A DNA stretch of 44,478 bases from a virus. How positions within the stretch are numbered: the first letter of the stretch is position 1; each line of letters opens with the position of its first letter. The stretch lies in the IMG/VR virus record IMGVR_UViG_3300029316_000009, one strand, 5' to 3'. The translations under genes and the position numbers were made by a program. Under the pieces are notes generated by a model that was given only the letters and a program-made list of their open reading frames with translations, was not told where the DNA came from and did no database searches. Positions 1-44,478 of this stretch are shown piece after piece.

Positions 1-89
1 CTTGCACCTGTCGGAGTTTATGAAGTCAATTATGATTTCGGAGACATCCTCTATGTTAGAGAAAACGACCGTGCAAGGTGGTGGCAGTA
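1..89. repeat. Terminal overlap, identical to 44390-44478 (circular assembly closure)
   Basis: Base-by-base comparison of both ends shows 89/89 identity. The portal reading frame continues across the junction. Confidence 0.95.
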
Positions 90-216
90 TGTAACTACTG
101 GCAAGGTTCCAGCATGGTTGTATTTTGTAAAGTTTGAAGGAATGACTGAGGAAGAAGCGAAAGCAATGGTCAAAGAAGCCGAGCCAAAGGAACCAACACT
201 ATTCGGAGAGGAGTAA
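1..216 (+). CDS. Portal protein, C-terminal part (continuation of the ORF starting at 43196)
   Basis: Frame 1 is open from base 1 to TAA at 214-216. It is in phase with the ORF that runs off the window end, and 1-89 duplicates 44390-44478. Confidence 0.85.
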   Translation, partial: LAPVGVYEVNYDFGDILYVRENDRARWWQYVTTGKVPAWLYFVKFEGMTEEEAKAMVKEAEPKEPTLFGEE

Positions 217-220
217 AAAG

Positions 221-307
221 ATGGCAGACAAGCCGGTAACAAGGGAAGAAAAATACCTCGCATATCTGACAGGCGAAATTCCAAAGCCAATTACAAGAGA
301 GTTTTAG
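221..307 (+). CDS. Small hypothetical protein (28 aa, MADKPVTREEKYLAYLTGEIPKPITREF)
   Basis: ATG lies 7 nt after GAGGAG, directly downstream of the portal stop. It is below the ORF-track size cut-off. Confidence 0.4.
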   Translation: MADKPVTREEKYLAYLTGEIPKPITREF

Positions 308-326
308 TGAATTAAGTAAAAAAAGC

Positions 327-349
327 GGAGAGGATTAAAACTCCTCTCC
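327..349 (-). terminator. Rho-independent terminator, strongest in the minus direction
   Basis: GGAGAGGA (327-334) pairs with TCCTCTCC (342-349) around a 7-nt loop. An A-run at 318-326 gives a U-tract on the minus transcript, downstream of the 367-594 gene. Confidence 0.7.
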
Positions 350-366
350 ACTTTGCAATAACATTA

Positions 367-594
367 TTAACAGCCAGAATCTTCTCGCTTGGATACAGCA
401 AATGTCCTTACTGTATTTACGCCAGGGACATTGCCATCATCAATGCACTTAGCCATGTGAAGCATAGATATAATTTGTGATGAAGACGGATGTTCTTTAC
501 CACAGTTTGGGCAAATTACCTTTTCCGTGTTAATTTGCTCGTTTACGTAATAGTTGCAATTACAAGTGCAATAAATTTTCAGTTTTAAAAACAT
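367..594 (-). CDS. Small zinc-ribbon-like protein (75 aa), reverse-strand moron between portal and minor capsid gene
   Basis: AAGGAGGTG lies 6-7 nt upstream of the ATG. Cys motifs CTCNC and CPNCG are present, with its own extended -10 (TGCTACAAT, 620-628) and a terminator at 327-349. Confidence 0.75.
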   Translation of the reverse strand: MFLKLKIYCTCNCNYYVNEQINTEKVICPNCGKEHPSSSQIISMLHMAKCIDDGNVPGVNTVRTFAVSKREDSGC

Positions 595-619
595 TTTGTG
601 ACACCTCCTTAATAGGTTG

Positions 620-628
620 ATTGTAGCA
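620..628 (-). promoter_or_regulatory. Extended -10 element TGCTACAAT for the 367-594 gene
   Basis: Plus-strand ATTGTAGCA at 620-628 reads TGCTACAAT on the minus strand, about 25 nt upstream of the RBS. Confidence 0.45.
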
Positions 629-736
629 TATTTTTAAAACATGTACCACAACATTTATCGAAAGAGGTGATATATTATACTTAGTCCTGAATATTTACGA
701 CAAATTACAGAGGGCAGTGAACAAATTGCTGAAGAA

Positions 737-1906
737 TTGCACCAGTATATCATCTCTGAGATCGTATCACGGATGATGGCAAGAATCGGCAGGGGCGAGG
801 ACTATATTCTGACCAATGCTGATGCGTGGAGAATCAGAACGTTACAGGAATCCGGTGAACTGTTAGAAGACATTCTGGCAGAACTATCCAGATACACCAA
901 ACGTGAGCAACAAGAGCTTCTTGAAGCGTTTGAAGATGCCGGAATCACTGCAATGGAGTATGATGATAAGGTATATAAGGCGGCAGGATTAAGTCCTGTG
1001 CCGCTTGAACAGTCACCAACAATGATAAGACTCATGGAACGAAATATGCTTGCGACCATGGGTGAGTGGAAGAACTTCACACGGACAACCGCAAGTGCCG
1101 CTCAGAGGCTATATATCGAACAATGCGACCTTGCATATAACCATGTGATGACTGGTGCAGTTGGGTATACGCAAGCCATTAAAGAGGCAGTTAACAACGT
1201 TGTGAGTGATGGTGTTACCGTCACATATCCATCTGGTAGAAAAGACACGATTGAAACAGCGGTTGCACGTTCTGTCAGAACTGGTGTGGCACAGGCTACG
1301 GGGGATATATCCCTGAAGCGCATGGAAGAAATGGACTGGGATTTAGTTCTGGTTAGTGCTCACATTGGAGCCAGAACGGGTGACGGCGGTCAGAATCCGG
1401 GAAACCACTCATGGTGGCAAGGAAAGATATACTCTCGTTCTGGCAAGAGTAAGAAATTTCCGCCATTCTCATTGACCGGATACGGGACAGCAAGCGGACT
1501 GTCAGGGGTCAACTGTCGGCATAGCTTCGGAGCCAGTGATGGAGAATTTAATCCCTATGCGGAATTATCAGCACAGGACAAAGCCGACAAAGGCAAACAG
1601 TACGAAAAAGAACAGCGGCAACGTACTTATGAGCGAAGAATCCGCAAAACGAAGAGAGAGGTTCTTGGGCTGCAGGCAGGAGTCGACAATGCACCGAATG
1701 AAAAGGCAAAATTCGCATTGCAGCAAGACCTTGACCGGAAGTCTTATCTTTTACAGAAACAAAATGCTGCATATAAAGATTATTGCAAACGGAATGGCCT
1801 GAGGGAACTACAAGACCGACTTATGATCGCTAAGTGGAACCGCCAGAACGCCGCTAAAGCCAGAGGAGCGGCAAGACGATATAAGACAGCAAAGGGGATT
1901 GACTGA
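737..1906 (+). CDS. Minor capsid / head morphogenesis protein (Sfi11-type minor capsid protein 2, SPP1 gp7-like role)
   Basis: It sits right after the portal and carries the motifs SAHIGARTGDGG..HSWWQGKIY and GLSGVNCRHSF. The frame is open from 671 and a strong SD AGAGGTGA lies at 663-670, so the true start is probably upstream of the TTG at 737. Confidence 0.75.
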   Translation: MHQYIISEIVSRMMARIGRGEDYILTNADAWRIRTLQESGELLEDILAELSRYTKREQQELLEAFEDAGITAMEYDDKVYKAAGLSPVPLEQSPTMIRLMERNMLATMGEWKNFTRTTASAAQRLYIEQCDLAYNHVMTGAVGYTQAIKEAVNNVVSDGVTVTYPSGRKDTIETAVARSVRTGVAQATGDISLKRMEEMDWDLVLVSAHIGARTGDGGQNPGNHSWWQGKIYSRSGKSKKFPPFSLTGYGTASGLSGVNCRHSFGASDGEFNPYAELSAQDKADKGKQYEKEQRQRTYERRIRKTKREVLGLQAGVDNAPNEKAKFALQQDLDRKSYLLQKQNAAYKDYCKRNGLRELQDRLMIAKWNRQNAAKARGAARRYKTAKGID

Positions 1907-2295
1907 TGGATAGATGGGAATATTTCAATCCGAATCCTGTTAAGGATAAGAGAACAGGAGATTGCGTTGTCCGGGCAATATGCAAAGCAACCGGGTTCGA
2001 CTGGGAAACGGTATTCACCGGATTAATGATACAGGCGTGCACTCTGTCAGATATGCCAAGTGCAAATTATGTCTGGGGAGCGTACCTCTATAAGCGTGGA
2101 TACAGACGCAAACTGATTGAACAATCAGAACGATATATCTATACAGTCAACGACTTTTGTGCAGATCATCCGACCGGCACGTACATTCTCTGCATAGATG
2201 GCCATGTTGTGACGGCACAAGACGGCAAATATTTCGATACATGGGATAGCGGTAATGAAATCCCGGTATATTACTGGGAAAAGGAGAATAAATGA
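1906..2295 (+). CDS. Papain-like cysteine peptidase-fold protein (putative)
   Basis: Ordered candidate catalytic residues: Cys in RTGDCVVRAI, His in IDGHVVTA, Asp in FDTWDSG. The start overlaps the minor capsid stop (TGATG). Confidence 0.45.
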   Translation: MDRWEYFNPNPVKDKRTGDCVVRAICKATGFDWETVFTGLMIQACTLSDMPSANYVWGAYLYKRGYRRKLIEQSERYIYTVNDFCADHPTGTYILCIDGHVVTAQDGKYFDTWDSGNEIPVYYWEKENK

Positions 2296-2597
2296 GCATA
2301 TCAGAATTTATACAGATTTTCCTCTCTATCTGCGGAGGAGTGTCCATTGTCGGAGGGGCGGCAGCCGTAATCTTTAAGTGGATTACACCAGCATTCCGAC
2401 TTAATAAGCGAGTAGAAACACTGGAAGAACACGACAAGCGTGACTTTGAGAGTCTTCAGAGGATTGCAGAGCGAGATTCATTAATTCTGGAAGTGTTATC
2501 AACCATGCTGGACAGCCAGATTAGTGGGAATAATGTAGAAGAATTAAAAAAAACAAAACAGAAGCTTACAAATTATCTTGCACAGAATCAGCGTTAA
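2292..2597 (+). CDS. Membrane-anchored coiled-coil protein (hypothetical)
   Basis: N-terminal hydrophobic helix (FIQIFLSICGGVSIVGGAAAVIF) followed by a charged helical region. AAGGAG RBS. Confidence 0.6.
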   Translation: MSISEFIQIFLSICGGVSIVGGAAAVIFKWITPAFRLNKRVETLEEHDKRDFESLQRIAERDSLILEVLSTMLDSQISGNNVEELKKTKQKLTNYLAQNQR

Positions 2598-2614
2598 TTG
2601 CATTAATAAGGGGT

Positions 2615-2821
2615 ATGCTCATGAAATTATATGTGTTCACTAAGAAAGATATAGACAGATTCTTGATAGAGTGTAATTTTACACCGGACGAAGAAAGACT
2701 GTTCCGGATGAGATGTCAGGAACGCACTCTCGAATACTGTGCTGAGCAGATGAATGTGAGCATATCCACGGCGAAACGATTGAGCCGGAGGGTAAACAAT
2801 AAAATAATTAAAGTGTGCTGA
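2615..2821 (+). CDS. Small sigma-70 region-4-like HTH DNA-binding protein
   Basis: FTPDEERLFRMRCQERTLEYCAEQMNVSISTAKRLSRRV resembles a sigma region 4 / LuxR-type HTH. The likely real start is the second ATG at 2621. Confidence 0.55.
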   Translation: MLMKLYVFTKKDIDRFLIECNFTPDEERLFRMRCQERTLEYCAEQMNVSISTAKRLSRRVNNKIIKVC

Positions 2822-2828
2822 TACGATA

Positions 2829-2864
2829 AAAGCCCGGGATTAATTTCCTAGGGCTTTATTTTTG
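2829..2864 (+). terminator. Rho-independent terminator
   Basis: AAAGCCC (2829-2835) pairs with GGGCTTT (2851-2857), followed by ATTTTTG. Confidence 0.65.
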
Positions 2865-2894
2865 TTGACAGATATATTTTTTATATGCTATATT
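2865..2894 (+). promoter_or_regulatory. Strong sigma-A-type promoter with no downstream ORF
   Basis: TTGACA (2865-2870), an 18-nt spacer, then TGcTATATT (2886-2894). Confidence 0.6.
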
Positions 2895-2900
2895 TAATAT

Positions 2901-2982
2901 ACCTAAATTATTTAGGTGTGAATTGAAAAGTGTTTATTGTTAGTAGGACACAAAAAAGAGGTAAATTTATACCTCTTTTTTT
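2901..2982 (+). ncRNA. Candidate small RNA of about 80 nt (orphan promoter-to-terminator unit)
   Basis: The predicted start is near 2901. There is a 5' hairpin ACCTAAAT-T-ATTTAGGT (2901-2917) and a 3' terminator AGAGGTA/TACCTCT (2957-2976) plus T6. No ORF with an RBS lies inside. Confidence 0.4.
2957..2982. terminator. Bidirectional rho-independent terminator
   Basis: The stem 2957-2963 / 2970-2976 is flanked by A6 upstream and T6 downstream. It also lies directly after the stop of the minus-strand 2981-3298 gene. Confidence 0.75.
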
Positions 2983-3298
2983 AATCCACATAATACAATT
3001 CTATTGGCTCACTATTTTTAAATAAAATATGGTATGCTCCAGAAAATACAACTGTTGAAAAATTAATAGCTGCGTTTTCGTCCCAAGAATACTTGCTTTC
3101 TTCAAAACTCTTGTCAGAAGAATTTTCGATCATATTTTCCACATAATCTTTTATAGGGTCTTCATCATCTTCTGTCCATTCTTCCGAGTATTCACATTGA
3201 AATTGTTCTTTGCATACTTCGTAAATCGGTTCTTTTGTCCCCTCATTGTAACTCTGGGACATTGTAATCTCGTGATAATATATTTTTTTCATGTTCAT
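2981..3298 (-). CDS. Highly acidic small protein (about 103 aa), unknown function
   Basis: GGAGG precedes the second ATG, giving a likely start at 3292. D/E-rich runs such as EEWTEDDEDPIKDYVENMIENSSD. It has its own consensus promoter with operator repeats. Confidence 0.75.
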   Translation of the reverse strand: MNMKKIYYHEITMSQSYNEGTKEPIYEVCKEQFQCEYSEEWTEDDEDPIKDYVENMIENSSDKSFEESKYSWDENAAINFSTVVFSGAYHILFKNSEPIELYYVD

Positions 3299-3352
3299 TC
3301 CTCCTGATCTGCTCCATGTCTTGGGCTGTACTGTTCTTCTTTAACTGTCTTT

Positions 3353-3398
3353 ATTATACATCTATGTGCGTTATATGTCAAGCGTATATGTGCGTTAT
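3353..3398 (-). promoter_or_regulatory. Consensus promoter of the acidic-protein gene with two operator repeats
   Basis: On the minus strand, TTGACA (3376-3381), 17 nt, TATAAT (3353-3358). Plus-strand repeats TCTATGTGCGTTAT (3361-3374, in the spacer) and TATATGTGCGTTAT (3385-3398, just upstream of -35). Confidence 0.7.
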
Positions 3399-3400
3399 TT

Positions 3401-3580
3401 TTATTTTTTTTCTAGCCTGTTGAGTTCTGACAGAACAACATCTCGAATAAAGGCACTATTACTCTTGCCGAGGTCGAGCTTTTCAATCCTCTCTTTAGTT
3501 CCTTTTGGAAAGACAATGTTTAGTCTATAGTTATTGTTCTCATACTTTCTTACCGCTTTTTTCTGTGCTTCTGTTGCCAT
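3401..3580 (-). CDS. Ribbon-helix-helix (Arc/CopG-like) DNA-binding protein, 59 aa
   Basis: MATEAQKKAVRKYENNNYRLNIVFPKGTKERIEKL..SNSAFIRDVVLSEL fits the RHH beta-alpha-alpha pattern. AAGGAGGG RBS. The longer track ORF (to 3631) runs into the promoter. Confidence 0.75.
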   Translation of the reverse strand: MATEAQKKAVRKYENNNYRLNIVFPKGTKERIEKLDLGKSNSAFIRDVVLSELNRLEKK

Positions 3581-3602
3581 GTTAATCCCTCCTTTTTCCT
3601 CA

Positions 3603-3631
3603 ATTATAAATCTATGTGCGTTATTGCACAA
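3603..3631 (-). promoter_or_regulatory. Promoter of the RHH gene carrying the same operator
   Basis: On the minus strand, TTGTGC (3626-3631), 17 nt, TATAAT (3603-3608). The third copy TCTATGTGCGTTAT (3611-3624) sits in the spacer, at the same relative position as in the 3353-3381 promoter. Confidence 0.65.
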
Positions 3632-3708
3632 TACTTTTTTGAGACTTTTTTGAACTTTTTAGATTGATACATCTATGCAAAAATATAATCAGAAAGGTGG
3701 TGCATAAG

Positions 3709-4179
3709 ATGGCATTATATAACAATCCTTATCAATATAGTTTTGGCGTTCCGGGGCAAATGAATCAATTTCAGCAGCAACCTGTCCAGATGCCAGTTCA
3801 ACCAGTACAGCAACCCCAACAGAATAACAATGGTATTTTGTGGGTGTCTGGCGAAGTCGGCGCAAAATCCTATCTGGTAGCACCCGGGACAAGCGTTTTA
3901 CTGATGGACAGTGAGAGCGAAAAGTTCTACATAAAATCCACAGATGTATCCGGCATGCCGCAGCCACTGCGAACATTTGAATACCACGAGATAGGCTCTC
4001 AGATGCCGCCTAAACAGCCTGTTCAGAACATGGACAGTAAATATGTCACCAGACAGGAATATGACGATTTAAAGGGCAAATACGAAGCTATCATAAACCG
4101 ATTAAATTCATTTTCTGAACCTGTTAGAACTAATACTGTACAGGAGCCAGCAATCAAGGGAGGAAATGCAGATGAGTAA
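3709..4179 (+). CDS. Q/P-rich hypothetical protein (156 aa)
   Basis: AAAGGTGG RBS before the ATG at 3709. N-terminal QQQPVQMPVQPVQQPQQNNN low-complexity tract, then a globular segment. TATAAT at 3684-3689. Confidence 0.7.
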   Translation: MALYNNPYQYSFGVPGQMNQFQQQPVQMPVQPVQQPQQNNNGILWVSGEVGAKSYLVAPGTSVLLMDSESEKFYIKSTDVSGMPQPLRTFEYHEIGSQMPPKQPVQNMDSKYVTRQEYDDLKGKYEAIINRLNSFSEPVRTNTVQEPAIKGGNADE

Positions 4180-4393
4180 TCCATTATTTAACGCACTTGG
4201 CGGTGGGATGACACAGGGAAATGGGCCAATGCAGATGATGCAGCAGTTTATGCAGTTTAAACAGAATTACAAAGGAAACCCAAAAGAAGAAGTCCAGAAA
4301 ATGTTGCAGTCTGGAAAGATTTCTCAACAGCAGCTTAACCAAGTTCAGCAGATGGCAGGGCAGTTTCAGAATCTGCTGAAAGGAATGAAATAG
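4166..4393 (+). CDS. Q/M-rich small hypothetical protein
   Basis: GGAGG RBS. The likely start is the second ATG at 4172 (MSNPLFNALGGG...), which overlaps the upstream stop. Confidence 0.65.
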   Translation: MQMSNPLFNALGGGMTQGNGPMQMMQQFMQFKQNYKGNPKEEVQKMLQSGKISQQQLNQVQQMAGQFQNLLKGMK

Positions 4394-4447
4394 TACATTA
4401 CAATCTGGCCAGATTGATGTAAATACACAATAAAGGAGATTATAACT

Positions 4448-5227
4448 ATGGATGGAAATTATAGCTTAGCAGACATTGCCGCTGCTACTGGAAATGGCAG
4501 AAATAATGACGGCATGTTTGGTGGAGATGGTGCATGGTGGCTTATCGTGCTTTTCTTGTTCGTATTCTGCGGATGGGGAAACAACGGATGGGGCAATAAC
4601 GGCAATGGCGGCGGATATGCAGCCACAGCAGCTACTCAAGCAGACATTCAGAGAGGATTTGATAACTCCGCAGTAATCAGCAAACTTGACGGAATCAATA
4701 GCGGCCTGTGTGATGGCTTTTATGCCATGAATAACGGTATGCTTACCGGATTCAATGGAATCAACACAAACATCATGCAGACCGGCTTTGGAATCCAGCA
4801 GGCAATCAATGCCGATACTGTAGCCAATATGCAGAATACAAACGCATTGCAGGCGCAGCTTGCAAACTGCTGTTGTGAAACCAGGGAAGCTATCCAGGGC
4901 GTGAACTACAACATGGCGCAGAACACCTGTGCATTGCAGAACACCATGAACAGCAACACAAGAGATATCATTGACAATCAGAATGCTGGAACCAGAGCGG
5001 TTCTTGATTACCTGTGTGCAAAAGAAAACGCAGATTTAAGAGATAAAGTTCAGAAACTTGAGCTTGCTGCTTCTCAGTCTGCGCAGAATGCTTACATTGC
5101 GGCAAATCAGGAAGCGCAGACGGCAGAACTGATTCGCAGAATAAGTCCTATGCCTGTGCCATCCTACGTAGTCCCAGCGCCATATCCATATTCTGGATGC
5201 GGATGCAACACCGGATGTAATTGCTGA
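4448..5227 (+). CDS. Membrane-anchored N/Q/G/C-rich protein with a Cys-rich C-terminal tail (259 aa)
   Basis: AAGGAG RBS. TM segment AWWLIVLFLFVFCGWG flanked by Gly/Asn repeats (GWGNNGWGNNGNGGG), then a long N/Q/A-rich region with CCC and spaced Cys. It ends PAPYPYSGCGCNTGCNC. Confidence 0.75.
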   Translation: MDGNYSLADIAAATGNGRNNDGMFGGDGAWWLIVLFLFVFCGWGNNGWGNNGNGGGYAATAATQADIQRGFDNSAVISKLDGINSGLCDGFYAMNNGMLTGFNGINTNIMQTGFGIQQAINADTVANMQNTNALQAQLANCCCETREAIQGVNYNMAQNTCALQNTMNSNTRDIIDNQNAGTRAVLDYLCAKENADLRDKVQKLELAASQSAQNAYIAANQEAQTAELIRRISPMPVPSYVVPAPYPYSGCGCNTGCNC

Positions 5228-5291
5228 TAACTTCATATCGAGAGTATCTTTCGATTGATTCGGATGTCGGCTTATGCCGTTTTACACAGAG

Positions 5292-5316
5292 GGGCAGGCT
5301 GAGACCTGTCCTTTTG
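5292..5316 (+). terminator. Rho-independent terminator
   Basis: GGGCAGG (5292-5298) pairs with CCTGTCC (5305-5311, one G-U pair), followed by TTTT. Confidence 0.6.
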
Positions 5317-5338
5317 TGATATGAAAGGGGTAAAAATT

Positions 5339-5761
5339 ATGGCAGAATTTACAAATGTAGCTGCTCAGACTGTAGCAGCAAATGGAAACGTAGTATTTTC
5401 AAACACAGCAGTCAAAGGTTCTAACTGTATTCAGCACAGAGAGGGAAGTGGAATTATAACTCTAAGAGGACTGACTAATCAGTGCAAAGCGAGATTCTTT
5501 GTGGATTTTTCTGGTAATATCGCAATTCCAACAGGCGGTACTGTTGAAGCTATTTCTCTGGCTATTGCAATCTCTGGCGAACCGGTTCTTTCTTCTCAGA
5601 TGATTTCCACACCGGCAGCAGTAGACCAGTATAACAATGTGTCCTCTGGCATCTATATTGATGTACCTCGCGGATGTTGCGTTAATATCGCAGTAGAGAA
5701 TACAAGCGATCAGGCAATTTCTGTTGCGAACGCAAATATTGTCGTGACCAGAGAAGCATAG
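5339..5761 (+). CDS. Beta-rich hypothetical protein, possibly a BclA-C/C1q-TNF-like jelly roll
   Basis: The ATG at 5339 follows AAAGGGG. The alternating hydrophobic beta pattern (NVVFSNTAV..IITLRG..ARFFVDFSGNIAI..IYIDVPRGCCVNIAVEN..ANIVVT) resembles exosporium BclA/BxpB C-terminal domains. This rests on pattern memory only. Confidence 0.6.
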   Translation: MAEFTNVAAQTVAANGNVVFSNTAVKGSNCIQHREGSGIITLRGLTNQCKARFFVDFSGNIAIPTGGTVEAISLAIAISGEPVLSSQMISTPAAVDQYNNVSSGIYIDVPRGCCVNIAVENTSDQAISVANANIVVTREA

Positions 5762-5772
5762 GAGGTGTGATT

Positions 5773-6327
5773 ATGAGAGACATTAAAGACTTATGTGCAA
5801 GAATTGAAGACGAACTGTCCAAAATCGCTGACAGTGGGTTGACTACTGGAAATCTGGAAATGACATACAAGCTGATTGATATGTACAAAGATATAAAGAA
5901 CACACAGTACTGGGACAAGAAAGTGGAGTATTACAACACTGTCCTTGATGAGATGCGTAGCGGATACAATGACGATTACAGCGAGCGTGGAAGAAAACAT
6001 GACAGCATGGGGAGATACAGCTCAAGTGACGGCAGAATGATGCCAGATTACGACCGGGGCAATTCTTATGCCAGACGTGGTGAACATTATGTCAGAGAGC
6101 ATTACAGCCGCTCTGATGGGCGAGACGCTTACGATGACTACATGACGCAGAAACAGAGCTATCGTTCCGAAAAATCTGAGGACTGCAAAAGAAAGATGCT
6201 TGCCGCTCTGGAAGAACATCTGGACGAACTCACAACAGAAATGAGCGATATGTCCAAGGACGCAGAATGCCGGGAAGAACGTGATCTTGTTAAGAGATAC
6301 GTTGAGAAATTAAGAAATATGCTTTGA
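5773..6327 (+). CDS. Hypothetical protein with helical ends and an R/D/S/Y-rich low-complexity centre
   Basis: GGAGG lies 7 nt before the ATG at 5773. The central tract is GRYSSSDGRMMPDYDRGNSYARRGEHYVREHYSRSDGRDAYDDY. Confidence 0.7.
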   Translation: MRDIKDLCARIEDELSKIADSGLTTGNLEMTYKLIDMYKDIKNTQYWDKKVEYYNTVLDEMRSGYNDDYSERGRKHDSMGRYSSSDGRMMPDYDRGNSYARRGEHYVREHYSRSDGRDAYDDYMTQKQSYRSEKSEDCKRKMLAALEEHLDELTTEMSDMSKDAECREERDLVKRYVEKLRNML

Positions 6328-6333
6328 TTTGAC

Positions 6334-6376
6334 AAAATGTGGGGACAACTTTTTTAAAAGAATGTGATACTATAAT
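6334..6376 (+). promoter_or_regulatory. Putative late promoter: AAAATGTGGGGACAA box plus TATAAT
   Basis: The 15-mer at 6334-6348 is identical to 41009-41023. Exactly 22 nt downstream is TATAAT (6371-6376). It lies upstream of the tRNA, scaffold and capsid genes. Confidence 0.55.
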
Positions 6377-6662
6377 CTTGCAAGGAATGGTGAACCTTGT
6401 AGGGCTTGCTGATTAGAAGTTTTTGCTTTCTTTTTCGTTTCATGTCCTCCTTTCTTTGCGAATATGCCCTTAAGAGAAACAGATGAAGCAGATTTGAGCG
6501 GAATCTGGAGGTTGAAAAGCGGATGCAATTTCCGGCATATTCATTAGTCAGTTTGACTGACTGGTAACACCTCCTCATGAATAAAACAACATCTCCGTGG
6601 AAGTCGGATAGTGGCAGGCATAACACGATAAATACCTTGCTAACCCGGGAATCCGGGTTAAT

Positions 6663-6735
6663 GGAAATATAGCTCTAGTGGTAGAGCAATATCCGCATAG
6701 GATATTGGTTAGGGGTTCGATTCCCCTTATTTCCT
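6663..6735 (+). tRNA. tRNA with CAU anticodon (Met or Ile2-type), atypical anticodon loop
   Basis: Manual fold: acceptor GGAAATA/TATTTCC, D arm GCTC-TAGTGGTA-GAGC, anticodon arm ATATC-CGCATAG-GATAT, variable TGGTT, T arm AGGGG-TTCGATT-CCCCT. No encoded CCA. Position 33 is G instead of the near-universal U. Confidence 0.7.
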
Positions 6736-6810
6736 TACCTTGCCAGTGGTCTAACTGGCTTAATCCATTTACCTGCGGCGGCAGGTCAATAAACACGACC
6801 AGGAGGATAT

Positions 6811-7443
6811 ATGCAGAAACTTATTGACACATTAAAATCATTTGGAATTGAAATCCCGGAGGACAAACAGGCAGATATAAAGAAAGCACTTTCTGAGAAT
6901 TACAAGAATGCAAAGGAAGTTGCAAAAACTCTGTCAAAAGTTGAGGGAGAACGAGACGACTGGAAAGAACGCGCAGAGACAGCAGAAAAGACCCTGAAAG
7001 GTTTTGATGGTATCGACCCGGCGAACATTCAGACAGAGCTTGCTGGATGGAAGAAGAAAGCTGAGGACGCAGAGAAAGAATTCAATGCAAAAATCTACGA
7101 CCGTGATTTCTCAGACGCTCTGAAAGCGGCACTCGACGATGTTAAGTTTTCCAGCGAAGCAGCTAAGAAGTCAGTCATGGCAGACATTAAAGAAGCCGGA
7201 TTGAAACTGAAAAACGGTAAAATCCTTGGGCTGAATGATCTGATTGAGCAGATGAAACAGTCTGACGCATCCGCTTTCGTGGATGAATCTCAGCAGCAGG
7301 CTCAGCAGAATCAGGCAAGGTTTACTACTCATGTTGGACAGCAACAGACACCGGGAAGCATGACAAAGAAAGATATCGAAGCGATCAAAGACCCGTCCGA
7401 GAGGCAGGCTGCAATTGCTCAGAATATCCAGTTATTCCAGTGA
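6811..7443 (+). CDS. Scaffolding protein (GP20-type)
   Basis: It sits immediately upstream of the major capsid gene. Charged coiled-coil sequence (KVEGERDDWKERAETAEKTLKGF...) and a strong RBS. Confidence 0.8.
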   Translation: MQKLIDTLKSFGIEIPEDKQADIKKALSENYKNAKEVAKTLSKVEGERDDWKERAETAEKTLKGFDGIDPANIQTELAGWKKKAEDAEKEFNAKIYDRDFSDALKAALDDVKFSSEAAKKSVMADIKEAGLKLKNGKILGLNDLIEQMKQSDASAFVDESQQQAQQNQARFTTHVGQQQTPGSMTKKDIEAIKDPSERQAAIAQNIQLFQ

Positions 7444-7518
7444 TTTTTACACCGACTATACACCAGAGTATAGCCGCTAACCCAATACCTTAACAATTAT
7501 GGGTAGAAAGGATTTTTT

Positions 7519-8688
7519 ATGCCAGCAAAAACAAATCTTATTATGACTAATGATATTCATGTCACAGCACGTGAGATTGACTTTGTTACCAGATTCGAAA
7601 GAAACTGGCAGCACTTACGTGATATTCTGGGTATCATGAGACCTATCAAAAAACAGCCGGGTGCTGTGCTTAAGTCCAAGTACGCAGAGGGCACTTTACA
7701 GAGTGGACTTGTCGGTGAGGGTGAGGAAATCCCTTACAGCAAGTTTACTGTAAAAGAAAAGACCTATGCGGAAATGACTATTGAGAAATACGCAAAGGCT
7801 GTATCTATCGAAGCAATCAAGGATCACGGTTATGAGAACGCTGTTCAGATGACTGATGATGAATTCCTTTTCCAGCTTCAGACCAATGTTACTGAAAGAT
7901 TTTACGACTATCTGAAAACAGGTACCCTCACATTTACAGAAACTACTTTCCAGATGGCTTTGGCAATGGCCAAGGGTCGGGTTGAGAACAAATTCAAACA
8001 GATGCACAGAAATGTGACTGGTGTTGTTGGATTTGTCAACATTCTGGACGTATATGAATACCTCGGAGCAGCTGAGATCACTATCCAGAATCAGTTCGGA
8101 TTCCAGTACATGAAAGATTTCATGGGCTTCAACACCATCTTCCTGTTATCCGAAAAGGAAATTCCAAGAGGAACAGTTATCGCTACCCCTGTTGAGAACA
8201 TCGTACTGTACTATGTTGACCCGAATGAATCTGACTTTGCAAGAGCAGGTCTTGTATACACCGTATCTGGTGAGACAAACCTGATCGGATTCCACACACA
8301 GGGCAACTATCACACAGCAGTATCCGAAGCATTCGCAATCATGGGACTTACCCTCTTTGCAGAGTACATTGATGCTATTGCTGTTGGAACCATCAACACA
8401 ACTCAGACGCTTGGAACTCTGACTGTAAACTCCACAGCAGGAAGTAAAAGTGGAGATACTAAAGTGACCATCATTCCGGCAAAAGCGAGCGCAGGAAATG
8501 TGTATAAGTACAAGGTTGCATCTTCTGAGACTGCCGTAGACTACGGACAGAATGTGAAGAACTGGAGCGCGTGGGATGGTGAATCCGACATTACAGCAAC
8601 AACAGGACAGGTAATCACAGTGGTTGAATGTGACAGCACCTATAAGGCGCTGAGCGCAGGACATGCGACTGTAGCAGCAAAACCATAA
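7519..8688 (+). CDS. Major capsid protein with a C-terminal Ig-like extension
   Basis: Position after the scaffold gene, a size of 389 aa, and an N-terminus (REIDFVTRFERNWQHLRDILGI) typical of A118/Sfi11-type capsid proteins. The last roughly 90 aa are beta-rich. Confidence 0.85.
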   Translation: MPAKTNLIMTNDIHVTAREIDFVTRFERNWQHLRDILGIMRPIKKQPGAVLKSKYAEGTLQSGLVGEGEEIPYSKFTVKEKTYAEMTIEKYAKAVSIEAIKDHGYENAVQMTDDEFLFQLQTNVTERFYDYLKTGTLTFTETTFQMALAMAKGRVENKFKQMHRNVTGVVGFVNILDVYEYLGAAEITIQNQFGFQYMKDFMGFNTIFLLSEKEIPRGTVIATPVENIVLYYVDPNESDFARAGLVYTVSGETNLIGFHTQGNYHTAVSEAFAIMGLTLFAEYIDAIAVGTINTTQTLGTLTVNSTAGSKSGDTKVTIIPAKASAGNVYKYKVASSETAVDYGQNVKNWSAWDGESDITATTGQVITVVECDSTYKALSAGHATVAAKP

Positions 8689-8706
8689 ATGTAGGAGGTA
8701 ACTGGC

Positions 8707-9198
8707 ATGGCTTATGCAGATTATAAATTCTATACAGAATCATTCGGCAATGTCGTGCCAGAAACCGACTTTCCGCGACTGGCAGAAAGAGCCAGCGATT
8801 TTGTGGACACAATGACGTTTGACAGGCTGGTGGACGGACTGCCAACAAACGAACGCTCACAGAAGCGTATCAAAAAGGCAGTTTGTTCATTGGCTGAATT
8901 AATGTATCAGATTGAGCTTGCTGAGAAGAATGCTATCAATCAGGCATCAGCTAATGTGACCGACGTAAATGTCGGGAACATCTCAACAGGCATTGTAACA
9001 TCTGTAAGTTCTGGCAGTGAATCTATCTCTTATGCAACACCTCAGCAGATTGGAGCGAGTGCAAAAGAATGGAGTGCGGTGTATGCTGCCGCCGGAGATG
9101 TACAGAAAACGAACGACTTACTCTTAAAGACAGCTTTACCGCTTTTGACGGGAGTAAGGACGGATGATGGAATACCAGTATTGTATGCAGGAGTGTAA
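8707..9198 (+). CDS. Head-tail connector (gp6-like adaptor) protein
   Basis: First gene after the capsid gene, with the N-terminal pattern YADYKFYTESFGN..PETDFPRLAERASDFVD. Confidence 0.6.
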   Translation: MAYADYKFYTESFGNVVPETDFPRLAERASDFVDTMTFDRLVDGLPTNERSQKRIKKAVCSLAELMYQIELAEKNAINQASANVTDVNVGNISTGIVTSVSSGSESISYATPQQIGASAKEWSAVYAAAGDVQKTNDLLLKTALPLLTGVRTDDGIPVLYAGV

Positions 9199-9203
9199 TT
9201 AGT

Positions 9204-9377
9204 ATGAATAAAGTAATGTGCTTTTTAACTGGCGGGCATAAATTCAAAAGTCCTGCTGAATCAAAATGCAATGGCAAAGAAAAGACTTGTACCATTACGG
9301 AAACTTGCTGTAAATGTGGAAAACAGTTTTCATTTACAGGTACATACAAACAGTTTGGTATTCCAGATATGAGGTGA
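9204..9377 (+). CDS. Small Cys-rich protein (57 aa)
   Basis: ATG at 9204 and TGA at 9375-9377. It contains C..C and CCKCG motifs and is below the track cut-off. Confidence 0.4.
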   Translation: MNKVMCFLTGGHKFKSPAESKCNGKEKTCTITETCCKCGKQFSFTGTYKQFGIPDMR

Positions 9378-9382
9378 AAATT

Positions 9383-9652
9383 ATGGATATTTCAACATTA
9401 GGCTCATGTATAGCAATCGTTATGATTTGCTATATCGTAGGAATGGGCTGCAAAGCATCAAAAAGAATCTCAGATGAATGGATTCCGGTGATCATGGCAG
9501 TTATTGGTGGAATTCTCGGAGCTGTCGGAATGGGAGTTATCCCGGACTTTCCGGCATCAGATTATATCACAGCAGTTGCGGTCGGTATGTTTAACGGGCT
9601 GTCGGCAACCGGCGTGAATCAGGTTATTAAGCAGACAGTGCAGAAAGAATAA
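9383..9652 (+). CDS. Holin-like three-TM protein (Hol118 / Phage_holin_1-like)
   Basis: 89 aa from the ATG at 9383 with three hydrophobic segments. EWIPVIMAVIGGILGAVGMG and AVGMFNGLSATGVNQVIKQ resemble the Listeria A118 holin pattern (KWLPTVSILIGAILGA...GLFEQ). Confidence 0.6.
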   Translation: MDISTLGSCIAIVMICYIVGMGCKASKRISDEWIPVIMAVIGGILGAVGMGVIPDFPASDYITAVAVGMFNGLSATGVNQVIKQTVQKE

Positions 9653-9670
9653 CATTAAGGAGAGGGTATC

Positions 9671-10132
9671 ATGTATAGCAAAACTGTGACGATTTTTGAT
9701 TATTATGAATCAGCCACGACAGGAGATGCGTACTGGTATCCTCATGTTTTATCCGGCGTTGACCTCATTACGGACAAAGGAGCAATCCTTAAGAAGTACG
9801 GACCAGACGCAACAGACAACGCACAGTTACACGTACGCTATACCGCCCAGAATGGCGATATAACCATTACTGATAAAGACAGCAAGATTCTTCCATGGAT
9901 GCCACCTAAAGAGTGGAAACAGCAGATTAACAACGCTCTGGAGGACACTATTACATTCTCGGATGAATCATTCTTCTGGGAGGGTGAGTGGATTGGCGGA
10001 ACGGTAACCGATAGCGATTATCGGAATGGATTCTATCAGTACATGAATGAGAACAGAGATAACGTGTTTAAGATTACCAGTGTTGGCGGTCCGTATACGC
10101 TGATTCCACATTTTGAGATTCTGGGTAAGTAA
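9671..10132 (+). CDS. Head-tail joining protein (minor-capsid / head-closure type)
   Basis: Synteny between the connector and major tail genes, with a strong RBS. Confidence 0.55.
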   Translation: MYSKTVTIFDYYESATTGDAYWYPHVLSGVDLITDKGAILKKYGPDATDNAQLHVRYTAQNGDITITDKDSKILPWMPPKEWKQQINNALEDTITFSDESFFWEGEWIGGTVTDSDYRNGFYQYMNENRDNVFKITSVGGPYTLIPHFEILGK

Positions 10133-10133
10133 T

Positions 10134-10625
10134 ATGAGTAAGATTCATCATTTCAAAGGATTCTCCATAGTCGATGGAGATATGAAAATCAAGCTGAATA
10201 TGGACAGGTTTTCCAGACAGTATCAAGAAGCCCAGTATCTCCTTGACGGAATGGTTATGGACAGCATGGTTCCATTTATGCCAATGATTACCGGAAATTT
10301 TATCAATCGGACAAGAGTTGAGAGTACATCTTTGCAAGGAACTGGGAAAGTATGCGCGGCGGCGGCTCCTTATGGGCGTTTTCTGTACGAGGGGAAAGGA
10401 ATGGTTGATGAAGCAACTGGAAGTCCCTACGCAAGACGTGGAGCAAAGAAAGTTCTTGTTAGTCAGTTTTCTGGTCAGACAGCCGCAAAGGAAAATCTTG
10501 AATACACCAAACAAATTCACCCACAGGCACAAGCAAAGTGGTTCGATGCCGCTAAACGACAATACGGTAGCACATGGATTCGCAAAGTAAAAGCACAGGC
10601 AGGAGGTGGCAGACATGGCGGATAA
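10134..10625 (+). CDS. Head-tail joining protein (HK97 gp10 / Minor_capsid_1-like)
   Basis: ATG at 10134, with the pattern QEAQYLLDGMVMDSMVPFMPMITGNF and conserved synteny. Confidence 0.55.
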   Translation: MSKIHHFKGFSIVDGDMKIKLNMDRFSRQYQEAQYLLDGMVMDSMVPFMPMITGNFINRTRVESTSLQGTGKVCAAAAPYGRFLYEGKGMVDEATGSPYARRGAKKVLVSQFSGQTAAKENLEYTKQIHPQAQAKWFDAAKRQYGSTWIRKVKAQAGGGRHGG

Positions 10626-11115
10626 ACCTATCGGAAAAGATGCAACCGGATACGAGATTCTGACAGATGCCATGAAAGCACTTCTGAACCAGTATCCGGG
10701 ACTATATGAAAATGAAACAATCAAGTTTGAGGAACTTGGCAAGGAGTCCGGAATTGCGTTCTCGGCAGACAACGGAGCTTTAATCTATTCGGAAAAGGAA
10801 GATGTATGCGGAGTGATGCATCAGGTATGCCAGTACCCATTTTATGTGGTTTACCGCACGGCATCAGACAAAGAACGGCAGAAGTTATCTGTTCAGAAGT
10901 TCCTGGACAATCTCGGTAAATGGATATGCCGGGAACCAGTTATCATAAACGGCTCTGAGACGCGCTTAAATGCTTTTCCAGAGCTTTCACAGGGGCGAGT
11001 GATAAAACGTATAACCCATGATAATTCCTATGGTTTAGAGCCACAGGAGAGTGGCGTACAGGACTGGTTATTGCCATTGTCAGTACGCTATGAAAATACT
11101 TATGAAGTAATATAA
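10615..11115 (+). CDS. Tail completion / terminator-like protein
   Basis: The ATG at 10615 lies 6 nt after AGGAGGTG. It sits immediately upstream of the major tail protein gene. Confidence 0.5.
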   Translation: MADKPIGKDATGYEILTDAMKALLNQYPGLYENETIKFEELGKESGIAFSADNGALIYSEKEDVCGVMHQVCQYPFYVVYRTASDKERQKLSVQKFLDNLGKWICREPVIINGSETRLNAFPELSQGRVIKRITHDNSYGLEPQESGVQDWLLPLSVRYENTYEVI

Positions 11116-11196
11116 CAAGTAACAACCGGCTATCAATTGGAGATAGTCGCTAACCTACACAGCCTTTTAAAAGTTATAGGCAGAAAGGACATTTCT

Positions 11197-11697
11197 ATGG
11201 CAGTTACAGGAAAAATTGACCGTAAATATATGGCTCATTATATTGATGCAGGTTCCCTCTGCGGAGGGCTGACACCAAAATATGAGCGTCTTGGAAAGGA
11301 CCTGGAAGAGTACAATGTCGAACTCAATCCAGATACCGAAACATCTAAAAACATTCTTGGAGAATCCACATTCAAGCATAACGGCTACGAAGTTTCTTCT
11401 GACGCTGATCCGTTTTATGCAGATACCACATCAGACCTGTTCACAGCGTTGCAGAAGATTGTAGATGGACGTCTCAAAGATGACAACCTCAAAACAAAAG
11501 CAGTTGAGGTTCATCTGTGGACAGAAGCTACAGCAGGAAAGTATGAAGCATACCAGCAGGATTGTTATGTTGTGCCGACCTCCTATGGCGGTGATACATC
11601 CGGTTATCAGATTCCGTTTACTGTCAACTATGTTGGCGAACGTGTAAAAGGAAAATTTGATATCAGTTCCGGTACATTCACAGCCGACAGCGAATAA
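11197..11697 (+). CDS. Major tail protein
   Basis: Position before the chaperone pair and tape measure gene, size about 166 aa from the ATG at 11197. Confidence 0.7.
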   Translation: MAVTGKIDRKYMAHYIDAGSLCGGLTPKYERLGKDLEEYNVELNPDTETSKNILGESTFKHNGYEVSSDADPFYADTTSDLFTALQKIVDGRLKDDNLKTKAVEVHLWTEATAGKYEAYQQDCYVVPTSYGGDTSGYQIPFTVNYVGERVKGKFDISSGTFTADSE

Positions 11698-11723
11698 GCA
11701 CATATACAAGGAGGACATGCTAA

Positions 11724-12149
11724 ATGGCAAAAGTAATTAATACAAAAATTGATGATGGAATTCTCGTTTTTACATTCACAAATAACAAAGGTGAAGTTTT
11801 TTCTTCTTTCAAACTGAACCCGACAGATATCAATGTGGCAGCACGTGCAGAAGAACTGGAGGAGTGCTTTGAACAGTTCAAGGCTTCCGTCCAGAAAGTC
11901 ACATCTGGTAAAGAAATGGCGGAACTGAATAAACAGATTGAGGATAAAATCAATTATCTCCTTGGATATGAAGCATCCAAGGACCTGTTTAAAGAACCAA
12001 TTACCGCAACAACTGTATTCGGTAATGGCCAGGTATTTGCTTATATCGTTCTGGACAAGATCACAGAAGCAATCGCACCGGAAATTGAAAAGAGAAAAAA
12101 GAAAATGCAGGCAGCAGTTAACAAGTATACGGAGAAATATGAAAAATGA
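11724..12149 (+). CDS. Tail assembly chaperone
   Basis: Acidic 141-aa protein between the major tail and tape measure genes. Confidence 0.65.
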   Translation: MAKVINTKIDDGILVFTFTNNKGEVFSSFKLNPTDINVAARAEELEECFEQFKASVQKVTSGKEMAELNKQIEDKINYLLGYEASKDLFKEPITATTVFGNGQVFAYIVLDKITEAIAPEIEKRKKKMQAAVNKYTEKYEK

Positions 12150-12718
12150 CCGCCTATGAGCTTCCCACCTCACTGAACATAAGTGGGGTGGATTTTTCTA
12201 TCAGAACGGATTTTCGAGCAATCATTGATATTCTCATTGCGTGGAATGATCCAGAGTTAGACGAACAGGCGAAGTCAATTGTTATGATACAGATTCTGTT
12301 CGAGGATTGGCAGAGCATACCGCCGGAACATTTATCTGAAGCCTGTCAGAAAGCGTGTGAATTTATTGACTGTGGACAGACTGATGACAACCCGAACAAA
12401 CCAAAGCCCCGTTTGATGGACTGGGAACAGGACGGAGATATGATTGTACCGGCTGTAAATAAAGTTGCCGGAAAAGAAATCAGAGCCATTCCGTATATGC
12501 ACTGGTGGACATTTTTTGGATATTTCATGGAATCCGGTGAGTGCCTGTTCAACACAGTTGTTGGAATCCGCTCTAAAAAGGCGAAGGGCGAACGTCTGGA
12601 TAAATGGGAAAAGAAATTCTATCAGGAAAACAAAAATATTATTGATATAAAGACACGTCTCAGCGACGATGAGCAAGCTTATAAAGATAAGCTGAATGAG
12701 ATGTTGAACCTCAAATAG
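12146..12718 (+). CDS. Phage Gp15-family protein (second tail chaperone position)
   Basis: N-terminus YELPTSLNISGVDFSIRTDFRAIIDIL..W is typical of the Gp15 family. Its start overlaps the upstream stop (ATGA). Confidence 0.7.
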   Translation: MTAYELPTSLNISGVDFSIRTDFRAIIDILIAWNDPELDEQAKSIVMIQILFEDWQSIPPEHLSEACQKACEFIDCGQTDDNPNKPKPRLMDWEQDGDMIVPAVNKVAGKEIRAIPYMHWWTFFGYFMESGECLFNTVVGIRSKKAKGERLDKWEKKFYQENKNIIDIKTRLSDDEQAYKDKLNEMLNLK

Positions 12719-12733
12719 TTAGGAGGCGAACAC

Positions 12734-15700
12734 ATGGCTGCTGATGGCTCAATTATTATTGATACTAAGCTTGATACATCTGGAATTGATAATGGAGTAT
12801 CAAGGATTAAACAGTCATTTAACAGCCTTGGTAGTGCTGTAAAAAAAATCGGTCTGTTAATTGGTGGGGCTTTTGCTGTTGGTAAGTTGGTGCAGTTTGG
12901 AAAAGAGTGTATTGAGCTAGGCTCCGACCTCGCAGAAGTTCAGAATGTGGTCGATGTTACATTCACCACCATGTCGGATAAGGTCAATGAATTTGCAAAG
13001 AATGCAATGGTCTCAGCCGGACTGTCAGAGACAATGGCAAAAAGGTATGTTGGTACGTTCGGAGCAATGTCTAAGTCATTCGGATTCTCAGAATCACAGG
13101 CTTACGACATGTCAACGGCTCTGACACAGCTGACTGGTGACGTAGCATCATTTTACAACATCAGTCAGGACTTAGCCTATATCAAACTGAAATCCGTATT
13201 TACTGGTGAAACGGAAACGCTCAAGGACCTCGGCGTGGTAATGACCCAGACGGCACTTGATCAGTACGCACTGGCAAATGGCTACGGCAAAACTACATCT
13301 GCTATGACCGAGCAGGAGAAAGTAGCTCTCCGTCTGGCTTTTGTGCAGAAACAATTATCGGCTGCATCTGGTGATTTCATCCGAACATCTGACTCATGGG
13401 CGAATCAGGTGAGAGTTATGCAGTTACAGCTACAGTCCCTCAAGGCAACAGTCGGACAAGGTTTGATTAATATTTTTACACCTGTTCTGAAAGTAATCAA
13501 TATTCTTCTCGGCAAACTGGCGACTCTGGCAAACGCATTTAAGTCATTCACGGAGCTTATTACTGGCAAGAAATCATCAGGTCAGACAGGTGGAAGCGGC
13601 GCAGGGCTTGCCGGAACAGATACAGTTGCAGATACGGCAGATCAGTATGGACAGGCAGCCGATAATGCAGAGAAACTGGCAGATGCCACAAACGATAATG
13701 CTAAGGCAACGAAAAAGGCAAATAAAGAAACAAAAAATTATCTTTCTTCATTGGACGAAATACACAAAGCTACCTCTACAGATAGTAGCTCTTCCATACC
13801 ATCTTCATCTGGCGGGAGTGGTGGAGCGTCTGGAGGATTATCTGGTGCAGTAAGCAATGTGGATTACGGAAAACTTGCAGAAGGCGAAACGACTATTAAA
13901 AAAATGTCCAAGCCGCTTGATTCCATAATAAAGAAGTTTAAAAAATTAGCCAAATTGCTATCAAAAGGATTCTGGGATGGACTAGGCGATTACAAACCGA
14001 TTTTTGATGATATTAAGGAAAATATTAACTCTATCGGGAAATCCTTGCAGAATATATTTACTGATCCAGAAGTAATTGGAGCGGCAAGTGATTTTTTAGA
14101 TACATTTGCCTATTCCATTGGAAGAGTATCTGGATCTTTTTCGAGGATTGGAATAACAATTGCTCAAAATCTTATTGGAGGAATAGAAAAATTTCTAAAG
14201 CAAAACACCAGTAGAATAAAAACATATTTAATTGATATGTTTGATATTGGATCTGAGGTTGCTCAAATTGAAGGAAATTTTTCATCCGCTCTAGCAGAGG
14301 TATTTTCTGCATTTGGTGGAGAAATTGCGCAGCAGATAACAGCCAATATCATAGGGATATTCTCAAATATCTCAATGACTGCTATGGGATTATGTGCAAG
14401 ACTTGGAAGAGATATGCTGAATATGATCGCACAGCCGTTCATTGATAATAAGGATATATTAAAAAGCGCAGTCGAAGGAACACTTGGGGTTATCGAAACA
14501 ATAACCGATGGATTATCGACAGTTATTCAAAATCTTTCCGATTTAGTGACCGCATTATACGATGAGCATTTAAAACCTTTTTTTGATTCAATAGCTAATG
14601 GACTTTCAACCATTTTTGGAACTTTAATAGATGGATATAACACATATATTCTTCCAGTTATGCAAGGTTTAGCTTCTAAGATAAAAGAGCTTATGGATGG
14701 GGAATTGGGAGAAATGTTTGTAAAAGTCCAAACTTTTCTCGGCAAATTAATAGATATCTTAAAAGAGCTTTGGGAAAATATTTTAGTTCCAATAATTAGC
14801 TGGATTGTATCAAATGCAATTCCAGTAATAGCAGACGTTGCAAATGTAATTGGCGACACTGTTATAGAGGCAATAAAATCCGTTATTAAAATTATTGGAG
14901 ATGTATTAGATGTCCTGAGCGGAGTTATTGATTTTCTGAAAGGAGTTTTTACAGGCGATTGGGAACTAGCATGGAACGGAATCAAAGAAACTGCAAGAGG
15001 TACATGGAACCTTATAAAAGATATTATATCTGGAGCCTGGGAAGCTATTAATGGAATAGTAAAAACCGCATTAACAATAATAAAAAGTATCATTTCTCTT
15101 TCTTGGAACGCAATAAAAACAGTTACTGTTACAGTATGGAATGTTATAAAAACATGGCTGTCTAATACATGGGAAGCAATAAAAACTACAGTTTCGACAG
15201 TATTTGACGGAATAAAGTCTAAAATTACAAGAATTTGGGATTCCGTGTCAGAAAAAACGTCATCTATATGGGGAAAAATAAAAACGTTTGTTGACGGAAA
15301 AGTAAGTGCTATTCATGATGCAATCGTGGATAAATTTACAAGTGCCAGAGATACGGTCAGAAGGGCGTTTGAGGGTATACGTGATACCATCAAAGATATA
15401 TTAAACAAGGTGATCGGAATTGCAAACAGCGCTATTGGAACTGTAAACAGTGCAATTGGCGGCATTGAATCAGCATTTACATTTGGACCGTGGAAGGTTC
15501 CAACTCCTTTTGGTTCGAGGACAATTGGATTTACAGCTAATTTCCCAAGAGTTCCTACAATTCCATATCTTGCAAAAGGTGCCGTTATCCCGCCAAGATC
15601 AGAGTTCCTTGCAGTGCTTGGAGATCAGAAGAATGGTCGCAACCTGGAAGCACCAGAAGACCTGTTAAGACAGATCGTAAGAGAGGAAACAGGTGCAAAT

Positions 15701-15826
15701 CGGAATAGTGGCGGAAATTACAGATTTACCGCTCAATTGAACCGTAGAACGATATTTGATGAGATGATTGATGAAGCAAAGTTAAGACGTGACGCAAGCG
15801 GTACGAATCCGTTTGAGCTGGCATAG
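12734..15826 (+). CDS. Tape measure protein
   Basis: 1030 aa, helical and repetitive, with a G/S-rich centre, in the canonical position. Confidence 0.9.
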   Translation: MAADGSIIIDTKLDTSGIDNGVSRIKQSFNSLGSAVKKIGLLIGGAFAVGKLVQFGKECIELGSDLAEVQNVVDVTFTTMSDKVNEFAKNAMVSAGLSETMAKRYVGTFGAMSKSFGFSESQAYDMSTALTQLTGDVASFYNISQDLAYIKLKSVFTGETETLKDLGVVMTQTALDQYALANGYGKTTSAMTEQEKVALRLAFVQKQLSAASGDFIRTSDSWANQVRVMQLQLQSLKATVGQGLINIFTPVLKVINILLGKLATLANAFKSFTELITGKKSSGQTGGSGAGLAGTDTVADTADQYGQAADNAEKLADATNDNAKATKKANKETKNYLSSLDEIHKATSTDSSSSIPSSSGGSGGASGGLSGAVSNVDYGKLAEGETTIKKMSKPLDSIIKKFKKLAKLLSKGFWDGLGDYKPIFDDIKENINSIGKSLQNIFTDPEVIGAASDFLDTFAYSIGRVSGSFSRIGITIAQNLIGGIEKFLKQNTSRIKTYLIDMFDIGSEVAQIEGNFSSALAEVFSAFGGEIAQQITANIIGIFSNISMTAMGLCARLGRDMLNMIAQPFIDNKDILKSAVEGTLGVIETITDGLSTVIQNLSDLVTALYDEHLKPFFDSIANGLSTIFGTLIDGYNTYILPVMQGLASKIKELMDGELGEMFVKVQTFLGKLIDILKELWENILVPIISWIVSNAIPVIADVANVIGDTVIEAIKSVIKIIGDVLDVLSGVIDFLKGVFTGDWELAWNGIKETARGTWNLIKDIISGAWEAINGIVKTALTIIKSIISLSWNAIKTVTVTVWNVIKTWLSNTWEAIKTTVSTVFDGIKSKITRIWDSVSEKTSSIWGKIKTFVDGKVSAIHDAIVDKFTSARDTVRRAFEGIRDTIKDILNKVIGIANSAIGTVNSAIGGIESAFTFGPWKVPTPFGSRTIGFTANFPRVPTIPYLAKGAVIPPRSEFLAVLGDQKNGRNLEAPEDLLRQIVREETGANRNSGGNYRFTAQLNRRTIFDEMIDEAKLRRDASGTNPFELA

Positions 15827-15837
15827 GGGGTGAGAAC

Positions 15838-16233
15838 GTGGCATTTTCGATAAGCAAATCAATAACTGATAGATACAAGATAAATGGGCTTCTCATCCCT
15901 CAGCCAGATGAGGACATGCAGTGTAATTTTGAGACCACCTATTCAGAAGGAAGTAACCGAACTCAAAAAGGAGTTGCGCTAATAACTCCACTTTTTACAG
16001 TTATGCAATATAGCTATAAAGCCACCAATGTGCCAGTTGATGAGAAATCAACTAATCTGGTAAATGCAATTATTAAAGGAAAGCCATTCATTTTACATCA
16101 CTGGTTAGCACACAAAAATGAATGGCGTTCAGAAAAGTTTTACGTGGGAAAAATGAATTACAACATAAAACAAGTTGGGGAATACTATTCCGAAATATCA
16201 TTTAATATGCAGGGGGTGAATCCACTTGATTAA
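15838..16233 (+). CDS. Small tail component (distal tail protein position)
   Basis: GTG start after GGGGGTGA, located between the tape measure gene and the large tail tip gene. Confidence 0.5.
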   Translation: MAFSISKSITDRYKINGLLIPQPDEDMQCNFETTYSEGSNRTQKGVALITPLFTVMQYSYKATNVPVDEKSTNLVNAIIKGKPFILHHWLAHKNEWRSEKFYVGKMNYNIKQVGEYYSEISFNMQGVNPLD

Positions 16234-19200
16234 TGTATCAAACACTTTTAAAGAAAAATTGCAGGACGGTGAGCAAGTAATTGAAATCGTGGATATCACC
16301 TTTGCTGACGGAACAACAAAGACACTTGAAAACGAGATTATGATCGGCAACAATGACTTTTCCGATTGTGCGGAGAGTAGTAGCTTCCCGGTCGGCGCTA
16401 CAGTTTGCAAAACAATGAAGCTTGAACTGGACAATACAGAGGATCAGTGGAAAGATTATAATTTCTACCAGGCAAAAGTTCACGCCTATTTGAAACTCCA
16501 GACTTCCGTGGCAGAACCAGCCAGTGAATCAATTTGGATGGATGATTTTTATGAGCCGATTTTAGACACTGATGGAAACAGCATAGTTCTGTCCAGAGCC
16601 GCGTCGGAAGACCGATATGAGACGATTGATAAGGGTGTCTATACAATTACCACGCCAGAGCAATATGGCGAAATATTGAGCTTTACGGCGCTAGACGACA
16701 TGTATAAAACCAACGCTAAATATTATAGCGCTCTGACACTTCCACAGACAGTTATAGCGCTGGTAAGAGACACTTGTGAGAGTTTAAATATCCCTATGGG
16801 ATTTTCTTCTATGGCGCATGGAAATGTTGTTGTTACGGCACTCCCAGATAATATGACATTCCGTCAGTTGATTGGATGGGCGGCAATGTTGGAGACGGCA
16901 AACGCCAGAATTGACAACAGAGGTTATTTGCAGTTTATAAAATGGAATTTTGGAGCTGTCGAAAACGGATCCTTAGTTCCATTTAAATTAGAGGATTACG
17001 TGAGTAGTCCTACACTTTCCAGTGATGATATTGTAATTACTGGTATCAGAGTAAAAAACAAAGAATCGGAATCCCTGTTTGGAACTGCTGGATATGTGTT
17101 GGAGTTAGAAAACAATCTTCTGTCTGACAGTGACCTCGGAACTGTAGCATCATGGATTGGCGGTAATCTGGTCGGGGCCAGATTCCGAAATCTGCAAGGG
17201 GATCTGATTTATAATCCTCTGTTAGAGTTTGGCGACATGGCATACAGTTTTGACCGAAACGGCAATAAATATCTCACACCTATTACCAATGTATCATCTC
17301 CGTTAAATGGCATTACCACTGTAAAAACGCAGGCAGATGATCCCATCCGAAATAGCAGCACATATATGTCGGAAGCTACAAAAGCACTGGTAGAAGCTAG
17401 ACAACTTGTTAAGGATGAACGCACAGAGCGCGAAAAAGCCGTTGAAAGGCTAGCAAATACGCTTAAGGAGTCTGGCGGGCTTTATATGACAGAAGATCCA
17501 CAGGACGACGGTAGTGTAATCTATTATATGCACAATAAGCCGACTCTGGAAGAATCAGATATTGTATGGAAACTCACGGCGGAAGCCATTGGAATTTCTA
17601 CAGATGGTGGAAAAACCTATCCTTATGGATTTACTGTTACAGGAGAAATGATTACAAGACTGCTATACGCCGAGGGAATCAATGCAAGCTACATCAATGC
17701 CGGCGCGCTGATCGTGCGTGACACAAACGGAAAAATTATCTTTTCAGCCGATATTGATAATAACCAGATTGTAATTGACGGCGCATCCGTGCGAATCGGT
17801 GCATCACCTTTGGACGGACTGTTAAACAGTATGCAAGGTCAGATTGACGGAAATATCAATACCTGGACCGGGACTCCTGCACCTACACTTAGCAATTACC
17901 CGGCAAACGAGTGGCTAACTGATACAGAAATGAGTAAGCATGTAGGTGATCTGTATTATGATGGAGACAGCCATGCTTACAGATTCCGCAATGATGGAAA
18001 AGGGTATTACTGGGAAAGATTAAAAGATACGGACGTAACAAAAGCATTACAGGATTCCGAGGATGCTTTAGCGGCAGCTAAATCCGCGCAGGAAGCGGCG
18101 GCTCTTGCCAAGAATATGACCTTGCAGCTGAGTAACGAATACCAGGGTGTTTCTGTTGACTCTGATGGAAATTATGGAACGTTTCCTAGTAACGTGAGTA
18201 CACAGGCGGTCGTAATGTACGGAACACAGGATATTACATCTGATTGCAAATTTACAATTATCAAATCAGATAGTGTAACAGGATCCTGGAATAATGCAAC
18301 CAAGACATACACAGTAACAGCATTATCCGCTGACGATGGATGGGTAGATATTAAAGCAACATATATCAGTGTTCTATCAGTAGTTAAGAGATTTTCGCTG
18401 GCTAAAATTTACGCCGGCAAAGATGGCGTTGACGGCCTCCAGGGACCGAAAGGAGATCAGGGTATTCCAGGCGTATCCCCATCAATACGATACTCTTCTA
18501 TGCCGAATGGCGAGGACATGACGGATAATCCTCAATATGTACTTTGGCTTGATTCCGATGGGAATGTTATTTGTGATACAGATGGGAACGCTATTTGCAT
18601 TTCACTTGAAGAAATTCCCTATATTGGATTTTTAAAATCTGGAGCAGAAGTGGGAAGTAATAACCCATCAGATTACACTTGGAGCAGATACCAAGGTTCT
18701 AATGGATTATCCCAGCGAACACACTTAGCCTATGCAAACAGTGCTGATGGAAAAACAGATTTCTCTGTGTCGGACAGTAATCGTGAGTATATCGGTATGT
18801 ATGCGGATTTTACCGAGCAAGATAGTACTAATCCAGATGATTACGCGTGGACACTTGTAAAAGGCGCGAATGGCGCACAAGGTATCCCTGGAAAAGCAGG
18901 TGCGGACGGAAAGACGCCATATTTCCACATAGCTTATGCGAATAGTGCGGACGGAAAAACTGGCTTTGATGTAGTTGTCAGTGCCGGAAAGCAGTATATT
19001 GGCCAATATACTGATTACGACACGCCGGATGATTCCATTGACCCGACAAAATATAGCTGGACGAAGATAAAAGGTGAACAGGGCGATAAAGGAGAACAAG
19101 GTGTACCTGGCAGGACATATTTTATCGAGCTTTCATCTAATATCCTAAAACGAGGTCAGAATGACAAGGTTGTACCAAGTACAATTACGGCAAAAGCTTA

Positions 19201-20311
19201 TTATCGAGATGGCGACAGTGCTACAAGAACGGCATATTCCGGTAGATGGTATGTGCAGACTTCCACGGATGGCTCTACATTTACAAACGTATTGGTTTCA
19301 ACTGTAAATGAGCCGAGTAAAAGTTATACTGTTAGCTCACTGGATAGAAGCATTGTGTCTGTTAGATTTATCCTGTATGCAGCAGATGGAACTACAAATC
19401 AGCTGGATATGCAATCTGTCCCTGTGGTGATAGATGTGGACGCACTTACCCATGAAGAGATATTTAATCTTCTTACAAATAATGGTTCCATGAAAGGAAT
19501 TTATAAAGAGGGCAACCAGTTATATATTTCGTTCACTTATGCGAAGGGCGGAACGTTAAAGCTTGGCGGTCCAAATAATGGGTATGGCACCTTTGAGGTG
19601 TACGACGCGAATGGAAATATAATAGCTCAAATAGATAACTCGGTTGGGTTTAAAAACTTCAAGGGAAAAGAGTGGTTCCAGATAAATGAGTCTGTAGCTA
19701 CAGCTGGTTACGATTCCTCCCTTGTTCATGGACTTCTTGATTTATCCGCGCAATACTCTGATGGATATTGGACTGTTTTGGAGAGCAAACAAGCTGGTCT
19801 TCTTTTAAAAACGGTATCCAGAATGAAAGTGGAGACAACCGGAAGCAGTTCTCTGACTCTCAATGTGCCAGAAATGCCTAAGCTTATAACCGGTAGTAAC
19901 TTGGGAAAAAATAATAATGGAGATGTTGGAACAATTGCGTCATCCTCTATGCATTATAAAGTACTCGGGAAAACCGTAAAGGAAGACGAACTGGAAGACC
20001 TCTATAAAATCAAGGTAATCTGGGCGAAGTACAAAGACGGATATCTTATGGAACAAGACGAACGGTGCGGTAAAGAAATGCCAATGTTTGTTGCAGAGGA
20101 TATTGACCGCAGATTTCCAATTGCTGTTGACCATGATAAAAAGGGACGTGCTGAAAACTGGAACTATCGTATTATGATTCCTTGTATGTTTGCAATGCTG
20201 AAAAATGAGCATGAGAAAGTCAAAGATTTACAATCTGAGCTTGATTCCGTGAAAGCGGAGTTGAACGAATTAAAGCAACTTATCAAACAACATATTTCAA
20301 TGGAGGTATAA
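16226..20311 (+). CDS. Large tail tip / fibre protein with collagen-like triplets and a C-terminal S74-type intramolecular chaperone domain
   Basis: 1361 aa. G-X-Y runs (GKDGVDGLQGPKGDQGIPG, GEQGDKGEQGVPG) and repeated AYANSADGKT..Y.G.Y.D....P.DY.W...KG modules. The C-terminus (SSSMHYK...FVAEDIDRRFPIAV...NWNYRIMIPCMFAMLK plus a coiled coil) matches the endosialidase chaperone pattern. Confidence 0.85.
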   Translation: MINVSNTFKEKLQDGEQVIEIVDITFADGTTKTLENEIMIGNNDFSDCAESSSFPVGATVCKTMKLELDNTEDQWKDYNFYQAKVHAYLKLQTSVAEPASESIWMDDFYEPILDTDGNSIVLSRAASEDRYETIDKGVYTITTPEQYGEILSFTALDDMYKTNAKYYSALTLPQTVIALVRDTCESLNIPMGFSSMAHGNVVVTALPDNMTFRQLIGWAAMLETANARIDNRGYLQFIKWNFGAVENGSLVPFKLEDYVSSPTLSSDDIVITGIRVKNKESESLFGTAGYVLELENNLLSDSDLGTVASWIGGNLVGARFRNLQGDLIYNPLLEFGDMAYSFDRNGNKYLTPITNVSSPLNGITTVKTQADDPIRNSSTYMSEATKALVEARQLVKDERTEREKAVERLANTLKESGGLYMTEDPQDDGSVIYYMHNKPTLEESDIVWKLTAEAIGISTDGGKTYPYGFTVTGEMITRLLYAEGINASYINAGALIVRDTNGKIIFSADIDNNQIVIDGASVRIGASPLDGLLNSMQGQIDGNINTWTGTPAPTLSNYPANEWLTDTEMSKHVGDLYYDGDSHAYRFRNDGKGYYWERLKDTDVTKALQDSEDALAAAKSAQEAAALAKNMTLQLSNEYQGVSVDSDGNYGTFPSNVSTQAVVMYGTQDITSDCKFTIIKSDSVTGSWNNATKTYTVTALSADDGWVDIKATYISVLSVVKRFSLAKIYAGKDGVDGLQGPKGDQGIPGVSPSIRYSSMPNGEDMTDNPQYVLWLDSDGNVICDTDGNAICISLEEIPYIGFLKSGAEVGSNNPSDYTWSRYQGSNGLSQRTHLAYANSADGKTDFSVSDSNREYIGMYADFTEQDSTNPDDYAWTLVKGANGAQGIPGKAGADGKTPYFHIAYANSADGKTGFDVVVSAGKQYIGQYTDYDTPDDSIDPTKYSWTKIKGEQGDKGEQGVPGRTYFIELSSNILKRGQNDKVVPSTITAKAYYRDGDSATRTAYSGRWYVQTSTDGSTFTNVLVSTVNEPSKSYTVSSLDRSIVSVRFILYAADGTTNQLDMQSVPVVIDVDALTHEEIFNLLTNNGSMKGIYKEGNQLYISFTYAKGGTLKLGGPNNGYGTFEVYDANGNIIAQIDNSVGFKNFKGKEWFQINESVATAGYDSSLVHGLLDLSAQYSDGYWTVLESKQAGLLLKTVSRMKVETTGSSSLTLNVPEMPKLITGSNLGKNNNGDVGTIASSSMHYKVLGKTVKEDELEDLYKIKVIWAKYKDGYLMEQDERCGKEMPMFVAEDIDRRFPIAVDHDKKGRAENWNYRIMIPCMFAMLKNEHEKVKDLQSELDSVKAELNELKQLIKQHISMEV

Positions 20312-20315
20312 AACT

Positions 20316-20819
20316 ATGGCTAATAATATTTGGAGTAATTACACAGAAAAAACAGCAACACCAGTAGATGCAGATGAAGTAATGGTTCGTGATTCCACAG
20401 ACGGAAAAAACAAAAGACTTCTTTTTGGCACTTTCTGGAAGTGGGTAGCTAAGAAATTAAACGAGGCTACCATTTCGGAATTGCAGACTAGTAACAAGAC
20501 AATCATCGGGGCAATCAATGCACTAAATAGTGAGACAAAAAAATACATTAGTAAGGCTGAACATATAAAAACCGAAAATAATCGTTCTCAATATCGTATT
20601 GCACCAATCGTTTCAGATACGGGCGCATTATGCATTAATAGAGCTGGACTCTATCTTATAAAACTCGGACAAACTGGTGGAGTATTTAATTCTGCATCAA
20701 TTAAAAAAATTTATGAAGAGGGAAATGATGCAAAAATTCAAATTGATAAGGATGGAAAAGCTATAATTTTTGAATGCGATATATATTCCAATCCTATTTT
20801 TATTAGTGTTTTTAAATAA
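20316..20819 (+). CDS. Putative tail fibre / receptor-binding accessory protein
   Basis: It follows the fibre gene and has the N-terminal pattern TPVDADEVMVRDSTDGKNKRLLFGTFWKWV. The region looks AT-rich. Confidence 0.5.
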   Translation: MANNIWSNYTEKTATPVDADEVMVRDSTDGKNKRLLFGTFWKWVAKKLNEATISELQTSNKTIIGAINALNSETKKYISKAEHIKTENNRSQYRIAPIVSDTGALCINRAGLYLIKLGQTGGVFNSASIKKIYEEGNDAKIQIDKDGKAIIFECDIYSNPIFISVFK

Positions 20820-20832
20820 CCTTGTACAATTA

Positions 20833-21138
20833 TTACATTTTAAAATTGTAGAAGCTTCCTTTATCGATTTTGAAAAAACTTATTTTTCCTACATAATTTA
20901 AATAAAAACCAGCTCCGTATCCAGTATCATCTATTCCGAATACAATTAAATGTGGTGCACCTCCAACTAAATTTGCAGTAAGAATATAGCTTGCGGCAGT
21001 TGAAAAAGAATCCTTTTTCGCATTGAGCGCGGTTATAATATCATTAAAACCTCTATAATTAGCATTTTCGTACCTTGGTGTCTCACTATAGAGTTTATTG
21101 GAGAGATAAGAAAAAAATAACAAAACACTACCAAACAT
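20833..21138 (-). CDS. Hypothetical protein (101 aa), reverse strand
   Basis: An ORF with a hydrophobic N-terminus but no recognisable SD upstream. A palindrome, ATATGCT-N6-AGCATAT, lies at 21146-21165. Confidence 0.35.
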   Translation of the reverse strand: MFGSVLLFFSYLSNKLYSETPRYENANYRGFNDIITALNAKKDSFSTAASYILTANLVGGAPHLIVFGIDDTGYGAGFYLNYVGKISFFKIDKGSFYNFKM

Positions 21139-21186
21139 AAAATGAATATGCTATAATCAGCATATCAAAATCGGAACAACAAAAAG

Positions 21187-21226
21187 GGAGCTGAGTTCCC
21201 GACTACCAATCAAAAAACTCAGCTCC
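21187..21226. repeat. 11-bp perfect inverted repeat
   Basis: GGAGCTGAGTT (21187-21197) and AACTCAGCTCC (21216-21226) are separated by 18 nt. A T-tract follows on the minus strand. Confidence 0.6.
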
Positions 21227-21258
21227 AAGCACCACAAAGGGTACAGCTATATTATATA

Positions 21259-21298
21259 AAAATGTGGGGCTGAAATTCACAATTGCTCGCTGTATCAT
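21259..21298 (+). promoter_or_regulatory. Putative late promoter box AAAATGTGGGG upstream of the endolysin gene
   Basis: The 11-mer at 21259-21269 matches the boxes at 6334 and 41009. TATCAT lies at 21293-21298. Confidence 0.45.
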
Positions 21299-21327
21299 GT
21301 ACTTATCAATATGAAAGGAATGATATA

Positions 21328-22332
21328 ATGAGCAAATTACAGGAATTTTTAAACCTTGGTGATTATTACGCATCCAACGGCGGGTACCTTGAAAAGAAAA
21401 GTAATGCCTATCTGGATGATTTTAAAAAGAATGTAGGATACAACAACTATACCAAATTTGCACGTGATGTAAATTCCTGGGGGCAACCAGGATGCCAGGG
21501 GCAGCCGTGGTGTGCAGAGTACCAGTTTTGGAAATTGGTGAAAATCCTAGGAATCACAAAAGCCTTACAGATTATGGGTGGAGGTTTTTACAATTGTGTA
21601 TCAATCACTAATTGGGCTAAGAAAAAAGGTACTTGGCACAATGCTCCAAAGGTAGGTGCGCTTGTAATCTTCCGAAATGGCTCCCATGTGGCTGATATTC
21701 AGAGTTTTGATAGCTCGAGAATCTATACAAATGAAGGAAATACCTCTAGCGCGTCTGGTGTGGTGGCAAATGGCGGAGCGGTTCGCAATAAATCCTACTC
21801 CATCAACGATTCAGCAATAGACGGATATGTTTGGATTGATTGGGAAACCTACGAAAGTACCGCAACCTGGAAAAAAACAGGAACCAGAGTGGCGACTGTG
21901 AATGATTTATGCGTACGCGAGACACCGAATGGATATGTAATGGGTTCCATTGATAAAGATACTGTTGTTGATATTGATGGAAAGACAAGCGGAAAGTGGA
22001 CGCATGTAAAAGTTTCCGGTATCGGTATTGGCTGGATCTGGACTGGATATCTGGCAAAGGAGGGTGGCCCCGCATCCGCTACCATTACAGGAAAACAGGA
22101 CAAGACACAGGTGCTTTTCAAGGGGAATGTAACCGCCACTGTGCTTAATGTGCGTACCTGGGCTGGAACTGAGTACCCGAACATCAAAAAATATCCAACT
22201 CTTAACCAGGGAAATGAAGTGGAGGTAATGAATTTTACCCAGAAAGATAAAAACGGCAGCAAATGGTATTATATCTGTATCGCAGGAAAGTATTATGGCT
22301 TTGTATCTGCAAAATATGTTAAGAAACAGTAA
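21328..22332 (+). CDS. Endolysin: CHAP amidase/peptidase domain plus two SH3-like cell-wall-binding domains
   Basis: Cys motif GQPWCAEY, His motif NGSHVADI and NEGNTS. There are two C-terminal SH3b-like repeats. The ATG at 21328 follows GAAAGGA. Confidence 0.85.
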   Translation: MSKLQEFLNLGDYYASNGGYLEKKSNAYLDDFKKNVGYNNYTKFARDVNSWGQPGCQGQPWCAEYQFWKLVKILGITKALQIMGGGFYNCVSITNWAKKKGTWHNAPKVGALVIFRNGSHVADIQSFDSSRIYTNEGNTSSASGVVANGGAVRNKSYSINDSAIDGYVWIDWETYESTATWKKTGTRVATVNDLCVRETPNGYVMGSIDKDTVVDIDGKTSGKWTHVKVSGIGIGWIWTGYLAKEGGPASATITGKQDKTQVLFKGNVTATVLNVRTWAGTEYPNIKKYPTLNQGNEVEVMNFTQKDKNGSKWYYICIAGKYYGFVSAKYVKKQ

Positions 22333-22337
22333 AAATA

Positions 22338-22370
22338 TCCCGGGGAATTAGCCCCGGGAATTTCTTTTAT
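22338..22370. terminator. Bidirectional rho-independent terminator between the endolysin and integrase genes
   Basis: TCCCGGGG (22338-22345) pairs with CCCCGGGA (22352-22359), with A/T tracts on both sides. Confidence 0.8.
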
Positions 22371-22422
22371 TTAATTACTGATAACATCAATGAGCCAATT
22401 CGTCAGCACATAGAAGATATCA

Positions 22423-23997
22423 TTAATTATTCTTCTGGATTTTTGGGAAAATATCTAGCTGGAAACCAATCTCGTTGCCTTTCCCATAAGCGTTTTTAGT
22501 ATCTTTTGAGTAGGCAACCTTTTCAATCAAACTTTTAAGCATTTTATTCTTGGATTCTGTGTCAAGGCTCCAATAGTTATCAAGTAGCTCTTCACAGCGC
22601 GGGATAAAATCCGACTGTTGTTTTATAATGTTCTCGTAATGTTTGATTTCTTCTTTTAATTTTTCTATAGTATCGGAGCATGACTGGATAGATGCAGATA
22701 TTGTTTTGGCACGTTCAAGGAAAACCTCAGTGGTATAGATACCCTGTTCGAGTAGGTCATATTGTTTTGCTTTTTGGGCGTTTAAGCTTTCCAGCTCGTT
22801 TTCTTTTTCATGTATGAGATTTTGTTTAGAAATTATTGTTAAATCAATAGCCTGTGAAGATGTATTAATATCATTGTTTAACTTATATTTCTCCACAATC
22901 TCCCTAATTCCATCAAGCACAGCTTTTTCAACCAGAGATAACTTGCTGCTCACTGTGGGGCAAGACGTATATGGACACATGAGGGTATCTTCCTGCCCGC
23001 GCTTTTGATAAGGGCGGCGAACCATGGCGCGACCACATTTGCTGCAATAGACAATTCCGGCAAGTGGATTACGAATCGAGTTTGCTATACTAACTGGGCG
23101 AGGCGGGTTCTTTTTTCGTATTTCCTGGACGGAATTATACAGATCTTCTGATATAACAGCCGGATGTAATCCATTACAAATAAGAGTATCTTTTGATCGT
23201 GGGCGTGTCTTAATTACTTGACCAGTCTGTATAGTCTTCACTGTTTTTCTCCCATTCCATCGGATTTTCCCGATGTATACCGGATTTGTCAGAATTCCCT
23301 GTATACTGGCAGGAGTCCAGTCACCGCCCAGTGCAGATTCTATTCCCATTTCATTTAATTTCCGTGCAATCTTCGCAACTCCGATTTGTTCGCAGCCATC
23401 ACCGGCATACCAGGTGTAGATCATTTTTACAATCTCAGCTTGAGTCGGAACAGGTCGGAGAGTATAGCCTTTTTCTTTTTCGAGCTTAACTCTTTCGTAT
23501 CCGTAAGGTGGTTTGTTGCCGCAATACTTACCCTCTTTTACCGATGAGATTCTTCCGGCGTTCAGTCGGCGCTTGATGGTTTTATACTCTCTGCGGCTCA
23601 TAAATAGACCAAACTCAAAATATTCTTCATCAAATTCATTGTTTGGATCATATATTTTTGTGGGGGTAATAATTTTCGTGTCAGAATACTGGAAAGCCCT
23701 TGACACAATGCCTTGGTCAATAGTATCACCTCTGGCAAGTCGTTCAACTTCCACAACCAGAACTCCATCCCACATACCGGATTCTACCTCATGTAGAAGC
23801 TGCTGCATAACAGGACGGTCGGCGATAGTTTCTCCAGATACCACTTCGCGGTAAATTGCGCCCACAATGTACTCTTTTTTCTTTGCAAGATCTAACAGGA
23901 TCCGTTCATGTCTGGCGAGTGTTTCGCCCTCTCCGTGCGCTTCAGCTTCCCGATCGGCCCTGGATTTCCTTAGATAGATGCATACTGATTCATTCAT
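22423..23997 (-). CDS. int: Large serine recombinase (integrase)
   Basis: N-terminal resolvase domain (YLRKSRADRE with the catalytic Ser context, VVEVERLARGD), a recombinase domain, a Cys-rich zinc ribbon (CSKCG..CPYTSC) and a C-terminal coiled coil. 524 aa. Confidence 0.9.
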   Translation of the reverse strand: MNESVCIYLRKSRADREAEAHGEGETLARHERILLDLAKKKEYIVGAIYREVVSGETIADRPVMQQLLHEVESGMWDGVLVVEVERLARGDTIDQGIVSRAFQYSDTKIITPTKIYDPNNEFDEEYFEFGLFMSRREYKTIKRRLNAGRISSVKEGKYCGNKPPYGYERVKLEKEKGYTLRPVPTQAEIVKMIYTWYAGDGCEQIGVAKIARKLNEMGIESALGGDWTPASIQGILTNPVYIGKIRWNGRKTVKTIQTGQVIKTRPRSKDTLICNGLHPAVISEDLYNSVQEIRKKNPPRPVSIANSIRNPLAGIVYCSKCGRAMVRRPYQKRGQEDTLMCPYTSCPTVSSKLSLVEKAVLDGIREIVEKYKLNNDINTSSQAIDLTIISKQNLIHEKENELESLNAQKAKQYDLLEQGIYTTEVFLERAKTISASIQSCSDTIEKLKEEIKHYENIIKQQSDFIPRCEELLDNYWSLDTESKNKMLKSLIEKVAYSKDTKNAYGKGNEIGFQLDIFPKIQKNN

Positions 23998-24093
23998 TTT
24001 ATCATTCTCCTTTTTTTACTTGTGTGATAATCCAGGAGATGATATAATTATGGTGTAGGTAAGATTTTCTCCGGATTATCTTATTTATTAAAA

Positions 24094-24130
24094 CCGGTTC
24101 CTGTTGGTCGCAGGAGCCGGCTTTTTTATT
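24094..24130. terminator. Rho-independent terminator downstream of the 24133-24678 gene
   Basis: CCGGTTCCTG (24094-24103) pairs with CAGGAGCCGG (24111-24120, one G-U pair), with T-rich flanks in both directions. Confidence 0.7.
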
Positions 24131-24132
24131 AT

Positions 24133-24678
24133 TTATTCTATTTCATCAATATCAAGAGAATATCCAAAGACTTCTCCAACATCTGTACATTTCCCTTTTA
24201 AAGTAACTGTCTCTCCTTTGGTCATGGAAGCTACTTTTGTTTTTTGTTCATCATTTTTTATGTAGCATTGAACTCCGATAATCTCAAAGTCTCCATCAGC
24301 CATCAAGTTAATATACTTTCCAGAAGCGTCAATGTTTGTAAGTTTTCCAGTAATCTCAAGATATTTATCTTTGTATTTATCAGATGCTCCCATGGCATTG
24401 TTATCAAGATCTGCCATCATATCATTAACGGAAACAGTGGTATACTCGATCGGTGCAGCTTCTTTCTTTTCTGAAGAAGTAGCCGTTGTTGCACTTTTAC
24501 CTGATTCCGAATCACTTTCACCCGCTACAGCTCCGATGATCGCTCCGACAAGGATTATCAGCACAACCCATTTGAGCTTTCCACCTTTTAATTTCTTTCG
24601 GCACTGCGGGCATACTTTAGCGTCCGCCGGAATCTCTGTTTTGCAATACTTGCATTTCTTAGTTTTCTCTGTACTCAT
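24133..24678 (-). CDS. Zinc-ribbon / single-TM / extracellular OB-like domain protein (lysogeny-module membrane protein)
   Basis: CKYCKTEI..CPQCRKKL, then the TM segment WVVLIILVGAIIGAVAG, a S/T linker and a beta-rich C-terminal domain. AAGGAGG RBS. Confidence 0.75.
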   Translation of the reverse strand: MSTEKTKKCKYCKTEIPADAKVCPQCRKKLKGGKLKWVVLIILVGAIIGAVAGESDSESGKSATTATSSEKKEAAPIEYTTVSVNDMMADLDNNAMGASDKYKDKYLEITGKLTNIDASGKYINLMADGDFEIIGVQCYIKNDEQKTKVASMTKGETVTLKGKCTDVGEVFGYSLDIDEIE

Positions 24679-25227
24679 ACTACAGTTCCTCCTTATACTT
24701 TTGAGTTGATTCTAGCACATATTGTAAAGTTTTAGAATATTTTTGTTAAAATTTTTGTTTCGAAATTTGTCGGATTTATTTAAAACAGTGTAAAAATGTG
24801 CTATTATATACATCATGTAAAGTTGTTTTTGTCTAAAAAAAGAGGCGGTATTTTGAAATTAGCCAAAAAAGTTATAATTTTTGTCGGAATAATATTGATA
24901 ATCAGTTACATAGTTCATGTTCCGAGTCGGACACACAATCTCTCATGTAAAAATTCTACGGTCAGCCTTGTCCGGCAATCTAGCAGACATTCTACAGTCA
25001 GAAGGAGCGTTCCTAACCAGATACAGATTATTTTTGTGCTGCTATACCGTATAATTCCACGTAAAATGCATTTTATATTCGATAGTGCGAATATTTTCTT
25101 TGCAATTACGCACATTCTGGTTTATCACTGGCAGTTAGCAAGGAGGGATTTGTCTGCCGATGCCGTTTTATCGTACCAAAGATAATGTAAAAGAGAACAA
25201 ATGTTTTTGGACGGTAGGAGGTATAAT

Positions 25228-25326
25228 ATGGATTACAAGAAAGAAATTATTGAAATGATACAAAAGATAGAAAACAGATGTTGGCTGAGGTCAATATACA
25301 TTTTCATAAAAACATTAATCGGTTAA
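25228..25326 (+). CDS. Small hypothetical protein (32 aa, MDYKKEIIEMIQKIENRCWLRSIYIFIKTLIG)
   Basis: GGTAGGAGG RBS 7 nt upstream, followed by the terminator at 25335-25370. Confidence 0.45.
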   Translation: MDYKKEIIEMIQKIENRCWLRSIYIFIKTLIG

Positions 25327-25334
25327 AAAGAAAA

Positions 25335-25370
25335 GCCAAGGGTTTGCGCATTGCCCTTGGCTATTTTCTT
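25335..25370. terminator. Bidirectional terminator
   Basis: GCCAAGGG (25335-25342) pairs with CCCTTGGC (25354-25361), followed by TATTTTCTT. It lies between convergent genes. Confidence 0.7.
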
Positions 25371-25734
25371 ATTTCTTTTCGTAAATTGTGTCTAAGAGTT
25401 TTTCTAAGTTATCCCATCCGGAATCATCCAGCTTTGCCAGAGCATTGATGAGACGGTATTTAAAATCATCATCACTAGACTTTAGAACATTTCCAAACAG
25501 CTTAGAAATTTCATCGTTTTTGTTCTCTGGAACGAACATACTTCCTTTTCCTGTTCTGAGCCATTCTTCACTCACTCCAAACTCTCTGCATATAGATTTG
25601 ATAACAGCATCTGTTGGATTTCTTAAACCAGTTTCATAATTAGTAATGGTATTTCCCTTTACTCCAATTATGTCTCCAAATGCTGTCTGAGTGAGCTTCT
25701 GGGATTTGCGCACTTGTTTGATTCTGTCTTTCAA
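25369..25734 (-). CDS. CI-like repressor (XRE-family HTH)
   Basis: HTH segment KLTQTAFGDIIGVKGNTITNYETGLRNP. TTG start 6 nt after GGAGGTGA, divergent from the early operon. Confidence 0.85.
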   Translation of the reverse strand: MKDRIKQVRKSQKLTQTAFGDIIGVKGNTITNYETGLRNPTDAVIKSICREFGVSEEWLRTGKGSMFVPENKNDEISKLFGNVLKSSDDDFKYRLINALAKLDDSGWDNLEKLLDTIYEKK

Positions 25735-25754
25735 TTTTCCTCACCTCCAATGAT

Positions 25755-25833
25755 AATATATCATAAAAAACTCACAAAGTCAATATTTAGTGTTGACATA
25801 TAACTCACATCGTGATATTATAAACTCACAAAG
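25755..25833. promoter_or_regulatory. Divergent lysogeny/early promoters with three direct operator repeats
   Basis: Rightward: TTGACA (25793-25798), 17 nt, TATTAT (25816-25821). Leftward: TTGACT (25778-25783 on minus), 17 nt, TATATT (25755-25760). Repeats AAACTCACAAAG (25768-25779 and 25822-25833) and TAACTCACATCG (25801-25812). Confidence 0.7.
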
Positions 25834-25850
25834 CAAGGAGGTGACAACAA

Positions 25851-26090
25851 ATGTTCCACAGAACACCGTCAAAATATGACAACATGACAAAATGGGAAAT
25901 TCTGGATTCCATAAACAGTGACCCTCATTATTCACATGGGAAAATGGCTAGACAAGCACACAGAGCGTTGCGCAAGTATGGTGACGGATTACCAATCATT
26001 TACAGATATCCGAATTTCCCTTATTTGTTATCTGCATTTGCTGGAGGGTTCTCAGCTGTGACCGTATTCATTTTGTTTTCGTCAATGTAA
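25851..26090 (+). CDS. First early-operon protein (79 aa), hypothetical
   Basis: AAGGAGGTG RBS directly after the rightward promoter. The hydrophobic C-terminal 25 aa overlap the convergent gene. Confidence 0.6.
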   Translation: MFHRTPSKYDNMTKWEILDSINSDPHYSHGKMARQAHRALRKYGDGLPIIYRYPNFPYLLSAFAGGFSAVTVFILFSSM

Positions 26091-26401
26091 ACATTGATTA
26101 CCTGTCCAGATTTGTACAGCGCAAATAAGCTAATTACGATGGCAACAATGGACAGAGCAACAGGGATATACCACCGTCTGCGGTCTCTTACATAAGAATC
26201 ATAAAAAGCTTTTCCAGCTGACTGAATGCAGACAATGGTTGGTGTGATTCTTGAATCGGTATCTTCTTTACTGTATTTAATGAACCCGCGTTTCCCAAGA
26301 TATTCTATTTCTCCTTTTTCCGAATTGGAAAAATCAGACAACGGTATATCAGCTTTATAAAGACGTTTTAACAATTTGATTTGTGAACCAGAAATTTCCA
26401 T
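26021..26401 (-). CDS. Membrane-anchored hypothetical protein (126 aa), reverse strand inside the early region
   Basis: The ATG at 26401 is preceded by AAAGGAGAG and an extended -10 (TGGTATACT). TM segment WYIPVALSIVAIVISLFALY. The upstream part of the track ORF (to 27157) is a repeat artefact. Confidence 0.6.
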   Translation of the reverse strand: MEISGSQIKLLKRLYKADIPLSDFSNSEKGEIEYLGKRGFIKYSKEDTDSRITPTIVCIQSAGKAFYDSYVRDRRRWYIPVALSIVAIVISLFALYKSGQVINVYIDENKMNTVTAENPPANADNK

Positions 26402-26450
26402 AACATCTCTCCTTTCACAGGAGAGTATACCACAAGAAAGGAGTGAGCGC

Positions 26451-26609
26451 ATGTCAGAAAAAGAAAAAAGAATCATTGAAAAGCTGAAAGATGCGATTCC
26501 TAATATGTCAGAGTTTGACAAAGGATACATTCTTGGTAAGACGGAAAGTTTTTCCGAGAATAATCTGGAGCAAGAATCAGATAAGAAAGAAGCTGTAACT
26601 TCACAGTAA
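26451..26609 (+). CDS. Small hypothetical protein (52 aa, MSEKEKRIIEKLKDAIPNMSEFDKGY...)
   Basis: GAAAGGAG RBS before the ATG at 26451. Confidence 0.6.
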   Translation: MSEKEKRIIEKLKDAIPNMSEFDKGYILGKTESFSENNLEQESDKKEAVTSQ

Positions 26610-26627
26610 TTAAAGAGGAGGAAGAAA

Positions 26628-27377
26628 ATGAAGAAATTTGAATTAACATCAGAAACCAAAATTAACATTTTCGGAAAGAAACTTTTCCGAATCAAGGCGC
26701 TCGTTTCATTTGGAGTTGTAAAAACTGGAGAAACTGGCGGATGGGTAGAAAAAGAAGAAAATGTAAACCAGTCCGGCGATGCATGGGTGTTCGGCAATGC
26801 AGAGGTGTTCGGCAATGCAAGGGTGTCCGGCGATGCAGAGGTGTTCGGCAATGCAAGGGTGTCCGGCAATGCAAGGGTGTCCGGCAATGCAGAGGTGTTC
26901 GGCAATGCAGAGGTGTTCGGCAATGCAAGGGTGTCCGGCGATGCATGGGTGTTCGGCAATGCAAGGGTGTCCGGCGATGCATGGGTGTTCGGCAATGCAG
27001 AGGTGTTCGGCAATGCAGAGGTGTTCGGCGATGCAAGGGTGTTCGGCAATGCAGAGGTGTCCGGCAATGCAAGGGTGTCCGGCGATGCAGAGGTGTTCGG
27101 CAATGCAAGGGTGTCCGGCAATGCAAGGGTGTTCGGCAATGCAGAGGTGTTCGGCAATGCAGATTACACAACTATTCGTGGATTCGGTACTCAATTCCGC
27201 ACAACTACATTCTTCAGATGCAAAGACAAACAAGTTAAAGTGTCTTGCGGCTGCTTCTATGGAACAATTCCAGAGTTCCGTGAACAGGTGAAAAATACCA
27301 GAAAAGGCAAAATCGCCGAAGAATACTTGATGATTGCCGATCTCATGGAGAAACATTTTGCAGAAGAAGCAAAATAG
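26628..27377 (+). CDS. Hexapeptide-repeat (left-handed beta-helix-type) protein with a conserved Cys-containing C-terminal domain
   Basis: AGAGGAGG RBS. 21 consecutive G-[ND]-A-x-V-[FS] units, an N-terminal FGVVKTGETGGWVEKEENV lead-in and a C-terminal VSCGCFYGTIPEFREQV domain. Confidence 0.85.
   Translation: MKKFELTSETKINIFGKKLFRIKALVSFGVVKTGETGGWVEKEENVNQSGDAWVFGNAEVFGNARVSGDAEVFGNARVSGNARVSGNAEVFGNAEVFGNARVSGDAWVFGNARVSGDAWVFGNAEVFGNAEVFGDARVFGNAEVSGNARVSGDAEVFGNARVSGNARVFGNAEVFGNADYTTIRGFGTQFRTTTFFRCKDKQVKVSCGCFYGTIPEFREQVKNTRKGKIAEEYLMIADLMEKHFAEEAK
26775..27170. repeat. 18-bp tandem repeat, 21 full units plus one partial
   Basis: The units follow GGC-[A/G]AT-GCA-[GAG/AGG/TGG]-GTG-T[T/C]C, read directly from the sequence. 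All six frames are open across the array. Confidence 0.95.
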
Positions 27378-27416
27378 AAGAAGCATCATAATCTATCGTA
27401 GAAAGGAGAGATTCTT

Positions 27417-27578
27417 ATGGCAGTAATTAAAACAATAAAAAATGAATCTGGCGGGATAATCAGAATACATGATGATTACTGCAAGGATAATACACCGGAA
27501 GACAATAAAAAAATCGTCGATGAATGTTCGAGAATTATCTTGGACTATTACAGAAGAAAAGAAGCAAATTTGGCATAA
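27417..27578 (+). CDS. Small hypothetical protein (53 aa)
   Basis: GAAAGGAGAG RBS. Sequence MAVIKTIKNESGGIIRIHDDYCKDNTPEDNKKIVDECSRIILDYYRRKEANLA. Confidence 0.55.
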   Translation: MAVIKTIKNESGGIIRIHDDYCKDNTPEDNKKIVDECSRIILDYYRRKEANLA

Positions 27579-27703
27579 GCGCCCCGGAGGGAGTCGGCAC
27601 CTCCACCCCGGAGCAGTAAGCCACTAAACCTAACTTAGTGGATACAGGTAAATTATAATCCTCTATCCGCTAAAAAGTCAATATTAAGCGAGAGGAAAAT
27701 AAC

Positions 27704-27889
27704 ATGGAAAATAAAAAAAATGCAACAAACAACGAAAAGATTACATGGAACGATTTGGAAACAATGCTAGCTACCGAAATCGTGAAAAAAGCAAAGAGAG
27801 AGACTAAGAAGTGGTTCAGTGCATGGCTTTTGACTGCCGCGCTGTTAATCATTACTAATATCTTTTGGTATATTGCTTACAGTCTGTAA
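27704..27889 (+). CDS. Small membrane protein (61 aa)
   Basis: GAGAGGA RBS and a C-terminal TM segment WFSAWLLTAALLIITNIFWYIAY. Confidence 0.6.
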   Translation: MENKKNATNNEKITWNDLETMLATEIVKKAKRETKKWFSAWLLTAALLIITNIFWYIAYSL

Positions 27890-27916
27890 TCTTTTTTTCT
27901 TTTTGGAGGGGAAAGA

Positions 27917-28072
27917 ATGAAATCACCTAGACAGAACAGAAAGGATATTGTAGTCAGTGTGATTATCGGGATCCTGTTTACTTTTCTTCCGGTGTGGATG
28001 TGGGAGAAGAGCTTGCAGCAGGTCCTGGCAGGCATTGTATTTGCGCTGTTTACGTATTTAGCACTGCTTTAA
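27917..28072 (+). CDS. Small two-TM membrane protein (51 aa)
   Basis: GGAGGGG RBS. Sequence MKSPRQNRKDIVVSVIIGILFTFLPVWMWEKSLQQVLAGIVFALFTYLALL. Confidence 0.5.
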   Translation: MKSPRQNRKDIVVSVIIGILFTFLPVWMWEKSLQQVLAGIVFALFTYLALL

Positions 28073-28087
28073 GAAAGGAGAACGAAA

Positions 28088-28429
28088 ATGTTTGAAAAAG
28101 AAATCAAAGAGCTTTTTGAATTAGCATGGAGAGTTTCAAACGAAACAGATTATTTTGTTTCGTTTTACATCACTTCGCACGTGCATCTTTGCGATATCGA
28201 CATTATGAATTCAAAGTGGGATCCGAACAGGAAAAAGGATGGAAATTACACAATCTACTTTGATAGTAAACTGCTTAAGAAGGAATCAGCTGAGCAGTGC
28301 AAACTTGCAAAAGCACATCTTCTTAGACTCTTAATAGATGGGAGGTGTCCGCTAAATGTTGAATCAGATGGAGTTGAAGCTCCTGCCGACAATGGAACTG
28401 ATAACAACGGTGAACGAGCTTCTGGGTGA
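28088..28429 (+). CDS. Hypothetical protein
   Basis: AAAGGAG RBS. The 3' end overlaps the next ORF by 74 nt, so the true end and any relationship between the two are uncertain. Confidence 0.55.
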   Translation: MFEKEIKELFELAWRVSNETDYFVSFYITSHVHLCDIDIMNSKWDPNRKKDGNYTIYFDSKLLKKESAEQCKLAKAHLLRLLIDGRCPLNVESDGVEAPADNGTDNNGERASG

Positions 28430-28592
28430 GCTGGACAGGCGGGAAGCGTACATTCTTGATTGGGAGAACCCGGACATGTATCTGAACCACCTCGAATATC
28501 ACTGTGCCGGCGGAGCATTTTCGAATGGTGAAAAAAATCCGGTGAGAGGGGATGGATCCGACAATGTGTATTGCTTTTTTGAGGCGGTGTAA
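28356..28592 (+). CDS. Hypothetical protein
   Basis: GGGAGGTG RBS before the ATG at 28356. Confidence 0.55.
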   Translation: MLNQMELKLLPTMELITTVNELLGELDRREAYILDWENPDMYLNHLEYHCAGGAFSNGEKNPVRGDGSDNVYCFFEAV

Positions 28593-28594
28593 AC

Positions 28595-28768
28595 ATGGAA
28601 GAACGCATTAATGAGATTGTTAGATTGATTGACACCCAGCTTGCTATTGTGCCAGATAATCCGATAGAGGAATCATACAAGGCAAGGACATTGGCAAGCT
28701 ACGTACAAGCCTTAAATGGGCTTTTAACGGCTCAAAAATCATATAAGGAGGAAAGTATCAATGAGTGA
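28595..28768 (+). CDS. Small hypothetical protein (57 aa)
   Basis: It fills the gap between flanking genes, has a helical sequence, and its stop overlaps the next start. The RBS is weak. Confidence 0.4.
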   Translation: MEERINEIVRLIDTQLAIVPDNPIEESYKARTLASYVQALNGLLTAQKSYKEESINE

Positions 28769-28961
28769 TTTTGAAATCCGTATTCCGGCGAGAAAGAAAC
28801 AGCCTGCAACTGATAAGGATAATCCGGTCGTGAAAGTATCAACAGACGCATACAACGCACTGGTTGAGATTTATAACGAATCAACTTTATCTATGAAAGA
28901 TATCGCAAGTTTGCTGATCGTTGAGGGCAGCAAGTATGTAGTGTATGACAAGGAGGAATAG
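28761..28961 (+). CDS. Small hypothetical protein upstream of the recombination module
   Basis: AAGGAGG RBS, 66 aa. Confidence 0.6.
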   Translation: MSDFEIRIPARKKQPATDKDNPVVKVSTDAYNALVEIYNESTLSMKDIASLLIVEGSKYVVYDKEE

Positions 28962-28963
28962 CA

Positions 28964-29620
28964 ATGGCAACACCAGTATTGATTATTGGAAAATCTGGAT
29001 CCGGCAAAAGTACTAGTCTTAGAAACTGTCAGAATTCCGATTGGAACCTTATCAGAGTATTAAATAAGCCGCTTCCGTTCAAAGGAAAGATTGACGGATG
29101 GTTTACAGATGATTACCAGCAGGTAATGAAATGCCTGATTGCATCAAAAGCGGATTCTATTGTGATTGATGATGCTGGATATCTTATCACCAACCACTTT
29201 ATGAGAGGACACGCTTCTGCCGGAAAAGGCAATGCAGTATTTTCACTTTACAATGACATTGGTGATTATTTCTGGAATCTTATCCAGTTTATAGTTACGA
29301 AAGTACCGCAGGACAAAATTGTATATATGATGATGCATGAAGAAAAGGATGATTCTGGAGATGTGAAGCCGAAAACCATCGGAAAACTACTTGACGAAAA
29401 GATTTGTTTGGAAGGTCTTTTTACCATCGTTCTTCGCTGTATTGAAGAAAGCGGAAAACACTTATTTGTCACTCAGTCCAGCCAGGGAGCAGTAAGTAAG
29501 TCTCCGATCGGAATGTTTGACAGTTTAACTATTGATAATGATCTCGCAGAAGTAGACAAGATCATTAGAGACTATTACGAATTAGGAAAAGGAGAAAACA
29601 ATAATGCAGAAACCAAATAG
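28964..29620 (+). CDS. Sak4-like RecA-fold ATPase (AAA_24-type recombination protein)
   Basis: Walker A GKSGSGKST near the N-terminus, Walker B IVIDDAG, a size of about 218 aa, and an SSB-like gene immediately downstream. Confidence 0.75.
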   Translation: MATPVLIIGKSGSGKSTSLRNCQNSDWNLIRVLNKPLPFKGKIDGWFTDDYQQVMKCLIASKADSIVIDDAGYLITNHFMRGHASAGKGNAVFSLYNDIGDYFWNLIQFIVTKVPQDKIVYMMMHEEKDDSGDVKPKTIGKLLDEKICLEGLFTIVLRCIEESGKHLFVTQSSQGAVSKSPIGMFDSLTIDNDLAEVDKIIRDYYELGKGENNNAETK

Positions 29621-30230
29621 CTATGACACAACACAGGCAGCAGGAGAATTTGAACCAATTAAACTCGGCGGTCACAAGATGGTAATTAAGCAGGTGTCCG
29701 AGCGTCAGTCGAAACCAGACAATGAGGGAAAAACTAAAAATATGCTCGTTATTCTGTTTGATTTTGCCGACGGTGACGAACAGGCTGGATATTTTATGAA
29801 ACAGTTCGAGAATGATATCCGTCCAGACAAGAAATATCCAAATGCCGGTACTAACTATATGGTTATTGATGAGAGTGTAGATTATGGTGTTCGTAATCTC
29901 AAAACATTCATTACATGCGTAGAAAAGTCAAATCCGGGATTTGCTGTTAAGTGGGGCGATAACTTCGGGCAGCAGTTCAAAGGTAAGCTGATCGGCGGCA
30001 TCTTCCGTCTGGAGAAAGACTGGTACGAAAACAAAGAGGTAAAACGTCACAAGTTAGCATGGTTCCGCAGTATTGAAGGAATTAAGGATGCGGACATCCC
30101 AGAAGAGCGCACCACAAAAGCCTATGACGATCATCTGAAGGAAGAAGCTATCATGGGAGCGAATCCGGCAGGTACTGACTTTATGAATATTCCAGATAGC
30201 GTAGCAGATGATGTCCTTCCGTTCAATTAA
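29604..30230 (+). CDS. DUF669-type single-stranded DNA-binding protein
   Basis: Canonical partner position after Sak4. The acidic C-terminal tail ends in DDVLPFN, as in SSB protein-interaction tails. Confidence 0.65.
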   Translation: MQKPNSYDTTQAAGEFEPIKLGGHKMVIKQVSERQSKPDNEGKTKNMLVILFDFADGDEQAGYFMKQFENDIRPDKKYPNAGTNYMVIDESVDYGVRNLKTFITCVEKSNPGFAVKWGDNFGQQFKGKLIGGIFRLEKDWYENKEVKRHKLAWFRSIEGIKDADIPEERTTKAYDDHLKEEAIMGANPAGTDFMNIPDSVADDVLPFN

Positions 30231-30245
30231 TATAGAGGTGAGTTA

Positions 30246-30866
30246 ATGGGATATACACATGGAATACCATGGAACGACGATCTTATCAAAGAAAATATCA
30301 TGATAGTTGTTGAGAAATTGAATTTAGATCATTTTCCAACTCATTCCGAAATGATAGAAGTTTTTGGAAACAAAAGCCTTGCTTGCAAGATTGCAAAGCA
30401 TAAAGGGACTGTATATTGGGCTGAAAAACTTGGACTGCCTCTTAAATATTCTGATACAACTTTTGGAAACAAATATGAAATAAAAGCAATTTCAGATATT
30501 TACGAGAATGTCGGATTGAATAGTGTTCAAACAAGCTCAAGGCATCCTTATGATTTGCTTACTGATAACAGTGTAAAAATAGACGTAAAAGTATCTAAGG
30601 AATTTACAAACAATTGTAATTCAAAGGCATTTACATTCAACCTCGAAAAGAAAAATCCGACTTGCGACATCTTCCTTTTATATTGTTTGAATGATGATGA
30701 AACATATCGGAAGGTATTAATAATTCCTTCCTGTTCAACCATCGGAAAAACGCAAATAGGAGTAGGAGAGAATAGTAAGTGGAATCGTTACGAAAATCGT
30801 TGGGAGATTATAAAACAGTATAGTGAATTCTTTGGAAAATACAAATACAAGAAGGATGTGATCTGA
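30246..30866 (+). CDS. PD-(D/E)xK nuclease-fold protein with an N-terminal homing-endonuclease-associated repeat (putative free-standing homing endonuclease)
   Basis: N-terminal W..DLIKENI....L..FPTHSEM...G...L...I.KHKGTVYWAEKLGL pattern, then PYDLL...VKIDVKVSK (D...D/E-x-K). The gene looks AT-rich. Confidence 0.5.
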   Translation: MGYTHGIPWNDDLIKENIMIVVEKLNLDHFPTHSEMIEVFGNKSLACKIAKHKGTVYWAEKLGLPLKYSDTTFGNKYEIKAISDIYENVGLNSVQTSSRHPYDLLTDNSVKIDVKVSKEFTNNCNSKAFTFNLEKKNPTCDIFLLYCLNDDETYRKVLIIPSCSTIGKTQIGVGENSKWNRYENRWEIIKQYSEFFGKYKYKKDVI

Positions 30867-31364
30867 TTGGTCATACAATGTGATACACGTGAACATAAAA
30901 ACGAATGGGAACGGATTCAGAATCAGTTTGACAGCCTTGAAGTACAATATTTCCGATCAAAGTTATACTGCGGAGACTATCAATCTTTGGACAATGCAAA
31001 GCTCTGTATTGACCGCAAAAAGGATTTGCAGGAGTTATGCGGAAATGTATGCCAGCAGCATGAAAGATTCAAAGCGGAGCTGATTAGAGCGCGTGAAGCA
31101 GGTATACAGTTAATCATCCTATGCGAGCATGGTCCAGATATTAAATCTGTTGGTGATGTGTATTTTTGGGAGAATCCCCGAAAACATAAAGTTATCTGGA
31201 GAACTGTAAACGGCAAGAGAGTAAAGACTGTGATATCTGACAAGGCTGTTGACGGCTGCCAGCTATATAAATCTCTTTGCACGATCAGAGATAAATACGG
31301 CGTCCGATTTGAATTCTGTACAAAAGAAGAAACTGGGCGACGAATCGTGGAGCTGCTATCATGA
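30867..31364 (+). CDS. ERCC4 (XPF/Mus81-type) nuclease domain protein, probable structure-specific resolvase
   Basis: Ordered motifs CDTRE, GDY, IDRK..DL. TTG start directly after the upstream stop. Confidence 0.7.
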   Translation: MVIQCDTREHKNEWERIQNQFDSLEVQYFRSKLYCGDYQSLDNAKLCIDRKKDLQELCGNVCQQHERFKAELIRAREAGIQLIILCEHGPDIKSVGDVYFWENPRKHKVIWRTVNGKRVKTVISDKAVDGCQLYKSLCTIRDKYGVRFEFCTKEETGRRIVELLS

Positions 31365-31858
31365 CAAAAGAAGAAATCAAACAGTCGGTGAAAATGTCGG
31401 AGATACTTTCCAGGTATGGACTAAAACCGAACAGAGCAGGATTTATATGTTGCCCTTTTCACAAGGAAAAGTCAGCGTCATGCAAGATTTACGATGATTC
31501 CTTTTATTGTTTCGGTTGTGGAATCGGCGGTGATGTGTTTGATTTCGTGATGCAATATGAATCTGTTCCTTTTAGCACTGCATTCATTGAGCTAGGCGGT
31601 ACTTATGTATCAAAAAAAGGTAAAAGCCGCAACCAGATTAGACATGAAGTGCGAGATATCAAATCAAAAAAATGTAATCCCACTCAGGATCCTAATGAGC
31701 TTGAGCAGGTAGAAAAGAACATACTTATGTACGAAACAGCGCTAAAAACCTTCCCTCCTGGTTCAGAAGAGTGGTATATGTGCCAGTTCAACCTTGAAAA
31801 AGAAAGAAGCAGATATGAAATATTGTCAGCTAAGGCAGGAGGTGAGAAGCATTCTTGA
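31361..31858 (+). CDS. CHC2 (DnaG-type) zinc-finger protein
   Basis: CPFHKEKSASCKIY...YCFGCGIGGDVFDFV is the primase zinc-binding motif. No TOPRIM motif is visible in its 165 aa. Confidence 0.75.
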   Translation: MTKEEIKQSVKMSEILSRYGLKPNRAGFICCPFHKEKSASCKIYDDSFYCFGCGIGGDVFDFVMQYESVPFSTAFIELGGTYVSKKGKSRNQIRHEVRDIKSKKCNPTQDPNELEQVEKNILMYETALKTFPPGSEEWYMCQFNLEKERSRYEILSAKAGGEKHS

Positions 31859-33773
31859 AAATATTGAAAATTTGCAAGCAAACGATTTTATGCAGAAGCA
31901 ACTGTATGAAGAACTTTTTTCAATAAAAAGTAAAATCGACCGTTCGGAAGCTAAATTTAAGTTAATGGACAGGGCGAAGAGTGTAAGAGCAAAAAGCATA
32001 GCCGAGGAATTCATAAAAGAATTCCAGAAAGCAGAACAGGACAAGGAAAAAGAAGAAAAAGCAAATCGTTCTATGCAGTTAGTTGAAAATATCACAAACT
32101 TTTATGAGGATGATATTGGAAAAGAATATCCAAACATGGCTTGTGGCAGCTGGATAGCTACAGAAAACGGAATATTTTCTTCTGAAACATCCAAGGCGAG
32201 AGAACTTGTATGCCACCATCCAATCATGCCGATTCGCCGACTAAAGAACATCGAGACAGGCGAAGAGCAAATTACAGTTGCTTTCAAAAGAGACGGATAT
32301 TGGACGGAAATAACCGTTCCAAAAATTGACATTGTGACTTCCAGAGCAATAACTAATCTTGCAAGGTTCGGAGTGCAGGTAAATTCAGAGAATGCAAGGC
32401 TTCTTGTGAAGTATCTGGCAGATGTGGAAATGTACAATGCCGATATGATTGACATACAGCACTCTACAAGCAAGTTAGGGTGGCATGGCAATGTATTTGT
32501 GCCTTACGACCTTTCAATCGTTTTTGATGGCGAATACCGCTTTAAAACACTATTCCAGAGTATACAGGAAAGCGGAGATTACTTCAAGTGGGTGACGCTG
32601 GCTAAGCAGCTACGGTCATGTGGGCGATTGGAACCACGAATAGCACTGGCGGCATCTTTTGCGAGTGTTCTTATACAGCCACTTGATGTGCTGCCGTTCA
32701 TTGTAGATTTCTATGGGCAGACAGGAGGCGGAAAGACGGTAACAATCAATATAGCGGCATCGGTTTGGGGGAATCCGGCACCGGGAGCCTACGTTGGGAA
32801 TTTTCGTTCAACAGATACATCATTGGAGACAAGGGCAGATATGCTCAATAACCTTCCGATGATCCTCGATGACTCTAAGAACGCTTCTCAATATATTCGG
32901 GACAACTACGAAACATTGATTTACAATCTCTGTTCCGGTAAAGGGAAAGGAAGATCAAATAAGGACCTCGGAGCAGCTAAGGAGAATACATGGTGTAATG
33001 TAACCATTTGTAACGGTGAGAACCCTATTTCGGAATTTGCAGATTCCGGTGGAGCAATCAACAGAATTGTTGAAATTGAGTGTTGCGAGGATATTTACGA
33101 GAATCCGGCAGAGATTAACAGCACTGTAATGAAAAATTATGGTTTTGCTGGAAGAGTATTTGTTGGAAATCTTAAAAAATTTACACCGGATGAGTTAAAA
33201 GAAATGAAGTCTGAGATTGAAAAGGGCTTTGATGGATATAATTTCCCGGCAAAGCAGGTAATGGCTATATCTACTCTTCTACTAGCGGATAAATTAGCTA
33301 CAGATTTCATATTTAAGGATGGACGTGAGCTGACAGTCGAGGACGTCGTAGATATTCCTACACGCAAAAAAGATGTATCAGAAGGTCAGAGATGCTATGA
33401 ATTCATTCTTGAAAGTCTTTCCGTGTACGGGCAACACTTTGATGCACAATTCAGCTGTGATCAATGGGGATTCAAGGAAACTCCAGATGAGTATGGAGAC
33501 GTATATGTATACTTTTATCCGAAACCTCTTGAAAATCTCCTAAAGAACAACGGATTCTCCAGAAAGGCCTTTTCAGCATGGGCGATTAATCGAGAATTAA
33601 TTAAGCATACAGGAAAAAGGGATACGGTAATAAAAAGAGATGGGGGAAGCGTAATGAGACTTGTTGCTGTAAAGATTATTGATATAAAAGATCTTGAAGA
33701 CGAACAGGAAAATGAGCATGTTGAAGCTGATTTTATACCTGCTAATACTGGAACAAGTGTTCCGTTTTCGTGA
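31794..33773 (+). CDS. Replication initiator / SF3-type helicase (DUF927- or D5-like)
   Basis: Walker A YGQTGGGKTV and Walker B PMILDD. It is a large protein next to the iteron origin. The start is uncertain (TTG 31794, ATG 31815 or ATG 31893). Confidence 0.7.
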   Translation: MKKKEADMKYCQLRQEVRSILENIENLQANDFMQKQLYEELFSIKSKIDRSEAKFKLMDRAKSVRAKSIAEEFIKEFQKAEQDKEKEEKANRSMQLVENITNFYEDDIGKEYPNMACGSWIATENGIFSSETSKARELVCHHPIMPIRRLKNIETGEEQITVAFKRDGYWTEITVPKIDIVTSRAITNLARFGVQVNSENARLLVKYLADVEMYNADMIDIQHSTSKLGWHGNVFVPYDLSIVFDGEYRFKTLFQSIQESGDYFKWVTLAKQLRSCGRLEPRIALAASFASVLIQPLDVLPFIVDFYGQTGGGKTVTINIAASVWGNPAPGAYVGNFRSTDTSLETRADMLNNLPMILDDSKNASQYIRDNYETLIYNLCSGKGKGRSNKDLGAAKENTWCNVTICNGENPISEFADSGGAINRIVEIECCEDIYENPAEINSTVMKNYGFAGRVFVGNLKKFTPDELKEMKSEIEKGFDGYNFPAKQVMAISTLLLADKLATDFIFKDGRELTVEDVVDIPTRKKDVSEGQRCYEFILESLSVYGQHFDAQFSCDQWGFKETPDEYGDVYVYFYPKPLENLLKNNGFSRKAFSAWAINRELIKHTGKRDTVIKRDGGSVMRLVAVKIIDIKDLEDEQENEHVEADFIPANTGTSVPFS

Positions 33774-33775
33774 TT

Positions 33776-34075
33776 TGTAACCATGTAACCATGTAACCCG
33801 CGGAAAAGCATGTGTATAGGGAATAAAAAAATATATAAAAAAATCATATACACATTGCAATCTCCTATAGGAAAACATTGGTTACATTGGTTACACGGTT
33901 ACACAACTCTGAAACCCGCATAAAATAAGGGTTTGCGGTGTAACCAAGGTGGTTGAAAAGTTGGTTACACATTGGTTACAAAAATAAAATGATTACACAA
34001 ATTAAAAAATAAAATTAAATTGCATGAAAATTCAGATTGTTACAATTGGTTACTAAGGCATAAGGAGTGGTTACA
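33776..34075. repeat. Iteron-type replication origin (GGTTACA/TGTAACC repeats flanking an AT-rich core)
   Basis: TGTAACC at 33776, 33784, 33792 and 33939. GGTTACA at 33880, 33889, 33897, 33963, 33974 and 34069. Variants at 33991, 34038 and 34048. The AT-rich stretch lies at about 33820-33850. Confidence 0.7.
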
Positions 34076-34078
34076 AAA

Positions 34079-35479
34079 ATGGAAAAAGAGAAGCTTAATA
34101 AAAAACAGCGGTACGCATTGGACACAATGTTGTCTGGCAGTAATGTTTTCCTTACAGGAGATGCAGGAACAGGCAAGACAACGGTTATTCAGACATTCAT
34201 TGATGAGGCGGAAAAAGCTGGTAAAAGCGTTCTGGTATCTGCTACTACTGGAATAGCTGCGGACAATATCGGATATGGAGCGACTACCGTGCATCGTGCA
34301 TTGAATATCTCAATCAAATTTGAGGATTACAAGAAAAAAGTGAAATCCAGAGCTGAACTGTTGAAGGAAGCGGATATTCTTATTATTGATGAGATCAGCA
34401 TGTGCCGGTTCGACCTGTTTAATATGATTGCGAAGACGATCATTACAGAAAATGAAGAGAGAGCGGTTGATAGACTTTTGAGCGGAGAGGATAAAGAAGA
34501 CGTTCAACTGATCGTAATTGGGGATTTCTACCAGCTTCCACCAGTCATTACAACAGATGACCGTAAAATTCTCTGCCGGATGTATGGATCTGATTATGGA
34601 AAGGGTGGAAAGTACGAACACGGATATGCTTTCATGTCTGAGTACTGGAAAGAAATGGGGTTTGAATATATTAAACTTGATGAAGTATGCAGGCAGAATG
34701 ATGAGGGATTTAAGTATGTGCTGAATGATATTAAATATGGCAACAATATTAGAAAATCCATTGCATATCTGGAGAATAACGAATCAGACAAGGTTATACC
34801 AGAAGCACCGTTTCTGGTCGGAACAAATGCTGAAGCTGATCGGATTAATAATACTTTTCTCGGAAAACTGGATAAAAAGACCGAAAAAGTGTTTCATGCA
34901 GCAGTTGACGGAGAATTAACGTCTGCTGATATTAAGAACATTGCATTTGCCAGAGAGGACTTAATTCTTAACATCGGTGCAAAAGTGATGATTACAGTCA
35001 ATGATCTGTCTGGAAACTACGTCAATGGAACGATTGGCATCATTCAGAAAATTGTGGATAACGGAGAATTTGAAGAATCCTATCTGGTTATCAAGACTGA
35101 TAAGGGTAAAACAGTTAACTTGTACAGATACAGTAAAGACATTGAGAAACAGGTTATTGAGGAAACTGAACAGGAAAAAGATGGACAGAAGATCGTAAAA
35201 GAAAAGATAGTCCGTAAGAAAGCTGGTTCTTTCTCTCAGTTCCCGGTAAAACTTGCCTGGGCGATCAGTATTCATAAATCACAGGGACAGACATTTGAAA
35301 AAATCAACATTGATCCTTGCTGTTGGGATCCAGGACAGTTCTATGTAGCTGTTTCCCGGGCGAAATCCGCTAATGGCATACATTTTATCAGACCGATAAA
35401 ACAGAGCTATATAAAGGCGTTTAGCAAGGATAATGAGCGACTTCTTGAACAGAGTTTTGAGGTAGAAGAAGGTGTATAA
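34079..35479 (+). CDS. Pif1/RecD-like SF1 DNA helicase
   Basis: Motifs LTGDAGTGKTT, ILIIDEISM, GDFYQLPPV, SIHKSQGQTF and YVAVSRAK. The ATG at 34079 is preferred over the GTG at 34067. Confidence 0.85.
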   Translation: MEKEKLNKKQRYALDTMLSGSNVFLTGDAGTGKTTVIQTFIDEAEKAGKSVLVSATTGIAADNIGYGATTVHRALNISIKFEDYKKKVKSRAELLKEADILIIDEISMCRFDLFNMIAKTIITENEERAVDRLLSGEDKEDVQLIVIGDFYQLPPVITTDDRKILCRMYGSDYGKGGKYEHGYAFMSEYWKEMGFEYIKLDEVCRQNDEGFKYVLNDIKYGNNIRKSIAYLENNESDKVIPEAPFLVGTNAEADRINNTFLGKLDKKTEKVFHAAVDGELTSADIKNIAFAREDLILNIGAKVMITVNDLSGNYVNGTIGIIQKIVDNGEFEESYLVIKTDKGKTVNLYRYSKDIEKQVIEETEQEKDGQKIVKEKIVRKKAGSFSQFPVKLAWAISIHKSQGQTFEKINIDPCCWDPGQFYVAVSRAKSANGIHFIRPIKQSYIKAFSKDNERLLEQSFEVEEGV

Positions 35480-35481
35480 GT

Positions 35482-35751
35482 ATGAGAGTGACGCATGAGC
35501 AGATACCGAACACCATAAAGTTTTTACAAATCGACTTTCCGGCACTGGTCCTTCAAACTGCCGGAATAGAAGAAAGGGACGAATACTGGCAGCAGGTAAT
35601 TGAGCAGATACACGTTGTATCAGACAAATATAATAAAAACGGCTTTGTGGATCACATGCTTACAGCCTATGCGGATTATCTGGACAAGATGCATAAGAAA
35701 GCTAAAAATCTGAACAAGGAGAAAACCAATGAACAAAATGAAGGAGTATGA
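35482..35751 (+). CDS. Hypothetical protein
   Basis: ORF with a GAAGGTG RBS. Confidence 0.55.
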   Translation: MRVTHEQIPNTIKFLQIDFPALVLQTAGIEERDEYWQQVIEQIHVVSDKYNKNGFVDHMLTAYADYLDKMHKKAKNLNKEKTNEQNEGV

Positions 35752-35950
35752 GCGAGGGAGAGAGGATGGCCTTGACCTGGCGCTCAGAATTGTTAGAGAT
35801 GGTGGCGTAGAAGCGCTGGAGAGGGAAATAAAATTCCGGGGCATTACAGGAGTACATACCTCTTTAGCCAGTAAAAACCTGGATAAAGCTGCACAGAAGA
35901 TCAAAGAAATGACACTTGATACATTTACAATCTTTGAGATTCCGCATTAA
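35729..35950 (+). CDS. Hypothetical protein
   Basis: AAGGAG RBS. It shares the motif IV[RK][DE]GGVE with the 37831-38100 product. Confidence 0.55.
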   Translation: MNKMKEYERGREDGLDLALRIVRDGGVEALEREIKFRGITGVHTSLASKNLDKAAQKIKEMTLDTFTIFEIPH

Positions 35951-35971
35951 CGATTACGTGAGGTGTTATTG

Positions 35972-36232
35972 ATGGGAAAATATAATACAGAGTGTAAACA
36001 CAAAGAGGGGCAGGAGATGTATAAAGCTGTGTATCACTTTATCTTGAAATATTACCGCAAACACCACTACATGCCGTCCACAAGAAATATTGCAGATGGA
36101 TTAGACATTTCAATGGCTACTGCCAGAAAACACTTTAATTTGCTCTTAGACAACGGATTGCTTGTTAGTGAGGATCCGACAGAGCAGAGGGCGTATAGAT
36201 TGAGTTATTCAAAGGTAGAGACTGGTGTATAA
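35972..36232 (+). CDS. LexA-N-terminal-like winged-helix DNA-binding protein
   Basis: YMPSTRNIADGLDISMATARKHFNLLLDNGLL resembles the LexA DNA-binding domain. The ATG at 35972 follows GTGAGGTG. Confidence 0.55.
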   Translation: MGKYNTECKHKEGQEMYKAVYHFILKYYRKHHYMPSTRNIADGLDISMATARKHFNLLLDNGLLVSEDPTEQRAYRLSYSKVETGV

Positions 36233-36265
36233 AGAATTGGTCAGAAGATTTGGAGAGTAAATATT

Positions 36266-36460
36266 ATGGATTTAGAGCAAAAAGCCATTGAGAGAATTCG
36301 ACTTGCATCTGATCTCTCGTTGAAACATTATGGAAAGCCACTTGTATGCACATATTCTGGAGGAAAAGATTCTGACGTGATGTTAGAACTCTTTCGCAGG
36401 GGAGGCATACCATTTGAGGTACACAATAGTCACACCACGGCAGACGCACGATACCAATAG
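36266..36460 (+). pseudogene. N-terminal fragment of a PAPS-reductase / PP-loop ATPase family gene
   Basis: The 64-aa ORF contains the PP-loop YSGGKDS and then stops. No continuation is visible in any frame downstream. Confidence 0.6.
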
Positions 36461-36800
36461 AACATATTGGATATGCCAATGCGATTGCGGAAACATAAAA
36501 ACCGTAGATGCGCACAGACTTAAAACGGGATACACAAAATCGTGCGGTTGTTTAAGCGTTGATATTGCAAGGCAAAAAGCTACAAGACACGGATTAAGGC
36601 ATACAAGGATATATAACATCTGGCGCAATATGAAATACAGATGCGAGCACAAAGATCACCCACAATATATTGATTATGGCGGTCGTGGGATTTCTGTTTG
36701 CGAAGAATGGCATGATTTTATGATGTTTTATAAATGGGCAACAGAGAATGGGTATCAAGACAATTTAACGATTGATCGCATTGATAATAATAACGGATGA
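36414..36800 (+). pseudogene. Truncated HNH/AP2-like homing-endonuclease-family gene
   Basis: It has YWICQCDCGN..SCGC, THG..HTRIYNIWRNMKYRC and YGGRGISVCEEW..IDRIDNNNG. The usual N-terminal G..FG.L.V segment and the C-terminal NCRW segment are missing. It is out of frame with, and overlaps, the PAPS fragment. Confidence 0.5.
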
Positions 36801-36845
36801 ACGATGAAATGGCACTTGTTCAGAACCATATAAGGAGGATTAAAC

Positions 36846-37019
36846 ATGGTTGAATATATCGATAAAGACACCAAAGAAATTGGAGATGCCCTGAACACGC
36901 TGGTTCAAAAATGTGCAGAAGCAGGGGGTTACGAACTTGAATGCACTATATCTTACGAGGGCGATCTGAAGCTTGATTGTTATTTTACATTCAAAACGCA
37001 CGAGGAGGATGAGCCATGA
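36846..37019 (+). CDS. Small acidic hypothetical protein (57 aa)
   Basis: AAGGAGG RBS 8 nt upstream. Confidence 0.55.
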   Translation: MVEYIDKDTKEIGDALNTLVQKCAEAGGYELECTISYEGDLKLDCYFTFKTHEEDEP

Positions 37020-37117
37020 TCACATTCTTATTAGGATTCACCCTTGGAATCATAGTCGGAGTGGCCGGTCTTGTATGCATAGCGATCATGTACGACAAAC
37101 ACCACCCAGACGATTAG
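37016..37117 (+). CDS. Small single-TM peptide (33 aa), paralog of 40576-40671
   Basis: GAGGAGG RBS. MITFLLGFTLGIIVGVAGLVCIAIMYDKHHPDD aligns with MIDSLIAFTFGIIFGSFGTIYLIAHFIGKRK. Confidence 0.5.
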   Translation: MITFLLGFTLGIIVGVAGLVCIAIMYDKHHPDD

Positions 37118-37131
37118 AAAGGAGCAATGGT

Positions 37132-37446
37132 ATGCTGACAAGGAATAAAAAGCTGAAAGACTACGGTATTCCGGCAGAGGACATTGAAAAAATGAATACT
37201 ATGCTGAAAGACTTTCCGGCAGAGTATGGATACCTGCTTTCCGGTGCCGCCTTGTCAGCTTGCCCGAAGAACACGGTGATAGCGGATATGGTTATTGAGA
37301 ATATTCTGCACCGGAAAAGTTACAGGAAAATCAGCAAAGAAAGATATATCCCGATGAACCCGAAAGACTTTTATGGATACAGACGCAAGACCGTCGCTGT
37401 ACTGTATGAGAGGATGCGGTTGTTGGGAGTGTGGGAGGATGAATAA
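37132..37446 (+). CDS. Putative transcriptional regulator (sigma region-4 / ArpU-like), paralog of 40693-40992
   Basis: GAAAGGAG RBS before the ATG at 37132. Shared pattern with the paralog: M.TR.K.L.D.G...EDI....CP....I...KSY..I....YIP....DFY.Y.RK. Confidence 0.55.
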   Translation: MLTRNKKLKDYGIPAEDIEKMNTMLKDFPAEYGYLLSGAALSACPKNTVIADMVIENILHRKSYRKISKERYIPMNPKDFYGYRRKTVAVLYERMRLLGVWEDE

Positions 37447-37827
37447 ATGAAAGAATATAGATGTCCAAAGTGTAACAGTAAAAACCTTTTTGTCAAGAAA
37501 GCCGGGAATAATACAGGATTGTATTGCGGGGATTGCGGTGCATGGATTAAATGGATCGGAAAAAATGAGCTGAGAGCATTTGAATATTTAACTGGACAGA
37601 AGCACGTAAACGATGTCAGTAGCAAACAAGACGATATTGCAAACATCATTTATAGCGCTCTCGATCATATGTATTGTGATAATTGCAGATTCAATAGTGA
37701 AATTAAAGAAAGCGATAGTGATGAATGGAACTGTGATGAATGCCACAGAAAATTTAATGGATGGGGAGTTTCCATGCAGGAAAGTAATAGAATTGCAAAA
37801 GAAATTTTAAAACAGTTAGGAGAATAG
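37447..37827 (+). CDS. Zinc-ribbon protein
   Basis: CPKCNS...CGDCG, plus CDNC...CDEC. Confidence 0.6.
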   Translation: MKEYRCPKCNSKNLFVKKAGNNTGLYCGDCGAWIKWIGKNELRAFEYLTGQKHVNDVSSKQDDIANIIYSALDHMYCDNCRFNSEIKESDSDEWNCDECHRKFNGWGVSMQESNRIAKEILKQLGE

Positions 37828-37830
37828 AAT

Positions 37831-38100
37831 ATGAGCAGACTAATTGATGCGGACGACTTAATTGAATATATTAAAATATGGGATATTGGTATGAGTATTG
37901 ATTCTGACCAAAAAGAATTTATTAATTGTATTAATAGACAGCCGACAGTTTTTGATGTAGATGAAGTTGCAGAGCAGTTGGAAACAAGAAATGCAAGAGC
38001 TGCTGCATTACAGAAAGAAAATATATCAGAGTATTTCGAGGGTGAAGCTGATGCGTTTGAATTTGCAATCAAAATCGTGAAGGAGGGTGGAGTTGAATGA
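37831..38100 (+). CDS. Hypothetical protein
   Basis: ORF with an RBS and an N-terminal LIDADDL motif. Confidence 0.55.
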   Translation: MSRLIDADDLIEYIKIWDIGMSIDSDQKEFINCINRQPTVFDVDEVAEQLETRNARAAALQKENISEYFEGEADAFEFAIKIVKEGGVE

Positions 38101-38378
38101 GTAACGTATCAGCCGAAACATTAGAAAAGTTAAGAGAAAACATGGTAGGAAGAAGATACAAGCACTTTAAAGGAAGAATCTACATCGTAAATGATATTGC
38201 TGTTCATACAGAATCGGATGAGATTATGGTGATTTACAAGTGTTTTGCAGACCCATTTGTGACATGGTGCAGACCGTTAAGCATGTTTACGAGTGACGTG
38301 GACAGAGAGAAATATCCAAATGTAAAGCAGAAGAAAAGATTCGAACCACTTTCTGAGCAGGAGGTGCAGAACGTATGA
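38097..38378 (+). CDS. DUF1653-like protein
   Basis: YKHFKGRIYIVNDIAVHTESDEIMVIYKCF....W.RPLSMF matches the DUF1653 signature. Confidence 0.7.
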   Translation: MSNVSAETLEKLRENMVGRRYKHFKGRIYIVNDIAVHTESDEIMVIYKCFADPFVTWCRPLSMFTSDVDREKYPNVKQKKRFEPLSEQEVQNV

Positions 38379-38794
38379 GAGAAATTCTTTTTAAGGCAAA
38401 GCGGAAAGATAACGGAAAATGGATCGAAGGATATTATCAGAAAAGATATGACCTTTTAGGCAACGAAGAACATTTAATCTTCCACGCTGATAGTTATAAA
38501 GTGTGGGAATATGCGGAAGTTGATCCAGAAACCCTCTGCCAGTTCACCGGACTGACTGATAAGAGCAATAAGAGAATCTGGGAAAATGACATCGTTAATC
38601 ATAACGGAGAATATGCCCTGGTAAAATTTGGAATGTATTGTTCAAGCTTTGATTACGGAAGCTATAATTTAGGATTTTATGTTGATTTTCCAGAAGAGAC
38701 ATTTTACCGAAAAGAACTTGGGTATTGGCGCAGAAAGGTTGAAACTTCCGGAAACGTGTTTGACAACCCAGAATTATTACAGGAGGAACACTGA
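38375..38794 (+). CDS. YopX-family protein
   Basis: N-terminal MREILFKAKRKDNGKW and C-terminal SGNVFDNPELL are typical of YopX. Confidence 0.75.
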   Translation: MREILFKAKRKDNGKWIEGYYQKRYDLLGNEEHLIFHADSYKVWEYAEVDPETLCQFTGLTDKSNKRIWENDIVNHNGEYALVKFGMYCSSFDYGSYNLGFYVDFPEETFYRKELGYWRRKVETSGNVFDNPELLQEEH

Positions 38795-39495
38795 TGCAAA
38801 GAGAATTTATTTGCGGTGACTGCATGAATTTTCTCCCGGACTTTCCAGATAATTACTTCGATGTGGCAGTTGTAGATCCACCGTATTTCAGCGGCCCAGA
38901 AAAGAGAGGATTCTACGGAAGAAAGATAAGTCCAATAGGAGTACAGAGAATATACAAAGTCTCTGAACAATGGAATATACCGAACCAGGAATATTTCGAC
39001 CAGCTCTTTAGAGTTTCCAAAAATCAAATTGTGTGGGGCTGCAATTATTTTGAATACAGCTTCCCACCAGGAAGAATTGTATGGGATAAGTGCAATGGGA
39101 ATTCAAGCTTTTCCGATTGTGAGATAGCTGCTTGCAGTTTCCATGACAGTGTAAGACTTTTTAGGTATATGTGGAATGGTATGCTACAGGGAAAGAGTAT
39201 CGCGCACGGAGAAATAATGCAGGGCAACAAAAAACTGAATGAAAAGCGAATCCACCCAACTCAAAAGCCTGTAAATTTATATCGTTGGATATGTCATAAA
39301 TATCTGCAGAAAGGAATGAAGATTCTTGATACCCATGTGGGGAGTGCAAGCTCACTGATTGCATATGAGGAATACGGCCTGGAATATGTTGGTTATGAAA
39401 TCAATAAAGATTATTACGATTCAGCTCAAAAACGGTTGAACGAGTTCAGATCACAATTAACATTATTTGATTTAGGAATGGAGGTGCCGGAATGA
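38794..39495 (+). CDS. Orphan DNA methyltransferase (beta-class N6A/N4C type, DPPY)
   Basis: Motif IV VVDPPYF lies near the N-terminus and the AdoMet motif ILDTHVGSASS near the C-terminus. No adjacent restriction endonuclease gene. Confidence 0.85.
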   Translation: MQREFICGDCMNFLPDFPDNYFDVAVVDPPYFSGPEKRGFYGRKISPIGVQRIYKVSEQWNIPNQEYFDQLFRVSKNQIVWGCNYFEYSFPPGRIVWDKCNGNSSFSDCEIAACSFHDSVRLFRYMWNGMLQGKSIAHGEIMQGNKKLNEKRIHPTQKPVNLYRWICHKYLQKGMKILDTHVGSASSLIAYEEYGLEYVGYEINKDYYDSAQKRLNEFRSQLTLFDLGMEVPE

Positions 39496-39815
39496 GTAAA
39501 TCAGTATTAGTGATGGAAACACCAGAGAATTGCTATGTTTGCCCGTTCGGAACTGCATACTGTAGCGCTCTTGAATATGAGGGTTTGTGTGAATTAGCTG
39601 ACTGTTTAGATTGCGATGTAATTCTGATGACAGAAGAACATTATGATTGTGAAAGTAAATCAAGACCAGACTGGTGTCCGCTTATGGATTTGCCAGAAAA
39701 AGACAATGGAGATTATCCAGCTAATACGTCTGATGCTGGCTTTGCAGAAGGATGGAACCAGTGTATTGATGAGATTACAGGAGGAATGAGAGATGGCGAA
39801 TGCAATGAAATGTGA
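39492..39815 (+). CDS. Cys-rich hypothetical protein
   Basis: ORF with a GGAGGTG RBS. Confidence 0.55.
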   Translation: MSKSVLVMETPENCYVCPFGTAYCSALEYEGLCELADCLDCDVILMTEEHYDCESKSRPDWCPLMDLPEKDNGDYPANTSDAGFAEGWNQCIDEITGGMRDGECNEM

Positions 39816-39987
39816 TCGATGCGGAAAGTTATATGAATCATACAACACTAAAAAAGATAATAAAAACATCAATGGATTTATTCCAGTGAATTTAGATGTT
39901 GATAGAAAGTATTATTCACATGGCGTAACGGACTTATGCCCTGACTGTATGAAAGAATTTCAGAATTGGATGGAAGAGGTGAAGTAG
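39793..39987 (+). CDS. Small zinc-ribbon protein
   Basis: CDRCG ... CPDC. Confidence 0.6.
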   Translation: MANAMKCDRCGKLYESYNTKKDNKNINGFIPVNLDVDRKYYSHGVTDLCPDCMKEFQNWMEEVK

Positions 39988-40326
39988 ATGAGTAAGAAAG
40001 TGAAGTGCTGTGAGTGTGCTTCTTTTTTAGTTTGGGCTTTGCCTGAGCGAGTAGATAAATATAACTACGAATGCGCCAAAAGAGTTTTCAAATTGGCTTC
40101 TACTACAGGAGCATGTGGATACAGCATGAAAACCAAACAGATGGCACATGAGCAGTATTGCAAACGATTTGAAAAGAATAAATATTTAGAGCAGGAAAGT
40201 GAACCTTTTAAACAGGAAATTTTGAACCTTAAAAATGCGATTTCAGAGTATGAAAAAGAAAATTTTGTGGAAGTAGACGAATCGTGGAAAATTCTATTTA
40301 TGAGAAGATTTCAAGAGGTGAAGTAG
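39988..40326 (+). CDS. Hypothetical protein, flanked by 17-bp direct repeats
   Basis: AAGAGGTGAAGTAGATG occurs at 39974-39990 and 40313-40329, spanning the RBS, stop and start at both gene junctions. Confidence 0.6.
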   Translation: MSKKVKCCECASFLVWALPERVDKYNYECAKRVFKLASTTGACGYSMKTKQMAHEQYCKRFEKNKYLEQESEPFKQEILNLKNAISEYEKENFVEVDESWKILFMRRFQEVK

Positions 40327-40560
40327 ATGGAGAGATTTCTAATTGATGATGGTATTAAACAGTCAAAGATAGTTGCAAATCGTTATAAATGGAGTATCGA
40401 GAATGCAGATATGGGTTCAGAAGATGCAAATGAGTTACATGCAGATATATGCAATCAATATGTAAAGGAGTATGAACAGATCGCAGAGTGGCTTGAAGAA
40501 TTAAAGTCTTACAAAGATATTGGCACTCCAAAAGAATTAAAGGAACTTTATGTGGTTTAA
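40327..40560 (+). CDS. Hypothetical acidic protein
   Basis: ORF with an RBS. Confidence 0.55.
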   Translation: MERFLIDDGIKQSKIVANRYKWSIENADMGSEDANELHADICNQYVKEYEQIAEWLEELKSYKDIGTPKELKELYVV

Positions 40561-40575
40561 AGGAGGGACGTATCT

Positions 40576-40671
40576 ATGATTGATAGTTTAATAGCATTTA
40601 CATTTGGAATAATATTCGGATCATTTGGCACTATTTACTTGATTGCACATTTTATCGGCAAGCGTAAATAG
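40576..40671 (+). CDS. Small single-TM peptide (31 aa), paralog of 37016-37117
   Basis: AAAGGAGGG RBS. See the alignment given under 37016-37117. Confidence 0.5.
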   Translation: MIDSLIAFTFGIIFGSFGTIYLIAHFIGKRK

Positions 40672-40692
40672 CAATAAAAAGGCGGTGATGAT

Positions 40693-40992
40693 ATGCGAAC
40701 CAGGCAAAAGTCACTTGTTGATTTTGGCGTATATCCAGAAGATATTAACCGTTTAAAGGATATATGTCAAAAAGCTACACCAGAGCAGAGACATGATATT
40801 TTGCACTGCTGCATAAGCTCTTGCCCTCCAGGGATTGAACTTCTGGTGTATGAATCTATTGTAACAAACAAATCCTATGACCGTATCATGAAGACAAAAT
40901 ACATACCGGCAAAGCGAGATGATTTCTATGCATACAAGCGCAAGGCAATGGCTATGTTTTATGATACTTTAAGAAAACTAAGAGAAATATAA
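40693..40992 (+). CDS. Putative late transcriptional regulator (sigma region-4 / ArpU-like)
   Basis: Last gene before the late promoter box and terS, and a paralog of 37132-37446. Confidence 0.55.
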   Translation: MRTRQKSLVDFGVYPEDINRLKDICQKATPEQRHDILHCCISSCPPGIELLVYESIVTNKSYDRIMKTKYIPAKRDDFYAYKRKAMAMFYDTLRKLREI

Positions 40993-41008
40993 TACTACAA
41001 TTAATATT

Positions 41009-41051
41009 AAAATGTGGGGACAAATTTTTCTGCCATGTATGGTAATATAGT
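41009..41051 (+). promoter_or_regulatory. Putative late promoter: AAAATGTGGGGACAA box plus TATAGT
   Basis: The 15-mer at 41009-41023 is identical to 6334-6348. Exactly 22 nt downstream is TATAGT (41046-41051). It lies upstream of terS. Confidence 0.55.
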
Positions 41052-41110
41052 ATATATCTATGACTATGTGCCATATATGGCAGTTTTTGTTTGGAGGTGA
41101 GAACGTGGGA

Positions 41111-41557
41111 ATGCCAATGGGAAAACCGCCCATGTATAAAACGGTGGATGAAATTGAAAAAAAAATCGAAAAATATTTTGAGGATTGTAAAGGATATCCT
41201 TTGACTGATAGCAAAGGCAAACAAATGTTTAATAAATTCGGGTCTCCCGTTTTTGTAGACGTTCACCCTCCGACCGTTACAGGACTTGCTCTGGCCCTTG
41301 GATTTACAAGCAGACAGGCTCTTTTAAACTATCAAGCAAAACCAGAGTTTGTTGACACGATTACGCGCGCGAAAGCCAGAGTGGAACAGTACGCAGAGGA
41401 AAGACTATTTGATCGTGACGGTTCAAATGGCGCTCAGTTTAGTCTTAGAAACAACTTCAAGGGTTGGGACGCTGACAAGAAAAATGATGATTTCGGAGAC
41501 GGAAAGATTACGATTGTGAACAATATTCCAAGACCGGAGAAACAGGATGGAAAGTAA
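41111..41557 (+). CDS. terS: Terminase small subunit
   Basis: PPTVTGLALALGFTSRQALLNY....I.RAKARVEQYAEERLF....GAQFSLRNNFKGW is the terS HTH family pattern. GGAGGTGA RBS. Confidence 0.8.
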   Translation: MPMGKPPMYKTVDEIEKKIEKYFEDCKGYPLTDSKGKQMFNKFGSPVFVDVHPPTVTGLALALGFTSRQALLNYQAKPEFVDTITRAKARVEQYAEERLFDRDGSNGAQFSLRNNFKGWDADKKNDDFGDGKITIVNNIPRPEKQDGK

Positions 41558-42803
41558 CGCTATCAAACTGAATGAGATTGTGGCACCAGCATTTTACAAT
41601 GTGTTTTGGGATATTTTAGATGGTAAACACACTTACTATGATCTGTACGGCGGGCGTGGATCCACGAAGTCGTCTTTTGTGGGTGTAATGATTCCTTTCC
41701 TGATGATGCAGGACGCAGAGAATGATGTGTTCTCGAATGCTGTTATTTTCCGTAAAGTTGGAAACACACTTCGAGAATCCGTTTATGAACAGATAGCATG
41801 GGGAATTGACGCGCTCGGAGTCAATGAACTATGGGACACCAGTGTAAGCCCTATGCAGTACACTTATAAGCCTACTGGACAGAAAATCATATTCAGAGGA
41901 CTGGACAAGGCAAAAAAGACTAAATCTATTAAAGCAAGCAAGGGATATTTCAAGTATCTCTGGTTCGAGGAGCTTGACGAATTTTCGGGAATTGAAGAAA
42001 TTCGTACAGTGCAGCAGTCAGTCCTTCGAGGCGGCAGTAAGTTTGTTGTATTTAAGACATTCAATCCGCCAATTAGCCGGAGCAACTGGGCGAATGTGTA
42101 TGTAGAAGAGCCACGAGACGACAGCTACAGACATAAGAGTGATTACAGATCAGTTCCTGTTGAATGGCTTGGTCAACAATTCCTTGATGATGCGGAGCAT
42201 CTTAAAAAGACAAATCCAAGAGCCTATCAGCATGAATATCTTGGATTGCCTGTCGGACTCGGTACAAATATCTTTGAGTTGTTGGAAATCCGAACGATTC
42301 CAGACGAAGAAATTCAAAAATATCAAAGTGTCTATCAGGGGCAAGACTGGGGATGGTACCCGGATCCCAAAGCGTTTATTCGTGTGGCTTATGTGCCTAA
42401 TCAGGACAAAGTTATCCTGCTGGATGAGCTTGGCGGATGTAAAATTCGAAATACAGCAATGGCTAACCAGATAAAGAAAAAAGGATATGATGATTATTCA
42501 ATATCTTGCGGAGTTGATGAAGAAGAAAGTATTATTGACTTCCGAGATGCAGGGCTTCCAGCACGTAGGGCTATTGTCACACCGGGAAGCCGCAAATATA
42601 CTTTTGAGTGGTTACAGTGCCGAACATTAGTCATTGATCCGGCACGAACGCCTAGAGCATACAAGGAAATTATTAATTATGAACATGAAGTAGATAGCAA
42701 TGGAGAAGTTATCGCAGATTATCCAGATGGTAACGATCACTGGATAGATTCTCTTAGGTATGCGACAAGTCCATTGTCGATGAGAAGGGGGAACAGTGCA
42801 TAA
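41547..42803 (+). CDS. terL: Terminase large subunit (PBSX-type)
   Basis: A Walker A-like GGRGSTKS, WFEELDE, a C-terminal nuclease region, and a position between terS and the portal gene. Confidence 0.9.
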   Translation: MESNAIKLNEIVAPAFYNVFWDILDGKHTYYDLYGGRGSTKSSFVGVMIPFLMMQDAENDVFSNAVIFRKVGNTLRESVYEQIAWGIDALGVNELWDTSVSPMQYTYKPTGQKIIFRGLDKAKKTKSIKASKGYFKYLWFEELDEFSGIEEIRTVQQSVLRGGSKFVVFKTFNPPISRSNWANVYVEEPRDDSYRHKSDYRSVPVEWLGQQFLDDAEHLKKTNPRAYQHEYLGLPVGLGTNIFELLEIRTIPDEEIQKYQSVYQGQDWGWYPDPKAFIRVAYVPNQDKVILLDELGGCKIRNTAMANQIKKKGYDDYSISCGVDEEESIIDFRDAGLPARRAIVTPGSRKYTFEWLQCRTLVIDPARTPRAYKEIINYEHEVDSNGEVIADYPDGNDHWIDSLRYATSPLSMRRGNSA

Positions 42804-42994
42804 TGTGTAAATTTTGCGATGAATTAGCTTCTTGGAAAGAATGCCATGATAATCCAGAATACAAGAAGAATAAATATATATACGGCTGTATGTTGTACAT
42901 ATACATGAAAGACCGAAAAGGGAGCATTACTTCCAGACCGTTTGACCTTAATTATTGTCCGATGTGTGGAAAAAAGATAGCGACAGGTGACTAA
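42803..42994 (+). CDS. Small zinc-ribbon protein
   Basis: CKFC ... CPMCG. Confidence 0.55.
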   Translation: MCKFCDELASWKECHDNPEYKKNKYIYGCMLYIYMKDRKGSITSRPFDLNYCPMCGKKIATGD

Positions 42995-42995
42995 A

Positions 42996-43154
42996 ATGTT
43001 AGATAGGTACTTTTCAGATAAAATAAATAAATTCTTAAGCATCGGTTTAAAAATATATGGATCATCTGACATTAACGAAATCTTAAAAGTTGTAGAATAT
43101 GAAGACATTATTGTGCGAGATACTTCTGTAAGATGGATGGATTTTAAAAGGTAG
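42996..43154 (+). CDS. Small hypothetical protein (52 aa)
   Basis: ORF from ATG 42996 to TAG 43152-43154. It fills the gap before the portal gene. Confidence 0.35.
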   Translation: MLDRYFSDKINKFLSIGLKIYGSSDINEILKVVEYEDIIVRDTSVRWMDFKR

Positions 43155-43195
43155 ATTAAATGGGACTTATAACAACACTAAAAAGGTGGTTTAAC

Positions 43196-44478
43196 ATGAT
43201 ATTCAAAAAACAAGCCGAAGAGGATTTTAATATCCAAGCAGCAGAATTCCCGGAAATGGAATCGTTAATTAATAAATGTGCGAACATATATCGAGGCGTT
43301 CCATACTGGCTAGATGATAAGAATAATATTAAGACGATTAATTTCGCTAAATCTGTCTGCTCAGAAACAGCTCGGCTCGCAACACTGGCAATCGGCATTC
43401 AGATTGATGGTTCCGCAAGAGCTACATGGCTACAGGAGCAGATTGATAAAGTGTATTTCCAAATACGTCACTGGGTAGAATATGGCTGTGCTTATGGAAC
43501 AGTTTTTATTAAACCAAACGGTGAGAACCTTGACGTATTTACTCCGGCAGATGTGATGATTGTAGATTATGACAATCAGGAAATAAAGGGGATTATATTC
43601 AAGGACTATTATACCGTTGGACGGAAATACTACACACGGCTTGAATATCATCGTTTTGTCGAGACTACAATAGATGGCGTGACAACCTATCCGTATTATG
43701 TTTCCAACAGAGCCTATGTATCAAAATCCCCGCAGTCAATCGGCGATAAGATTGACCTTAAACAGACCAAGTGGGCTGACCTCATAGCAGACACGCCGCC
43801 GATTCTTAAGGCGAACGGAGAGAAGTTGAATGGACCTCTGTACGGAGTGCTGCGGACTCCACAGGCGAACAATGTGGATATCAGTACGCCACTTGGCTTA
43901 CCGATATTTGCAGAAGCAATTGAAGAGTTGAAAGACCTGGACATTGCATACAGCCGTAATGCAAAAGAAATCCTTGATTCTAAGAGAACCGTTCTGGCTG
44001 ATGATAGAATACTCATGCCGAGTGGATCACCAGTAGCAGCTATGACACCGCAGGCCATGGAACACAGATGCAAAGAAATGAGCTTGCCGGATTATGTGAA
44101 AAATGTATTCGGACAGGATGAAAAAGAGTTTTATCAAGAAATCAATCCGATTTTAAACACTGATACCCGCATAAGCGGGATAAATGCCCTTTTAAGCCAG
44201 TTAGGGTACAAGATTGGGTTCTCTAACGGATACTTTGTTTTTAACGAATCTAGCGGAATTCAGACGGCTACTGGAGTAGAAGCAGAACAGCAGAGGACAG
44301 TCCAGTTTATCAAAGACGTGAGGGACAAACTGGAATCCTGTCTGGACGAAGTAATTTACGCGCTGAACGTTTACGCTGACCTGTACGGACTTGCACCTGT
44401 CGGAGTTTATGAAGTCAATTATGATTTCGGAGACATCCTCTATGTTAGAGAAAACGACCGTGCAAGGTGGTGGCAGTA
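43196..44478 (+). CDS. Portal protein (SPP1 gp6-like), N-terminal part; continues at 1-216
   Basis: AAGGTGG RBS 7 nt before the ATG at 43196 (alternative ATG at 43160). The frame stays open to the window end and is in phase with 1-216, giving about 469 aa in total. Confidence 0.85.
   Translation, partial: MIFKKQAEEDFNIQAAEFPEMESLINKCANIYRGVPYWLDDKNNIKTINFAKSVCSETARLATLAIGIQIDGSARATWLQEQIDKVYFQIRHWVEYGCAYGTVFIKPNGENLDVFTPADVMIVDYDNQEIKGIIFKDYYTVGRKYYTRLEYHRFVETTIDGVTTYPYYVSNRAYVSKSPQSIGDKIDLKQTKWADLIADTPPILKANGEKLNGPLYGVLRTPQANNVDISTPLGLPIFAEAIEELKDLDIAYSRNAKEILDSKRTVLADDRILMPSGSPVAAMTPQAMEHRCKEMSLPDYVKNVFGQDEKEFYQEINPILNTDTRISGINALLSQLGYKIGFSNGYFVFNESSGIQTATGVEAEQQRTVQFIKDVRDKLESCLDEVIYALNVYADLYGLAPVGVYEVNYDFGDILYVRENDRARWWQ
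44390..44478. repeat. Terminal overlap, identical to 1-89
   Basis: Direct comparison of the two ends. Confidence 0.95.

What the first reader, a model, noticed from the sequence alone, without database searches (positions are those of the whole stretch)
2981..3631. Reverse-strand RHH regulator plus very acidic 103-aa protein, each behind a near-identical promoter carrying the same operator (Acr/Aca-like architecture)
Three copies of T[CA]TATGTGCGTTAT occur on the plus strand, at 3361-3374, 3385-3398 and 3611-3624.

Read on the minus strand, the acidic-protein gene has a perfect TTGACA-17-TATAAT promoter with one operator filling the spacer and one just upstream of -35. The RHH gene has TTGTGC-17-TATAAT with the operator at exactly the same place in the spacer. 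The shared core is ATAACGCACATAGAT[GT]TATAAT. This predicts that the RHH protein autoregulates and also represses the acidic gene.

The acidic product has an estimated strong net negative charge, with runs such as EEWTEDDEDP. It has no TM segment and no obvious enzymatic motif. It is therefore a candidate DNA mimic or anti-defence protein (Ocr/ArdA/anti-CRISPR style), or an immunity-type protein, kept under tight repressor control as acr genes are by Aca proteins.

The region looks AT-richer than its flanks by eye.
Basis: partly seen in the sequence, partly recalled or inferred. Interest (0 to 1): 0.66.

Follow-up and report, generated by a model that had tools for sequence, protein, structure and literature searches.

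The report
Self-repressed accessory gene cassette in phage
A temperate gut-bacterial phage carries an 850-base insert in which a tiny repressor shuts off its own promoter and that of a very acidic orphan protein paired with a small RNA; this layout is typical of phage counter-defence loci, but the target of this one is still unknown.

Summary

The region is an ~850-bp insertion (2825-3673) in the head-gene module of a temperate Lachnospiraceae phage. A close relative has 50 bp at this site. Another carries a different cassette with a helix-turn-helix (HTH) regulator.

The 59-aa RHH-like protein has more than 370 homologues. In 78 distinct loci its gene is accompanied by the same operator (consensus ATAACGCACATATA), always on the gene's strand and inside the -35/-10 spacers. 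A paralogue with a changed beta-strand uses a changed operator in the same layout. Autorepression plus repression of the downstream gene is therefore well supported, though not demonstrated.

Behind this regulator, sister phages carry at least 17 unrelated cargo families. Most are small and acidic. One is a divergent Cas5b homologue, comparable to AcrIB3; others look like ParE toxins or GIY-YIG nucleases.

The 103-aa acidic protein is a rare orphan with no sequence or fold match. The RNA's hairpin plus GAAUUGAAA resembles a CRISPR repeat.

An anti-defence role is plausible but unproven.

The parts
2825..3673 (.). Whole accessory cassette, an insertion relative to MT835739; the variable core is about 2861-3628
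   Evidence: Relative L001 aligns to window 1-2824 and 3674-7183, with only 50 bp between. Relative L002 aligns to 1428-2860 and 3629-4053, with a different 1.57-kb cassette between.
2865..2894 (+). Promoter of the small RNA: TTGACA-18-TATATT, TG-extended, 11/12 match
   Evidence: Conserved as TTGAC(A/T)-N17/18-TGnTATATT in unrelated phages that carry the acidic gene.
2897..2981 (+). Candidate ~85-nt small RNA: 10-bp hairpin (2898-2907/2911-2920), invariant GAAUUGAAA (2920-2928), conserved UUUAUU, then the shared terminator
   Evidence: Fold z-score -5.3. Hairpin 93.7% paired, with 2 pairs changed on both sides and U.G pairs that fit only this strand. Found next to every acidic-gene homologue of 65% identity or more, and nowhere else.
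2952..2981 (.). Bidirectional intrinsic terminator shared by the acidic gene and the small RNA
   Evidence: 12-nt arms, 100% complementary, flanked by A-runs and T-runs (I3).
2981..3292 (-). Acidic 103-aa orphan protein (cargo family F2)
   Evidence: Net charge -16, pI 4.2. 55 homologues, none named. Only 16 representatives among 1.8e9 proteins. AF2 pLDDT 83.5. No fold match.
3293..3346 (-). 5' UTR of the acidic gene, with the SD sequence GGAGGA at 3304-3299
   Evidence: This UTR (AAAGACAGTTAAAGAAGAACAG...GGAGCAGATCAGGAGGAA) travels with the gene in other phages.
3353..3381 (-). Promoter P2: TTGACA-17-TATAAT, 12/12 match
3361..3374 (-). Operator O2, inside the P2 spacer (ATAACGCACATAGA on the minus strand)
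3385..3398 (-). Operator O3, 3 nt upstream of the P2 -35 and 2 nt after the RHH stop codon
   Evidence: In 61-66-aa homologues this copy overlaps the stop codon.
3401..3580 (-). 59-aa RHH-like repressor gene
   Evidence: phrog_31631, E 2e-17. More than 370 homologues. Predicted helix / extended / helix / helix. In-register weak HHalign matches to CopG, ParG, NikR and PutA.
3603..3631 (-). Promoter P1: TTGTGC-17-TATAAT
   Evidence: Read from the sequence. 95% identical to the P2 block.
3611..3624 (-). Operator O1, inside the P1 spacer

Best explanation
This is a mobile accessory cassette inserted, in reverse orientation, into the head-gene module of a temperate Lachnospiraceae siphophage.

Proposed mechanism: when the phage genome enters a cell that has no repressor, host sigma-70 RNA polymerase fires the consensus promoter P2 and the weaker P1. 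This gives a burst of the acidic 103-aa protein and of the 59-aa RHH-type repressor. Transcripts from P1 also read through into the acidic gene, because no terminator separates the two genes. The repressor then binds three 14-bp direct repeats (ATAACGCACATA[GT]A). O1 and O2 fill the -35/-10 spacers of P1 and P2, and O3 abuts the -35 of P2. Binding blocks RNA polymerase and clamps both promoters to a low steady level. P2, with two sites, would be held more tightly than P1. This is the Aca / Reg-p576 type of negative feedback.

The payload is a linked pair: the acidic protein and a convergent ~85-nt small RNA with its own constitutive-looking promoter. The payload most likely acts on a host system early in infection or from the prophage. 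Counter-defence is the leading candidate, and the small RNA may act as a CRISPR-repeat decoy.

Shown here: the anatomy, the insertion, conservation of the architecture, regulator/operator co-variation, and the protein/RNA linkage.

Inferred: DNA binding, repression, timing, and any target.

My estimates: local autorepressor circuit about 0.85; payload is anti-defence about 0.45; small RNA is a repeat mimic about 0.25.
For: The repeats are exact and unique in the 44-kb genome, so the regulon is local.

ACGCAC on the regulator's strand occurs at 8.8 per kb within -260..+80 of the gene, against 0.15 per kb elsewhere and 0.27 per kb on the opposite strand. This holds in 78 non-identical loci whose regulators are 65-100% identical, from different phages and Lachnospiraceae chromosomes. 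One copy always lies in the spacer of a TTGACA-type promoter upstream of the regulator, and again downstream of it.

The paralogue in L242/L255 has the strand NDRINIIFP instead of NYRLNIVFP and uses ATAATGCACTTAT six times in the same layout. NYRLNLTF goes with ...CACTTA, and RNYRLNIVFP[ND]G goes with ATTACGCACATA.

The cassette is an insertion, and the site also holds an alternative HTH cassette with an inverted-repeat operator in both of its promoter spacers.

In 52 loci of the same phage family there are 29 different cassette contents and 17 cargo families, most of them small and acidic. One family is a full-length divergent Cas5b (TIGR01895, E 3.5e-19). A Cas5 homologue is a validated type I-B anti-CRISPR, AcrIB3.

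RHH regulators of this kind are documented: Aca14 and Reg-p576.

The small RNA is present at all 21 IMG/VR hairpin-bearing hits, and all 21 lie next to the acidic gene. Natural CRISPR repeats have the same stem-loop plus (U)GAAUUGAAAC design. Racr RNAs sit directly behind their own promoters and next to acr genes.
Against: There is no experimental evidence of binding or repression.

The RHH fold is not confirmed by Pfam, by PDB sequence search or by Foldseek on the monomer model.

The acidic protein matches no known Acr, Ocr or ArdA, nor any other structure. No validated Acr sits next to this regulator.

The same regulator/promoter module also drives ParE-like toxin pairs and GIY-YIG nucleases. 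It is therefore a general cargo controller, and guilt by association is weak.

The phage is temperate, so the cargo could instead serve the lysogen.

For the RNA, no CRISPR array with its hairpin was found and there was no Rfam CRISPR-DR hit. The resemblance is limited to about 9-13 nt plus geometry and was noticed post hoc.
Confidence: 0.55

Rival explanations
1. Prophage moron. The cassette is expressed at a low, autoregulated level from the prophage. The acidic protein, with its RNA, would benefit the lysogen through superinfection exclusion, defence against other phages, or modulation of host physiology. It would not counter host defence.
For: The phage is temperate, with a serine integrase, a CI-like repressor and a Sie-like gene. 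The cassette has its own sigma-70 promoters and terminator, lower GC content and reverse orientation inside a late operon, which is the classic moron anatomy. The regulator also drives ParE-like and GIY-YIG cargo elsewhere. One homologue context is next to the lysis genes at a prophage end.
Against: Sister cassettes carry a solo Cas5b homologue of the AcrIB3 type. The cargo set is dominated by tiny acidic proteins, typical of inhibitors rather than effectors. There is no defence-family signature in the acidic protein.
Confidence: 0.25
2. The RHH protein is a general developmental regulator of the phage, and the acidic protein is a host-takeover factor such as an anti-sigma or polymerase modifier. 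On this view it is not a local cargo circuit.
For: The cassette lies next to a sigma-70 region-4-like 68-aa gene. Distant homologues of the acidic protein sit in early operons after Cro-like HTH genes.
Against: The operator occurs nowhere else in the 44-kb genome, even with 2 mismatches. A close relative lacks the whole cassette, so it is dispensable. The cargo is freely exchanged.
Confidence: 0.1
3. Toxin-antitoxin-like addiction module. The acidic protein would be a toxin, neutralised or silenced by the convergent small RNA (type I/III style) and kept low by the RHH repressor.
For: The gene and RNA are convergent and share a bidirectional terminator, as in par/Fst and the Bacillus prophage type I systems (from established knowledge). 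The protein and RNA are strictly linked. The gene sits behind a tightly controlled consensus promoter.
Against: The protein is soluble, very acidic and 103 aa long, without a membrane segment or any toxin family match. Outside the terminator, the RNA shows no complementarity to the mRNA beyond shuffled controls and no conserved pairing site. The RHH protein has no C-terminal tail for toxin neutralisation.
Confidence: 0.07

Closest known systems
Aca14, the RHH-type anti-CRISPR-associated regulator of Pasteurella multocida (NAR 2026, PMC13551039)
   Same: A small RHH protein encoded with counter-defence cargo. Its binding sites overlap the promoter of its own operon and of a neighbouring operon. 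It replaces the usual HTH Aca; here an HTH cassette occupies the same site in a sister phage.
   Different: Aca14 recognises an AT-rich inverted repeat over the -10. Here the sites are 14-bp direct repeats in the -35/-10 spacer and upstream of the -35. Aca14 comes from Proteobacteria and this family from Lachnospiraceae phages. No validated Acr lies next to this regulator.
Reg-p576, the RHH repressor of the establishment (anti-restriction) regulon of Bacillus plasmid p576 (PMC8708921)
   Same: Firmicutes. An RHH repressor with direct-repeat operators placed beside strong promoters. It represses its own promoter and the promoters of other genes, giving a transient burst after DNA entry. Its own promoter is controlled less tightly; here P1 has one site and P2 has two.
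   Different: Reg-p576 is on a conjugative plasmid, not a phage. Its operators are dual heptamers (TTATCCCnnTTATCCC) outside the promoter core. Its cargo includes ArdC, while the cargo here is an orphan.
Classical acr-aca operons (Aca1/Aca2, HTH)
   Same: A strong promoter, a small variable cargo gene or genes, and a conserved autorepressor whose operator lies in the promoter. Insertion in the head-gene region of temperate phages, as in Pseudomonas Mu-like phages (from established knowledge).
   Different: The regulator comes first and has its own promoter. The fold is RHH, not HTH. The cargo has a separate duplicated promoter. The cargo is unvalidated.
Racr / solitary repeat units (RacrIF1, RacrIC1; PMC10651486)
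   Same: A small RNA directly behind its own promoter, not next to cas genes, beside a small candidate inhibitor gene. It has a hairpin followed by a handle-like GAAUUGAAA, as in type I-C repeats such as ...GGGGTGCGTGAATTGAAAC.
   Different: Likeness to a real host repeat is not shown. The stem is AT-rich. The RNA is convergent with the protein gene rather than co-transcribed with it.
AcrIB3, a Cas5 homologue acting as a type I-B anti-CRISPR (bioRxiv 10.1101/2023.06.24.545427)
   Same: Sister cassettes under the same regulator (L026, L027, L036, L037, L040, L044, L074) carry a solo, divergent, full-length Cas5b homologue.
   Different: It is not present in this window, and its function is untested.

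Membership tests
Ribbon-helix-helix (RHH/MetJ-Arc) DNA-binding superfamily | Strand-helix-helix unit of about 45 residues | tested here: inconclusive
   The AF2 monomer model gives H4-17, extended 18-27 (YRLNIVFP), H28-34 and H41-58, with pLDDT 78. The order is right, but the strand can form only in a dimer, and Foldseek on the monomer found nothing.
Ribbon-helix-helix (RHH/MetJ-Arc) DNA-binding superfamily | Significant sequence or profile match to an RHH family or a solved RHH structure | tested here: not met
   No Pfam hit at E<=1. No PDB hit at E<=10 with the sequence or the profile. Third-party names are 'PutA RHH', 'plasmid RHH' and 'antitoxin'.
Ribbon-helix-helix (RHH/MetJ-Arc) DNA-binding superfamily | Base reading by the N-terminal strand; G-x-S/T/N turn before helix B | tested here: met
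   GKSNS precedes helix B (sequence). Changes in the strand (NYRLNIVF to NDRINIIF or NYRLNLTF) go with changed operators in an unchanged layout. This evidence is indirect.
Aca-type regulators (anti-CRISPR-associated) | Operator overlapping the promoter that drives the regulator and its cargo | tested here: met
   O1 and O2 lie within the 17-nt spacers of P1 and P2, and this is conserved in 78 loci.
Aca-type regulators (anti-CRISPR-associated) | Conserved regulator next to variable small cargo genes | tested here: met
   29 cassette contents and 17 cargo families behind the same regulator in one phage family.
Aca-type regulators (anti-CRISPR-associated) | Genetic linkage to at least one validated anti-CRISPR | tested here: not met
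   No cargo matches a known Acr in Pfam, PHROGs or NCBIfam. There is only a Cas5b homologue analogous to AcrIB3. No dedicated Acr library was available.
Aca-type regulators (anti-CRISPR-associated) | Demonstrated repression of the promoter | not testable with these tools
   Needs EMSA and reporter assays.
Aca14 family | Homology to WP_005725436 and an inverted repeat over the -10 | tested here: not met
   The operators here are direct repeats in the spacer. Homology was not tested because no sequence was held.
Known anti-defence proteins / DNA mimics (Ocr, ArdA, Acr families) | Sequence or fold similarity | tested here: not met
   Pfam, PHROGs and NCBIfam gave nothing. Foldseek against PDB and BFVD gave a best E of 0.3-0.4. 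No match in GenBank phages. Only the strong negative charge is shared.
Racr / solitary CRISPR repeat unit | Sequence and structure likeness to the host's CRISPR repeat | tested here: inconclusive
   The hairpin plus GAAUUGAAA matches the design and handle of natural repeats. No array carries this hairpin, and there is no Rfam CRISPR-DR hit. Host arrays could not be fetched.
Racr / solitary CRISPR repeat unit | Own promoter directly upstream, no cas genes nearby, located in an accessory or anti-defence locus | tested here: met
Type II toxin-antitoxin (RHH antitoxin + toxin) | Co-transcribed pair with a recognisable toxin, and an antitoxin with a neutralising tail | tested here: not met
   The acidic protein matches no toxin family. 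The RHH protein ends with helix B. The cargo has its own promoter.

The most novel reading that the evidence does not exclude
The acidic protein and its convergent small RNA form a two-component, protein-plus-RNA anti-CRISPR module. The RNA would be a repeat decoy for type I-B/I-C Cas5/Cas6/Cas7, and the protein an inhibitor of the same system. Both would be delivered by a previously undescribed RHH 'Aca' family that marks a hypervariable counter-defence hotspot in temperate Lachnospiraceae phages of the human gut. At least 17 cargo families there, including a Cas5b-derived inhibitor, would then be new anti-defence genes.
Probability: 0.22. Interest if true: 0.82.

Novelty: new variant of a known kind. 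Interest (0 to 1): 0.6.

Why it matters
Almost nothing is known about how phages of gut Lachnospiraceae overcome host immunity. This regulator and its 14-bp operator form a compact, easily searched marker. In the loci fetched here it already points to at least 17 unrelated cargo families at one hotspot, and to further cargo in other phages.

If the regulator behaves like an Aca, it can serve as a guilt-by-association anchor for finding anti-defence genes in an abundant but poorly studied group of gut phages.

The strict pairing of an acidic orphan protein with a promoter-proximal small RNA that looks like a CRISPR repeat is a concrete, testable candidate for a combined protein/RNA inhibitor.

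The regulator/operator variants (ATAACGCACATA, ATAATGCACTTA, ATTACGCACATA) also offer a natural series for studying RHH specificity.

Tried and rejected
- **Chance repeats:** rejected.
- **Known family for the acidic protein:** none found in Pfam, PHROGs or NCBIfam. A profile search of 1.8e9 representatives gave only 16 relatives. Foldseek against PDB and BFVD, and GenBank phages, gave nothing.
- **RHH confirmation:** PDB sequence and profile searches and Foldseek on the monomer model gave nothing. Only weak HHalign support remains. The regulator is absent from GenBank phages and PLSDB plasmids.
- **Known RNA families in the cassette:** none.
- **CRISPR arrays carrying the small RNA's hairpin plus handle:** none in the metagenome collection. 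A looser scan found many arrays ending in GAATTGAAAC. Outside the handle they share at most 10 of 23 upstream bases with the RNA.
- **A covariance model built from GC-rich I-C repeats:** not built. It would penalise the AT-rich stem and so would not be informative.
- **Small RNA as antisense regulator of the acidic gene's mRNA:** duplex energies were no better than shuffles and the pairing sites were not conserved.
- **A target of the RNA's 3' segment in the phage genome:** none.
- **Type II TA reading:** rejected on anatomy.
- **Comparison with Aca14:** its sequence could not be obtained.
Full report
**1. The observation**

The 44.5-kb window holds no other copy, even with two mismatches. Exact matches never arose in 100 dinucleotide shuffles.

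On the minus strand, P2 is a perfect TTGACA-17-TATAAT (3381-3353). P1 is TTGTGC-17-TATAAT (3631-3603). The two promoter/operator blocks are 95% identical over 22 nt.

The genes are as described:
- a 103-aa protein at 3292..2981, with net charge -16, pI 4.2 and GGAGGA 6 nt upstream;
- a 59-aa basic protein at 3580..3401, with GGAGGG 6 nt upstream.

The region has 27-37% GC against 42-50% around it, and its skews are inverted.

**2. What the region is**

The window is a nearly complete temperate siphophage. It has a serine integrase at 22423-23997, CI-like and Sie-like genes, a Sak4-like protein, a helicase, terminase, and a minor and a major capsid gene.

The finding lies in the head-gene module, between a 68-aa sigma-70 region-4-like gene (2615-2821) and a phrog_21718 gene (3710-4179). 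It points against the flow of those genes.

The closest GenBank relative (MT835739, about 93-95% identical in the flanks) has 50 bp where the window has 2825-3673. A second relative (MT839401) has a different 1.57-kb reverse-strand cassette at the same place. That cassette has two near-identical TTGACA-type promoters with the inverted repeat TCACTCAxTGAGTGA in the spacer. It also has an HTH_19/HTH_3 protein as the last gene of the first operon.

The finding is therefore a mobile cassette at a hotspot that accepts alternative self-regulated cassettes.

**3. The regulator and its operator**

The 59-aa protein has more than 370 homologues. Its exact sequence occurs on 256 contigs.

I fetched 105 loci that encode it. 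Their hosts, where named, are Lachnospiraceae and relatives such as Blautia, Dorea, Roseburia and Falcatimonas.

In 78 non-identical loci, the core ACGCAC occurs at these densities:
- 8.8 per kb on the regulator's strand within -260..+80 of the gene;
- 0.15 per kb elsewhere on that strand;
- 0.27 per kb on the opposite strand in the same interval.

The consensus is ATAACGCACATATA.

The layout is constant even where the regulator is only 65-84% identical and sits in unrelated 55-80-kb phages or in chromosomes. One to four direct copies lie upstream of the regulator gene, with one of them in the spacer of a TTGACA-N17-TATAAT promoter. Immediately after the stop codon, often overlapping it, the same promoter-plus-operator block appears again and drives the next gene.

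Variants co-vary with the operator:
- regulators with the strand NYRLNLTF use ATAACGCACTTA;
- those with RNYRLNIVFP[ND]G use ATTACGCACATA;
- a paralogue with NDRINIIFP (L242, L255) uses ATAATGCACTTAT six times in the identical layout.

This is the strongest available evidence, short of an experiment, for three points. The protein binds these repeats. It reads them with the predicted N-terminal strand. It controls both its own promoter and the cargo promoter. A site in the -35/-10 spacer implies repression by occlusion.

The operator is absent from the rest of the phage genome, so the circuit is local.

**4. Is it an RHH protein?**

Probably, but it is not formally filed as one. Pfam, NCBIfam and PDB searches fail, and Foldseek on the monomer model finds nothing.

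In favour:
- the AF2 model has helix / extended YRLNIVFP / helix / helix;
- a GKSNS turn precedes the last helix;
- depositors' names for homologues say RHH or antitoxin;
- the strand co-varies with the operator.

**5. The cargo**

In 52 loci of the same 45-kb phage family, the segment between the regulator and the sigma-like gene has 29 different contents drawn from 17 unrelated protein families. Most are small and strongly acidic: 57 aa at net -12, 90 aa at -17, 161 aa at -15, 107 aa at -18, and others. Several end in poly-Glu tails. Almost none has a Pfam or PHROG match.

One family (230 aa, in seven loci) is a full-length but divergent Cas5b. It matches TIGR01895 at E 3.5e-19 but below the curated cut-off, and Cas_Cas5d weakly. 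A solo Cas5 homologue, AcrIB3, is a validated type I-B anti-CRISPR, and orphan viral cas genes mark anti-defence clusters.

In other phages, however, the same regulator/promoter module drives a ParE-like toxin with an acidic partner and GIY-YIG nucleases. The module is thus a general controller of accessory cargo. The association with counter-defence is suggestive, not specific.

**6. The acidic protein**

It belongs to a rare orphan family. There are 55 homologues at 90% clustering, and only 16 representatives among 1.8 billion proteins. It is absent from GenBank phages.

The invariant block CEYSEEWT.D..DPIKDYVEN.IEN forms a loop and a helix in a confident model (pLDDT 83.5; long beta-hairpin, helix, small sheet). 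This fold has no match in the PDB or BFVD.

Distant homologues sit in early operons behind Cro-like genes, in runs of small genes, or alone beside the lysis genes. In 80-kb phages the gene follows two other cargo families of the hotspot, in the order 58 aa, 95 aa, 103 aa.

**7.

The 120 bp beyond the acidic gene's stop codon encode a candidate small RNA on the + strand. Its elements are:
- a TG-extended promoter, TTGACA-18-TATATT (2865-2894);
- a 10-bp hairpin starting at the predicted transcription start (2898-2920);
- an invariant single-stranded GAAUUGAAA (2920-2928);
- a conserved UUUAUU;
- the bidirectional terminator shared with the acidic gene (2952-2981).

The unit is conserved behind acidic-gene homologues of 65% identity or more in unrelated phage contexts that lack the RHH regulator. 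The hairpin keeps 93.7% pairing, with two pairs changed on both sides. Its U.G pairs fit only the + strand.

In IMG/VR, 21 of 47 hits to TTAGGTGNGAATTGAAA carry the hairpin arm, and all 21 lie next to the acidic gene. The other 26 are chance hits inside coding sequence. Among all loci fetched, the unit occurs only with this gene.

The RNA shows no meaningful complementarity to the gene's mRNA outside the terminator.

Its design, a stem-loop followed directly by (U)GAAUUGAAA, is that of CRISPR repeats. An example is the type I-C repeat GTCGCACCCCTCACGGGGTGCGTGAATTGAAAC, found in arrays fetched here. Viral solitary repeat units behind their own promoters, next to acr genes, are known RNA anti-CRISPRs.

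Against this reading:
- no array with this hairpin was found;
- no Rfam CRISPR-DR model matches;
- outside the handle, identity to natural repeats is at background level.

I treat this as a lead with roughly 25% probability.

Sister cassettes contain further repeat-like units. L048 and L066 have promoter-proximal units ending in GGATTGAAAC/T. L035-type cassettes have two copies of a unit whose reverse complement reads GTTTAGTAGTCCCATATTGGAATGTAAAAAG. I did not follow these up.

**8. Comparison with known systems**

The circuit works like an Aca-controlled acr locus. It also works like the Reg-p576 establishment regulon of Bacillus plasmids, where an RHH repressor with direct-repeat operators controls its own promoter more loosely than the strong cargo promoters.

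An RHH-type Aca (Aca14) that represses its own and a neighbouring operon was described in 2026.

This case differs in several ways:
- the operators are direct repeats inside the promoter spacer;
- the regulator is placed first and has a duplicated promoter;
- the hosts are gut Lachnospiraceae phages;
- the cargo is unvalidated;
- the cargo gene is coupled to a small RNA.

It fails the one feature that defines Aca membership by usage, which is linkage to a validated Acr. I therefore describe it as working like an Aca, not as being a member of that family.

**9. Verdict**

The regulatory interpretation is well supported by comparative evidence. The anti-defence role of the acidic protein is plausible but unproven; I put it at about 0.45.

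The finding is a new variant of a known kind. It has practical value as a marker for a rich accessory or counter-defence hotspot, and it adds an unexplained protein/RNA pair.

Noticed in passing
window 6459-6543 (+) and 6663-6735 (+): A RAGATH-21 RNA (Rfam RF03097, 80.5 bits, above the gathering score) and a tRNA-Met gene lie in the non-coding gap between the head genes. The same RAGATH-21 is present in sister phage L026.
   Followed up: no
L002 (MT839401) 1434-3001: The same hotspot holds an alternative cassette. It has two near-identical TTGACA-type promoters with the inverted repeat TCACTCAxTGAGTGA in the spacer, a 119-aa protein with a poly-Glu tail followed by a 59-aa HTH_19/HTH_3 protein, then 106-aa and 97-aa genes. 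This is a textbook acr-aca-like layout with an HTH in place of the RHH.
   Followed up: partly
L026, L027, L036, L037, L040, L044 (about 1-1.9 kb after the RHH gene); L074 about 1284 nt after the RHH stop: A solo 229-230-aa divergent Cas5b homologue is the last gene of some cassettes under the same RHH/operator module. It matches TIGR01895 at E 3.5e-19 over its full length, below the cut-off. It is analogous to the Cas5-derived AcrIB3.
   Followed up: partly
L035/L041/L046/L047/L061, L026/L036/L040, L048, L066: distal ends of the cassettes: Other cassettes end with repeat-like non-coding units. There are two copies of TTTTTAC[GA]TTCCAATATGG..CTACT (reverse complement GTTTAGTAGTCCCATATTGGAATGTAAAAAG, like Clostridial I-B repeats as I recall them). 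There are TTCCACAATGGGGCTATTA units beside the Cas5b gene. There are also promoter-proximal units ending in GGATTGAAAC/T. These could be solitary CRISPR repeats or mini-arrays.
   Followed up: no
L007 and L012, about 60-190 nt upstream of the acidic-gene homologue: A second, divergent promoter-proximal unit: a hairpin with compensatory changes (TCCGGAA/TTCCGGA against GCTCAGAA/TTCTGAGC) followed by CGGATTGAAAT/C.
   Followed up: no
L096, L098, L110 (and L103): first genes after the RHH gene: Cargo here is a 79-aa ParE-like protein (PF05016, E 2.5e-4, just below the cut-off) followed by a 61-70-aa acidic protein ending in INWD. L073, L075 and L076 carry GIY-YIG nucleases (PF01541, E 6.7e-7) behind the same promoter/operator block.
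   Followed up: partly
L117, 486 nt after the RHH stop: A second, diverged copy of the regulator (MGKTPEYTKKAVNNYREKFDFIQVRFPKGTRERLEERG...) lies downstream of the first in a Lachnospiraceae MAG.
   Followed up: no
window 2615-2821 (+): The gene flanking the hotspot encodes a 68-aa protein with weak sigma-70 region-4 likeness (Pfam E 0.006; phrog_1190 E 2.7e-6). It is followed by a terminator that is conserved in all cassette-bearing relatives.
   Followed up: no
window 22423-25734: Lysogeny module: a serine integrase (phrog_95, E 9e-107), a Sie-like protein (phrog_8545) and a CI-like repressor. The window looks like an almost complete temperate phage genome.
   Followed up: partly

Follow-up and report, generated by a model that had tools for sequence, protein, structure and literature searches.

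A conserved gene unit of gut Clostridia phages as a candidate mobile accessory cassette

Genes and features of the locus

The window, i.e., the whole 44,478-nucleotide stretch of viral DNA analysed in this study, belongs to a temperate phage, as it carries a serine recombinase gene. Five intact plus-strand genes, hereafter A to E, are located between the minor-capsid and scaffold genes, at the positions and on the strand originally described. These genes, two companions and two nucleotide signals are:

1906..2295, plus strand: g1906, 129 aa, papain-like Cys-His-Asp arrangement; predicted peptidase or transglutaminase-like protein
2615..2821, plus strand: g2615, 68 aa, helix-turn-helix, sigma-70 region-4-like; possible cassette regulator
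3684..3689, plus strand: TATAAT, −10-like hexamer upstream of A, read directly
3709..4179, plus strand: A, 156 aa, with a Q/P-rich N-terminal tract, a beta-rich conserved domain and a C-terminal helix; core cassette member
4166..4393, plus strand: B, 75 aa, helical, Q/M-rich
4448..5227, plus strand: C, 259 aa, predicted single-pass membrane protein; signature gene of the cassette
5287..5318, plus strand: stable hairpin in the C/D intergenic region, which may act as an attenuator, a terminator or an RNA-stability element
5339..5761, plus strand: D, 140 aa, in the AF2 model a stand-alone jelly roll of TNF/C1q type like those of BclA_C and ExsFA-BxpB
5773..6327, plus strand: E, 184 aa, R/D/S/Y/G-rich low-complexity core between a helical N-terminal and a helical C-terminal segment

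The five genes had been taken as the content of the minor-capsid/scaffold interval. They are present, but the interval holds five further genes: 1906-2295, 2292-2597 and 2615-2821 on the plus strand, and 2981-3298 and 3401-3631 on the minus strand. Genes 1906-2295 and 2615-2821 accompany the cassette in many relatives, whereas 2292-2597 does so in only 6 loci. The gap 3′ of E is not empty either, as it contains a RAGATH-21 RNA (6459-6543) and a tRNA-Met (6663-6735).

The cluster had also been credited with its own −10 element and an internal terminator. The TATAAT hexamer is present, but no good −35 hexamer precedes it and the promoter scan is silent. Similarly, the C/D intergenic hairpin is very stable (the 61-nt segment 5270-5330 folds at −28 kcal/mol, z −5.6 compared to shuffles), but it is not listed by the terminator scan, because the U-run sits in the 3′ arm and leaves no free U-tail. 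At least 7 relatives share, upstream of A, a hairpin or T-run with TATGnnAAAATATAAT after it. This combination was rejected as a cassette-specific promoter: it has 86 plus-strand matches in 1.29 Mb, only 7 of which precede A, and no TATGnnAAAATATAAT promoter motif is claimed since the degenerate pattern matches AT-rich DNA everywhere. No convincing sporulation-type promoter (sigmaE or sigmaK) was seen by eye upstream of A. There is some indication that the cassette is partly autonomous in its transcription.

The unusual composition of the five proteins was confirmed by comparison with the head proteins of the window: A contains 12% Q and 9% P, B 23% Q and 13% M, C 13% N, 11% G and 11 Cys, and E 12% D, 10% R and 9% Y, while D is beta-rich with 4 Cys. 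None of the five matched Pfam or NCBIfam, and the statement that they resemble no standard virion, lysis or replication family held in Pfam, NCBIfam and the PDB. However, each matches its own PHROG of non-annotated function with E-values of 1e-27 to 1e-62 (A, phrog_21718, 2e-38; B, phrog_22984, 3e-27; C, phrog_16490, 2e-60; E, phrog_28802, 9e-62); A to E are therefore real conserved genes and not chance open reading frames.

Conservation, position and exchange of the cassette

The five genes had been regarded as a coherent set whose co-occurrence in other phages should be checked. Dozens of loci from a variety of phage backbones retain the gene order, and A, a small gene at the B position and C are found together in 76–83 of 83 related loci. 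C is present in all 83, A in 76, E in 58 and D in 47. The B family was detected in 40 loci, and elsewhere the same slot is occupied by an unassigned open reading frame of 75–97 aa, so that some small gene always separates A from C; the Clostridium perfringens phages also have a B-like gene. After A-B-C, D and E usually come next, or unrelated proteins, D2 and DUF7841 proteins, take their place. D is replaced by an unrelated protein, D2, in about one third of the loci and is absent in some; the DUF7841 proteins found in place of E have likewise R/D/Y/G-rich tracts. D2 as a divergent D and DUF7841 as a divergent E were both rejected: hhalign finds no relationship in either pair, and these proteins are therefore replacements rather than divergent copies. 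A literature search on DUF7841, RAGATH-21, the C. perfringens phage genes and phage-borne exosporium proteins returned nothing. The companion g1906 adjoins the cassette in 47 of the 83 loci, either before A or after E, and is missing from many cassettes, including those of the C. perfringens phages and of the crAss-like phage cr109_1; g2615 homologues adjoin it in 35 loci. The commonest layouts are 'g1906 A B C D E' and 'g2615 g1906 A B C D E'. The unit is hence one of five to seven genes, consisting of A, a small B-type protein and C, then exchangeable partners.

The cassette occupies at least five genomic contexts with its internal order retained. It lies (i) in the minor-capsid/scaffold interval of the head module, in the window and in four related loci (L020, L029, L041 and L055); (ii) after the lysis genes, either behind tail fibre, holin and Amidase_2 and just before integrase and cI (L019 and L021) or at the prophage–host junction in a Vescimonas fastidiosa isolate; (iii) at the end of the late operon in a large phage with PolIII-alpha, NrdD and YonG; (iv) among early, replication and recombination genes in the early region of the C. 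perfringens phages HMD-PC1 and 17DYC; and (v), in cr109_1, beside a holin and a LysB-like gene in the tail/structural block. It is found most frequently behind the endolysin, with the integrase or host DNA as its neighbour: endolysin-type domains are encoded upstream in at least 12 loci, while 14 loci have an integrase downstream and several others have host genes there. A location inside the head module, presented originally as the defining trait, is thus the less common situation. The original prediction had named matches to phage head proteins as evidence against itself, and none was found for A to E in Pfam, the annotated PHROGs or the PDB (scaffold, decoration, minor-capsid and protease families). 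As they match no such family and their position varies among five contexts, A to E were rejected as head morphogenesis proteins; the diversity of contexts argues for a mobile accessory cassette rather than a part of the head machinery. In most contexts the cassette is co-oriented with the late genes, which leaves room for late (virion-type) expression.

Exchange of the cassette is evident from MT837318, the scaffold of which is 95% identical to that of the window while A, C and D are only 39%, 27% and 28% identical, respectively. These data show that strongly diverged versions of the cassette replace one another while the flanks stay almost identical. The sole match in the search for plasmid carriage is a prophage on a Vescimonas chromid. 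PADLOC assigned none of the 10 proteins in or beside the cassette to a known anti-phage defence or exclusion system. The cassette resembles the lysogenic-conversion genes (morons) that temperate phages of Firmicutes carry between their lysis genes and attachment site in its mostly post-endolysin position next to the integrase or host DNA, in having its own regulator-like gene and promoter-like region, and in being exchanged between otherwise similar phages. However, it differs from morons by its five to seven genes in conserved order, with no toxin, enzyme or known exclusion gene, and by turning up within structural or early regions as well, and in one crAss-like phage.

Properties of the cassette proteins

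C has more than 8000 close relatives. In public data its family counts 2136 clusters at 50% identity, and close relatives of the window protein are found on many human-gut phage contigs. Family members are uniform in length (230–330 aa), and this range offers no gene fusion hinting at function. The protein comprises a conserved acidic N-peptide (SLADIAAxTGN…GG), a WW-containing hydrophobic segment with Gly-rich tracts on both sides, and a long N/Q/A-rich helical domain in which a CCC is invariant, before ending in a Cys-rich tail; the peptides originally quoted for it, GDGAWWLIVLFLFVFCGWGNNGWGNNG and the tail PYPYSGCGCNTGCNC, are both present. The hydrophobic segment is strong, of transmembrane type and kept across the family, with a net flanking charge of −2.8 on the N-side and −0.6 on the C-side. 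The alignment profile of C gave no significant match against PDB sequences. A weak match to Pfam phage_tail_N was obtained (E 0.006), and the crAss-like phage homologue is annotated as 'outer capsid protein/viral fiber'. The proposed link to the YjcZ sporulation proteins did not survive: residues ~24–57 of C do share with them the succession of a Gly-rich tract, a hydrophobic segment and a second Gly-rich tract, but TIGR01732 gave no match at E ≤ 1 to any of the 38 C-family members. Moreover, C has about five times the length of YjcZ proteins (less than ~50 aa) and contains a large helical domain that is conserved and rich in Cys. Membership of the YjcZ family was therefore rejected.

By contrast, the BclA/BxpB-type jelly roll predicted for D is borne out by structure prediction. 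The AF2 monomer model (pLDDT 91, pTM 0.85) is an all-beta TNF-like jelly roll of ~130–140 residues, and its best Foldseek matches in the PDB are F-BclA-CTD, ExsF, BxpB, ExsFA and BclA-CTD (E 5e-7 to 2e-5, TM 0.67–0.77); EDA and C1q are also among the top matches, all of which have probability 1.0. The model further resembles the short tail fibre of cyanophage A-1(L) (TM 0.69), and against BFVD it matches the fibritin whisker, C1q/collagen proteins and S74 tail fibres, the fold being common in viral fibres. At the sequence level, the BclA_C HMM (PF18573) gave a mixed outcome: 9 of 45 D relatives match it weakly (best E 5.5e-5), but D of the window does not at E ≤ 1, and the alignment profile of D has no significant match among PDB sequences. 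As judged from sequence, D is a remote relative of BclA_C and not a member of the family under Pfam's rule. Like ExsFA/BxpB, D stands alone, at ~140–170 aa and with no collagen stalk. It differs from these Bacillus exosporium proteins in being phage-encoded, in a sequence identity of only 12–16%, and in having no collagen-like partner, exosporium leader or ExsY/CotY-type neighbour.

A has a conserved domain pattern (…WVxGExxAKxYLVAPNxTVxLxDS…YxK…G.P) and no match in Pfam, NCBIfam or, using a profile built from its alignment, the PDB; the E profile likewise found no match among PDB sequences. No signal peptide was seen by eye at the N-termini of A, B, D and E, the presumed cytosolic partners of C, and the composition/hydropathy scan gave no strongly hydrophobic 19-residue N-terminal window in any of them.

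The g1906 protein has five invariant residues, D19-C20, R23, H100 and D111, of which C20, H100 and D111 are invariant in alignments of 42 and 60 sequences. In its AF2 model (pLDDT 92.8), the Cys lies at a helix N-terminus and the His and Asp on adjacent strands. It has no match in Pfam or, with its alignment profile, among PDB sequences, and Foldseek against the PDB returned only weak, non-significant matches, the best of them papain-like proteins: Josephin-2 (E 0.34, TM 0.39), Tae4, MCF and USP5. From the invariant residues and the order of secondary structures, g1906 is predicted to be a papain-like peptidase or a transglutaminase-like protein. Its model recalls papain-like enzymes that cleave leader peptides or cross-link coat proteins, such as the bacteriocin C39 peptidases, YabG and Tgl, by an invariant Cys at a helix start and a His and an Asp on the following strands; it differs from them in the lack of a significant sequence or fold match. 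Some cassette proteins also recall substrates of such enzymes: the N-terminal peptide of C, ending in G-G/N, is presumably comparable to the double-glycine leaders cleaved by C39 peptidases, and A and B are Q-rich, as are Tgl substrates. For g2615, the match to Pfam Sigma70_r4 (E 0.006) is below the curated cut-off.

Possible roles of the cassette

Our preferred reading, which we put forward tentatively, is that A to E form the centre of an accessory cassette, self-contained and horizontally mobile, that is carried by gut Clostridia phages and encodes a membrane-tethered, envelope-altering assembly and not head morphogenesis proteins. C would insert in the cytoplasmic membrane through its Gly-flanked hydrophobic segment, with its large helical Cys-rich domain probably facing the cytoplasm, a topology weakly indicated by the flanking charges. 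It would serve as stalk or platform for partners devoid of signal peptides, namely the Q-rich A and B, the TNF-fold D (a putative trimer) and the low-complexity E, and the papain-like g1906 may process or cross-link one of the components. The assembly would alter the envelope of the lysogen or infected cell, most likely as a weapon or shield in phage–phage or phage–host conflict, for instance through exclusion or through conversion of the surface; where the host forms spores, it could also reach the forespore. Among the families searched, no homologue of known function suggests an activity for A to E. Several points count against this reading: PADLOC recognised nothing, the cassette mostly runs in the direction of the late genes, known exclusion proteins are usually single small genes, unlike units of five to seven genes, and the D fold and the fibrous helical region of C also fit a virion fibre.

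A virion-associated fibre or decoration is a rather unlikely alternative, in which C would be a trimeric helical stalk, D a receptor- or glycan-binding TNF-fold head, while linkers or assembly chaperones would be provided by A, B and E. Such a set would decorate the head or tail and be exchanged between phages like host-range cassettes. The similarity of D to viral fibre tips, the weakly fibre-like character of C, the late-gene orientation in most loci, the location in the head block (window type) or tail/structural block (cr109_1), and the swapping of alleles between conserved flanks, which is typical of receptor-binding genes, are all consistent with it. It accommodates less well the conserved transmembrane-type segment of C, the frequent post-lysis position by attP/integrase or host DNA, the proximity of early and recombination genes in the C. 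perfringens phages, the dedicated regulator-like gene and promoter-like region, and the replacement or absence of D. We consider it quite improbable that the cassette serves a membrane-linked step of the lytic cycle, be it the timing or regulation of lysis or an anchor organising replication or assembly, as does the phi29 membrane protein p16.7, which organises phage replication at the membrane. Such a role would suit the N-terminal membrane segment of C followed by its long helical region, the position directly after holin and endolysin in many prophages (after holin and the LysB-like gene in cr109_1), and the location among replication and recombination genes in the C. perfringens phages. 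However, searches of Pfam, PHROGs and the PDB found nothing resembling holins, antiholins, spanins or p16.7-like proteins, and positional variety and allele swapping speak against a core lytic function.

The original prediction favoured a spore-surface role: a phage cassette made in the mother cell and adding exosporium- or coat-like material to the host spore, with D as the BclA/ExsFA-like part, C as a Cys-rich cross-linkable protein, A and B as Q-rich substrates, and the predicted transglutaminase- or protease-like g1906. The closest solved structures to D are indeed Bacillus exosporium proteins, with BclA_C matched by some relatives; the cassette is rich in Cys, Q/N and Y, the partners of C are without signal peptides, as are coat proteins, and positions typical of lysogenic conversion are occupied in carriers that are mostly Clostridia. 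In addition, the cassette prophages of L001 (Lachnospira intestinalis) and L050 abut a sigmaF/G-type sporulation gene truncated at the same residue, and these two insertions in a sporulation sigma-factor gene keep the spore-surface reading alive. This purpose is nevertheless weakened by the replacement or absence of D in many loci, by the occurrence of its fold in viral fibres, and by cr109_1, in which a full-length C homologue has a DUF7841 partner: cr109_1 belongs to the Crassvirales, whose hosts are Bacteroidota and do not sporulate, so that relatives of the signature gene reach phages of this phylum. Several carrier species are described as non-spore-forming. Further arguments against it are the YjcZ mismatch, the lack of a sigmaE- or sigmaK-type promoter upstream of A by eye, and the early-region location in the C. 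perfringens phages. The exosporium nap system (BclA with BxpB/ExsFA and ExsY/CotY) was rejected as a model, as A to E and their neighbours have no collagen, exosporium-leader or ExsY/CotY match. The role of the cassette is probably not spore-specific, because relatives occur in phages of bacteria that make no spores, and we regard the spore-surface reading as quite improbable. Also unlikely is an undescribed supramolecular assembly, borne by temperate phages of gut Clostridia, in which a membrane-tethered stalk, C, carrying a BclA/ExsFA-like head, D, would be nucleated by A and B, matured by the papain-like enzyme, and remodel the host surface including, in spore-formers, that of the developing spore.

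With more than 2000 clusters at 50% identity for C alone and its many human-gut contigs, the cassette is among the commoner gene sets of gut Clostridia phages that are still uncharacterised. Instead of being labelled as head genes, five PHROGs of 'unknown function' can henceforth share with two companions an annotation as a single, linked accessory cassette. A mobile, rapidly exchanged multi-gene unit combining a membrane anchor with an exosporium-type fold is a candidate new route by which prophages alter their hosts, with possible effects on the exclusion of other phages, on surface properties, or on spore properties that affect person-to-person transmission. If the envelope-remodelling assembly is real, lysogenic conversion that acts on the envelope of the cell or the spore would be widespread among bacteria of the human gut.

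Gene content and surroundings of the window cassette

Genes A to E, the central part of the cassette, were all recovered as plus-strand ORFs exactly where the original prediction had placed them, and the peptides that it quoted are present in the window. These five genes had been presented as the content between the minor capsid and scaffold genes; the five are there, but they are not alone, as three plus-strand and two minus-strand genes precede A. The region and the marker genes of the window, which is a complete temperate siphophage, are arranged as follows.

Features of the window
737-1906, Phage_min_cap2 protein, flanks the cassette region
1906-2295, plus strand, extra gene before A (companion gene g1906)
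2292-2597, plus strand, extra gene before A
2615-2821, plus strand, extra gene before A (companion gene g2615)
2981-3298, minus strand, gene before A
3401-3631, minus strand, gene before A
3709-4179, plus strand, A, 156 aa
4166-4393, plus strand, B, 75 aa
4448-5227, plus strand, C, 259 aa
5339-5761, plus strand, D, 140 aa
5773-6327, plus strand, E, 184 aa
6459-6543, RAGATH-21 RNA (RF03097), 80.5 bits against a gathering score of 70.3
6663-6735, tRNA-Met (CAT), in the ORF-free gap from E to the scaffold gene
6811-7443, Phage_scaffold protein, flanks the cassette region
7519-8688, major capsid protein, flanks the cassette region
21283-22332, CHAP+SH3 endolysin
22423-23997, minus strand, large serine recombinase
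41547-42803, large terminase

With the window's own head proteins as yardstick, the compositions claimed for the five proteins were borne out: A contains 12% Q and 9% P, B 23% Q and 13% M, C 13% N, 11% G and 11 Cys, and E 12% D, 10% R and 9% Y, while D is of beta type with 4 Cys. None of the five matched Pfam or NCBIfam. Each matched a separate PHROG of unknown function (E 3e-27 to 9e-62) and C has more than 8000 relatives in a collection of 5.8 billion proteins, and A to E are therefore not chance ORFs.

Of the two expression signals proposed for the cassette, the -10 element (TATAAT, 3684-3689) is present but lacks a good -35, and a consensus scan calls no promoter there; the internal terminator corresponds to a very stable hairpin at about 5287-5318 (-28 kcal/mol, z -5.6, for the enclosing 61 nt), but one without a free U-tail. 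Nor is the gap after E empty, as it contains the RAGATH-21 RNA and the tRNA-Met. As window-type relatives carry one or two tRNAs, RAGATH-21 (loci L081 and L029) or a skipping-rope RNA (L013) in the same gap, it constitutes a conserved small-RNA slot just 5' of the scaffold and capsid genes.

Close relatives differ in the slot that separates g2615 from A, where they carry other genes in place of the two minus-strand genes of the window. The 3401-3631 product is apparently a ribbon-helix-helix protein, as judged by its sequence pattern and by the Pfam RHH_3 match of its counterpart in a relative, and a perfect (12/12) sigma-70-type promoter at 3353-3381 on the minus strand is directed into 2981-3298. 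Elsewhere in the window, the major capsid protein bears a C-terminal S-layer SbsC-type Ig-like domain (E 3e-14), a holin-family gene (9314-9652; Phage_holin_5_2 matched in relatives) is located with the head-tail connector genes and a long way from the CHAP endolysin, and an early-region gene (26628-27377) encodes a 249-aa protein with YdcK beta-solenoid repeats and a bactofilin-type match (E 8e-7).

A conserved core and its partners

Using the signature gene C to scan one genome per species, we obtained 80 loci, nearly all from Clostridia (Lachnospiraceae, Oscillospiraceae and Acutalibacteraceae). Three close relatives were added for family counts, and ORFs were assigned with iterated HMMs: C occurs in 83/83 loci, A in 76, E in 58, D and g1906 in 47 each, B in 40 and g2615 in 35. 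In others, without a recognisable B, the slot is filled by an unassigned 75-97-aa ORF. Gene order is fixed. The most frequent layout, g1906 A B C D E, is seen in 13 loci and the next, g2615 g1906 A B C D E, in 8; a third layout has g1906 located after E. D is replaced in 29 loci by D2, an unrelated Cys-rich protein of 130-150 aa, and E in 13 loci by a DUF7841 (PF25223) protein, which likewise has an R/D/Y/G-rich tract; hhalign related neither D to D2 nor E to DUF7841. The fixed order and the exchangeable downstream partners thus define a core of A, B and C that is followed by a variable pair and often joined by the two companion genes. The coherent, unexplained system that had been proposed is real, and extends to seven genes and hundreds of phages.

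Two loci, L057 (7781-8985) and L059 (7736-9000), carry the variant A C D2 E g1906 with two membrane-protein genes just 5'. One product is an AgrB-like multi-pass membrane protein (PF04647, with 2 members in the neighbour scan, the attribution being a reading of the multi-pass sequences); the other joins a membrane domain at its N-terminus to what looks by eye like a helix-turn-helix at its C-terminus. This pair hints at peptide-signal-type regulation.

Judged by its sequence, C is far more than a low-complexity protein. Its family forms 2136 clusters at 50% identity, of uniform length (230-330 aa) and with no gene fusion among them, and almost all of the best 120 of its more than 8000 relatives are 258-259 aa long. 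Conserved elements are an N-terminal peptide, S-L-A-D-I-A-A-x-T-G-N…G-G, which we take to resemble a double-glycine leader; a WW-hydrophobic segment with Gly-rich tracts on either side; an invariant CCC; the stretches TRDIIDNQNAN and ASQxAQNAFITANQEAQTAELIRRL; and the tail CPVPAYVVPNP…CC…GCGCG. As the flank on the N-side of the hydrophobic segment is acidic (mean net charge -2.8) and that on the C-side about neutral, there is a weak indication that most of C lies on the cytoplasmic side of the membrane, in the compartment in which its partners, which lack signal peptides, are made. The suggested link of C to YjcZ proteins failed, TIGR01732 matching 0 of 38 C members at E <= 1.

Modelled from a 57-sequence alignment, D is predicted to be all beta (pLDDT 91, pTM 0.85), and its structure matches bear out the BclA/BxpB-type fold guessed from its sequence. 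The solved structures matched best were the F-BclA C-terminal domain of the F-ENA tip fibrillum (9h38; E 5e-7, TM 0.70-0.75), ExsF (9h3d), BxpB (8d02), ExsFA (7r1m; TM 0.75) and BclA-CTD (1wck; TM 0.67), with EDA/TNF and C1q lower down; a tail-fibre domain of cyanophage A-1(L) also matched (TM 0.69). In the published work on F-ENA, F-BclA-CTD is reported to be a TNF-like jelly-roll trimer and BclA_C is assigned to the TNF/C1q superfamily (PMC12357932). Among predicted viral structures, the best matches were stand-alone proteins of 130-145 aa from uncultured gut phages (TM 0.8-0.9), with giant-virus collagen/C1q proteins, a fibritin whisker and S74 tail fibres ranking lower. As spore-surface proteins and viral fibres both turn up among the matches, the fold is common to both. 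At the sequence level the window D did not match BclA_C, which was matched by 9 of 45 D relatives (best E 5.5e-5); D is distantly related in structure to BclA_C and ExsFA/BxpB but falls outside the Pfam family by sequence. The other exosporium components (collagen protein, leader, ExsY/CotY) are lacking here.

In g1906, D19-C20, R23, H100 and D111 are invariant, and in the model (pLDDT 92.8) C20 begins a helix while H100 and D111 sit on neighbouring strands, a papain-like arrangement. The fold search gave no significant match, its top entries (Josephin-2, Tae4, MCF, USP5) all being papain-like; we infer that g1906 may be a peptidase or transglutaminase-like protein. The other companion, g2615, weakly matched Sigma70_r4 (E 0.006). 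A has a conserved beta-rich domain in addition to a Q/P-rich tract and a helix, B is helical and Q/M-rich, and E has helical ends around an R/D/S/Y/G-rich core; the profiles of A and E matched no solved structure. PADLOC gave no match for ten proteins within or adjoining the cassette.

Genomic positions and block exchange

The cassette occurs in at least five contexts. It lies between minor capsid and scaffold genes in the window, its close relatives, L020, L029, L041 and L055. In L019 and L021 the genes before it encode a giant tail protein, small holin-like proteins and an Amidase_2 endolysin, and an opposite-strand tyrosine integrase and cI-type repressor lie directly 3'; the isolate Vescimonas fastidiosa MM35 has tail, holin and amidase genes followed by A, B, C, D and two small genes, beyond which host genes begin (lactate permease, ldh, miaB, mutL, mutS). 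A third context is the late-operon end of a larger phage with DNA polymerase III alpha, NrdD, dUTPase and a YonG-like gene. The C. perfringens phages HMD-PC1 and vB_CpeS-17DYC carry A, a B-like gene, C and D2 between an antirepressor and a group of Gam, recombinase, ThyX and SSB genes. Finally, the tail gene block of crAss-like cr109_1 (Crassvirales, recoded TAG) contains, after genes annotated holin and LysB-like, a DUF7841 protein and a full-length C homologue (E 2e-32 against the profile) with the WW-hydrophobic segment, CCC motif and Cys-rich tail.

The cr109_1 pair (L089/L091; NC_055892 48398-50019) reads through in-frame TAG codons in both genes. Their published names, 'RNA polymerase sigma factor/ubiquitin-like protein' for the DUF7841 protein and 'outer capsid protein/viral fiber' for the C homologue, look like weak-similarity labels.

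When the two nearest genes per side were pooled over about 60 loci, the downstream side showed Phage_integrase in 14 loci, a scaffold gene in 6 and, in several, host genes (MnmE, DnaB, HPr and others). On the upstream side, at least 12 loci had endolysin-type domains (Amidase_2 in 6, CHAP, NlpC/P60, M23, Amidase_3, glucosaminidase, holins) and 4 had minor capsid. From these counts, the commonest site is the classic slot for lysogenic-conversion genes, which the cassette resembles in position and behaviour, and not the head module in which it had been framed.

The cassette is exchanged as a block between phages. In MT837318, the scaffold is 95% and the minor capsid protein 65% identical to those of the window, whereas the intervening cassette belongs to a distant allele, in which A, C and D are 39%, 27% and 28% identical, with an extra gene and without g1906. 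Such a swap is typical of genes under diversifying selection (receptor binding, exclusion, counter-defence) and atypical of core morphogenetic parts.

In two loci the cassette adjoins a sigmaF/G-type sporulation sigma factor of which the C-terminal two-thirds is left (L001 8374-8862 and L050 8434-9126, both minus strand). Both are truncated at an identical residue, (V)PMIIGEI…, and the fragment in L001 aligns with sigmaF residues 88-242 of 1L0O (E 9e-42). These prophages appear to be integrated inside the sigma-factor gene, which we liken to the skin element in sigK.

Proposed role of the cassette

Our leading, still tentative reading is that the cassette proteins form an assembly on a C-anchored membrane platform that alters the envelope of the lysogen or infected cell. 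C would be anchored in the membrane, and its helical Cys-rich domain would be the platform that carries A, B, D and E. The papain-like g1906 may process the conserved N-peptide of C or, alternatively, cross-link the Q-rich partners.

A virion fibre or decoration would account for D's fold, for the resemblance of C to fibre proteins, for the co-orientation with late genes and for the allele swapping, but sits poorly with the membrane segment and with positions after lysis genes and in an early region, and we regard it as rather unlikely. The spore-surface purpose originally proposed is conceivable, given the nearest structures of D, the composition, the Clostridia hosts and the insertions in the sigma gene; it is nevertheless not the best reading, and indeed an improbable one, as a homologue occurs in a crAss-like phage, D is lost from many loci and the YjcZ test failed. 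That the cassette serves a lytic-cycle step linked to the membrane is improbable as well, and the remaining probability falls to some other explanation.

Taken together, these data show a linked, mobile and rapidly exchanged unit around a membrane protein, without similarity to virion, lysis or replication proteins. No published account of it was found in the literature and no described conversion, exclusion or defence system shares its make-up; for these reasons we consider the cassette to be of a kind so far undescribed, new as a clearly coherent, uncharacterised unit and not as a demonstrated mechanism.
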